Below are positions 1-64,000 of a DNA stretch of 64,000 nt, piece after piece (within the stretch, counting starts at the first letter, position 1; each line of letters starts with the position of its first letter). The position numbers and the translations under genes were made by a program. The stretch is from positions 37,138,001 through 37,202,000 of the forward strand of contig CM060733.1 in assembly GCA_030704615.1 (NCBI GenBank). The letters are read 5' to 3'. This DNA is from Takakia lepidozioides. Its lineage: Eukaryota > Plantae > Bryophyta. The notes under the pieces were generated by a model. It did no database searches. It was not told the origin of the DNA and was given only the letters and a program-made list of their open reading frames with translations.

Positions 1-379
1 GGAAAAGATAGACACTAGGGTTTCAAGAGCAAGCTCTAGTTGTTCATGGTGTGAAAGAGAAGCCAAAGAGCGGCACGTGCCTGGGTTGGAAACACCATAG
101 AAGGAGTACAACAAGGGTAGCTTGAGGAGCATTGAGTAGCTCAAGAGAAGCTAAGAAGTGGTTGTTCTATCCAGGTGAAATGAAGCCAAGTGGGGTTTCA
201 TTTGGCTAACAAACAAGCAAGCAAAGGCGGTGCTAGAAGAGAGTGCTTTTGCTAGTTCTATGAGTTCTTGGATTGCTCTTGGTGAAGCAAGTGGTTGATG
301 AAGCAGTGGCGCATGTGCTTTGCCTACCATATGTTTCATTAAAAGTGTATGACATCTAGGGTGTATCTGGAGGAGTATT

Positions 380-760
380 ACCTTTGGAGGATCTTTGGGG
401 GGGCCTTTGAGGAGCTTTGGTAAGACACTTGAAGAGCTCTTGAAGGGGTGTTTGGAGGACTGTTTGGAGAACTATTGGGGGTCCTTGAAGACCAATATTT
501 GGCAAATATTTAGAGCCTTTGGAGGGCTATTTGGAGGACTATTTGGGGTCCTTGGAGGCCAATATTTGGCAAATTTAAGGAGTCTTTGGTGACTTGTTTA
601 AAGGAATATTTGGGAGCCTAGAAGGCCAAGATTTGGCAGGCTCTTGGGCCCTTGGTGGACTATTTGGAGTCCAATTGTACAGGCTTTGGGGACCTTAGTG
701 AGATTGTTTGAGAGACATCTTGAGGGCTCTTGGAGAGTTATTTGAGAGATCCTGGAAAGT
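380..760. repeat. Degenerate tandem repeat region (GGAGGACTATTTGGGGTCCTTG-like units)
   Basis: An ~70-bp near-tandem duplication at ~450-590 plus shorter related units. Confidence 0.6.
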
Positions 761-1562
761 AGTCATGTCTGTTCGTCATGAACAAGAGCGTTCAGAGATA
801 GGGGGAGACTAGTGGGATGAGAGCATTCTGGGATTAGGAATTGCTTTAGTCTTTCTTCCCCGTAGTCTTCCACCCTCTCTGTAGGCCAAAACCTTTCCGT
901 AGGTGGAGGCAAGAGTCAGTCCGGGTGTGGGCTGGGGTGTCTTGTAGGAGCGACATTGTGGAGTATTTTTTTTGGCATGGGGGAGTTACTATCTTGATTT
1001 TCTTGTGTTTGGATCCCCCCCACACCTACATGCTTGACTGTGCGCCATGTCAGTTTTGTGATGGCGTTTGTTTTCATAGGAGGTTGGTCCGGATTTGATC
1101 ACCGGCCAATCCTAGAGCGTGCTGTCGGTGGTGAGGCTGGGGTGATGACCAGTCAAACCATCATTGTTTCTCTTATGGTGAGGCTGGGTTGATGACTAAC
1201 AGACCATAGGAGTGTTTGCGGTGGATACAGGTGCAGGTGCAGGTTTAAGTTACGAACCTAGTACTAATCTAAGCCATAGACCGCAACAGGTTCTCTACCC
1301 GGTTATCTTGTGGAGAGGGGGATTAGTGACAGGCTTACAATAGGTGTGGTTGTGAATTTTCATCACGGAGGTACCAGTAGTTGCTGAGGGGAGTGCCGGT
1401 GCGAGTACCCGCGATACTAGTGGGTACACAAGACGAGGTGTGCGGTTTAGGCCACCTTCACCTTCGGTGTCTTCTGAGGAAGGTTCAGACTCGGAGTCAG
1501 GCTGATTCTCGCCGAGGGTGCAAGCCATTTCCGTACCATTGTTGTGGGACACGATGTAGGAG

Positions 1563-2250
1563 ATGTATGGAGCTACCAAGGGGTCACGTAGGTACTCTCA
1601 AGCTATGGGCACCATCGAGCTTGATGACTTCATACATGAGTTTGATAGTTGCTGTGATTTGCAGCAAATGCGCAATCCACAACTGTTTACGTCTTTTATG
1701 GCACGGAAGGAGCTAATCCAGCACCTTGAAGGGCCGCCCATGGATGACTACCATGAATTTAGATGGGGAAATGAGGTGGAGATTGAGGAGTTGTGACAAT
1801 ATTGGTCACCTGACTATGTCTCCATCACTAGAGGCACATCAGCAAGATCCACGGCAACAACGGTAGCAGCTACACCAGCGGCTTCTACAAGCAGCAGTGG
1901 AACAAGTGAGTCAGGATCAACTAGGACATCCACTGCAGCTCCTGCCGTTGCACCAACACATGTGTCTGCATTCAACCCGATTGTGGAGTTCTTCCAAGAG
2001 TTGAGAAGGAACTACTAGGGGGTGAGAACAAAGAAGTTGCGGAGCTTGCAAAAGTCCCAGCGAAAGCCTACTGAGAGTTTGAGGGAGGCTTACACTCGCA
2101 TGAGACGCTTGATAAATATAACCCAATGGGTTACGAGGAGAAGGGTGTGGGATGCAACTCTCCTACAAGTGGCCCAACCCACCGTAACAAATGTGTTTTT
2201 GCTAGCCGAGCGGATAGAGCTCAACATGGTGGAGGAGCGGGTGGTTATGG
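1563..2250 (+). pseudogene. Retrotransposon gag, N-terminal part (stops and frameshifts)
   Basis: LDDFIHEFDSCC...HLEGPPMDDYHEF and RKPTESLREAYTRMRRL resemble the gag capsid/major homology region. The frame is continuous with the zinc knuckles across the insertion. Confidence 0.75.
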
Positions 2251-2639
2251 CCTAGGGGGTGCACTCCTCATTAAATGTACCAGCCACGTGCGTGCATAGG
2301 AGGGGGTATTTTAAACCCCCCCATGTACAACATTATACATACAGAGGGGGGTTTAAAACACCTTAAATATAATTTTACAGGAGGGAGTTGTTGTCTTTTA
2401 AGGGGTAGTGTAGTGGTAAGAGTGACGATTTGGCCGCGATGCACCGCGGGATCATCTCTTTGTTTGTTTTTTTTTTTTTTTTTTTTTTTTCTCTGCGATC
2501 TTTCTCCCCTTCCCTCCCGCCGCTTTATCTTTTCCCTCTCCTCCTCTCATCTCCTCTCCACTCCTCTCTCGCGTTCGCCTTCCCTTCCGCGGGCTTTCTC
2601 TTTTCCCTCCTCTCCTCTCCCCTCCTCTCCACAAGGCAT

Positions 2640-4870
2640 GGTATTCTTCCTGATGTTTACAAGGTTTAGGGGAGAGTTTAGGGAAGCGATCCTTTTGGGT
2701 TGATGAAATGGCAAATCCTCCATGGGTCATGACACAAGGTCAAGGACAATGTGGTGAGGGCACCTTCTTCTTCAACCTATTTCAGCCTGTCTTGCCCTCT
2801 CAACAGAGTCAGCCCTGAATTTGCAGCACTGAGCAGACCTGGCATGAGTTTTTAGAAGATTGACAATGGTGGGACAACTACAATTGCAAGGTGTGTCGTT
2901 TTCTTAAGGTACGATGTGAAGATTTTTTTCCATCCTGCTATTGCGGGCTCTTGCCTCCTGTTAGTACCTGATTTGGTATTCTTCCAGATGTTTACAAGGT
3001 TCTTGGGAGAGTCAGCTTGTTCTAAGCAGGCCGTGCTTAGCTGCACCGTGGTGGTTCTCACTGACCAATCCGTCGTTACCTGACTACAGACAAGTATGCA
3101 CACACAAGAGGTCATCTTTTGATCTCAATCCAAACCAGGAAGTGGTCAGAGGTACCAATATCAGTTCTGTCGATCAACACATTGGCACACTGGGGGAACA
3201 GATTTTTGTCCATTATGATATAGTCCACAATGGAACGTTTAGGGTTTGGGATTTCTCACGAGTCCACTGCACTTGGTCACCTACAGTTGAAGTCCTTGCC
3301 CTTGGTTGTCTTCCTAGAGCGCCCCATTGAATCACCAATGTGTAAGACCGCTCTCCAGCCAGTCAAGGGATGAACTTCTTTGAGATTGAATTGATGTGGG
3401 ACTCTATTAGAAGCACTTTTGGTCATTGCAACCTTCAACGTACACATGTTATCAATGAGAGAACCCCGGACAGTGTATCAGAAAATGAATATTGTCTTCA
3501 GATTGCAGTAGCGGCACAATTGATAAAATCAGGCACTGCTGATGAAGGCACCTTCTTCAACACATTTCACCCTGTTTTCCCCTCCTATCAGAATCGGCCC
3601 TAAATTTTCATGTTGAATTATGCAAGTTAGCTGGTTGAGTGAATCTAGGATAGTCTGGAATGACTTTGACATGATACTGCCAATGTGACAACAGGATAGT
3701 ATCCAGAAACAGGTAACAAAGACGAGGAGAAGTTGTGGAATGAATATTTTTCTAACCCTAGACAATGGTGGCACAACCGAGGCAAAAAGGTGAATGCCTA
3801 TCAGATTACCAGATGTCATTCTGAACACTGCCCCTGCCCTGGTGGACATGTAGCCAAATGTGGGTGCATCGAGGATAAGGGATCAGTGTTCAACTCTATG
3901 GCTGAACGAGATGTGGTGTTGTGGAGTGCGATGCTTGCAGGGTATGCACAGCAGGGGTGCGGGATGGAGGCTCCAACCTTTGAGCAAATGATGGGGGAAG
4001 GGGTGAAGGCCGCCGATATAACGTTTGTGTAAGTTTGCAGTGCGTATGGCAGCCCTGGAAAAAGGCAAAGAGATCCCTGGTGACATCATCAAATCTGCAA
4101 TTGTACCAAAATTTGTCATCCTGAACATTGCTCCGGTGGCCATGTATGCCAAATGTGGGAGCATTGAGGATGCCAAGGGAGTGTTCAACACTTTGGCTGA
4201 ATGAGATGTGGTGTCGTGGAACGCGATGCTTGCAGGGTGTGCAGAGCAGGAGCGCGAGATGGGGCTTTGGAGACCTGAAAGCAGATGATGGGGGATGGGG
4301 TGAAGCTCGACCCCATCATGTTTGTGTGCGTTTGCAGTGCGTGTGCAAGCCTGCAGCCCTGGAAAAGGGCAAAGAGGTGCATGGTTGCATCACCAAAGCT
4401 GGAATTGTACCAGATCTGATTATTAACAATACCCTTGTGGACGTGTATGCCATTGTGGGAGCATTGAGGATGCGGAGGGAGTGTTCAACACTATGGCTGA
4501 ACAAGGTGGTGTCGTGGAGCACGATTCATCCAAGAGGTTGATTTTAAACACAAGATTACTTCTGATTCCCTGCGGATCAATAGCTACAAGAAAGTTGCAT
4601 GGGTAGATGGTCAACTGGAAACAGCAGCGGCAGGAGTGCATTTGATAGAACAAGGCGCTACTAATGAAGGTACCTTCTTCAACACATTTCAGCCCGTTTT
4701 TCTCTGTTATCAGAGTTTTTCCCTATTCTTTCCTGAATGAGCATGGATAGAGTGTGGGTCCAGATTCATCCAAGAGGGCTGGACTTCAAGCTTCAGATCA
4801 CCTTGATTCCATGTGGGGGTCAGTAGCTATAAGAAACCTGCATGGGTAGATGGTCAACTAAAGGCAGTAG
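2640..4870 (+). pseudogene. Degenerate repeats of the OSB-family PDF motif, upstream part of the PPR gene
   Basis: LWVDEMANPPWV (~2695-2730); WHEFLED*QWWDN..K (~2840-2890); LWNEYFSNPRQWWHNRGKK (3733-3789); DFKHKITSDSLRINSYKKVAWVDGQL (4540-4617); IHPRGLDFK...KPAWVDGQL (4764-4860). All match the consensus LWxxFFxNPxxWWDNRxxKxNPxxPDFKHKxTxxALWxxxxxxPxWVxxQL. Confidence 0.75.
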
Positions 4871-6839
4871 CTGCAGCGGCACAGTTGATAAAATCAGGCA
4901 CCTCAACCACGACCACAGCTTCTGAAAGAGGATCAAGAGAGGGAGTCCACAATGCCTCTTCTGGCACTTCTGGGCATGTGAAGATACTTTAAGCGACAGC
5001 CTGACAGAGGCTCTACAGACTCTAAACCAAGGAGGCATTTCAGCAGATTCAAATATGTGTCTGTCTCTTGCTTAAGTGCATCAAGATGGACGGTCTCGAA
5101 GCTGGAAAGCAGGTGCACACTCACATTATCCAAAGTGGATTCACGCCAAATGTTTTTCTACTCAACACCCTTGTCAACCTGTATGTTAAGTGCCGGCCCA
5201 TCAGGGATGCTCACCAAGTGTTCAACAGAATGCCTCAATGATCTTTGATCACGTGGAATATTATGTTGAAAGGATTTACCAAGCATAGGTGTGGTAGGAA
5301 TGTTTTGGAGACATATGAGCAAATGATGTGCGAAGCGGTGAAGCCCAACCACATCACATTTGTTTGTGTTTGCAATGCGTGTGAAAGCCTGGGAGCAAGC
5401 TGGAATTGTACCAGATGTCATCTTGAACACTGCCCTTGTGGACATGTTTGCCAAATGTGGGTGCGTTAAGGATGTGAGGGGAGTTTTCAACACTCTGGCT
5501 GAACGAGATGTGGTGTCGTGGAACGTGATGCTTGCAAGGTATGCAAAACAGGGGCACGGGATGGAGGCTTTGGAGACCTATGAGCAAATGATGGGGGAAG
5601 GGGTGAAGCCTAACCACATCACAAGGCATTTCACCAGATTCAGATATGTATGTCTGTCTCTTGCTTAAGTGCATCAAGATGGAGGTCTGGAACAGTGTTG
5701 GACTGGTATATATGTGAAGGACTAGTACATAATACTGGTATATGCACTGGTATTAGATACCAGACCAGTCTGGTATCATTTGGGAGAATACTTGGTCAGA
5801 TACCAGACCAGGCTGGTATCAGTTCTTTCATACCAGCCACAATACCCGTACTCCCCCATCATCTTCCTCATTTACTCTAGTATGTATACTGAATTAATTT
5901 ATGTGTACATATGCCTATATATTCGTACTTAATGTATATTTACTTCTTATGTATATTTTATTTGTTTTCACTTGATACTTGCTACTTGACAAATTTGTAA
6001 CTCAAGATGGCTTTGGAATGATACCAGAGTTGATATCTCATACCAGCTGGTGTTGTGGTCATGATACTCATATTCATACCAGTATCTGGAAAAAAATACA
6101 TCCACCATTATAGAGACCAGACTGGTATGAAAGTTTTGTGATACGCCTGGTACGAGGACCAGTCTGGTATGTAAAAAACTTGATACCAGTCCAACACTGG
6201 TCTGGAAGTTGGAAAACAGGTGCATACTCACATCATCCAAAGTGGATTCACGTCAAATGTTTTTCTTCTCAACACCCTTGTCAACATGTATGTTATGTGC
6301 GGGAGCATCATTGATGCTCACCAAGTGTTCAACAGAATGCCTCAACGATCTTTGATCACGTGGAATATAATGTTAGCAGGATGCAATGCGTGTGCAAGCC
6401 TGGGAGCTCTGGAAAAGGGGAAAGAGGTCCATGGTGACATTGTCAAAGCTGGAATTGTACCAGATGTCATTCTGAACACTCCTCTGGTGGACATGTATGC
6501 CAAATGTGGGTGCATTAAGGATGCGAAGGGAGTTTCCATGGCTGAACGAGATGTGGTGTCGTGGAGTGCGATGCTTGCAGGGTATGCACAGCAGGGACAT
6601 GGTATGGAGGCTTTGGAGACCTATGATCAAATGATGGGGGAAGGGGTGAAGCCCGACCACATCACGTTTGTGTACATTTGCAATGCGTGTGTAAGTCTGT
6701 CAGCTTTGGAAAAGGGCAAAGAGATCCATGGCGACATTGTTAGATCTGCAATTGTATCAAATGTCATTCTGAACAGTACCCTTGTGAACATGTATGAAGG
6801 GAGTGTTCGACGGTATGGCTGAACGAGATGTGTTGTTGT
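3805..6839 (+). pseudogene. PLS-class pentatricopeptide repeat array (frameshifted, internally duplicated)
   Basis: Repeated P/L/S motifs such as DVILNTPLVDMYAKCGCIKDA, RDVVSWSAMLAGYAQQGHGMEAL, GVKPDHITFV and ALEKGKEVHGDIVKAG, with many stops and frameshifts. Confidence 0.95.
5693..6199. mobile_element. hAT-type MITE (507 bp)
   Basis: 17-bp TIR CAGTGTTGGACTGGTAT/ATACCAGTCCAACACTG; 8-bp TSD GTCTGGAA (5685-5692, 6200-6207); internal ATACCAG repeats. Removal restores the PPR peptide DGGLEVGKQVHTHIIQSG. Confidence 0.93.
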
Positions 6840-7863
6840 CACTAGAAGCATTCGTGCCTTTTCCGAATCGACTGCATGTCCGCGACCACTCCGGGAACCA
6901 CTTGGTAGTAAACGGGACTACTGGAGAGTCGAAACAGACAATGTGGGCCCACGGGGGCATTTCAGACTGCGGACAGAAGTGGGGTCATCGACTCCGGAGT
7001 CGTAGCAGAATTCCGGGCTATTTTACGAATTGCGTAAATACATAAAATTTGAAAAAGCCAAATTTACAAGAGGTTGTAATTACTGCACATGCGACTACAA
7101 ATTTCCTTTCCTAATTCGATTAATGGAATAAAGATATTTATTCATTAAAGTGAATATGTAGTCGACTCAACGACTCCATGAACCACTGCGCATTCATTAC
7201 ACCCATGATTCGACAGCACATTTGCTGACGTGGCTTTCACAAAAAGAGGTAAACCAAATGTGGCCTTGGGGGAATAGATATTTTAATACGTGTTGCCTCC
7301 ACCTGGCAGAGACAGGGATGCAAGTGCTTCGTCGGACATGGCGGGATGTGGGAATGTGAATCCTGACACGGTAAGGCCTTCGTATACTGTGAGCGCGCGT
7401 AGTGGCTTCTCAGAAGGGTGCAACATCGAGGTCTTGGTCATTCAACATTTACAGAATGTGCTGGATGGAGACACGATGGAGCACGCATACGGGCATGCCC
7501 TTCTGGTATCAATTCCCAAGTATCCACGCAAGGTGAGGCTGCTGAATTGGGTTTTTGCCCGTCTAGTTTTCTGATAGCATGCTCGAAACGTTCTTAGTGC
7601 CATTGAGTGGCCTTGCAATAATTTGAGGTGTAACTGCTTTTCCATTTCTCAAGTTATGAAGAAGACATCTTAGAAGAAGATCGCAAAGACGTCAAGGCTA
7701 AAGGATATGCCCTTTGGTTCTGAACTACAATCATACTGGAAATATAGGTTTGTTCACAAGACAGTACGGACCACATTCCGGGACATTATCGATACTATTA
7801 ACTGTCTCGCCCTTGCGCGCTTGTAGGACTATACAAAATGGGTTCTAAGGACAGTAAGAGTCC

Positions 7864-10800
7864 TTAGCACAGCTCTCGTCTACGAGCTGCCGGCTCCAAA
7901 GAATCTTCCCCTTCACTGCCCACATCTGCAATTTGCCTTGCGGTAATTACCAACCTTGGAATGTCTTCCTCATTAAAGATAACTGCTCCTTCCAAAGAGA
8001 TTGGTTCGGCCGTATCTGGTAGATTTTGTGGTTCCCTCAGACCCTCGTGGTCGGCATTCTCCCCTAGGTCCAGATCCTGGACGTCGGCCATGACTCGTTT
8101 GGCCCGGGGGTCCTTGTGAAGAACCACCTTCCATCCCGGCGCATGGGTGTCATCTGAAAAGAAAACTTGCTCAACTTGCGATGGGAAGATGAATGGCTCT
8201 TCATCTTGTGGTAGCATTTTTCTGAAATCAGCAAGGAGGAACCCGTACTCATCCCGTTTCATGGTGGCATCTTTTACCCAAGAACAACGGAATAGAATTG
8301 GCTTCACAAGACCATAGTCTAGTTTAAGGATCTCTTTGATTACTCCTACATATTGCACAGGGCATGAAATTGGATTTCGATCTCGTGCACAGCTCCTACT
8401 CTCTTGTTCAAAAAATGATGCCACTCCGCTGTCATAAGTCACCAGGAGGCTGGTGTTGGCATCGTCCACTCTATAATGATTGCCATATGCTTTCATTGAC
8501 CGGTACAAAGTGGCAATAAGCCCTGGGGGGAATGACAGACTCACCATGCCCTCATCTGGGTCCTCGTTCTCTGATGCGTACACTACAATTGCAGATCTGA
8601 CCCACACTGTAAAGGGCTGCAGCTCCTCCATTGTTGTGGGGTACTCCACCGGGGATATGCGCCTACGACCGCCCCTCCGCCATGCTTTTGCAAATGCACT
8701 CCGTTCCGTTTTCAGGCGGACCTTCTCCGCTGCGTACTTTCTGGCAGAAACCAAATAGAAACTGCAACTTAGTCCCCCTGACCAACACCGTGTTGTACAT
8801 GCATGCCACATGCAGAGTGTGTGTCCTTTCAAGCACACTGTAGTGATGCAGCCTACTTCATAATCACTTGCAAGCAACAACCAAGATCTACGAAACACCC
8901 TCTGTAGTCGTCTGAAGCACCCTGTTAGTACACGATCCCACTCCCATAGTGACCGGAATGACTTGTGACAATATATATGTAATTCCAGCATACAAAGACC
9001 ATTAAGAATAGCACAGGAGGGATGTAAGTTGGCACCCACTGTCTCCATGGTGTCATGGTTGTTGTGTTGTTCAGCACATAATCATGTGCCACATCCCGAA
9101 GGCGCGGGCTCATGGCACGCTTTGTTCCACCACCTTCTAGGACCTCGCCTACAACTCCTTCTTCCTCGTTCTCGTCCCACACCCGTCGTTGTATTGCATC
9201 AAATGAAGACATATACTCTGTCATGAAGCCTAGGGCTTTGTCGCGGATGTAGCCCTCCGCCATACTCCCCTCTGGCCGTGCCATGTTGCGTACATACCCC
9301 TTCAGATCCTTCATGTACCTCTCCACGGGGTACATCCACCGGCTGGCTACGGGCCCACACACATGCAACTCCTCTACAAGATGCACTAGCAAGTGCGTCA
9401 TGACGTCAAAGAATGATGGAGGGAATTCTTTCTCCAGCAAACATAGGGTTATAGCCACATCCTCATGCAACGATGTAATGTCCCTCGGATCCCACACCTT
9501 CGCACAAATCTTCCTAAACACTCGACTTACACGCATTATGGCTGTTCGAGGACCTGGCGCCATCGTACCCCAAATGCACACTGGCAAAATCTGTTGCATC
9601 ATCACGTGTAGATCATGTGACTTCATCCCCGACCATTTCTTGTTTATGGCATGCTTTTGGAAAGCACCCGAGAATCCGGTTGGCACTTTCATGGCTCCCA
9701 ATGTCTTCAAAAAATCCTCTTGCTCTGATTTGGTCAGGACGTATGATGCTGCTGGCATGAGCACTTTGCCTGGTCTATTTGGATCAGGCCTTAGCCACAG
9801 ATGTGACCGTATCCCTTCAATCTCCATGTCATTTCGTACGTTTATCGTATCCTTCTCCCCAAAGATAGTCTTCAGAATGTTCTCGCAGAAGTTCTTCTCA
9901 CAATGCATGGGGTCCAGGAGGTACCGCTGCAAGAGGTTCTGAAATGCCAAATGTCCTCCCATGAGACCAAGTTCTATGGGCAAAAAAAGTAGAATATGTG
10001 ACAGAAGTTGTCCATGTTACTACATTTTGCTTTGTTGAAAAGAGAATGGCACCAAATGTTGTGACACCAGAGGAGACATTGCAATTTGCAAAGGAGAAAG
10101 AGGCGTTCATGGAGATTGGAGGGAGAGACGGAAGTAGTGCGGATCCAGCCATGGAGCACGGGGTGAAGCGCCGGACAATCCTTTGGGATTTGCCATACTG
10201 GAAGGTGCATGAATCCCCCCCCCCCCCCATTCACTCACTTTCTTTCACATTGTGCTTCCTGGAATTACCTTTACTGTCAGGAGTCCTTCCACCAACTCCT
10301 AAGTCAGTGTAACTACTATGCAGTAGATGTTGAAGTCGTACACCTCACTGTGGAGAGGATCGTGGAGTTGATTGAAGTGCCTTCCTGCCTGTCGGTAGGG
10401 GTGGTTTCTTGCAAGGTAACGTCGATGCCCCATGTATATTGTCTTCCCTAGTGGCTTTGAGTGCCGTGAATCCACATAGGGCCCACAAATGGGGCACCCT
10501 TTGTAGCCCTTCGTCTTGCAACCCGCAACAAGGCCATATGCGGGGAAATCGTGGATTGACCACATGAGTATGGCACGGAGGGTGAAACTCCGTTGCCCTA
10601 CTGGTTTCAAAATGTCGTAAGCTTCAACTCCAATCCATAGTTCCTGTAGCTCTTCAATCAATGGTTGCAAATACACATCTATGTTTGCATTTGTCACGGA
10701 CTCCTTGCCTGGAATCAAGAGAGACAACATGACAAAGAATTTCTTTGTTGTCAACCATGGTGGCAGGTTGTATGCCACCAACTGCACGGGCCATGTGGAC

Positions 10801-11870
10801 CATGTGCAACTCTTTGATCCGTATGGGTTTACTCCATCCGTAGATACAGCCAATCGCACATTGCGTGGGTCCTCGGCAAAATCGGGCCAAGTTGCATCTA
10901 TATGCTTCCATGCAAGGGAATCTGGGACATGCCTTACCAAACCATCGTTTGAGGCATTCCTGGAATGCCAAGTCATGAGCTCACTAATGGTCTTTGCATT
11001 TGTACATTCGTAATAGACGGGGGATAAGGGGAAAGTGCCTCAACACCTTGGCTGGCTGTTGTAACCTGCCCACATCATGGTATCGGGCTGCACCGCATTT
11101 GGGGCACTCCATAGCATCCTTGTACTCTCTTTTGAAAAGTACATGTCCTTTTGGACATGCATGTATTGTCACGTAGTTGAGGCCGAGCTTCCCAATCATT
11201 TGGTTGGCCATGTGACAGCTTTTTGGCATTTCATTTGGTTGTGGAAGCAAGTTCAGCCGAAGCAAAGAGAACAACTCGTCCACAAAATGGTCTGAGACAC
11301 CGTGGGTTGTGCACAGGTTCATCAACAGCATGGTGGCAGCAAGCTTTGTGGATTTGCATCCCTCGTACAGTGGCACACATGCTTCTTCTAGTGTCATGTG
11401 TGCAGAATTCAATTCTCCATCTCCACCTCCTTCCACGCCTTCCCCCACGTGAATGCCTTCATTTCCTGCGTCATCACCATCCCCAGTTGTCGCAGCGCCG
11501 TCCCCCTCTTCAGCATCGTCCATGATGTGGAATGCTTCCTACAACATTCGAGTAATCTCCACCCCTCCATCCATGCCTGGTTCATGTCCTGCGCCCATGA
11601 CATAGTCCTCGTCTGGCCTGTCTGTATGGCTCCCTCGGGGTGTGCATTGTCCAATTGTGCCCACTCCTCATCGTCTTCGTCTGCAGGTCCATCTCCAATC
11701 CACACCCGAAATGCTTCATGTCTTTTGTGGTGAAGGAGATGTGTGCGCACACCGTCCTCAGATCTACTTGTAGTGCCCAAACAAGTTCACATGGGCATGG
11801 CATCCTTGAAAGCCCAAGGGCTCGGGCACGTGCCACTTCTCTTTCCCACAACCTGTCATCTCGGGTGTTC
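7864..11870 (-). pseudogene. CACTA TnpD/Tnp2-type transposase (multi-exon, frameshifted, one segment inverted)
   Basis: IHACPKGHVLF..CPKCG..RY, VLRHFPLIPRL, WKHID..PDFAEDPRNVRL..STDGVNP, DFPAYG, DPMHCEKN, GMKSHDLH, RWMYPVER, EGSMAEGY and DEEPFIFPSQVEQVFF are hallmarks of the Transposase_21/DUF4218/DUF4216 regions. Confidence 0.95.
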
Positions 11871-13627
11871 TGTCTACAGGGGTGATTAATTGGAAGTCCT
11901 CCGCATGGGTGAGGGGAACTCATTTTTGTTGGGGAGCCTCTTCAATGCTGTTTGTGCACGCCATTGCAGGGGGCCGGATTCTCCTTTGCAGAGATTCCTC
12001 AATTTGGCTCTGCCACTCCATTTCACTACCGTCAATTCCCTCCTCCTGCAATCTCAATTTGAAAGGTTCAGTCGCACATCCTTTGGCAGAGAAGACAGTT
12101 GACATTTTATACCAACCGGTAGATTCCACAACATGATGAAAAGTTACACTCAACAGCAAACCATTTAAAAGCCATCACGATGCTTCCCATCATAACTAGA
12201 ATCTTTTCAACAAGACATTGAGAGAAATGACCAAAATCGACTCAAACAACGACATCCTGGAAAACGACCTGTCTCTACAGTTCGTGTGTGTGTGAGGAAT
12301 CGGAGGACGTACCTGGAATTTCAATTTTCACGATTGACGACGTTGTGATCTTGGGCATATGGTTGAATGTGTATGAAATGTGTGCATTGAAGTGTGAACA
12401 ACCTGACTACAAGGCCAGAACCTGCGCCACTTGTCTTAGGCCATCTCCAAATCACGTTTCGGCGGACAATCCCGTTCCGTTGCCGTGAAATTGCACCGTG
12501 GCGGGAAGGGAGTCCATTTGTGTGGCTCTATCACCATGGCGGGAAGGGGAGCATGTTAAAAATGGAGCATCGCCCTGCCACTTCACTCATTTGCTGTTTG
12601 CAGCTTCTTCCACCATCTTTCTTACTTAATTCTGATTCTTGCAATGTTGCCCTTGAGACGGCAACTGCAAGTGACCGGATCCTTTGATCGTCGCATTCAA
12701 AGACACTTACGTGTAGCAGATCGCAGACCCCAAATGCCTGGAGAGAAAGCCAGAGGGCAGTCAATGCATGCACGGTTGTTTTGCACCGGTTGGGACGGAG
12801 TGGGGTGCAGAGGAGGCGTGCTGTGCCCGAGTTCGCATGCCTAGCATCCTGCAGCCGGCGGCTTTTGCACGTTGGGCAGCAGTACCCTCTGCTGTATGAT
12901 TACCATTTGTGGTACAGACTCACCGGCCTCCCCTGTCCACTTGGGTCTTGGGACAGCGACTTATGGAGTATGTAGACAGAGTTGCATGTCGCGCAGGTAC
13001 ACCAAAATCTCCCATGTAACATAAACCCATTTCTCATTCATGCTTGCATGTGATCCACGGGATAATTTCCATGTTCTCCCAGCTGATGTGGGTTCGCAAA
13101 TTCTCGGTGTGTAGGTGTGTGTGTGAGGACCTCAACCTGGCATGGTGCGATGGGTGTCGAATGGACCCTTCTTTGCGATGGGAAAACCACTACAGTTGAG
13201 TTTGTTTTTGCTGAATCATTTGGCAGAGCACTGTGTTCACTTCTCACACATCATGCGCATTTTCTCCAAGAATGCATGTAAAGCGGAGCCATACACGACA
13301 TCATTGCAGTGTGTTTCCTTCGCCTAATTTTGAACGAAAAACAGTTAACGGATCCATGTCAGTTGTGTGAATCACTACATCTAGTTGTCTGGAGGATTGT
13401 AAGTGGTTTAGGGTTTAACGTCTCAAAGTCAAAAAGGCCATAGTGTCGGATGCACGACACGTGTTCATATTTGAAATCAACAACGGCCGGATCTTCACTA
13501 CAGATCGGGGGGGTGTGTGATCACACTCCCCTCCTTGTCTTTCTTTCCTCCTTTGCATGTCTTGGTCTTCCTCGCTCGTCTTTGTCTTGGTCATGGTCTA
13601 TGTCCTCGCTCGTCTTCATCTTTGTCA

Positions 13628-16600
13628 TGGTATGTCCACGCCTAGTAAGAAGCGCTCGACCGCCGAGGCAGCATCACCTCCTCCCACTTTTGCACATTCC
13701 AGCCCCGCGGTGCGAAGGAGCCCCTGCCTGGCTCGACTGAATCCGCAAAAGATGGCCTCGGTGCGAGAGGGAAGGCGACACGGTGGGTGGTCTTCGAGTT
13801 CAGATTCTGACACAAGCGAGTATAGCATGGGCGACGACGATGACGTGGAGGAGAGTTCGGCGGAAACTGCACCTCCATCTGCAGAGTCTCTCCAAAAGGT
13901 GCGCAAGTGAGTGCTACTAGAGAAAATGTGTAATGAAAATGAAGTTAGGCAGAAAACATCCTTGAACATGTTTTCAATTTGTGACATGGGGGAGGACATC
14001 GTGGAAAAACCGAAGGGTCTACCACTGTGTGCAGAGGGACTAATTTTAAGGTCAAGGAAATGTTGCTTTGTCACGTCATTGCACCTATGTTGGAGTACGC
14101 ATTTGCTATATGCGTTGATAACTCCAACAAGGCTAGGTCTGCAGTATCCTTCCAAGTGGGGGTGCTTAAGGAGTGGATGTCCGCATGCTCCAAAATAGCC
14201 AATGTGGCTGTTCATGGTGAGTTTGGCATCCCTTCCTTAACCGGAAGTGGTGGGAATAGCTGGTGAGATGGTGGAGTCTATTGCAACACATGTCTTTACA
14301 CCAGATATCGTAAGTTAATCGACTCTATATCTTGGAAATAGGACCGCCCAGCCAAACAGGCCAAGTCCTGCCAGATGAGACTAGACAAGACTCTCAAGGA
14401 TCTAAATGTCGACCGTCAAGTCTTGACCTTGCTGGAACCATGTGACTTAGAGACTGTAGTGTCCAAAGCCATGTGTGCTGCCACAAAATTGTGTAATTAC
14501 AAAGAAGTTAGGCATAAAACATCCATGAACCTGTTTCTAGATTGTGACATGGGGGAGGACATCCTGGATGACCTGAAGGGTCTACCCACTGTGTGCACCA
14601 GACTGAAATAGTGGATTTGGTGAGGAAGCCTACCTTTGGATAGCAAACAGAAGCTGAGAGGGATGAGAGAGTGCTATTGCCCGTTCTGTGGGCTCCACAA
14701 ACACAATATTCATTGTCTGATTCATTGCCCGGGGTGCTATCACCAGACAGACCACCGGATATCCAAGCTATCAATTGAATTGTGTCTGCACCTGTGTTTA
14801 CCAACATTGAGAGTCTTTAGGCCTTTTGGGGCTCCGTTGTTGGGCAAGCACATACAGCCAGCACATGATTGTGTGAATAGATATCCACTGGATATGTGGA
14901 AAACCCGGATGGATGTTCTGTTTCCTGATAAGTTTCATGTGGTACTGATGTGAACCCGCCCACATTCTGCTTCTTCACCAATGAATGGCCTTACATGTTA
15001 TGAGGACATTTTGTCCCTCTCCTTTTCATTTTTTGGCACTTGCGCTGCAGGGGAGTGGGTTTGAGGTCTGTTGTTTATGGTTGTGGTTGTGGGATGGTTT
15101 GTGCTTTGGTGACGTTGTATTCAGTAGGACTACAGCTGATGCACCTTGTGTGTGGGATGTTTTTGGCAGCGGAAGGGGAGTGAAGCTGCAACAAAGCACT
15201 CACAGCCACCATACAATGCCAACCAACACCAACCTTGGCACCCACCCCCTGCCGGATGGTCTCCACAACAGAGTGCATCATGGGGAGCCCCCCCTGCTTT
15301 GGGGTCGTGGCGCTGGCTTCCTGATGCTGGCACGTCACAATGGGGGCCTCCCACATCTCCATACGGCCCTCCCCCCTCCGGCACACATCAGTTACCCCCC
15401 ACAACGTATGATGGCGCTGCTCCAAAGCATGGGGGCAGGAAACGGTCATCAGAGCTGAGGAAGGAACGACGCCATGCCATGAAACAATGGGAAGGAGATA
15501 GAGAGGGAAGGGTGGCTGCAGGGCTAAAGCGCCACAAGGTGGAGGTGCATGGAAATGGAGTCATCAATGTTGGCTGCGAAGGTAAGGAACACTGGCAGCG
15601 TGATTTGCGTGGCCTGGCATTGCGTTACCTTGACTCAAGCATACAAGACATTGACCAGCAGTCCCAGAGTGCCATGTCAACAGTAATAGAGGGCATAAAT
15701 GGAATGTACGAGTACACACCTATCCCTGCCAATCGTGATTTTATAGTCAAGCAATGTGGGAAGATAATAAAAGGAGAAAGAGCAAAACTGAAAGATAAAT
15801 GGGCGAAGACTGGTGTGAGGCCAATGAACACTGAACCCGCCTATTGGGATAAGCTTGTTGCCTACTGGGAGTCCCCTCGTGGACTTGCAAAGGCCGAAGG
15901 GATGAAGCAAGCGCGTGCTTGTGTCACGAACCCCTCGCGTTGGGGCCGGGCAGGAGTTGTAGGCCAAGCAGCCCGTTTGGTAATCTCCCACACCCCCTTC
16001 TCATTGCTCTTACGTTGTGGCATGTTGTGATGGAAGAGACACCCACGAGTGGGTTTTATTCCTTGTGCATAATTAGTTGTTATTTGATATGCAGGGCAGT
16101 GCTTTGTCCATATGCTCCTGGCATTTTGTACTGACAGTGTGTGGATAGGCAAATACAGAAAAGACGCAAAGCGCGGAGCCCGTCACTGTCCGAGCTCGGG
16201 GCGGAGCAAAAGAACGCTGCGATTGGCACCCCATCAGAGTCTGTTTTGAGCCAGGTATGTTTTGAAGTCCGGTTTCCATTCATGATCTGTTGTTGTACTA
16301 AGATTTGGTGGGTATATGGGGCCCCCACGCATGGTACACAAGGGGTGTTATGCCAAACCCAGCCATCTCCGAATGCCTGAAATCCTGCACATTCGGCCTC
16401 TTCTTCTGGTTTTTAACAGTACGGGTGGGTGTTTGAATGCGTAGGGAGCGGGGAACTCAATGGCAGCCCACATCGGGGCCCTGGAGAGGCTTGCGGCTCT
16501 CTCTGCGGAGCGGGAGAGGGGAATGGAAGCACAACAGAAGAAGATAGTGGAACTCATGATGGGGCAAAAAAAGGGTGTGACGGGTGGCATTATAGAAGAC

Positions 16601-18633
16601 CCCCCTGCTGCGACCATTGTACCTGACAAAGAGGAAATAATTGTAGTGGGTAGGGATGTGACCGAGGTCCAGCCTGTTGTTGATGATATTCACAGTGGGG
16701 GGCAGGGTCCACTCGTTGAAGAGGGAGAGGTCCAGCAAGTTGGTGGGGATGACATGGACGATGGGGGGGTCATTGCTGATGATGGGGGAAAAGGGGAAGC
16801 TGTAGGGGGAGAGGGTGGTAGTTTGCCCGGTCCAGGCTGCAGGGGGACCAAAACTTTGCCCTCCGGGGTGACTGTTGTCTCCCAACCCACTGAGGTGAGA
16901 CCCCGTGACACCCCTTCAAAAGCTCTTTTCATTGAAAAGTCGAAACTAATTGTTCTAGACCTGAACGGGATCATGTGCCACTCTATTCCTAACTTTCAGC
17001 CCAACCCGAGGCGTCATTGGCCATGGGTGTTGACCACCAACAAGTATGTTTTCCCAAGGCCCCAGGTCTGCGAGTTTTTAAACCTTCTCTTCCGGTATTT
17101 CTACGTTGGGATATGGTCATGTGCTTCCAATGGGAATGTTGCAGACATCTTGAAAGTGGTGATGCAGGGGGTCAAGGGTTCTCCCCTCTTTGTGTGGTCA
17201 CAAGTAGTGTGACCCCTTGACAGAGCCACACCCCACAAAAGGGCCTGCCGTACAGAACTTACAGAAGAGACTGTCGAGGGTGTGGTCGCAATTTTTTGGA
17301 TTTAACGAATCCAACACCCTCTTAGTGGATGATTCACCACACAAGGGGAGGGGGAACTCCCCTTTGAACATGGTCCATCCATTTGTCGTTTGATGTCACT
17401 GGCAATGCCAGTGAAGGGCCCGATTCAAACTACCTTTTAGAAACACTCTGGCCCTACTGCCAAGATTTGTTTTGCTCCAAGGATGTGCGTGTCTTCACAA
17501 GCACGCGGAAGCTGACCCCGACTGACAGCTTGAATGTGGGAGAGGATGGGGTCGTTGGGGGAAGTGCTTCTGCGCCTATGCAAGTGAAACTAACCTTACT
17601 GTTTGCAACATGACATCAAAGCCAAAAGAGATGTTTGTTTTGTTCCCCCCGGATGCCCTCTCACGCAAGGCTGGCACTATGTGTTTTGCAGGGACCACAG
17701 GGAGTGGCACTGGGGTCGAATGTGAAGAAGGTGGGTCCTGCGCCAAGGACCATAGTGCTACGGCGCCAGCATTCCGGATCTGCCCCCCGGCATGAGGAGG
17801 CAGCGCCCAAGGTATGGTTGTTCCCAGCCCTTCTCCGCAAACTTACTTGGTTGGTTTCCTTTATGGATACACTTCCTGAAGTGTTGCAATGTGTATTCAT
17901 TGCAGGTGAGCAAGAGGAGTGGGCTGTCCCCGGCACCATCATCGCAGCAGGACGTGGTTCCCCAGGCATGCATTCATGGCTCCTTGCTTTGTCTGGTTTC
18001 TAGTAGGGTTATTTTTGCCAGGAAGTTGTAGTGTGCAAGGTCTGAGCAGGGTGTTTGTTAGCTTGCTCCGTGGAGGTGTGTTTATACCATTGCAGCCACC
18101 AGAGTTCATGTTATTCTTATCCGTCTGACTAAACCTCTTTTTGCTGCTGCAGTTGAAGACACGTGGGCAGCTTTCCTCAGTTGCCACCCTCAGCGACGAG
18201 CCTCACTTCAAGGTACGTTGGTACACCGTGAATTTGCTGCTGATTCAGTATCGTGGCAACCAAGATCGTTTCCATGCCCAGCTGCGCTTGACTTTCACCC
18301 TGTCATTGCTATGTTTGTTGCTGAGTGGACCCTGATGTTGGTGTCTGCAGATATCAGATCTTGTGTTTCTCCTGAACCCCAATGACAAGCGGTCAAAGAC
18401 AGCCGCCGCAAAGGCGGAAGTGGTGGGAATAGCCGGGGTTGACAAGTTCCACTGCAAGGACATTCGTTCCGGGTGGTACAAGGTGAAAGTCCACGAGATC
18501 ATGCTTCCAAGTGTTACATTGCCTTGCCCAAATGTGGACGATGCCCCCCCCCCCAGACCACACTAGCGCACGTAAAAGGCACGGTGACTCTGTGGCCAGA
18601 GAAGAGTATGAGGAAAGGTGAAAGTATCAAGTG
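13628..18633 (+). pseudogene. CACTA accessory gene (TnpA-like), multi-exon, with an embedded FCP1/NIF-like HAD domain and a C-terminal Tnp1-like domain
   Basis: 15146-15980 encodes YWDKLVAYWESPRGLAKAEGMKQAR..SRWGR (TnpA/Ptta-like). A coiled/acidic segment spans 16460-16900, the NIF-like domain 16930-17500, and the last exon 18351-18633 reads VFLLNP..AEVVG..GWYKVKVHEIMLPSVTLP..VTLWP. Exon boundaries are approximate and the 13628 start is tentative. Confidence 0.65.
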
Positions 18634-19762
18634 AGATTTCATGTTTGTAGTCCCTGTTGGGTGTGTAATGATACTCATAGAAGTGTGTATGATACTCACA
18701 TTACTAGTTTTGAACATTTGGGCCATGACAGTTTATGTGATGTCCGGCAACCATGTATGTTGGCATTTTGTCTTGCTCATACGCAGGTGTGCCGTGACGG
18801 TCTCTTATTTGAATGTAATATCACATTTTCCTGAATTGTCGTCGTGTCCGTCCACCTTCTATGTGTATGTGTGATGGTCTTTGGTCTCCCTGGACCACGT
18901 CTATTTGGTTCATTAGCGTGATGTTGTGCATGCATCGTGGTCTGTGTTCTGAGTCTCGCCCAGTATCATTGCTTCTCAATTCCCCCTGCATATGGGTGAA
19001 CCACTAAAACCACTAGAATGCATCAGAACCATACTTTCAGCTTAGAATGCAGGTCATTTGGACAACTCACACAAACCACTACAAGTGCTCGTTTGCAGTG
19101 CTTTCCTACTGTAGTACAACCAACTAGCACAGTGGCAGCGGAGTTGGTCAAAACAGTCCCGAGAGGGCACAAGCACTCTGCGTCTTTCCACTAGCAGTCG
19201 TACCCCTCACTGCCATTACATGGGGACAACGTCACGCGTCGACCCACACACTCTCCACGTGGTCCCCGTGGATTCGTCTGCCGGCAGTTGTGTGGTCGAC
19301 TTCGCCAGTCACTGTTGCCACGTGACATGCAGCACTCCAAGTTATGTGGCCGACTGCGATGTGGCGTCTTGGGTCCGTGGCCACGCGGCAGCATTGCCGC
19401 TCGTCACGGCGCCGCCACATCGGCGTCCACGTCCGCATCCACATCCGCGTCCATGTGTCACCGCGCCTCGGGTGAGTTAGTCCACTCATCCGTAGGGAGA
19501 AGTCAAAGTCAGCCCAAAAGGTCAGACACACGGGCGGCCGGCCTGGTTACGCCATGTGGTTCTTCAGTATTAATAGCATTAATTGCTGAGCAGTTGTTCG
19601 CGCGTCTGCATCCTTTACCACTCCAATCATTGGATGTCCAACCCAACTACCACGTCTGTTGTAACTAGTCGTTTGTAACTTCTAGTCGATCCCATTTTTT
19701 TGACTTTTACGACTCAAAATGAGTCATTACCCCAGTGGTAAATGACACAAATGCTTCTAGTG

Positions 19763-20109
19763 TGTGGAGTGCGATGATTGCAGGATATGCACAGCAATGG
19801 CGCGGGATGGAGGCTTTGGAGACCTATGAGCAAATGATGTGCCCGCACTTTGCATTGCATGATGTTGAGGAAGAGCTTAAAGAATCGTCTCTTTGCCACC
19901 ACAATGAGAAGCTGGCCATTGTTTTTGGGCTTATCAACACACCCTCTGGGATGTCTTTAGGGATCATCAAGAATCTTCGGATGTGTGGTGATTGCCACAC
20001 AGCCACCAAATTCATCTCAAAGATAGCTAAGCAAGAGATTGTTGTACAGGATGCAAACCGCTTTCACCACTTCCAAAATGGTGTTTGTTCTTATGGGCAG
20101 TATTGGTGA
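19763..20109 (+). pseudogene. 3' end of the PPR gene: last PPR motif joined to a truncated DYW deaminase domain
   Basis: [74 protein letters not shown]. HxE and CxxC are present; E1/E2 and the PG box are deleted; the terminal CSCxDYW is degenerate. Confidence 0.95.
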
Positions 20110-20807
20110 AATGAAATGCTTGTCATCTAATTGAATGTATTGAACTCTGTCAAGTGCGAGTCAGGTTGGACTCCAACAGTGGCAGCAAAGGCGAACGAAA
20201 TCTCTTTTTGGAGAGGAATTCTCAGCAGTAGGTTTTGAACATAATTGGACCTTGCGAAGGTTGAAACTGTAGAACAAGTTCAGAAATTGTCATAGTTGAT
20301 GAACAGAGATGCAGTGACTAGGTCTTGGTCTTCAAGAGGGTCACTCTTTGATGAAATACCCAGGACTGCATATCAGAAAATAGAAACTTTCTTCAGGCCT
20401 CTTGCACATAGGGCATTGACAATGTCCCTTTCCTCTCGGCATTTGATTATTGTTCAAAGTGAGATTCCACAACAAGTTTTATCGAGGGCAAACAATTTTT
20501 TAATTAATTAATTATATTTTATTCTATTTTTAAATGAATAAACTTGATATAATATTAAAACATACATATACATATTTGAGGGTATTTTTTTAATTATTGA
20601 AAAGGGAAATATACATACAGAAGGGGGTATTTTTTAAAAATTAAAAATTTCTATATATTTAGAGGAGGGGGTATTATAATCTTCAAAATGTATGTACAGA
20701 GGGGGTAAAAATGATCTAAGGACCCGTATACAGGGGGTTATTTTATTAGGCGGCGAACGCACGTGATACAGACATTTTATAAAGAGTGCACCCCCCAGGG
20801 GTTATGG

Positions 20808-22200
20808 TGGGGTTTGGCAATGAGACACAACGAAGTGGGGCTCCTAGCCAATAACAACCAACTCCCCAACGTGCTCAAGGCAACAAGGAGACTCAGACAA
20901 AGCCCAGAGAAGGTCATGAGAGATGATCTCAGATGCAAAGGTCTCTTCCTTCATTCTCAGGCCAGCAACAGACGAGTGTGTCATGTTGGGATTGTGGAGG
21001 ACTTCATGTCAAGAAGAATTGCCCGGAGAGAGGCAAAGGGCCGACACAGGCACAGTCTACACAATTACAGTGTGGACATTGTGGCAAGTACGGGCATGAG
21101 GAGGCCCATTGTTATGACCTGCATCCTGAGCTACGACCAGGCCAAGTTCCAAGGGAACAATGGTGGCCGAGGACGAGGCGTTGTAGTCCAGAGAGGTAGA
21201 GGAGGCAGAGGTCGTGGTGGAGGTCGTAACCAACACCAAGGAGCACAGGGTCAGGGTCAAGATCATGACCAAGGCATGTGGATAGATTTGCCCAGCTAGA
21301 GCAATGTCTTGCTACCATGGCTACTACTCATGTTGCGCAAGTTCCAAGGCCTGAGGTTCAAGCTCCACCTGCACAACCTCATGTGCCTATGGAAGACCAA
21401 ATTGGTATGGGCTTCATGTGTGGAGCCGCACTTACAGGGCCATTGTATGTACTAGACTCTGCTGCTGCTGTCACTTGAGCAGCAACGCGTGAGCCAAGAG
21501 GAGCGGATGTGGATTTTGATCCACAAAGGGGGAAAGCAAGTCGTCAGACAAAGCTTCCACAGTCTTTTACATTGGCTGAAACAGTGTCATCTACGTCGTC
21601 AATGACACCCGCTTGCCTAAGTGTGTCAGAGGTAGAGCCACGAGTGTTATTGGGGATAGATGGTGTGGCTCAGGAAATGCTAGTGGGTGGTGCTCCAAAG
21701 CAAGGTGCAGCCAGTACATTGTTGGGGGCAGCTACGGCGGTTTGCCAAGCTCCATTGTTTTTTGCAATGACCATTGCAATGCCACGGATTCGGCCAGCTG
21801 CTGTGTTTAGACTAGCAGCTAGACTTTTTGAGAGTGGTGATGCAATATCAACACTATCTGCAGGGATAACAGATAAGGTGCAGTCTATGGATGCCTTGGA
21901 TTCGAGGGTGAAGTCGGCCACAATTAAGCCATGGTAAGCGGCCGCTACACGGTTGCAGGAGTTGCCAGCTAGGCCAGCCATTGAGCGCAGCATGGTGACT
22001 CCTGAGATAGTCCTGGTGGACAATCAAGATGGAGTGTTTCAGTTGGGTGGCCCAACCGGGAGGATGTGTAGGCCACTGCGAGTCTTGCTGGACTCGAGAG
22101 CTCAACCATTGATGTTGGGGAGAGCGGCAATTGCAGGCTTGGGCCCTACAGAGGCAGATTTGGAGCCTTGCTGGCAGGGTGCTGCATACAATACCCGTAC
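20808..22200 (+). pseudogene. gag C-terminus (two CCHC zinc knuckles, RG-rich tract) and aspartic protease of the gypsy element
   Basis: CWDCGGLHVKKNC and CGHCGKYGHEEAHC; RVLLDSRAQPLMLG is a degenerate DSG protease motif. Confidence 0.85.
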
Positions 22201-22409
22201 ACGAAGCAGTGGACACAGTGGAGGTACCCAGAGCTCACTATGGGATACAGTTGGGAATTTGCATCGAGTAGCAGACGAGTGTGTGCAACAAGCATGATAT
22301 GAGGCCTTTCCATTGGTGGGTGAGGGGAATTCAGTGACATCACCTGGACCTCCTCAGTTAGCTCCATTGGATACAGTGCCGATTATCTGACAACCACCTG
22401 ACTCAAAGA

Positions 22410-23335
22410 TTTGTTTGCTAGACCTGTATGGAGACATGAGCACTGGGCTTGTAGGAGTGTTGCAAGCTGGGATTAAAATACGAAAGTACTTGTATGTGGA
22501 GAATGATGAGATAGCTCGGCATATTTCTATGCGCCACGTTGCCTTGCTCACACACCAGTACCTGAGTTGCTGCCTCTCTCAGCCATTCAAAGATACCAAA
22601 AGGCCATACTAGCAAACATTACCATGCTAGGGACGGAGGATTTGGACCAGCATGGTCCCATTGACTTGGTGATAGCAGGGTGGCATTACCAAGGACATTC
22701 TCCCGCAGGTCATGGTAATGGTTTGCATGATGCAAGGTCGCATCTATTTTGGGAGATGTTGCGAGTGTTGCATGACTTGCAAGTGAGGCAAGTGCAACCT
22801 CTAGCTTACATTCTGGAGAATGTTCCTCTCATGGGGGATTCTCGGGCCAAGGTTATGGCTAATATGCATCAGGTGCGGTCTTGGATTTGACAAGCTGTAT
22901 TATTGGATGCAGCTGTAGTGGGGTCACGGGCTCATAGGCCTAGGTTGTGGTGGACCAACCTAGCACCACCAGAGTTGCTCAAGAGAGCATATGATTCCAT
23001 TCAACGACCACCCGATCTCATGGTTGATGGCATTTTGGACCAAGGGAGGCAGCCACATGGGGTGCGACATGATGACCATCCACCTTTGGCGGTGGTTAAT
23101 TGAGTGGGACAGCCACGTATGGCCTTGCCTACACTTGTGAGCTTTCCCTCGTCTCATGCTTTTCGAGACAATGGTCCAGGGTTGATTTGGGACAGTGCGC
23201 TACAACAATTGATAGAGCCCAATGTGGATGAGAGAGAGCGGGCAATGGGGTTTGCCACAGGCACTACAGCTTCTGTCAGAGACATCACGTCGACAGATGT
23301 TGGGTCAAGCAATGGATCTAAATTGCTTGACATAG
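22410..23335 (+). pseudogene. DNMT3-like C5-cytosine DNA methyltransferase domain inside the retrotransposon pol region
   Basis: Motif I LDLYGDMSTG; motif II YVENDEIA; motif IV GPIDLVIAGWHYQGHS (expected GWPCQG); LFWEMLRVL; motif VI ILENV; motif VIII AHRPRLWWTNL (DNMT3 AHRARYFWGNL); motif IX ERERAMGF; motif X QMLGQAMD. Motifs are in canonical order, with several stops and frameshifts. Confidence 0.9.
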
Positions 23336-23468
23336 GTCATTAGCTTGTGCATGGTTGAGCAACGGAGGTTGCAGACAGTGGCGGCTACTTCTGCACTCCC
23401 ATTGGATAGTGCATCCTCCCTGCCAACCGAGACGGTTGAGGCAGTGAGTGGGGGCGAACACAAGATCA

Positions 23469-23641
23469 AAGTATGACGTCTCTTGAAGGGAGCGTAACTT
23501 ATAGAGTCACTTCACCCCGAAGGGCTACTGCCTTCCACTAGGAAGGTAAACACCTTCATGACACACCAGACCGTGGTTTGAACCCACAACCACATCCAAC
23601 ATGGTATGTGCCCATTACCACTGGGCTACATGCTGATTGTC
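23469..23641 (-). mobile_element. tRNA-derived SINE
   Basis: Minus strand carries box A TAGCCCAGTGG and box B GGTTCAAACC. 12-bp TSD AACACA(A/G)GATCA at 23457-23468 and 23642-23653. Confidence 0.75.
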
Positions 23642-24089
23642 AACACAGGATCATGGGGTACAAACACCCATGACAGATGTGGGATGAGATGCGGAAAAAA
23701 AAAGTTATGTTGGATCTCTCAATGAGCAATATGAGGCGTGGGGAGAGCCATACACGGAGGATCAGTTGGAGGCCAAGGTGGCCAAGGCTCTTGAAGAGGT
23801 TGAGGATGTTTCTTTTGTGGAGGATGTTCTCAAGGTGGCATGGCGGAGTAAGTGGAGGCTACGCCACAGTCAGGGTGGGCGGATAAGGCCCAAGAGGTTT
23901 CTATCTAGCAACCAAAGGATGCGTCTCCTACCTCAAAGCCTGGTGTACCCAAGGTTGCAGTCACTGAGGACAATTGGGAACCAGCTCAGTAACATTGATG
24001 GCCCCGATATCTTCGGCAATGTTGATGGGCTGGTCAACAGTTCTTTTTGGTCATCCTAGGAGAACCAATGTAGTATGGAACAAGCAAAG

Positions 24090-24430
24090 CGATGGGCATG
24101 AGAGCTTTTGTGGTCATACGTCGGTAAACTGTGAGGGGATGCATATGTTTGAACAATGATGCCGAGACAAAGTATAGTTCCTATGAAGGGGAGTGTCTAG
24201 TTGCAGTATGGGTAGTGACACATTTTAGATGCTACCTCTATCACAATCTCTTCACCCTTGTCACGGATCACCAACCATTGAAGTGGTTGATAAAGTCGGA
24301 CAAGCTTACAGGGAAGCTTGCACCGTGGGCACTTATGCTTCAAGAATATGACTTCCAGGTGGTGCATCGAGCCGGTGTAGTCAATCAGGATGCAGATGGG
24401 TTGAGTCGTAATCTATGCACGAGCGAACAT
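24090..24430 (+). pseudogene. gypsy RNase H domain
   Basis: AETKYSSYEGECL..W..THFRCYL...FTLVTDHQPLKWL..KLAPWAL.LQEYDFQVVHRAG..N.DADGLSR. Confidence 0.93.
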
Positions 24431-24779
24431 GATAATACTGGAGCTCGGTGGCATGGTGAGACAGATGAGGAGATGGTGCCAAGATGACATGCATGTCTGC
24501 CTTTTTATGCATTCTAGCAATGGGAGCTCAAGCTGGTCCATCCCATGTGATTGGTCATGGAGATAGTGTGCATGACTATCCAAAGATCAATGATGAGCTT
24601 GGTGGTGCTAAGGATGTGCATGAAGATGCAGCAGTGTTGGCCTACCTTCGTACCGGAGAGACAGCAGCCAGTGTGACTGCTAAGGAGAGAGATCGGATCC
24701 TACAAGGGGCCAAGAGGTTTAAGTGGGAGAGGACTTACTTGCTGCGAGTATGGGAGGATGGATGAGTGAGGATTGTGTC

Positions 24780-26072
24780 TCATCCAATACAACGAGCGCG
24801 ATTGGTACGCCATGCCCGAGTTGGGATATTTTTGGGTGTGGCGCACTCATAATTTGTTGCAAGGGCAGTATTGGTGGCGGGGCATGCACACAGATGTGCA
24901 ACAATTAGTGACAAGGTGCATGGGGGTGTTTGTAGGCTACGGTGGCAGTTTTTGCAGTGACCCCCTTGATAGTGTCACCTATAAAAATTTGACAATTTAA
25001 AATTTCATTGCAATTTCTATGTTGTAAGGTTCTTTTCTACAATGGGAAGATATACCAATTGTTAGATTCCCAGAAACTTGTTTTTGTAGTGAAGAGCTAT
25101 GGACTTTCAAAGGAGTAACTGTGGACTGTAACTGTTACAACATACAAACTTATGGACTAGATAAACATAATGTACACTTGTGAAAAGGCACAATAGAGAA
25201 CAGTTTAAAGGTCCATTTTTTGAATACTCCCCAAATCCACTTTCATATGGAAAAAAAACATAAGAGTTATGGACTAATTTATATTTAAAAAATAGCTCAA
25301 TTTTTATTTGTGGAAAAATCTGTTGAAATTATCTGTTGAAATTAATTTTTGATATATCAGATGTTATTCAAATTAAAGGCTAAAATTTATAGTAAAAAAT
25401 ATCTTTGATGTTTGGGGTAAGACCCTTTACTAAAAATGTTAAATATATCATTGCCTATCATTATTTGAAATTATTTGGGGAATATCATCAATTTAAATTT
25501 GGTCATGGACTTCCATGGAAAACGAATCTGCCGTTTTTGGTCTACCTTACCCTGCAATTGCCCATGGTGTGTGATAGGGTGCGTGCTTCCTTTAATGCAC
25601 CTACTCCACAACTGCATCCTTTACCCATCATGGGATTGTGATATCGATGGAGTCTTGACTTCGTAGGACCATTGTCATTGACGATGCGCCACAATAAGTA
25701 TGTGTCGGTGATGGTTGAACACTTCTCCAAATGGATTGAGCTGGTGCCATTGCCTGACAAGGCAAGTGAGGGGGCTGCGTATGCATTCTTAGATCGAGTG
25801 CTTAGCCAATTTGGTGCTCCAGCCGAAGTATTCACGGACCAGAGGAGAGAGTTCTTGGGGGAATTTCAGGCTTTGTGTGAGCAAACCTTGATAGATCACC
25901 GCACTACTTCTCGGGATCATCCGGAGGCTGATGGCTTGGCGGAGAGAGTTGTTCAGACAGTCAAGAGGGGTTTGCGCAAGTACGGTATGCAGAAGGGACA
26001 CCTGGGAGATTGGGACCTTCAGCTACCTTGGTTGGCTATGGGCTACAGGTTCAGCAAACAAACGTCAATTGC
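24780..26072 (+). pseudogene. gypsy integrase (HHCC finger and DDE core), split by a MITE and truncated at ~26072
   Basis: QYWWRGMHTDVQQLVTRCM|VCDR, WSLDFVGP, VMVEHFSKWIELVPL, EVFTDQRREF, HPEADGLAERVVQTVK. Confidence 0.93.
24924..25563. mobile_element. AT-rich MITE-like insertion (640 bp) in the integrase
   Basis: Direct repeat ATGG flanks it (24920-24923, 25564-25567); degenerate GGG...CCC inverted termini. Removal restores TRCMVCDR. The TSD could be read as 3 bp (ATG) or 4 bp. Confidence 0.8.
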
Positions 26073-26989
26073 GAGCGTAGCTACGGCGCGAGCCTAACTG
26101 CGTGAGCCCAGGAGCTCGGCTCACGCTTTGCCGTCTAAGCGTGAGCCCAGGGTTTAGAGGATGAAGAAGCAAGTCCTATAACCGAGGACAGGGTTTAGAG
26201 GGGTCCTATTACCGTGGAAGCATATATTTTGGAAGAAGAGGTGAACACGGCAAAACTTCCAAACACGGCAAACACGACATATTGAGTCCCCTTTAGAAGC
26301 ACGACGATCGACCCAATTCCCCTCAGCCCTACTTTGTCAACCCCAAGCACGCCTACCCCAAACACTTCACGTAGTTGGTCCCACCCTCCACCAACCCCAA
26401 GCGCTCCACCCTGAAGACGAGCCCCAAGCCACAATCCCACCTGGCCCCACTCTCACCAAGCCCCAACCTTCTGTGGTCACTGTTCCTATAAGTATACTCC
26501 TGCAACAGCCACACCCACTAGTGAGTTGTTTTTTAACCCACCGACAATAGTAGAACTATCTAGAAAGTAGAACTCTCTAGAAAGTCAATTAGTGAACTAG
26601 GGGAGATGGCTATACCAACTCTGGCCCGCGAGTAGTGGGTTTAACGGGTTCTGGACCTAGCTGGCGGGTCCGGGTCCAGTTTTAAAATGAACCCGGGTCA
26701 GGGTCCGAGTTTTTGGTGATGGCACCAGTCCATGGGAGGTGAAGCCCGTCGGATGAGGACACCAGATCCGTTATTGGAGGAAGCTCATGCACATGCAGTA
26801 GAGTGTGAGGGTGCAGATTCTATTTATGAGGATGAACTAAGAAACTTGTGACATGGATGTTGAGCCCCCCCCCCCCCGTGGAGATCACACCACTTTTGGA
26901 GAAATTGTTTGGTCCGAACACTTGGGGTTCTATGGACACCATATTTTGCAATGATCGAAGTGCTTTCACTAGTTTAATTACGCTGGCCA

Positions 26990-27760
26990 ACTCTGCATGC
27001 CTCACATGTTTAGTTTCACAACCCTCTCTTTTTTCCAGTTGTTTTTTATGCCACAAGTGCTAGTCCTGATTTGTAGAGAGAGTAATGTGTATGTAGCAAA
27101 GAGTGTGAAGCATCAGAGTAGGGGTACTAGGTCTGTTTGGAAGCCACTTATTGTCCCTGAGCTGCGAGCATTTATAAGGTTGTCTATTCATGGGCATAAA
27201 AAAATTGTGGAGTAACCGCCGTTATTGGTAGTCATCTAAGATATTCCTTGCTTATCCAGTCATTAGGAAGGTCAAGGCTCGGAATAGGTTTGAGCTAGTA
27301 TCCTACGTTGTCCGCATCTTGTTGACGTCCTTTGGTCCTAATTGCACGAGTCCTTTCATCTATAACAAGGTGGGCAGGTGCGTTGGCTATGCGGTGAAAT
27401 TGTTGCAAGATTCAAGGAACTGTGGAATATGAGTAAGATGGTGACGGTTAATGAAGTCATGATTCACTGCAAAAGCAAATACTGTGCCATTTGACAGTAT
27501 ATGCCTAAGAAACCGATTAATTGGGGCATAAATGGGGCCATTGCAAATCCTGTCAATGGTTATGTTTATGCATTTTGAGTTGTATTTGTGGAAAAAATGG
27601 AGGGCCCGAGGGCATGACATAGAATAGTGGGAAGGGTTAGGGCTATGATGTAGGGACCGGGTTGGTATCTCCATTGCATGGCTTTGGTCATGTCGTAGTG
27701 ACTGACAACATTTTTACCTTACCTCAATTGCCCTATGACATGGCCTTGTTTGTAGGCAGT
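26990..27760 (+). pseudogene. piggyBac-type (DDE_Tnp_1_7-like) transposase relic
   Basis: Across frameshifts: FFQLFF...ICRESNVY, WKPL..ELRAFI, RNRFEL..HLVD, VTVNEVMI.CKSKYC...QYMPKKPINWGI, GYVYAF, GHVVVTDNIFT. These match piggyBac blocks xDExMxxxxG..QYxPxKPxKxGxK and DNxFTS. Confidence 0.8.
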
Positions 27761-28949
27761 TGGGCCACTGACACAATCAGTTGAATAACAAGTTGGGCTA
27801 CCTCTTCGCATTTATTACCATGAAAAAATCCAAGACAGCCCAACCAGGGGACTCTTGGTTCAGGATGAATGTCACAGGTTCCGCTTGGGCGCCATGAATA
27901 TCGTTGCGCGTGCCCTTGCAGCCCACACAGCTCGAACTTCACAAAACCGTCAAATACAGACACCACACCCATCAACGAAAAACTGCACAACCCACAGTAC
28001 TGTAGTAGCAAGCATTTGTCAACCACGCCATACGAGTCTTGTGTCTGTCCTAGTACCAACCACACAACTTATAATTCACAACACATTAATGAAGATAGAC
28101 ACCACCTCATAATCGAAAGACTGCACATCCATACCCCACAAGTTTCTGTGTGCAAGTACATGAAGAGTTACAACACCCCTAGGTACGATGAGATGAATAC
28201 TAACAACAAATATGATCACATAGTAAAGACCCTAGAACACAAACAAGAACGTAACTATGCTACTCTACAGCTCCCGCGAGGTCAAACGCAGGACGTCGGG
28301 CACAACCCATCGTGCGAGAAATGAGGGTCGACGCCCCAATGCAAGCGTGCATTGGAGCTTGAAAGAGGAGCTATAACGAATAACTTGAATGCAACAAAGC
28401 CATAGCGAACTGTGGAGACGAGAGAATTAATCGTAGGAAGACACAATGCGCGCGGAAGCTGAGCTTAGCGGATGACGGGTTGCCACCTACTATGAGAAGG
28501 CATGTGGCTGCCGTTGTCTGCACGGGCGGACCTGCAGCTCGCCGTTAGGCCCATCGCCGCGAAATGACCTGCCACGTGGGCAGGTCAATTGTGTTGGTAG
28601 TCCCCAGCCTTCGATTTTTGGATACCCCTAGGGCTTTAGAAAATCCTAGCAAGATGGTTTTTACTTGTTTTGGGGCGTAATAAATTCGCCCATGTGCTTG
28701 TCGATGCAACACTCACTTTTCATTCGGGGTATTTTTTCATCCATCGTCATCCACAAAAGTTATTTCATGGATGAAAATGGCAACTACGACCCTATTTAGA
28801 TCGCTTAGACCTTTAGGGGTTAAGTGTACTTTCAAAGTGACTCCCCAAACTTTCTCCAGCACTCCACCTACAATATTGGGTGCTAATAATATGAGGCATA
28901 GCATGATCTAGAGAGTGCGATGTAACATTAAAATGTGAACGCGTTGCGA

Positions 28950-29100
28950 AAGCAAGTGTAACTTATGGTATCATTTGACCCCAAAAAGGCTATTGCCTTC
29001 TGGTGGAAATGTGTCCACACGTTTCTATAACATCCAACATGTGGTTTGAACCAACAACCCACAACCATTAGCGAGGCGGCTTTATGCCATTGCAATGTTG
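28950..29100 (-). mobile_element. Diverged copy of the SINE at 23469-23641
   Basis: Shares blocks GTAACTTAT, GGCTA(C/T)TGCCTTC and GTGGTTTGAACC in the same order. No TSD resolved. Confidence 0.5.
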
Positions 29101-31020
29101 GTTGACTTGAAATGCATTGGTTTAGAGACTCTTGTCCACCGTGGGTCTTGGGAAATGAGGTATATCAGGATCCCAGGTTGGGGTGCACCTAGCATAATGC
29201 CATAGGCGGCTCGTTCCGTGGTGTTAAGAACTGAAGATCCCTCAGTTCTTTTGAGTTCCCTCTAGTTCATTAGCGTTCCCTCATGGGGCCACTGCCAATT
29301 TGGTATGCAGAGTCCAAGATTCTGGATAGCAAATTGGGGTAGCGGCACTTGGCACCTAATTGCGGCATACAATCGCCCTCTAAAACAGCATAATCTCCCT
29401 CCAATGCTCTTAACAAAAAAGAAGACCTATAGTGGTGGGACCTATTATTGCATTGAGTCCCCTGACCTTGTGCACCTGCACTCCCCTAAATATTGCACAC
29501 CCATTCCCGGACTCGCTCTCTTTCCGGGCTCATTCAACATTGATCTCAAAATATAGTTCACTTTGCAAATTCCGATAATTTGCTAGTGTGACTTGTGACC
29601 TACTACCTCAGTAATAGTGCTGTGGTACGAATTTCATTAAAAAAATATTACTGGATGACTCGGACAATATTCCGAATAGAATTGCATGCTCTCCTCCTCT
29701 TCAATATCTCGAACCTAGGGCTTGGAGCGGTGTCTCATTTCTCAGCCTTCATGGCTTATGTAAGGTTATTTTTTCCTTACCCCTCTGTATTTCTCGGACT
29801 ATTCGGTCCATTATTTATAAAATTTTGAGGCCACTGTCCCACAAAAAAAAAATAATGTTAAATGCGCAATAATAGGGTCCCTTAGCCTACTGGTATTTAG
29901 AGATTCCACGCGGTTCATCCCTAACCGACTTACTGGGAGCAAGGTGAGGACGGCCGGCTTGACTAAGCCGCACAACTAAGAAAGTGCATGACATGGCAGA
30001 ACGGCGCCACATCAGCGCCACGTCGGCAATGCTGTTATCCGAGCATTGTGCGAGGTAGAGGAGTTAGGAGGACCCAAGTGGGAATCTTGGATTGGAGGAG
30101 CGGCGCACACACAGTGTGCAGAGCAGAGCAGCAAGTTTGTGTGCCTAGGTTTTGCTGCTTGTCTGGAGAGAAGCAGGAGGACCAGCGTGCAGAGGGAAGC
30201 CGGGGTCGTCGGATGCAGGTGGAACATCGTGGTGAAAGCTAGGTATGATATCTGAATGTTTGCGCCTTTTGTGTGGATGTCTCGGCACTAGATCCAGTGT
30301 TGTTCTGAATGCAGTCTTGGGGATCGCTCCCGTGTGAGCCTTTGCACCTTCAAAGGGTGGTTAGGGTTTTGAAGTGATTAGGAAAGGTTGAGGACTCCGG
30401 TGATTTTGTCTTACTGCGGCGCATGGAAGGAATTGGGGAATCTGTTGCGGCGGGGGTTCCGCTTGCCCACAGGTGGACATGAAAGGATTTTGAATTGAAA
30501 TCTTAATATTGAAGTTCAAATGGCTAAGCTGTGCCTGTTGATCTTTCGATCCTTTCTACTGCACGTGTGGCCGTACATTTTGTTGGAAGGACTGTATTTG
30601 TGGTTGGGAGTCAAGTCAGGAGCATCTAAAGATGTGAGAACTTACTTATAAGGCATGCTTGTGTTCTTTGTGCACTTGTGGGGCATCCTCTTTGATATCA
30701 CTTTTCACAAGGCTTTTGGCACATACACATTGCTGCTTGAGGGCCTTTGTCAGCTGACTCCTAGTCTATCTCCTCTTCCTTTCCACACGTATGTCTCCAT
30801 GCGCATGTCTCCCCCACTCTCTCATGGCCCTCATAGCATTTTCTGCAATCTTCTCACACTGCAACACCTTGTGGTGCCCTTTCCGATGTACTCTCCTGCC
30901 TCTTTTGGTCACCTCTTTTCCCAAAATTCTTCTGTCTTCTATCCTCTTCAGCTGCACTGCAAGCTCCTATATAGGTGAAGATTTGTTTCTCAAGGACGAG
31001 AAAAGGTTCAAGAGATCGCC

Positions 31021-34000
31021 ATGTCGGATGCAAGTGCTTCACCTGAGGAGGTCCACGATGAGGAACAGGTTGACATTGATGGAGGAGTGGACCTAGATGA
31101 CGAAGTAGATGATACCAGTGCCGATCCTGAGGAGGAAGAGGAGGAAGAGGAGGAGGATAAGACCACAGGCTTGGACCTGGATGTTCCTGAAGAGGAACAC
31201 AGTGGTTCCCAGGAAGACCAGGATGCCAACGTTCTCAATGGTGAACATCAGGATGCAGCTGAGTCTGTGGCCGTGGATGAGGATGTTCTTGTTGTCGATG
31301 ATGATATTAAAGAGAAAGACAAGGAGGAGAAGGAAGGTGAAAAGAGCGGGGAGCTTCTTGACCGCCCCCCTCATGGATCAGAAGTATTTGTCGGTGGAAT
31401 TACTCGGGACACCACAGATGATGACTTGCGTGCCCTATGCTCTTGTTGCGGTGATATCTATGAGGTGATCTTTGTAACAGCAGGAGTCGATACTAGTAGC
31501 CAGTTCTCTCTTACAAGTCCATTTTGTTTTCTGTCTTGTCTTATTGCAACCTTACACCTGATCTGATAATTGGGCCGAGGGCCAAAATGTGAATATCTCT
31601 TCAGCTGCTAATTTTAGATCCTGAGAGCTTCAGGTAGCATCAATTGTATTTTCTGAAGATCTGGTCAGGGTGTGAAGTGATGCAGAAATTTTGTGAAATT
31701 ACTCGTGTATATGTTGGGTTCCAAGGTGAAAAAGAGGACTAATATGTTGCCTGTGGTCTTTCAAAGACTGGGATGCAGCTATCGATGGTTTTAGCTTCAT
31801 AAATTGAGCTTTAACAGGTTCAATTATTTGCAGCCCTAATACTAGAGTAGTGGCATGCTCCAGGTTCGACTGCTGAAGGATAAGGATACTGGTCAAAACA
31901 AGGGTTATGCCTTTGTCACCTTCACGACTGAGGACAGTGCAGAAAAAGCCATAGAAACTTTGAACGATTCAGAGGTGAAGGTATGGTTCTTTTTGCTCCT
32001 GTTGTTGATTTTGAGGTTTTTGTCACTGGAGCCAGGGTTTCCCTCTGTCAAAGAAAGAATGGTTTTTGCATGGAAGGCTTTTAATGCACTAATTTTCAGT
32101 TGCTATGTTGCAGTTTCAGTAGATATGGAGTTCCAATTCTGTCTGTATGTGTAAGATAAATTTAAGAGTGCTTTTGCCATTGTATCAAAATATTCTGGGG
32201 CTGTTCGATGGACCTGACATGTCCGCCCCTTCTCCATTGTTGTTTGTTGCAGGGGCGCAAGTTAAGATTCTCCCACTCCCAGTCAAAGCACCGGCTGTTT
32301 GTGGGAAATATTCCAAAAGCGTGGGATAAGGATGAGCTTGAGAAAGTTCTTTCTGAACAGGGACCTGGGATTCAGAGCGTTGAACTGCTCAAGGTATACA
32401 TTTTCAAAGGTCAATTTCTCCGCTTAGAGTTGAGTTACAACATGCAATCCCAAAAGCCAGGGGATCTTTAAAATAGTATGTATGTTTGTAATAAATTGAG
32501 AAGAATTGGACTAATGGGGTACCGGGGGGTGTCGGAGAAGTGCTTTGCATATTCCTGTAGTTGCTACCACGGTTTGACACAGAATTGTAAGTTATGAGAC
32601 CATCTAATTCACGTTGCTTGGAGATGTGTGCTAAGTAAGACATGCCTGACCAAGTCAACCTCATCCGGGGCTATTTGGACCTGGTCAGGGTTGTTTCTCA
32701 AATATTGGGTCTTTTTTCGCTTTTGTTGATTTGTTATGTTGGCGGATGGTTGGAGTTTTCAAGTGTTTAGAATTTGCAGTCCTTCGAATGCTCGTCATTC
32801 TGTAAGTTTTGGGGGTTGCAGGATCCAAAGAACCCAGGTAGAAATCGTGGGTTTGCTTTTGTCGAGTATTACAATCATGCCTGCGCTGAGCACGCCAGAA
32901 GAGTAATGTCAAAGCCAAGTTTCCGCCTAGGGAGCAACACTCCCACCATCAGTTGGGCTGATCCCCGCAGCGGGCCTGATGCCTCTGCCATGTCGCAGGT
33001 GGGTTCATCAATAGTTGTTGTGGGTCTCTTTTTCCGCTGTCAGGCTGTCTCAACTAGTGTTGACATCACCAACTGTGGGGAACTACTTAGTCATGTCACC
33101 TATTTGCAAATTTAGAGACAGTTTTGTGCAAGGTAGGATAAGGGTGTGTGCTACTTATAGCAATTGTCTGGAGAGAAATTGTCCTTCACTATGTCAACTT
33201 TGTTGTATGTGCCATCGCAGTTCTTGCTGATGCAGGCATGCATGTTCACAGAGCTGTGTGATGTGGCCTAATCACCTCAGAAATGGCAGGAACTAATTTC
33301 CAGGCTTTGGTTTCAGTTGGTTGTCATCTTCATTTCTCAATGTTGTGTAGCTAGCTCTAGTTGTCAGGGATTGATCATCATGGGTGCTTCACTTGTCTAT
33401 CCTGAATGCCAGGTTGCATTTCTTTGATATGCATGTTGGCTGTGGATATTCTCTGCTGATTATATCAGCCTTAATCTAGGTTTAAAAAGTGGGCGTTGAG
33501 TTTGAATTCCCTCATATTACTTGTTCAGGTGAAGGTTGTGTATGTTCGGAACTTACCAGATTCCACGACTGAAGAGCAGTTGCAGAAGCTGTTTGAACGT
33601 CATGGTGAAGTCACAAAGGTTGTATTGCCTTCCACCAAACCTGGGCAGGCCAAACGTGACTTTGGGTTTGTGCATTTTGGTGATCGAAGTTGTGCGCTCA
33701 AGGCCATCGAGAAGACAGAGACATATGAGTTGGAAGGTGATTATGCATTCTGTGTTCCTGCCTTACTTTTTTGTATATGTGGAACCTGCATCATGGGGAA
33801 TATAATCACCATTATTGGTTTGGTGGATATTGCAGGCCGTTTGCTAGAAACCTCCTTGGCAAAGCCGCCAGCTGATAAGAGGGCCTTGGGGCTGGAGCCT
33901 GCCTATCCTCCTCAGCGGGCAGGACTTTTGCCACAGTACCAGGCTCGGGGCGGGTATGGATATGGTGCTGCTGATATGTACAACAATGTGGGTGCCACGT

Positions 34001-34801
34001 ATGCACCAGCCAGGGGTTATAATCAGGTCAGTATCTGTTAAGTTGTTGTGTCAAAATTTCACTGCCAGTCACAAAAGTCTCAAATTCTGAAGAATGTGAG
34101 TGTTTGGGAGATCTTTTTGGAGGATTTCTTCGCTGCTTTTGACTAAATTTGAATAATCTGGCAGCCTGTGATCTACGGTCGTGGACCACCACCAGCGGGC
34201 ATGACAATGGTTCCCATGATGCTTCCAGATGGCCGGGTTGGCTATGTCCTGTAAGTAACGCAGGGTCCTGATCTTTTCCCATGCATGTTCATTCCATTGA
34301 GCTTTAAAGTTCTGGAATTTTTCAAAGTTTTACACTGGATCAATTGCACTGGATAGTATTTATTACTGCTGGACCTCAAAATTATGCAAGAAGCTAAAAC
34401 ATGTCAAATGTTAAAATCAGGGGACCTAAGGTCCAATGGCTCCTGTCTTTCCTAGTCTCTCATCTAAAGTATCTGGTGTTCCTACCTTTGAAGCCTCTAT
34501 CTATGCGCATGATTCTTCGTTGGAAGAGGAGAAATGAGAGTAATAGCATGCAGATGGAATATCTTCTTGGGGATTGGGCAAGTAACTATATAAGGATGAG
34601 GTCCACAAATTAGAGACAGAATCCGTAACCTGTTGGTGGGGTGGACACAGGCAACAACCGGGGGGAGCGATACAAGGAGGACCTGCGCCCTACCGAGGAG
34701 GAAGAGGTGGCCATGGGCTGTTGCCATATAGGCAGAGCGGGAACACTAGTGGTGGTGCAGCATCCGGTGCTAGTGGGGCTCGTCGCTATCGCCCTTACTG
34801 A
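31021..34801 (+). CDS. hnRNP Q/R-like RNA-binding protein with 3 RRMs (LIF2-like family)
   Basis: Phase-consistent GT-AG exons 31021-31464, 31864-31980, 32253-32393, 32822-32998, 33529-33736, 33836-34026, 34165-34250 and 34651-34801. Motifs: PPHGSEVFVGG, KGYAFVTF, RLFVGNIP, RGFAFVEY, RDFGFVHF, PMMLPDGRVGYVLQQPG and C-terminal RRYRPY (PY-NLS-like). A probable 5'UTR exon ends at ~30242. Confidence 0.93.
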
Positions 34802-37083
34802 TTGATTGTTCCTTCTTTGGTAGATTTTGTGACTACTCTACTCTTCATCTTGAGTTGCTCAGTTGGAGTGTAGCAGTCTCAGTGCAACGGTTCAGTGTGG
34901 ATATCTGATGATTCAGTGCCAATCACTGCAATTTGCTGGCCAATCGCTTTAAGGTCTAAAATCCATATGAGAACTTCCATGTCTTCAACATCTTTGTGAT
35001 TGCTCAAAACAAATTGACCTTTAAATAATTTGTCTTCCACCTCAGTTGTGTCGCATCACCCGAGGGAGTGAGCAGAGCTGTAAAGTTTCTTGAGGAACTA
35101 TGCCGTGAAAAGTCATCTAATTTGGCTCCAATGAATGATTTCAGTCTATTGAAAGTGACACTCCTGGAGGAGTGGATTCTCATAGTTCTATGCAGGTTCG
35201 CTAGTGGATAGAATCTGATGTCTCTAAACAACCTCATCACATTGAGCAGTGAGTTTCTTGGTATCATCAATCCCGAGAGGCCTGTGCCCTGTAAGCACAG
35301 GAAAGCTTGCCCAAGGTGCTTTGACAAAGACTACAAGCGTCCAAGATTTTCTACTAGTGTGAAGGTTGTTGCAACTGGCTACAATTTACATTGGAATGCT
35401 GGTTCGGACTTTAGACCTCATCCCCTTGTTACAAATGTCATGTCTTTGAGATGATTCTGCCTGGCAATGCTCCCGAATAAGAAGACAGAGAAATGGTGGA
35501 TGGACCATTCTAGGTCCTGTGACTGTCTGTTTCATGCACATTTATAGGGGTCCGTCTTACAATGTGGTCTGAATTGGGTCATCTCCCTTATAACAAAGAA
35601 AATATCCATGGAGGTGTATCAGCAGCAAGCCCTCTATGCGATTGCAAACATCTACAAATGTTCAGAATTCTTCAAGTGAAGGCCCCAGGGTGTAGCTTTT
35701 CAGAGATATATTGAGCTCCAACCATGATCTTTGATCTCAAGGTCGTGATTTTAGCTGCCCGCCGCTGAAGGATTGTGAGTGCTACACATCCTCACCCAAT
35801 TTGGGGAGAGGAGAAGCTGTTCCTGGCATGTGACACTGCAAGCTTTGTGTCCTTTCTTAGAGTGTTCAGATTTCAGATATCCTGTAAAGCTTTTTGAGGG
35901 CCTCTAAATATATAACTGGGCTAAATTAGTCTATCAGGTCATAATATATATAGATATATCTCTATAAGTGTTTTTGTTTTCAAATTTGGAAAATAACAGG
36001 AGTGGCTACTGAGTTTTGCAGGAAATAGCCATATTTTCTGTTCATCCACTGAAATTTGGACAGAATCATCCACTTCTGTACTTTCATCCATGTATATCAT
36101 CCATATTAGGCGAATTCATCCTCAGTTTATTTTTTCTTGGAAAATATTGGCGATTTCATCCATGAGAAAATAGGGAATTTACGACAGAGTATTCGATTTG
36201 TTTTATTTTTATTTTTAAAATAGTTAACAGGGGGATTGAAGCCCTGATTATTTATTATAAATTATTGTGGGGAAAAAAATTAAAACCCATATTACACCAT
36301 AAGGCACACAAGTTTTTTTCTTTGAGGTCGAAAAAGTGCGAAATTTCGCCAGAAATAAAAACACAGTAGCCGACCGAGTTTGAACCCGGGGCCTCAAGTC
36401 TGATAGATAATAAAGAAGAAATAAATAAACATGGCCGAGTGTTTACTACGCAGCTGCGGCGCCCTCCCTCGTCTCTCTCAGGCTGCTGCTTCTGCTCTGC
36501 ACGCGAGCGTGTGCTCGCTCTTTCTTTCCCGGCAAATCTCTCTGCGTTCATCTGCAACCCTAAACCTCTGATTCTCTTGCTTTTCTCGTTTCCTTGTGCT
36601 ATGCGTCTGTGTGCACTGCGTACCCGCAGTCTCTCCGCATCTGTGGACTGTCCTCATTGTCGTCTTGCCCCTCCAAGGGGCTTTTTCTGGTTTGCCCTAT
36701 TTGGTCCATCCTCTGATCGTCTTCGGAGTCCCTTGCTGTGTTGCTTCTCCGCTTAGGTCGCTTCAAGGACGCTAGAGAAGAATTTCTTCCTGCCTCTCCC
36801 GCTGTCTTATGTTCTCCCCTGCCTCCTTGTCGGCTCGCTTCTTTCTTACTTGCAGTGCCTGCCTTGTCGTTTTCTCGTCTGTTGCCATCACGAAAGCCTC
36901 TTGTTTGTCCGTCGGTTTGCCTGAGTAGTTTTTTTTCCTTTTTCTTTTTTTTAAATTTCTCAATCTGCCTATTGCTGCTCTGGCGTGCCCGTAATAGATG
37001 TTAGCTCCCTTGTGTTTGGGAAGTGAGCACTTATGCTGTGTAGCTGTCTGCCTTGAGAGAGAGGAAATAGCGTGACTGACAGC

Positions 37084-40000
37084 ATGGACTTGCAAACGCT
37101 GGCATCGGTGTTGCAATCCGCCCTCAGCACCAATCCGGATGAGCGGAAGGCAGGAGAGGAGCGTCTCAATCAGGTCTGTGCCGAATCTTCTTCTCCATCT
37201 TCTGTAATAAGACTCGGGGACACGAGATTTCATAAGAGGGGATTATTAGGTGGGGAAGTAGGAACATAAGGGGTGAGAGGCGCCAGCCTACCTGCGCGGA
37301 AGGTGAGACATGGCTCCAAAAAGAAGTTTATAGATATTCTGGGTTGAGGATGGTCTGCTTCGGTGTATTTCATTGTATTTCTTCTCTCCGTTACACCGGT
37401 TGTCTTGTTTAGCTCTCATTCTTTTCGTGTGTATTTTTCTGCTCTGTTGGCTTTTCCATCCATTTATTTTTGTGAATCCAGTACTGGTATTTCCTTTTGA
37501 AGTTGAATTTGTGGAGGGTGAACAGTACCAACACGTTAGGGGCCATTTGGTGGGACTCTTGCAAATCATAGTGGCAACGAATGTGGATTTGTCTATAAGG
37601 CAAGTTGCCAGCATCTACTTCAAGAATGTGAGCGCCAGGGACTGGATGCCTCGCGAACCCGGTAAAAATTTCCTTTGCTCTGTTTAGGGTTTATTTATTT
37701 ATTTATTTATTGGACCAAAGTCTCTTTGGATTAATGACGTGTTTTCTTTTTTTATAAATTTTAATTTGAACACTTGTGCAGAGCTGATGAATGTAGAAAT
37801 AGAAGTCGGGAGAGGGTAAAGCAAGTAGACGACCTAGCAAGTGCTGGTGGGCAACTTCCAGTTATGGCCTAATTCTTCAATAGTCATGTTAAAGGGCAAT
37901 GGGTATCACAAGTTTGGAAGCTCTGGGTATGAATGTTGTCTATTTTGAAGTAGTGTTTATTGGTGGTAACGCATGGTATCTCACATTTTACTGGGAAGGG
38001 GGGGGGAACATGCTTATATGGTACATGGGTTTTGGTGTCTCAGGTGATCAACCTAAAATTTCGGAAGATGATAAGACGACTGTCCGTGAAAATCTTCTGG
38101 AAGCCATCATTCATGCTCCTCCTATTATCAGGTCTTTGTCCCCTCCTAACTATTACCTTTAATGTATTTGATGCAGACTGCAGGGTTGAACTAGTCGCCT
38201 GACGCACACCAACTTCTGTAGGGTTCGCAGAAACCATCCATGGCAGCTGGATACCTTGGGAGTTCATTTTAGAATTAACACCCAAGGAGGAAGAATGAGG
38301 CCTCTGATGTGTAGTCCATGTGAGTTTACTACAATTGGACCGGCCTTTAAAGTCTGGTTTGGGGCCTTGACAGCTTCACCCCTAAAGAAAGTGCACTTAT
38401 TTTAATGATTTTTTAACTTCAAATCATCTTTCTCATACATATCAATTCAAAGATATCTACTTTCAAAGATATATAATAAAATAGCTCACAAACCTGTCTC
38501 TATCAAGTAGGGTGCCACATTCCCCATGTTTCATGCTTCTGGCAGTTTGAGCCTGATTCAGTACATACAATGCTTTCCCAGGTTCAAGTGCACCTCAGAA
38601 TCTGCACAAGTTCTTTTGTTTGATGCATTTATCTCCATCTCTGATGCAGGGTTCAGCTTGGTGAATGCTTGAAGACTGTCATTCATGCTGACTATCCTGA
38701 CCGTTGGCCGGGCCTCCTAACCTCCATAGATGGTAACCTTAAGTCACAAGACCTGCAGCGCGTTTTTGGTGCTCTCTATGCCTTGCGCATCCTCACTCGC
38801 AAATATGAGTACGAATCAGCAGCTCACAGTCTTGGTTCTGAAAGATATGTTGTTATGCATCAGACTTTTGGATGTTCTGCATGTGTGTACAGAAATCTAG
38901 CAACAAAATTGGGTGAATATATCTAGGCATTTCAAAAACAAATCAGTATTGGGCACACCCTAGATGTTAGAATCCTTTAGATCAGAATTAATCATTCTTT
39001 GCATCCCTCTTGGTGTCTGCTCCTGTATATAAATTTCCTTATATTTTCTTTACCTGCCATTGCTTGATTTGTAAGTATGGTCAGCTTCTACTTGTTAGTC
39101 ATGATGCCCATCAATGCAGACGTTGGAAGAGAGTCAGATGGATGCAGTACTATATACTCTTTGGGGAGTTTGCTTACTTCATCTACATGTATAGAATCTC
39201 ATCAGTTTATCTTGCATGGCAGATTCAAGGATGAGGAAGAGCGATTTCCAGTGTATCTCATCATCAATACAACCTTTCCTGTATTGCTGGAAATCTTGAA
39301 GTACTTACTGTCACTTCAAAGCCCCTCCATTGAGATGTCGGATTTGATCAAGCTCATCTGCAAGATCTTCTGGTCATCATCGTATGTACGTCACATCTGG
39401 AAACCAACTCCCATATTTCATCAGTCCCCACGCCACCTCCCTAGCTTCCTTTGGTGAAGCAGGATTGCTGTCTGCAGACAAATGGTATCCTGTCAAATTT
39501 ACAGTGACTGTTCTACCTGCTGTCATGCAGCACACTGGATGTGGCCAGCATGTAAATTTTCATTTGTGTGCACCCTTATCATGATCTGGCCTGTGTGAGC
39601 AACTATCATCTTGCAGGAAGTCCGTTTTGGTGAGGATGAGTGTCCCTTTGGCTTCCAAAATTTCGTTTTCTGTCACTATGTGAACGACACTGATAGCACT
39701 TCATACAGCAGTCGAACGAGGGATGTTGTATTTGGCCCTCAGATCATGGGGTCCATCTTACCTCTACTGACTCAACGGTTGTTGTGTCTGTCTGCATATG
39801 GAACACAGCTTGAGATTCCCAAGCTGCTACATGATTCCAGCATCTTCACAGCCTGGATGGCTTGCTTTCACAATCTGCTGGAGAGGCCCGTCCCATCAGA
39901 GGGCCAGCCAACTGACCCTGAGCAACGGAAAGTCTGGGGATGGTGGAAAGTGAAAAAGTGGACTCTCCACATCATGAATCGGCTATACAATAGGTTGGTC

Positions 40001-43000
40001 GCTACTGCGTCCGTGTCCACTACTGGCTTGTATTTTAGCAAGGTGTGGCGTATTTTTGAGCAGGAAATTTTTGAGCTGCAAATGTTTCTCTCTCCTCTGA
40101 ATGGTATGTGTCTCTTTTCTCAGGTTTGGTGATCCCAAGATGTCCAAGCCAGAGAATAAAGCGTTTGCACAGATGTTCCAGAAGCAATTTTCTGGAAAGT
40201 TCCTGGAGTTGTACATGTCACTCTTGAGTGTGGTGCGGGAGGATGGCTACTTGCCAGATAGGGTCATCAATTTGGCCCTGCAGTATCTAAGCACCAGGTA
40301 CTTGCTGGTTATAGTTTTGATTCCACCAGGAGAGGAGCATTACCACATCTAAATGCAACATGTGCTGCAGTGAGTGAAAAATGCATATTGGTTTGTGTTG
40401 GTCCGATGTTGCTCATACACTGGACACTGGCTTGATGTAGTGAACGCAGGGATAGTCGATAACTATGTCACAGTAAACTTCAGATTAGATGGGATCTTTG
40501 AATCCAATGAAATGTGGATGTTACAAGTGTGCATATGGTACCATAGACCATCAAATGGATGTGGGGAGATAGATGTATGACAGTGCGATCAAGTTGAGAT
40601 ACTTGACAAAGATGTTCCAAACGCTGGATAACATAGTGGTCACGGAATGGTATACATGTCGCATTGCATTGTACATCTGTTGTACGCTTGAGAGAGATTA
40701 GCAATGAAGTGCAGCATAAAGAATTCTGGTTGCGTGTGCAGTGTTTCCAAGTCAGTCACATACCAGTTGTTGAAACCTCGGCTGGATGTGGTGCTATTTG
40801 AGATTATATTCCCGCTAATGTGTTTCAACGATGCCGATGATCAACTTTGGCGAGAGGATCCCCACGAGTATGTCAGGAAAGGTTATGGTGAGTAGCATAC
40901 AAGATTCTATGGTCATCTGTCATTATTGCCGTAGCATGTTGTCAGCAGTATGGAGAGTTATGGCTCTAATCAGCAGACCTGGCCTCTGGCTCTCCACCTT
41001 TGTCTTGTTTATAGCATGACAGTTGAGGCATGGTTGGCAGCTTTGAATAGACAGTTTCTGGTTGACAGGGTGTTGGGTCATATCATGTTCTCCGCAGTTC
41101 TGGTATAGAATTGCAGTTTGATTGATTACAAACTCTGCCGTGTCTTTCTGTCATTGTGGTCCAAAATGATCTCTCGGTGATGCCAGGCAAGTGTGTTTTG
41201 CAGACATCATCGAGGATATGTATAGCCCTCGCACTGCAGCCATTAACTTTATTTCGGAGCTTGTTAGAAAACGAGGGAAAGAGAACTTGCAAAAATTCTT
41301 AACGTTTATCGTTGAAGTTTTTAGAAGGTACTGTCACACTTCACCCTGTTCAATGTCATTGTTTCCTCATTCTTTTCCCTTGCAGAAGCGTGGCCTCCCA
41401 TAAGCTCTTAGATATGAAGGTTATAGACTGGTGGACGATAATGCCGGAGGGTAATGGTATTTGTGAAGAATACTGGATCACAAGAGTCGTTCACTTGAAG
41501 AATCCAACCTTTCTGCTATAGACTTAGACGGGGGGAAGACAAGAGGAGATGCAAGGACCTGTAAAACCTCAACGCTGTAGTAATACTAGCAAGATGTGTG
41601 AAGTTATTAGTGCTGGCAGGTACCTTACTACTATTTCATGCTAAAGAGAAATACTGCAAAGAATAACTTCATGTTCAACTCACAGTGGGCTGGCTTGAAC
41701 TTGAGGGTACACCTGGTTTCACTATGGATTAGAAGTCTGCCAAAGACTTAATTCTTTCCTGTTAAAAGGCCTTTGTCAATGATGCCAATGCCAAGACCTT
41801 TCTTGTTAACCCTCGTCCATGGTGTCCTCACAAATGCCTATCATGAGACAGTTTTGTGCTTGCTGTTCCATGCTCAAAACTTGCATGTTTGTCATTGAAG
41901 TTGCATAGAAAGCAATTTCTTGTGGCAAACCTGCCACAACAAATGTTCAGTTTGGAACGCCAAACTGAACATCTCCATCACGAAGCCTCCCAAAGTACAC
42001 AGATGCAACTTTCCTCTAAAATCTGATGTCCCTATCTGGTGATGGACATGGTTGGATGTAGGTCTTGCAAACATCTCAACACATCTTAGTCAGTGAATTC
42101 TAGGCCTGCATGGTCAAGGGTCGATTGTGATCAAAGCTTGCCATCTATAAGATGGGCGGTATCAGTGGAGTTTCTCCAGATTGTGTGCTGGGGATCCTCT
42201 CCCTATGATACTTTGAAAATGTAGTCTTAGAGAGATGGACATGTAATGTGGGGCTCTGGTCAATATTTAGACAATGGAAGAGCCGTCTACATCCAGAACT
42301 GTACCCAGTGATGCCAATATCCAAGTTTTTCTGCCTGGAGTCTGCTCTTACTCTTTGGTACAAACTTTTGTAACTGTACAGGTATGATGAGTCGCCACCA
42401 GAGCAAAAGCGCTTCAGGCAAAAGGATGGAGGGCTATTGGCTGTTGGAGCTTTGAGTGACAAATTGAAACAAACAGAACCATACAAGTCGCAACTGGAAC
42501 ATATGCTGGTCCAGCATGTGTACCCCGAGTTTTCCAGCCCTGCTGGTCACCTTAGAGCCAAGGTAGCGTATCAACTTCTTTCTGACATTTCAACTATCCG
42601 AAGTGATTTTCAAACAGATTGGCAGACGTCCTGAAGTTGGAATTTAGCTTGTACTTTGGAGTCTGTCATGTCTGGGCACTGTGATAGTCTTTCATGATTG
42701 GCTCCTTTTTTACATTAAGCAGAATCCCTTTGCCTGTCATTTTACTGTTGGTCATTTCCTGTAGTTTATTTTGGTCATCCCATCTGAATTTCATGCTGTA
42801 GAACATTTTAGTTAATGTTGCCCAAAGTGGAATGCTTGCTTGGGAATCTTCCTAAGTCCAGAAAGTTCACAGGACCCACAGTAGTTGTGTGAGGCAGAAT
42901 GTAATCTTCTGGACAGTGTTTAGTGTCCACAATTCGCTACGACTGGATTTTCCTGGGAGTGCTCTAGCAAGTTAGCTGCATTTATGAGGAAGGTCCATTG

Positions 43001-46000
43001 TGATGGTGAGGGGAGGGAGCAACACAATGCAGGCTGCATGGGTAGCGGGGCAGTATGCGGACATCACATTTCTGGACCAGCGCAACTTCACCTCTGCTTT
43101 GCAGCGCGTTGTGGCGGCTCTCACGGACCCCGAGTTGCCAGTCCGCGTTGACTCTGTGGTTGCCCTTCGCACGTTTGTGGAAGCCTGTAAAGGTGCAGGC
43201 ATTTTCGGACTATTTTGCCCCGGAATAGTTTTCTCTTCCTTCTTCGTTGTCAGTTTATGTTCTGTTTATGAGAGCACATGATTGGTTGGTCTTCTAAATG
43301 TGGTGAAGGATGGGAGGACACTTTTGTATGCTTTCTTGTACTCATCCTTTTTTTTATTTTTCTTCCACAGTTGTACATGAGAGAGAGAATTGGAGAGTTG
43401 TTCAGATTTGAGAAATAAAATTTTGCCTCTTGTCTGATTCAGCTTCTGTTATCCTAGTGTTAAGCTTTTTTGTTTTTCTCTTTCCTGCTCCCAACTAATA
43501 CACATAGTTGGATACTCACAAATGGTGGCATGCTGGTACTGGCAGATCTTAATGAAATTCGGCCAATCTTACCACAACTTCTAGATGGTAAGCTCTTGGA
43601 GCTCCTGATTTTGTCCTGTCAATAAGGTATCTGCTTGGCATCATGTGTCTCTTCTCTGAGGTGAACCACATTCATGTGGGCATGCATTTTTGTATTTTGA
43701 TTATATACATTACATGTATTGATGGGCAACATTCAGTAAAGGAAGTGAACAGATCTAGTGTTGGATTCACAAAATGGTGTTGACGACTCAAGGGATGGAG
43801 ACAATGGTGAGGAGTTCCTATCTGACAGTAGTCTCGCTTGTGGCTGAAGCTGACACCTACGTGGGGTTATGTGGGATAATGGTCAACAGAGTTTTTCAAA
43901 TTGATGAATGAAGTCGAAAATGAAGACCTGGTGTTCACATTGGAAACAATTGTGGACAAGTTTGGGGAGGAAATGGCACCGTATGCTCTTGGCCTCTGCC
44001 AGAACTTGGTACTACCAGCCTTCCTCCTCAACCCATTGTAATTCCTGTATGGATGTCATGACTGGATTAAACTTTTTGAACTCCTGTGCTTTGAGCAATC
44101 TCTTTTGCGGTGGCTGATAAGGACAGTTTTGAGACTGGTAGCTTACTGCTCCAGGTGCTTTCTTTTCCAGCCATGACAAAATGCATGTTAGCAAACACTC
44201 TTAACCGTTGGCCCTCACTCTGAGCTGGTGTTGATGCACTCCTATGATATTTTATGCAGGCAGCAGCATTTTGGAAGTGTTTGCAGTCTTCTGAAACTGA
44301 CGAAGATGAGGATGATTCTGGAGCATTGGCTGCAGTTGGTTGCTTGCGGGCCATTGGCACCATTTTGGAGTCCGTCAGCCGATTGCCACAACTCTTTCCT
44401 CAAATGGAGCCCACGCTGTTGCCCATAATGCAGCGAATGCTGACAACGGATGGTCAAGGTTGGGATTCCAATCTCTGCTGTCTTGCTCCAAGTTCTTGGT
44501 TGTTCTACACTCCCTTGGCAAATCAAATAAGTGCTGTTCATGCACTTGTTGGTCTTGTGTGGCATGTCCGTGGAAATCTCAACTTTGGTCTGTAACATAG
44601 ATCAGACAGGAAACCATTCTCACTGTGCGGTTGAACTTCCTGGGCAACTCGAGTAGGGACAACTCGAATGTGGCTGCAAGGCAATGGCAAATGTCTAATG
44701 AGTAGATCCTCTCGTCTATTTATCCATAGGGGTCTTCACAACCCATTGTGAACTCTTTTGTGTGCTGTGTGCAGATGTGTTTGAGGAGGTTTTGGAGATA
44801 GTGTCATACATGACATACTTTTCTCCTGCTATTTCATTGAACATGTGGAGTCTATGGCCACTCATGGTCAATGCGGTTGACGAGTGGGCCATCGATTACT
44901 TTGAGAGTACACCCCCATGCCCATGAGTTGCATGCTAAGTTGGAAAGATTGTATTTCTCTAGTTAATTTTCAGAAACCTACTGGATGTTTGTGAACTGGT
45001 CAGCTTTAGTTTCTGGAAGATACAAAGGAAGGTTTGGTTTGTGCTTGTATTAGAAAAGTTTGTCTGTGAGGGTGGTTTCTGTCAGATAACTTTTCAAGTA
45101 GGAGCACTGAGTCCTCTCATGTTGGTTTTTATTATGTTTGTTTGTTCATGTCTGTTGAGCTGTCTTCAATGCGAGGGCCGTTAAGCCAATGACAACTCAT
45201 CACTTTAATGCTGTTGTTAATCAAAAGCTTGTTTAACAGGGAACAACTATTCAATCTAGGGTAGACACCTAACCAAGAACCCAGTGGAAACAGCAGAATG
45301 AGGTTGTAGGGTGACTGTTTCTGTGTTTCAATGAGCAGCAGCCAAGGTGTTTTGGGTCCTTAAGCATTGGTTGCTTCATGATTAACAGTGGACATCTTGT
45401 TGCAGACATTTTGGTGCCAATGGATAATTACATTTCAAGGAGTACGGAGCATTTTTTGTTGTGTAAAGATCCAGACTACCAACAAAGCCTTTTTAAGATT
45501 TTATCCACGGTAAGAGCTCTGTTTCAAATATGTTATCCTTGGTGACATCAAGCCATGAGAGTTCTCACCTGCACATTCCATGAGGGACAGCAAGGATAAG
45601 GTGAAGATGTTATTCTTGCTTCTTCATTGCTGGCTTGTGCTTCCAAAAACTGATCTTGAGTTGAGCTTCGTTTCTCACTATATTTGTCTTTTTATCCTTG
45701 GCACTAGACTGAAATTTAAACCCAAGGCGGGAAGCCTACCTTTAAACAGATGCACAGAGGAAGAGGAGATTGTAATTGCCTGATGCGGCAACCTGACTAC
45801 AGTATCCATTTCCTGATATATTGTCTGGGATTTTCTTGCTATAGAGTGACCCTCTTCTGGACAATCAAGAACATTGTCCTGGCTGCTCTGTGCACCAACT
45901 TCCAAAATCGTGAGGTTGAGCCTAACGCCCTGGCCCTGTTGGGGTCTAACTTTGGGCTGCTCACACACAGCAGATTGATGCTTGTGTGAAGGGCTTTCTA

Positions 46001-48439
46001 GAGGATATCTGGAAAGCCCGAACTAATTTTCTATACCAAGGTAAGTCCCACTACCGGATTGAGCCCCTCACAAAGGTAGTTTCTGGTCGCTTTTGTTCCG
46101 CCCAAACTGGGCACGCGGGGTCTATGGCCACAAGGCTGCGGTAGTACATTCTTTATCTCACCTGCTTAAAGTGTTAAGATGTGACAGGTTTTATCAGATG
46201 ACAAACTTGAAGACAGTGATATCGAGCCAGCACCAAAGTTGATAGAGGCAGTGTTACAAAACTGCCGGGGACGTGTGGATCAATGGGTGGAGCCCTACTT
46301 ACGAGTCAGTGTTGAAAGGCTTCGAAAGACCAGGAAGAACTATTTGAAGGACTTACTGATGGAAGTGGTACGTCTGCTTTCTCTCACAGGTCTCTGAACT
46401 TACCTTCGCGCGACTCAGTTGACGGATAAAGCACCACACCCCCCCGGCCCCTCGCCTCTCGCTATCCTTTTTGTCATTTAATATCACTCATCAATTCATT
46501 CGGATAGTCATGCAATTTCTGGCATTGTGTATCATTTGGAATAATTAGAGTTGAATTAGTTGTATCATGAAGGGGTTTTGGGTACTTCCTATTGTGAAGC
46601 ATGCCTACATCACTTCTTCAGGTTTTGCCAATTGATTGCTCCTTGGTTGGTTAGCCCTTAAAAGATGTCTGACATAATTGATGTACCTCGCTGAAAAGCT
46701 CATTTTAACTTTCAATAGCAAGTTAGTAGGTTGAGTTTCAGTAATGGGCAATTCGAGGCTTGTGGGATTCTACTTCTGCAGGTTGCAAATGGGCTCTACT
46801 ACAATGCAGGCCTATGTCTCAATATTCTACAAAATTTGGGAGTGACTGGCGAAGTTTTCCAAGCTTGGTTTCAAATGCTTTACGAAGTGAAGAAGACCGG
46901 AAAACCTGTTCACTTCATCAGGTACTGATTCCTACGAGGTATTGTTGTATTTGTAAGCCATACAAGGAAGACTGGCACCTGTTATCTATGAAACATACCA
47001 TGAAACTAACCATGAAACATACAAGAAAATGGTCTTCTGATTGTAACTAGTGGCTTGTTGAACTCGTTTATATGGCTCCTGAGGTTCCTTCTGATTACTC
47101 ATTTTGGGGAATGGTGTGTTACAGGGAGCATGATAAGAAGGTTTGCATTTTGGGGATGGCATCTTTGCTGCCAGTGCCGGTGGCAGCAATGCCACCTGAG
47201 TTGCAGGTAGGTCTGGATCAGGTTTTCCGGGCTCTCCTCAAGCTGCTTGTGGCCTACAAGGATCAGCACGCAGGTTGGTTTCTACTTGTTTTAATGACAT
47301 TCGTGTTTCTTTTGCAGGGTGCCTTCTGGATGCTGTGATATTTGTCCTATTGGTCCTGTTGTCTTTGACATGTCTTCGTCATTGTTATGGCAGTACCCAG
47401 TTGTTCTTTTAATGTTCATGTATGTCTTTTCAATCTCCTTCACTTTCTGACATGCCTGGGAGGGTCTGTTTATAGAGTCAGGTAAGGTGGAGGATGTGGA
47501 TGAGGATGATGAAGATTTGGATGGCTGGCGTTCTGGTGATGACGGGGACTGGGATAAGGAGCTGGATGATGATGATGAGGGTGATGAAGAAGCTGAAACA
47601 CAGAAGCTCCAGAAGTTGGCCGCTCAGGTAGAATACATGCTTGTAGAGTCAAGCCATGTGTCCTCAAATCAGTGTGGGTATTCTCAATTTGGATTAGACT
47701 ATCGTTTCATGTTCACAATCTGTACTGGATTCCTTTAGGCCTGAGTGTGGACCTAGAACTGACACTGATGTTCATCTGTTTGGTGAGATGATCTGTTGAA
47801 TCTGCTGGGCTGAACAGGCAAAAGTCTTCTCAACACATGGGGATGACTCCGATGATTCTTATGATGAGTTTACGGACGATGAGGAGTTTCAGGCACCCAT
47901 TGACAACGTGGATCCCTTCATCTTCTTTTCTGATGTTATGAAAGGTGTGTAACTCTTGTGTATGGATGTGTACTACCATAGCTATGCTAGGCTGTATCCT
48001 CCTGTAAGAGAGTAGGCTGCAAACAATCCTTTGTTTCTGCATTTCACGAAAAAACTTTCTAATAATAGGTATAAATGATCGCAGCACTTGTATGCTTGCG
48101 CACCAAGAATTGAAAGGATGCAAGAAACAGGTTGGAGAGGTCTTCTGCATGAAAATGGTGTTTTTTTTTTTTCCTTTGACATTAGTATAGAAAGTCAACG
48201 ATTTCGTATATAGCTCCAGTTTCAATTTACCTCTTGGTAACTGCTGTCTGTATGATACAGCAATATCAGGCACCGATCCGGCAAGATTCCAAGCCCTTTC
48301 CGGATCATTGGATTTTCAGCACCAAGCTATGGCTCATGGCCTGGCTCAGCATGCAGAGGAAAGGCGAAAAGAGTTTGAGAAAGAGACAGCAGAAAAGTCT
48401 GCTGCCGCATTGGCTGCTGGTGTGGTGGGACGCCAATAA
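37084..48439 (+). CDS. SAD2: Importin-beta family protein, SAD2 / importin-7/8-like
   Basis: About 20 GT-AG exons (first ones 37084-37173, 37526-37661, 38044-38131, 38650-38808, 39223-39385). Peptides: [94 protein letters not shown] and an acidic C-terminal region. Stop TAA at 48437-48439. Confidence 0.95.
45695..46155 (+). mobile_element. 5'-truncated LINE 3' end in an importin intron
   Basis: Degenerate CxxC..HFLxx[10 protein letters not shown] resembles a LINE ORF2 C-terminal zinc knuckle. Aligns over its length with 55330-55790. Confidence 0.6.
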
Positions 48440-49449
48440 CACCAAAACCTGCTATCTTGCTGGAAAGCTTTGGGGCTTTGTATTGCGGTCAGTTAGTCCT
48501 CCCTAGGTGTATCAAGTGAGAAAGTCCCTTTTTCCAGATTTACATTGTTTGAGGTTAGTCATTAATAAAATTGTTGTAGGCTTTGCAAGAAATGTACAGG
48601 CGATTGTATGAGGGTTGATGTCTGGGTAGTTCTTTTGAAGTAGAGCTCTCAGAGTGTCCTGTAATTCATTTTCGTAGCCCATCCAGTTTTTCTTTCGAGC
48701 TACTCTTTCCTTCCAGCTGTTCCCCATGGAAGCCACAGAATCTTGCTTTGTATTTGCAAGGAAAATTTTCAATCCACCTCAACTAGAACAAAATGAGGGA
48801 TTTGTAGATACGGTTATGTCAAGAAGATTCGACTACCATGCAGAATTTTCTAGTTTGACTGGTTAGATTGCTCCCCTTTTCACCAGATTGTACACAATCA
48901 TTGGAGAGGTACTCTCTTGTAAGTTGCAATTGGGCAACTTTCTCGTGGTCAGATCGACTTGCATACACTGGAACTCAAGTTTGCATGTCACCTGTCGCTT
49001 GTGCTGGAATACTTTCAAACAGAAGCCGATTACAAAAATTCATGTAGCATGGTAAGGTAAGGATGTGTACAAAGTCCCGCTTAAGATTGAAAGTGTGGAG
49101 GTCTCCTGCCTCAATTTGTGGGTGGATTGTGCCTGACCTGTGGCAGTTCCAGCCATTCCCTGACATTTTTTATAACAAGCCACAAGCTAGGGTCAGTATA
49201 CAAGTTGAGCAAGGAACCATGAGTTATGTTGATATGCATGAAAATTGTTACGTGTATGTCATCTTGTTATAGTTCATTGTGCAGCACACAACTGACCTAT
49301 TCTTCCTTCTATAGTACATTGCTGTCCACAATGAGATCATACTCCTAAAGTGTGAAACTACATGCGATCATATCATAACTTACCTCAGCATCTTAAATAA
49401 TGGTCATGTCATTGTTTGGTTGCCGGTGCAGAGGTAGATTCATTCATGT

Positions 49450-49880
49450 TGTGGCTTCTATTGACCAAGTTGGTGGCGGCTAAATCAGAGATGCCAAGCA
49501 ACTTCTTGCAGAAGGTGGAAGGTGCATTCGTCAAGTGTCATACATGTTAAGGGGACTGGCTCCTAATGCTTTGGTATCTAACACCAAGTAGGAAGGAACA
49601 ACATCCCTCTTCACACATCTTCCGATGGTCAAAACTACTGACCTAACTGAATGTTGACATAGCCAGTTCAATGCTAGGTGCTTTTTTGCTCCTCCACAGG
49701 CTAAAATGTAAGGACTTGGACCCAGAGAACCCAGCATCCAGTTCAATTGGCATTCTGTTAATGGAGTCTTCTGCTTCATCCAATGACCCTATGCGACCAA
49801 GGAGGTCCACAAAATGGTCCAATTGTATGAGTAACACCATAATCTCGGCTCATGGAATTCGAAGTATTAACGTATTAACA
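49450..49880 (-). pseudogene. PLS-PPR remnant (last PPR motifs / E region)
   Basis: HFVDLLGRIGSLDEAEDSINRMPIELDA matches the S2 motif before E1. A LNMY-like E2 trace lies downstream. Confidence 0.75.
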
Positions 49881-51656
49881 GCCTTCATCCACTAGACCCC
49901 CATGGCCGCAAGCAAACAGAAGAGAAATAAAGGTGATGCCATTCGGCTTGAAGCATTCCTGCTGCATTTGTTTGTTGGGTTCTTTAAAAACAGGATCTGA
50001 TAGAAAGCCCTGGAATAAGAGGGGTAGAATACAAGAGGAAAAATAACCTCCAAGGGGCTATAAACACAGAGAACTACCCAGCACAAGTGGGGGAAAAGAG
50101 GGCCAGCAGGAAGGCCTAAGAAAGAAAGCATAGCAGATGGAAAGAAAAGAGGAAAGGAGAAAAAGAGCCCTGCGCGGGCAAAAGGCATTTCATTGACAGG
50201 TTGTGATCAGCAGATTTGCATGTTCTGGGAGATTTAGCAGGCTAGTAATCTAACAGCCCAAAGTGGCAACAGGATACATACATATTTTTCTTTGACACTG
50301 TCACAAATGCTACTGCCTAATAGTGCTTATGCTTGTCATAGCCAGCATTGTTGATTCATTTCTTGATGTAGCAACTGTCCCTCAGCGGAAACGAGGTCTA
50401 CAGGACAACCCAAAGCATCCACTAATGAGATCTCTCTCCCACAGTAAGGAAAGTGATTCAGTTTGTCAGCCTACCATTTCTGTTATGCAGGAGCCGAATT
50501 CCAACTCCCAGAGAATGAGCTTCCCCAGGATTCCAGCTCGTGAGATCTTGAAGCTGACTTGGCACTCTACGAGCACCCTTCAGAAAACTTGCAACTCTGG
50601 AATGTGAGAACGGGCTGGAATATAGAGAGAGACCTGAACCCAACTGAACTACAACTTAAAAGGTAGAATAACAACTACTCCAAATCCTCAACATAGAAGC
50701 ATCCCACAGAATCTGGAGTATAGAAATGTGATAACTTACTGTAAGCAAAGATGCAAGAGGCAGTCTGTAGGTGCAAGGTGGTTCTGACCAGCATGCACAT
50801 ATGATCCGGGATTGGCATTCCGAGGTCAGAGAAAAGCGTAGTGCATAGAACTTGTTTGTGGGGTTGGAGTCGTTGCCACAGCTTTGGGTGTTCTTAGCTT
50901 CGCAAACTGAAGCAGCTTTGATACTTTCATAGAAGGCCTCTTGTTCAGTAGAGTATGAGTGTTTGTCTTTGTTTTTTCTTGAGTCAGGAGTTCTTCCCAT
51001 GTATTGAGAAAATGAGTTGCCTTGTGGGTAACAAACAGACATGCAGAAATCGAAAAAGCCAAGATTAGATTAGATTGACGATTTCAGTGGAGGGAGTGGT
51101 GGATGAAGTTCCGATAGCGCAGTGGTCAGGATAGTGCGGCACTGGGCACGTAACGGTGACACCTAACTGAGTTAGCGCGTTTGAAAACGGTCTGCAATCG
51201 CATGCTGTTGTGCTTTTCCGGAATTCTCGGATTCAGCAACACACTTTACAGATCGGAATCCACTAATCCTGGCAAGAACTTGCACAACCCATCTCGGGCC
51301 TTGTCATGTTTGTCCAGGTAGCTGTCTGGTCTTGGAGCAGATTGGAGAGATGAGAAAAATTGCAGATTGAGCGTCAAAGAATGAGCTTGAGTTGTGAATC
51401 GGTCTCTGGGTCTGTCGCATAGAGTTGGGGTTTCTGGGACTGTTCATGTGATAGCGGGTTTAAGGGAGGGGCAACTTCGTTGCAGTAGGAGAGAATGAGG
51501 AAGATGGGTGGGGTGGAGGCGGAAAATCACTGGACAGCAGACTGGTTGTGTGCACAGCTTCTTGGTCCGAAGGCCGGTCTTGCGGACTGGTGTTCCTCGC
51601 TCCGTGTTCCATCCCAGTCTTGCTTGGAGGTTTGCTTGCACACAGCTCTTTCATCG

Positions 51657-51986
51657 ATGAATCTCTTCATCGTTTCCGTCCTCCGATCAATAGTGCTGAA
51701 TGTTGACTCTCATGTGGAGGATAAAAGAAATGCGGAGTTGGCAGCAGACAAGCAGCCGATAAAAGAGGCACAGTGTATCCTTACGAGTTCCTTTCGGAAG
51801 CGTACAATCAAGGAGGAAACGTCGCCTGCTGCTCAAGTAAGTACTCAGTAAACTTTTTCAAGTGACCATCACACCTCCCCCTGAAAAGACATCCTTCTCG
51901 TTCTCGAAATTCGTTCTGATTTGGTCTCTGTTCCTGCCTCTGAATTTAGTCTTTCCCACATCACTCTGATCAGTCAGCGCATCTGT

Positions 51987-52022
<36 letters not shown>

Positions 52023-55000
52023 GCCGATCTGTTAATCGACGAAAACAAAGTCAAAGTGATGCTGAAAGATTATAATGTTTTGACACCGAACTTCCCTTTG
52101 TTGTGTAGTTCTTGACGCATGAAGATCCGCTGTTCCTTAATATAATAGTCTAGTTCCCCTGTTAGTTGCCCAATCTTTGCTGGTGGCTACATCACTGAGC
52201 AAACACATTGTCCAAATCCCCTTTTTTTTTTTTGGTCTCCCCGCAAGTACATTTTTGCATATATTTTTCCGATCACTTCTGTGTTCTTGGTCTAGAATAT
52301 GGCTATGGCGACCTGCAGAGAACAATATCTTGTTACCTCACATATCTTCTTTTAGTTTTTCTGCACTTTTGTTGTCTGATCCCGACCTTCTCCACCCTTG
52401 CCATACCCCGGGAATTCAGTTGTCTTATCTATCTTCTACTAGTTACGAGTTACTGAGGATGGATGTCATCAAAATGGCCTCCTTTTGGCTGATGTCTCAC
52501 ACCTTGATAAGGTACCATGTTGAAGCCTTTTGCAAACATACTTTGGGCTGCGTTGTGGACTTCAAACATGTTTGCAGAGGGCTCTTAATACCCTTGTGAA
52601 GCTTGAGCACCAGGTCCTTCATGTAGTAACAAATGGGTTTTTGCTTATATGGTAAGGAAGTCTCCGATGTCAGGGTGTTGGCATCCTCCCATTCCTCTGG
52701 TTATGTTCTCCACTTGAGCATTTTTCAGTTGGGGTGTCAGATCTATTACAGGAAAGATGACAAAAAGCACTTTCCTCTATTGCCCTTGCAAGGTGAAGGG
52801 GAGGGGAGATCCACGGGTGTAAATTAATTAGGGTTTATGCTAAGAGGGGAGAGGGATCTCTCCGCTTGTGGCATTGCGAGTTGGGTTTGTAGCCAAGGGA
52901 GTACATATAGGGATTTTACAGGAAATGTAGCCCCTTTTTGTTTTGTATTTGACATGTCCACAAACACACGTGGAGAATGGGTAGAGGCTGAATGAGATGT
53001 ATACGAGTAGAGGCGCAGTGACAATAAAAACAACAGTGCAACCGCCAGGTGGTATAAGGGGTGGGTTAGGCTGCACCGCTTGTGTTTTGAACTCACTTAC
53101 GAGTTAGTGTGTGGAAGCCTCCCTATCCTCTACATTGAGTTGAGGTTAATTTCAAATGGTCTCATGCTTTTGAATTGTCTTTGCAGTTGACTCCTTTTAT
53201 AGTTTAACGTGGATCTTTGTGAACGATGTTAGATACATTAAGACGTATATCTGGAATTTTGGATTTTGGCATGCAGAGTCAGTGGAGGGATGGCAATGTG
53301 CAAGAAAAACCCTTAGCCAAGAGCTGGCGCACTTATATACAACTGTGGCGACCCCTCACCAGTAAAGGACAAGAGAAGGTACTTCATTGCTTTCCCAAAG
53401 GTTCCCCCAAAGAGGAATGGGCTTGTAATGCTGTAGATCAGGTGAAAACAGCAAACTGTCACCATTCACACCTCGGAGAAGTGAGCATTTGTGTCTGGGT
53501 TCGCAGGTCAAAGAACTCCCGCTGGTGAATGCTGTCCCTGTCAAGAAGTACATCGGTCATACAAGGTAAGGTCTTCTTGGCAGCATTGTCTACGTATCCG
53601 TCAGACCCATTAAATATCTGGATGGTATTGATATGGACACAAGGATCTGTTTTACTTTCAATACTGGCTTGAAATTGTGGATATATTCTGGTTTGGTGGT
53701 TGGTCTGTTGTTATCAAACGTTCCTTACACACATTGTTTGATCCAAACAAGTGCAAGGACGGTCTATGAAATTGTTGTCAGTTGTCATAAAAGTAAACTA
53801 GGCAACTACTAGGCTAATGTCCTCCCCTACAGGTATGTGTTATTTCCGAATTTGTGTATGGCACTGCCCCAACCCTTGGGTCAGTTCTATGTAGTTATTG
53901 TCAGCTTTGGGCCACTGGCGAGTAGTTACAATAACTGGGTTCCCATGTACATAGGCAAGCTTCATTTCCAAGTCTGAATAGAGGTGTAGTTTCTGCACAC
54001 CGTAGCTAGTTATTAAAATTATATCATTTACTGTATTGACAGCAGTCATTCCAGCAGTTGCTTCTTGTGAACCTTCAGTTTCATCTTCAGAACCTGGCAA
54101 GTCTTTCTCATAGTGTAATCATAAGAGTCTTACATGATATTTGATCCCCTACCTGGGAGCAAGTGATTGTCTAGTTCATCTGGTGGTGGGAGTGATGTGC
54201 AGTGTCTCTTTGGCTCTCGAGCTATTTCCAGTGCTGACAATTTTAAGCCACACGTCTCTTAAGATGTTTGACACTCTAGTCCTTAATCAGGTATTTTCGT
54301 TGTCCATGCAACCTTGCATAATGTAGACTGTTGTTTCACTTGCCCAATAACAGTTGCAAAGGTGGAAAAATAGAACCCAACATCACTAATGCCCCCTCAA
54401 GGCCTTGTTTGAAAGTTGGCACTGATATGGCTAATTTAGTGTGACCGGGGTTTAGTGTCAAGTCTTCCCTATTGACTTGTAAACAGCCATGTGATGCCCA
54501 ACCTTATGGCTGTGTGGGCGATGTAATAAAAGCCACAACTCATGCTGGCTTGGTGGCTTGTTGGTTCCTGCTTTTGAACCTAGTAACCGTCCATGGTGTG
54601 CCTAGGTGCCATAACTACTGCGCTATTTGTTCGAATTGCTTAGACTCATGTAGCTAATGCATCTCTAGTCAGGATCCGAGTTATCCGTTACCTTTCCATA
54701 ATCTTCTTGCATGGGATGAAATAGCTATGGTACAACTCTGTGGAGCTTGTGCAGCGAGTTTTTTGGGGTTGCAAGTTGAAGGATGAGAGCAGGCAGAGGG
54801 GAGGGGGAGAGGGCTTCCCAGGGGCTTCTGATATGTGGAAATGTTACTTGGGATTTTGGTTAGATCTAAGAGGAGACAATGTAAAGTGGAGCATGATGAT
54901 GCAGGCATATGACAGGCTACAGGACATCGGTTACTGCAAGGCTGACTTGACAGACCATGCAACAACCAAAAGGAGCGGCATATCTGAGTTTGACCAACTG

Positions 55001-57300
55001 AGCAACTCAGAGACTGCTGAGTGGTTAACATCTGCACCAGCAGGTAAAAAAATGCTGCATTTGTGAACAACAACAATTTTGAGTGCACATGAGTTCCTCA
55101 AGGCAATAGTTGCATTCTGCCAGCAGCAAAAGATCCCTGGATGCAATAATGTTCCTCTTGACAAGCCAAGATATGCAGTTTTCTGTGGGGATCAGCTATA
55201 TTGTCATTCTTATTTACCCCTCTAGATGCTCTTCTCTCACTTCTCTGGTCTCTGTTCTGTTCTGTTCTGTTCCAGTTTCCTGTCTGTGACATGGGTGGGG
55301 ACCTTAAGGATGATCTGAAGGGCTAACCAACCCTCGGCATTAGACTGAAATAAAAACTCGGGGTGGGGAGTCCTCCTTTGAATAATAGACATGCAGAGAG
55401 GAAAGGGAGATTGTCAATGCCCGATGTGCGGGCGCCTGAACAATATCCATTTTCTGATACAATATTGGGGGTATTCTCATCAGAGAGCGACCCTCTCCAG
55501 GACCATCAAGAACATAGTCCCTGCATCTCTGTCCACCAACTTTCAAAATTTCGAGGCTGAGCCTAAATCCCTGGCCCTGTTGGGGTCTAATTGCTGGGCA
55601 GCTCACACAGCAGAGGCTTGTGTGAAGGGCTTTCTAGAGGAAATCTGGAAAGCCCGAACTAATTGTTATATCGAGGTAAGTACCACTACTGGAGTGAGCC
55701 GCTCACAAAGGTAGTGTCTGTTCCTTCTTGTTCTGCCCGAAGTGGGTGCTGGGTCTATGGCCACAAGTACCCGCAAACGTACATTCTGTTCTTTGAGCTT
55801 CTCATATTGCTGTGTACCATACATGTAGGATTGCATTGTCACTTGATGCATGTTCGGAAAAAGCAGTTCATGGTTCTCATATAATTGTATGGGCTTCAAT
55901 AGGCCACTTCCTCTGGTCCAATGGTTCCCAGACACTGGTGGACATGTACAGATTGAAGTTCTGATGAGGGGCTTGAGTTTCTACAGCTGTTAAACATAAG
56001 GTTGTTCTCTGTGCTAGAAATAGCAAGCTCACTGCTTTTTTTTTTAAACTCTGCTAGGACTACATATGATGAAGAGGAAGCACATATTAGATTGTCAAAC
56101 CCGTCAGTCTGCTATGTTGGACTTTGTTATAAACTGACCATAGGTGTAGATGTATTACTAGTTTGTGTGACCTGAGCAGGCACTCACCTAATTGTTGTAT
56201 CTTCACTCTGTATATTTTTGCAGATAAACAGGATGACGATGAAAATGACGATGATGAGGAAGACGATGATGAAGTGGAAGGAGATCTGGGAGAAGGTGAG
56301 GAGGAAGAGGAGGTGGAAGGTATTGATGATGAAGGTGAGGAGGAAGGTGAGGAGGCTGAGGAGGAGGAGGAGGCCGAGGGAAAGGAAGAGGGGGAGGAGG
56401 ACAAGGAAGAGGTCAGTAACATAAAGTTTAAAAGGAGCACATTTTGCTTGGACAGATTTCTGCTTGATATTATGCATGTGGCTGGACTTGAAGATTTGGA
56501 ATTTCCCAGTTGGACTGTATGCTCAGGTTTCATCTCACTGTATTTGTGCATCACTTTGTGGGGTCAAAGTAGTTTTGGACGAGGCATACCAAAAATGCAT
56601 ATGGCATCAAACAGCGTGCATGTGGAGATTTGAGTTGTTTATTTAGGATTTCTAGGAGACATGTCAACGGATGGTTAACTAGAGGCTGGTAACTTGCACA
56701 CTAAAAGCTGGGGTGTAACATATTGTATTGAATCTCCCACGTGACTATCACGTATTTTTCAAAATGAGATGTTGCCCATAGGTACTGTAGGACTGCCTGA
56801 GAACACAAAGCTATGTATGACTAGCAAACACCTCTGTAAAAAATGCAGAATCAATCACTAGAATGTCATTGTACATCTACCTTGGCTGACATTTTCTAGC
56901 TATTCTCATCGATGGTTACTACATGAAGCCCTGACAACTTTTCTTATGGTTGACTAACTTAGTGGTTGTTCATTCAGTTGTCAGTCATTTCTTACGCTTT
57001 TAGATCAAGCATTGTTATCAAAGGACCATTACCAAAGAATGAAATGAAATGAAATGGTGCTTTGTAACGTCGTATAAAGAATGTAAGTCATTGCAACTTT
57101 CTTGTCCTGTTGTGCTGTAGGGTGATGAGGAGGGCGATGAGGAGGGTGATGATGGGGAAGAGGAAGGAGAGGAGGAGGAGGATGTGGAAGGTAACAATGA
57201 AGAGGAGGATGAGGACAATGATGATGAAGATGGGGAGCATGAGGAGCAGCAGGAGGATTCAGATTCAGACATTGAGCCCCCAAAGAAAAAAAGGAAGTAA
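51657..57300 (+). CDS. Unidentified multi-exon protein with a long Asp/Glu-rich C-terminus and terminal NLS
   Basis: Candidate exons: ..51836, 52741-52792, 52922-52980, 53277-53378, 53507-53565, ~54725-55043, 56224-56411 and 57121-57300, the last ending DIEPPKKKRK*. The acidic 3' exons have clean splice sites. The 5' structure and start codon are uncertain, and one phase junction (53565 to 54725) is unresolved. Confidence 0.55.
51990..52021. repeat. (CT)n microsatellite
   Basis: Direct inspection. Confidence 0.95.
55330..55790 (+). mobile_element. Second copy of the truncated LINE 3' end, intronic
   Basis: CQCPMCG..IHFLI..ALLGSN..VKGFLEEIWKART; shares exact blocks with 45695-46155, e.g. CCCTGGCCCTGTTGGGGTCTAA. 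Confidence 0.6.
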
Positions 57301-57644
57301 GAGGTTAGTTTAGCGTAACAGTGTTTGCAAAATATGTGCAATTTTGACACATCGCTGTCAGATTCCGTTTGGCTTCATCTTTTCTCCGCTCAGTGGCACC
57401 ACTAACTACTCTTGGTGGGGAGGGAGGGTCAGAGGTGTTAATAGATGTAGGCTAGGGCAAGCTGTTGGGCTGCCAGCAATGTTGGAGAAGGCTGCTGGTT
57501 GCTTTTTGAACACTTGACACAACCTTTGTAACTATCTCCTGGTGGCATGACTGAAGATAGTGATTGATACCTAAACCTGCTGCTTGACAACTGTTTTTTT
57601 GACTCGTGGACTAGGCAAAGCTTCAATAAATCACTGCACTTGAG

Positions 57645-57820
57645 CAGGTAGCCCAGCGGTTGGGTGTTTGTGCCTTGCCTGTGCATAACCTAGGTGATCC
57701 TGGGTTCAATCCTTCAACATGTGCCTTCAGACCGTCCATTGGGCCCTCGATGGCTTGTGTGTTGAGCAGTAGGCTCTGCAATTCACTGGATGTTAAAGAA
57801 ACTTTATCTTATCTTATCTC
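57645..57820 (+). mobile_element. Possible tRNA-derived SINE
   Basis: Box A-like TAGCCCAGCGG (57649), box B-like GGTTCAATCC (57703) and a (TTATC)3 tail at ~57805. No TSD found. Confidence 0.4.
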
Positions 57821-58664
57821 TTCCAATGTTTACCACAGCTAACTTTCACTTGGAGAGTGAAGGTCCACAAATATGCAAAGTTCTATGCGAAGTTCTGGGG
57901 AAGATGGCCCTCACAAGTTTAGGAGGATGGCCCCAGCATCCTCCTGTCCACAGGCTTGCGCAATGGTTCCCCAACACTAGCAAAAAGACAGATGGCCATT
58001 GCAATTGGATCATAAGACTGAACTGGACATGTATTCGCTCTTGGCTTTCATCTTTCCTTTGAAAAAGTAGGCTTGAAAGTGTTCAGTTCAGTCTGGATAT
58101 CTTAAGAGAGCAGATAGATATTCAGGGCTTGAGACTGAGGTAGTAAGTGACATTCATGCCTAATGTCTCCCTCTCTTTGCGATTGTGCTCCTTCCACAGG
58201 CTGGAACATTTTGTCCACCGAGTGGAGGTAATCTGTCCTTCCTTTCAGCTACACACCATGATGTTGTCATTGGCAGGGATGGGAAGGATGCTATGGTTTC
58301 CAAGTGCCTCACTGGTCGGCCAAAGACATTGGAGAAGGCTCAGACTGTTTCCCTGCTTTGGGTAGAACTTGAAGAGTGTTGATGTAATTTTAATTCCTTA
58401 AAACAAAAACAGAAAACCATCCCTGATGATAAACTAGCTCCTCACCAGTTCTCGCCCACTCAACAGTGCCAACTTAAGCCAGTCCAAGTCCTCATCTTAG
58501 GATAAATGTGGTCTCTGCTTAGTGACACAATGGCGCAATTCCCATTACTTTGTGACAGCATTGTAGGCATAGGTGATGTGAACAGCTCTGTGTAATGTCT
58601 GTGCCCATCTCATCCCCCTGATCAATACTGTGAATTCACATGAGCATTTTGGTCGTTGGCTCAT

Positions 58665-58862
58665 TGGTATCATTATGTTGGTATCGTTGGTCTGGTATCA
58701 GGTTTAGGACATACCAGACTGGTCCTGGTCAATGTATTTTTTTACAGATACTGGTATGAGTATGAGTATCATGACCACAATACCAGCTGGTATGAGATAT
58801 CAATTTTGGTATCATTCCAAAGCCATTTGACTTACAAGTTTATCAAATATCAAGTAGAAACA
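58665..58862 (-). mobile_element. Partial inverted copy of the hAT MITE at 5693-6199
   Basis: Reverse complement of ~5965-6170 (shared ACTGGTATGA..ATGAGTATCATGACCACAA..CCAGCTGGTATGAGATATC). TIRs are missing. Confidence 0.85.
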
Positions 58863-59027
58863 AATGCATGGTTACATGCGAGCCCTGCCCTCGCATAGTT
58901 ATGAATTGGTTATGAAATGATTGAGGATAACCACACAACATTATTTGTCTAGAACAGAAGAAGCATATTGGATTGACCACAATTTCCCTAGCATTTAATC
59001 TCCCGACATTCAACGCCCCTACACCAT

Positions 59028-60515
59028 AGTTGCATCCTTTACCCATCATGGGATTGGGCTACAGGTGAAGTCTTGACTTCGCAGGGCCGTTGCCATTGAC
59101 GATGCGTCACCACAGATATGTGTTGGTGATGGTGGAGCACTTCTCCAAGTGGATTGAGTTGGTTCCATTGCCTGACAGGGCTAGTGAGGGGGCTGCGTAG
59201 GCATTCCTGGATCGTGTGCTTAGCCGATTCGGTGCTCCAACTGAGGTACTCACGAACCAAGGAAGAGAGTTCTTGGGGGAGTTTCAGGCTTTGTATGATA
59301 AAGCCTTGATAGACCACCGTACCACTTCTCGAGATCATTCTGAGGCCGATGGCTTGGACACCTAGGAGATTGGGATCTTCAGGTACCTTGGTTAGACATG
59401 GGCTACAGGTTTAGCAAGCAAGCATCATTTGCCTCCTCACCATATTTCCTTCTCTTTGGCCGAGAGCCGGATTTGTCTGCATCTATTCGCAGGGAGGCTG
59501 CATTAGTCCTCAACCTTGATGATCCGGATGTGTGGAACAAAGCATGTGCCCAACGAGCAGAATTGTTCAAGAGAGTCATGCCTATGGCTTTTGGAAATCT
59601 TGCTATTGCCCAACACCGAGACACATTGAGGTATGTCACTATACGTGGAGGGGGATATCAGTCAGGTGTTCGGCGTTTCCACCCTGGGGACTATGTGTAT
59701 CTGCAGTAGACAGCACCTACGACCTTGGATGTCACAGCAAGACTGTGATTCTAAGGGTCAGGGAGGTGTTGCCTTCAGGAGTATTGATTCTGGAGGGTCG
59801 AGATGACATGGTATAGAAGGACCATGTGCGCAATTGTGCGCCATGTCACCTTCCACATGTGGATGGGAGGATAGATCCCAACCTTGCAATGGTACCTGCA
59901 GGATTGCGTTGCATGCTATGTGGGCATGCTCGTGGTGCCGCCACTATGCTGGTGTGTGATCGATGCTCAAGAGGTTGGCATATGGGATGTTTGACACCAC
60001 CTCTTGAGAAGGTTCCTGATGGAGATTGGTTATGTCCATACTACTTGGGATAGTGGCAATGGATATGACTAGTGGCAGCTAACAAGACATGGGAGGCCAA
60101 GCTCATAGGAGTCAATACCCGAGATCTCAGGCTCAAGTTCACAGGTTGCAAGACAGCGACTAACGATAGGGCAACTCTTGTACTCGGCCTCTTGATCTAT
60201 CGAGTTTGAGTGTAGTAGGGACAGTGGTGGAGGACTTAGTGAGGCTATGGCCACTATCACATCTTGTGGCTACCTGGACTTAGAGGGATCTAAGCGCCAA
60301 CTAGGGGGACGATTGTGATGGACTAGTGGTTGCACTAGTGGTGGCTAGTGGCAGCCTAGTGGTTGGACTAGTGGCTGCACTAGTGGTGACTAGTGGTTGT
60401 CTAGTGGCAGCCTAGTGGATCACTAGACTAGTGATAGACTAGTGTTTGGTGTGCACATATGTTGTGTGGTTTTGGATAGCGATATAGTTGTGTAGCGATA
60501 TGTATGCGCACGACA
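59028..60515 (+). mobile_element. 3' fragment of a second copy of the same gypsy family: integrase, C-terminal PHD finger, PPT and LTR
   Basis: 59030-59430 aligns with 25610-26072 apart from a ~60-bp deletion. It continues SPYFLLFGR..FHPGDYV and then the PHD CMLC..LVCDRC..WHMGCLTPPL..VP.GDWLCP. PPT AGGGGGACGAT at 60303-60313 is followed by TGTGATGG. Confidence 0.9.
60314..60515 (+). repeat. LTR (or its 5' part) with CTAGTGG tandem subrepeats
   Basis: Starts TG right after the PPT. Similarity to the second copy ends at ...CACGACA. Confidence 0.75.
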
Positions 60516-60836
60516 GCTGTCAAGTTATTTTACCACTAGTGTGAAGTTAGCTAGGAAATAGCTAGCTTTTATATATTGACATTTGGGATTGACCCAATTG
60601 TCAATCCAGAGGCCAATACATGTTTGGGCACTTGACGTTATTATCTTCACGGCAAATCGCGGTGGGATCATCTTTCTCGAATTGAGCCTCACCGCATCTA
60701 GCTATGGCGCCGTAGTGTGGATTCCACATGGCGTGGGGTGCACTTGGCTCGACTTAATATATGAGTGATGTTTTCATGTGCAAGTATGTGAGTTTGAGAG
60801 AGCTTGTGTGCTTATATCATTCCTTTCCTTTATCAT

Positions 60837-61067
60837 TGTGATGGACTAGTGGCAGCCTAGTGATGGACTATTGGCTGCACTAGTGGTGGCTAGTGACAGC
60901 CTAGTGGTGGACTAGTGGCTGCACTAGTGGTGGTTAGTGGCAGCCTAGTGGTTGGACTAGTGGCTGCAGTAGTGGTGGACTAGTGATAAACTAGTGTTTG
61001 GTGTGCACATATGTTGTGTGGTTTTGGACAACGATGTAGTTGTGTAGCGATATATATGCGCACGACA
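60837..61067 (+). repeat. Second copy of the LTR (solo or partial)
   Basis: Same TGTGATGGACTAGTGG start and CACGACA end, with a different CTAGTGG copy number. No 5-bp TSD evident. Confidence 0.75.
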
Positions 61068-61449
61068 TCCCAAATGATGGCATATAAGTTGTACTGCTGG
61101 TTTTGTATGCTCTAAGGCATTCCTTGTTCTAACGTGCTTGGGCATGTTGTGGGTTGGATAGAGAATAGCAATCTTTGGTTCAGCAACAAGTGCAGCAATG
61201 TCAGTGCAAAACAGCAAACTACCTCCGGCCATTGAGCAGAATGGATTAATGTCATTCTTTTTATTAGAACTCTATATATGTGTGAATTGGTTTGAATCAC
61301 TGTTAGTTATCAAACTTGGTTATCAATGTCTTCTGTATAGTTGTGTAGAGGGACATGAGATGAATGAGGACTATAAAGCCTTTGTACATATTTGTAGTTG
61401 GTGACAGGTTTCAAGATATTGGTTCTGATTTGCTGTCGTGGTTTGTGGC

Positions 61450-63729
61450 AGGTGAAGAGAGGAGATGTCGTAGTACTTATGGAAGTAGTGTCTAAATGCA
61501 AAGCAGGAGGGGGTGTGGTAACGGGCTTAGAGGGGACAAAACCTCCACGTGGATACAAAGAGGTGCCGTTGGGGTACGTTGCAGTTCTTGTGGATGAATT
61601 AGTGATTCTAAATGCGCCACTGCCTTACGGCAGTTAAACCGCCCCAAACTGAGCTGAAGCACACTCTAGATAGCATCACACTTTGGAGCGACAAATTGGT
61701 CAAGGTGGTCAAAAAGTGACCTCCCCACCGCTATACAGCCACTACTCACCTCAAATCATATATGTATTCTTTGTCGCACATGTGTTGCTATCTATAGAAT
61801 GAGATTTTCGAATCAATTTGAGTCATTTATTGTATGTGATGGTGATGTAACATGCTAACTGATGTCTTCATTAGGTTTGTGATGTGTCGAATAGCTTGAT
61901 AAGGCTCAATTTTGTGTCTCTCAAGGACTCATGTGTTTGTAGTTATGGTGTAAATGCAGTGAGTATGGAGTTACTGACCTCGGAATCGTCTCCACGAATC
62001 AACATTTGGGATTTTAACATGGCTGATGCACGGCTGTATGTCATGGCTAATCAGTCAAAGCAGGAAATTTTAAGATTATGAGGACAACATGTATGTTATG
62101 CTATCCCCCTTAGACTGTATTTTGATAAGCATAATTTTGGGACTCCGGTGCTATATTGTAAATTTGGTCTGGTAGTTGTTTTAGACAATCTCTTTTTAGA
62201 TCTGCTACTATCTTCGGTGCCTATGTAATGTCCTTTGCACTTGGTCAGACTTTTGTTTCAGGAGCCAGATTTTGGGACTCCGGTGCTTCCTTGTAAATTT
62301 GACTGACAATTGTTTTTTTACATCTACTGCTATCTTAAGTGCCTATGCTATGTCATTTGCACTTTCTCACTTTATTCTTTTTTGTCATTCTTGCTTGTGA
62401 ATAAAACATTCATTTGCAGAGTCAATTTTTTGTCACTGTGATCTTTGGTAGGCTAATATATTTCTTTTGTATCTGTATTAGATATTACTAACCCTAATCT
62501 GTTGTTGTATCAGTCATGTGGGTTACTACAGTCAGTAGTTAGAATCACTATAGCAGTAGAAGTGCAGATCACAGATAGATATATGCATGACTATGGTTCT
62601 AGCATAGGTAGTAAACTACAGTAGGTAGAATCATTATAGCAGTAGAAGTATAGATTATATGAAGACCTATGCACGACTAGGGTTATACTATATTAGGTAG
62701 TAAGCAATATCACTTTAACATCACTGAACAACCTCCATTCATACATTGATACGTGTGATATCCAACAGAAACACATATGAGGATGTTTGTAGTCAAGACA
62801 ATGACTGCAAGACCTCCTCATTATATGTCATGTGTCCATATATTAGCATGGTTGTAGTCAAGATAATGACTGCAGATCCTCCTCATGGATATGCCACTTG
62901 GCAGTTTCGGGAGACGTCATATGGCGCACATCCACAAAACCTCTTGGACTTATTAGAAAGAGACACGTGTACAGTTTGCAACAGCACACTAAGTCATGTA
63001 CGGTAGAAGTACATATGACTGCCACATGACAGTGAGATGTATCATGTGGTTCATCTGACTTCAGTCATCCATGACCGACCATACTGTACTCATTGTATTC
63101 ACTTGGTTTGCACGACTTAAAATCATAGCAATCATATGTACTGTTTATGACTACGGGATAGTCATATATACAGTCATATATACCGCAATCTGTTGTAGTG
63201 CTCACTCTCTCGCTTCTTCGATCTCCACCTCTCTGCCTCCCTCGCTTAGTCGCTCTCTCTCGCACATCTTCCCTAAGTCCAAAATGGAGCAAGGCTTCCA
63301 TGTGTCTCAAATGAATGCAAAAGGAGGTTGAATTAATGATGCAAGAGAAGGAATAGTCGACGACGAAAATGACCGCCTCTTAAGACTATTGTGATGAGCC
63401 AGCGGCCATCTATGGCAAGGTGACCTTAAGTAACCGCAATGAACGTGGGGCCGTAGATGAGGTGTAGGTAGAGAAAATGTGAGACCAATCAAATCCCAGA
63501 TGCACGTCCTGACACCTCATTATTGAACCTATGAATAATATTTTATCATTGGATGAAATAAGAGCCTACGCGGATGAAACAAACGTATACTGGATGAGAT
63601 AACTGCCCTAGTGGATGATTCAACTCCTCTCATGGATGAGCGCCGTCACGGGAACCCGCAATCATTCCAGGGTGTTCACTCTATGAAGGCGTTGAATTGT
63701 CGCGCCGTAACGCTCTGGACAAACTAGTG
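61450..63729 (+). mobile_element. Probable 3' remnant of another CACTA-like element
   Basis: Exon 61452-61700 (VKRGDVVVL..GVVTG..VPLGYVAVLVDELV..APLP) resembles the Tnp1-like exon at 18351-18633. Short tandem duplications at 62135-62900, GGATGA subrepeats at 63550-63640 and a possible TAGTG end at 63725-63729. Confidence 0.4.
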
Positions 63730-64000
63730 GAGTCCATTCATTACTGACAGTCATGTCGCATCATTGATTGTACCTGCATAAATTTAGGGGTCTTTAGCGA
63801 ACCGTTGGGACAAACATCCCGCCTTTCATTCATTCATGCATCGAGGCCACAAACCGTGGGATGCGACATAACGTCGACGGTTGAGACCACAAGTGGTAAG
63901 CATATAAGGAGTAGTGATTTGTTGCTTCTCTGGTGCTTTGGATGTCAGATTCCAGATCTCGAATCAGTCAGTTATTTGCATTGGCCGTAATAACTTATGG

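What the first reader, a model, noticed from the sequence alone, without database searches (positions are those of the whole stretch)
2251..20799. Pack-type TIR transposon whose only cargo is a PPR-DYW RNA-editing factor gene
Seen: TIRs, a perfect 8-bp TSD and in-frame restoration of gag show the 18.5-kb block inserted as a unit. Subtracting the nested CACTA and hAT MITE leaves about 5.1 kb with no transposase, only a pyrimidine-rich leader, PDF motifs, PPR repeats, DYW and a 3' tail. Known: PLS-DYW proteins are organellar RNA-editing factors, and their family expansions are usually attributed to retroposition. Inference: DNA-transposon capture could be another route that multiplies and shuffles editing factors. 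The CC...GG termini with an 8-bp TSD do not fit hAT (CA/TA start) or typical MULE ends cleanly.
Basis: partly seen in the sequence, partly recalled or inferred. Interest (0 to 1): 0.85.

Follow-up and report, generated by a model that had tools for sequence, protein, structure and literature searches.

The report
Moss transposon carrying broken editing-factor gene
A cut-and-paste DNA transposon in the moss Takakia has no transposase gene and is instead filled with broken, reshuffled pieces of an organelle RNA-editing (PPR-DYW) gene that still keep intron borders, so the pieces were copied from genomic DNA rather than from mRNA.

Summary
Window 2251-20799 is one TIR transposon insertion with 43-nt imperfect inverted ends, a perfect 8-bp target duplication and GGGGGT-rich subterminal regions. 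It sits in the gag-like part of a degenerate LTR retrotransposon.

- **Size:** removing a nested hAT MITE and a nested 12.9-kb CACTA leaves 5,108 bp with no transposase trace.
- **Cargo:** it is not an intact gene. It is a patchwork of pieces of a PDF-motif + PLS-PPR + DYW gene, with about 8-9 PLS triplet remnants in three reading frames, stops and duplicated 5' modules. The DYW domain lacks E1, E2 and the PG box. Two short pieces of a dispersed repeat are also present.
- **New here:** three splice junctions of the PDF exons sit at the same codons as in the intron-containing Diphasiastrum homologue. No poly(A) tract or private TSD flanks the cargo. This favours capture of genomic DNA over retroposition.
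- **Organism:** very likely Takakia lepidozioides.
- **Not tested:** copy number, the autonomous partner and the superfamily, because no tool reached the rest of the genome.
- **Earlier scan notes:** the scan noted a dozen or more similar ~5-7 kb elements elsewhere in this genome. One follow-up reached the same reading.

Verdict: a real Pack-type element and a new member of a known kind. It is a dead copy.

The parts
2243..2250 (.). left copy of the 8-bp target-site duplication GGTTATGG
2251..2293 (+). left terminal inverted repeat (begins CCTAGGGGGTGCACTC)
   Evidence: (I2)
2294..2400 (.). left subterminal region with GGGGGT-type short repeats and a small palindrome
   Evidence: (I5)
2401..2635 (+). 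tRNA-box-like stretch, T24 run (2467-2490) and CT-rich tract; origin unknown, and the only homopolymer run of 8 or more in the 5.1-kb element
2636..3789 (+). degenerate, partly duplicated 5' gene region with PDF-like motif exons and introns: second half about 2650-2740; first half 2864-2890 followed by GTGTGT; putative intron 2891-2963; second half about 2964-3070; complete exon 3712-3789 bounded by CAG and GTGAAT
3790..5692 (+). PLS-type PPR repeat remnants in three frames with stops, interrupted at 4540-5010 by a third copy of the 5' module
5693..6199 (.). nested hAT-type MITE (TIR CAGTGTTGG..., TSD GTCTGGAA at 5685-5692 and 6200-6207); a related piece lies at 58726-58856
   Evidence: (I8)
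6208..6839 (+). continuation of the PPR array (longest open stretch is 6220-6822, 200 aa)
6840..19762 (-). nested 12.9-kb CACTA element (TSD TGT) inserted inside a PPR motif; transposase domains on the minus strand; 97.8% identical over 2 kb to a Takakia lepidozioides contig
   Evidence: (I7)
19766..20109 (+). end of the last PPR motif joined directly to the C-terminal 87 residues of a DYW deaminase domain; E1, E2 and PG box missing; HNE, CGDCH, CSY and QYW stand in place of HSE, CxDCH, CSC and DYW
20110..20569 (+). 3' tail with no poly(A); 20283-20463 is a reversed fragment of a dispersed repeat also at 45696-46134 and 55332-55767
20570..20756 (.). right subterminal AT-rich region with five GGGGGT-type repeats
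20757..20799 (-). right terminal inverted repeat
20800..20807 (.). right copy of the target-site duplication
1797..2250 (+). host: gag-like reading frame of a degenerate LTR retrotransposon, upstream part
20808..21196 (+). host: continuation of the same frame with two CCHC zinc knuckles (two stops present)

Best explanation
This is a non-autonomous cut-and-paste DNA transposon of the Pack type, most likely in Takakia lepidozioides. Shown: 43-nt imperfect TIRs, GGGGGT-rich subterminal repeats, an exact 8-bp target duplication, insertion into the gag-like frame of an old LTR retrotransposon, and no transposase. The 5.1-kb interior is a mosaic of pieces of a PDF-motif + PLS-PPR + DYW gene. These pieces were copied from genomic DNA, because exon-intron borders of the PDF exons are retained. 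The copy is dead as an editing factor. It was later hit by a hAT MITE and a CACTA element. Inferred: it was moved in trans by a transposase that recognises the TIR and GGGGGT motifs. The gene pieces were probably picked up and reshuffled by template switching during repair of excision gaps, as proposed for Pack-MULEs. The ~5-kb form may have spread as a family. The superfamily is open: the 8-bp TSD and short TIRs with subterminal repeats look hAT-like, but the CC...GG termini do not.
For: TIR, TSD and the uniqueness of that configuration. Subterminal motif enrichment. The host frame continues into the frame with CCHC knuckles, and RNase H and integrase lie downstream. Nested elements have their own TSDs. 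The composite is 5,108 bp. No transposase domain in the non-PPR parts. PPR and DYW Pfam hits. Frame changes and stops along the array. The DYW domain lacks E1, E2 and the PG box. The closest full-length relatives are Diphasiastrum PDF-PPR proteins. In that gene, introns split each PDF motif after ...WWDNRYIK, and the window has ...WWDNYNCK|GTGTGT and ...WWHNRGKK|GTGAAT at the same codon, plus a CAG acceptor before the 3712 exon. There is no A-run after the DYW stop and no direct repeat bracketing the cargo. The organism follows from a 99% protein and 97.8% DNA match of the nested CACTA to run SRR15431198, which is T. lepidozioides.
Against: No second copy, no autonomous partner and no empty site could be examined, so mobility as a family is inferred from one insertion plus unchecked scan notes. 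The termini begin CC rather than the YARNG of hAT elements, and the TSD does not fit the weak hAT target consensus nTnnnnAn (my own knowledge), so the superfamily is unassigned. Pfam does not recognise the interrupted host frame as gag. The parental Takakia gene was not available, so intron retention is argued by homology with a lycophyte gene that is only 50% identical at protein level. The T24 and CT-rich stretch at 2467-2635 is unexplained.
Confidence: 0.8

Rival explanations
1. A processed PPR-DYW retrocopy landed inside a pre-existing non-autonomous TIR element, so the transposon did not capture the gene.
For: PPR families are usually said to grow by retroposition. A 2026 survey reports this for Takakia. 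A T24 run lies near the left end.
Against: The T-run is upstream of the + strand cargo, on the wrong side and strand for its poly(A). There is no A-run after the DYW stop and no TSD around the cargo. Three splice junctions and a ~73-nt intron-like spacer are retained. The cargo is a multi-piece mosaic rather than one mRNA copy.
Confidence: 0.06
2. The element carried an intact, expressed PDF-PPR-DYW gene when it was mobile, and sister copies still do. The family would then spread working editing factors, and this copy is simply a decayed one.
For: The cargo spans the gene from the 5' PDF exons to the DYW stop codon and a 3' tail, in gene order. Scan notes mention elements with 'genes' or pairs of genes.
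Against: Several junctions look structural rather than like later decay. A PDF exon plus 15 nt of intron is fused to mid-PPR at 3789-3805. A PPR motif is fused to mid-DYW without E1, E2 or the PG box. The 5' modules are triplicated. The one earlier follow-up also found a broken patchwork.
Confidence: 0.1
3. The inverted ends and 8-bp repeat are a chance configuration, or two separate small elements bracket a resident PPR pseudogene (a composite).
For: Only one copy was seen, and TIR identity is modest beyond the first 28 nt.
Against: This configuration occurs only here and at the MITE in 64 kb, and almost never in shuffles. No internal TIR copies exist, even allowing 3 mismatches. The interrupted host frame resumes exactly after one TSD copy. 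The same short motif is enriched at both ends.
Confidence: 0.03

Closest known systems
Pack-MULEs and other Pack-TYPE elements (rice, maize, Arabidopsis)
   Same: A non-autonomous TIR element with a TSD and no transposase. The interior is made of host gene fragments, including intron-bearing genomic pieces, rearranged and mostly non-functional.
   Different: The TSD is 8 bp and the TIRs are short (about 28-43 nt), rather than a 9-11 bp TSD with TIRs of 100 bp or more. The termini are CC...GG. The cargo comes from a single gene type, PDF-PPR-DYW. No paper in the searched library reports that cargo in such elements.
hAT non-autonomous elements (Ds, nDart, hAT MITEs)
   Same: An 8-bp TSD, short TIRs and subterminal short repeats. 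A textbook hAT MITE is nested in the same element for comparison.
   Different: The terminus is CCTAG rather than YARNG. The TSD GGTTATGG does not fit nTnnnnAn, whereas the MITE's GTCTGGAA does (my own knowledge of the consensus). No hAT transposase is linked to these ends.
PPR retrogenes (the usual model of PPR family growth; PMC13386178)
   Same: A dispersed extra copy of PPR-DYW sequence lying among LTR retrotransposons.
   Different: It keeps splice junctions, has no poly(A), and is bounded by TIRs and a TSD.
Diphasiastrum complanatum PDF-PPR genes (KAJ7517632.1, KAJ7568884.1)
   Same: Closest full-length relatives of the cargo. They share the N-terminal PDF-like motifs split by introns at the same codon and the PLS triplet type.
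   Different: About 50% protein identity. They are ordinary intact host genes with no TIRs of this kind in the 10-kb flanks.

Membership tests
Pack-type non-autonomous TIR transposon | terminal inverted repeats flanked by a target-site duplication | tested here: met
Pack-type non-autonomous TIR transposon | no transposase coding capacity | tested here: met
   Pfam on all stop-to-stop pieces of the non-PPR parts gave nothing; the rest is PPR and DYW
Pack-type non-autonomous TIR transposon | interior derived from non-transposon host gene(s) | tested here: met
   PPR, DYW and PDF-exon homology with Diphasiastrum genes
Pack-type non-autonomous TIR transposon | further copies and/or an autonomous element sharing the TIRs | not testable with these tools
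hAT superfamily | 8-bp TSD | tested here: met
hAT superfamily | TIR starting YARNG | tested here: not met
   the termini read CCTAG and CCTGG; shifting the boundary by 2 nt destroys the TSD
hAT superfamily | mobilised by a hAT (BED / Dimer_Tnp_hAT) transposase | not testable with these tools
   no partner could be fetched
Mutator-like (Pack-MULE) | 9-11 bp TSD and long (100 bp or more) TIRs | tested here: not met
   the TSD is exactly 8 bp, and similarity between the ends fades after about 43 nt
PLS-DYW RNA-editing factor (functional gene) | uninterrupted ORF with a PLS array, E1, E2 and a full DYW domain | tested here: not met
   frames 1/2/3 with stops; E1, E2 and the PG box are absent, and CSC and DYW are altered
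PLS-DYW RNA-editing factor (functional gene) | DYW deaminase signature HxE...CxxCH | tested here: met
   HNE and CGDCH are present in 19735-20109, Pfam DYW_deaminase 1e-37
Processed retrogene | intronless, with a 3' poly(A) and its own TSD | tested here: not met

The most novel reading that the evidence does not exclude
In Takakia, one or more families of Pack-type DNA transposons have repeatedly captured, reshuffled and scattered intron-bearing PDF-PPR-DYW gene segments. A measurable share of the ~2,000 PPR loci would then lie between such TIRs. DNA transposition, and not only retroposition, would have fed the expansion and module shuffling of RNA-editing factors in this editing-rich lineage.
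Probability: 0.3. Interest if true: 0.75.

Novelty: new member of a known kind. Interest (0 to 1): 0.5.

Why it matters
Takakia has about 2,016 PPR genes and very heavy organelle RNA editing. The only genome-wide study found (PMC13386178) attributes this growth to dispersed duplication by retroposition. A TIR element whose cargo keeps splice junctions shows that at least some dispersed PPR-DYW sequence moved as DNA inside a cut-and-paste transposon. If such elements are numerous, PPR counts and 'retrogene' tallies in early land plants include transposon cargo. Transposon-driven shuffling of PLS modules and DYW ends then becomes a testable source of new editing specificities. This single copy is dead and proves none of that. 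Gene-fragment capture by Pack elements is well known in itself.

Tried and rejected
- **Reads:** I also did not pass the run id learned elsewhere to read laying. So there is no read-depth, empty-site or expression test.
- **Other copies:** window self-BLAST and TIR pattern searches found none in 64 kb.
- **Protein searches:** the DYW ORF and the 200-aa PPR ORF gave no hit above 73% and 52% identity. Neither this locus nor sister copies are in that collection within the length limits.
- **Metagenome scan:** an exact 28-nt degenerate TIR pattern found nothing in JGI metagenome contigs.
- **Findings index:** searches by sequence and by relatives were blank. A word search for an autonomous partner was also blank.
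- **RNA and Pfam:** ARAGORN and Rfam found nothing credible in the leader. Pfam has no model for the PDF-like motif. Pfam did not call gag or a zf-RVT domain in the dispersed repeat, so my guess that the repeat is LINE-derived is dropped.
- **Diphasiastrum locus:** no TIRs of this type and no shared TE families with the window, so the window is not from that species.
- **Host retrotransposon:** Frame continuity was read from the two flanks separately.
Full report
**1. Observation**

The block 2251-20799 is bounded by inverted repeats of 43 nt (77% complementary; the first 16 nt match 15/16, the first 28 match 24/28). The octamer GGTTATGG abuts both ends, at 2243-2250 and 20800-20807.

I scanned the whole window for a perfect 8-bp direct repeat abutting a 16-nt inverted repeat with up to 3 mismatches. 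Only this element and the small nested MITE qualify. Twenty block-wise shuffles produced two single hits. The hexamer GGGGGT (either strand) occurs 31 times in the window, and 9 of these lie in the 380 bp at the two ends. This is the pattern expected for subterminal transposase-binding repeats.

**2. Host site**

The upstream frame (77 open codons ending at 2249) has one spare base at 2250. Continuing at 20808 enters the frame beginning at 20810, which carries two CCHC-type knuckles. Further downstream, Pfam finds RT_RNaseH, rve and a C-5 DNA methylase domain.

The target is therefore the gag-like region of a degenerate LTR retrotransposon with gypsy domain order. The frame has stops, and Pfam does not call gag itself. 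I read the flanks separately and built no joined sequence.

**3. Nested elements**

- A hAT MITE lies at 5693-6199. Its TIR begins CAGTGTTGG and its TSD is GTCTGGAA.
- A CACTA lies at 6840-19762 with TSD TGT. Transposase_21, DUF4218 and DUF4216 are on the minus strand.
- The CACTA sits inside a PPR motif, and the motif resumes after it.
- Removing both elements, with one TSD copy each, leaves 5,108 bp.

**4. What the 5.1 kb contains**

Pfam on every stop-to-stop piece of the non-PPR parts found no transposase domain.

*PPR array.* The region 3790-6839 plus 19766-19836 holds about 8-9 PLS triplet remnants. They run through frames 1, 2 and 3 with internal stops and deletions. The longest open stretch is 200 aa (6220-6822).

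*DYW domain.* The last PPR motif is fused directly to the C-terminal 87 residues of a DYW domain (Pfam 1e-37). E1, E2 and the PG box are missing. HSE reads HNE, CSC reads CSY and DYW reads QYW.

*Leader.* The leader (2636-3789) and a stretch at 4540-5010 contain three partial copies of a 5' gene module.

*Repeat fragments.* Fragments of a dispersed repeat occur at 3455-3498 and 20283-20463. The same repeat is at 45.7 kb, at 55.3 kb and inside the CACTA.

The cargo is therefore a dead mosaic, not a gene.

**5. Origin of the cargo**

An exhaustive profile-free search with the 200-aa PPR stretch ranks Diphasiastrum complanatum proteins first, at about 50% identity. These proteins carry two N-terminal motifs of the OSB 'PDF' type (…W.EFFSDP.QWWDNR…PDFKHK…LWI…NPPWV; the name is from my own knowledge, and Pfam has no model).

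In the Diphasiastrum gene (L001) each motif is split by an intron. The exon ends …QWWDNRYIK and is followed by GTGTGG. The window shows the same border twice at the homologous codon:

- …QWWDNYNCK followed by GTGTGT at 2890/2891. About 73 nt later comes a second-half exon (…PDVYKV…).
- …QWWHNRGKK followed by GTGAAT at 3789/3790. This exon is also preceded by a CAG acceptor at the position where the Diphasiastrum exon starts.

After 15 nt of that second intron the sequence jumps into the middle of a PPR motif.

The only homopolymer run of 8 or more in the 5.1 kb is a T24 run upstream of the cargo. No A-run follows the DYW stop, and no direct repeat brackets the cargo.

Together this argues that the pieces were copied from genomic DNA and joined by illegitimate events, as in Pack-MULEs. 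It argues against a processed retrocopy.

**6. Organism**

A CACTA ORF matches a contig of run SRR15431198 at 99% protein and 97.8% DNA identity over 2 kb. That run is Takakia lepidozioides from British Columbia. The scan's window count for this genome (5,084 windows of 64 kb) fits a ~325-Mb genome.

**7. Known work**

Full-text searches found no report of PPR-DYW cargo in TIR or Pack elements. A 2026 survey gives Takakia 2,016 PPR genes. It attributes their expansion to dispersed duplication linked to retroposition and LTR flanks (PMC13386178).

**8. What could not be tested**

I could not reach the rest of the genome. Protein collections hold nothing close. A TIR pattern scan of metagenome contigs was blank. 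Copy number, the autonomous partner, the empty site and expression therefore remain open.

The scan's own notes list a dozen or more TIR, Pack, CACTA or Helitron-like elements of about 4.7-7.1 kb with PPR-DYW cargo elsewhere in this genome. One follow-up on a 5.6-kb element reached the same reading. These are leads, not evidence. The sizes near 5.0 kb do match the 5,108 bp found here.

**9. Classification**

The anatomy is Pack-type. The superfamily is unassigned.

- The 8-bp TSD, short TIRs and subterminal repeats resemble hAT.
- The termini read CCTAG/CCTGG rather than YARNG, and shifting the boundary by two bases destroys the TSD.
- The TSD does not fit the weak hAT target consensus, whereas the nested MITE's TSD does.
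- Mutator-like features (9-11 bp TSD, long TIRs) are not met.

**10. Verdict**

This is a real, well-delimited, dead Pack-type element with genomic PDF-PPR-DYW cargo. It is a new member of a known kind. It becomes interesting if the family proves numerous.

Noticed in passing
window 22510-22887 (+): The host LTR retrotransposon has a C-5 cytosine DNA methylase domain (Pfam PF00145, E 2e-8) between the gag-like region and RNase H/integrase.
   Followed up: partly
L001 11471-12225 versus window 2864-2890 and 3712-3789: The PDF-like motif + PLS-PPR architecture, with an intron splitting each PDF motif at the same codon, is shared between a moss transposon cargo and Diphasiastrum (lycophyte) genes. 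This gene type and its intron positions therefore look ancient.
   Followed up: partly
window 49733-49970 (-): An isolated PPR E1/E2-like fragment (44-55% identity to the Diphasiastrum protein's C-terminus) with no obvious TIRs around it.
   Followed up: partly
window 45696-46134, 55332-55767, 20283-20463, 3455-3498, 14700-14742: A dispersed repeat of unknown class with a short Cys-rich ORF and no Pfam hit. Fragments sit in both the leader and the tail of the Pack element and inside the CACTA.
   Followed up: partly
window 2401-2490: A tRNA-A-box-like stretch followed by TTTGTTTG and a T24 run, just inside the left subterminal region. ARAGORN and Rfam call nothing, so its origin is unexplained.
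   Followed up: partly
window 6840-19762 and L002: The nested CACTA is 97.8% identical over 2 kb to a contig from a Canadian T. lepidozioides sample and keeps long transposase ORFs. The family may have been active recently.
   Followed up: partly
window 5976-6107 and 58726-58856: A second, partial copy (90%) of the hAT MITE family lies elsewhere in the window.
   Followed up: no
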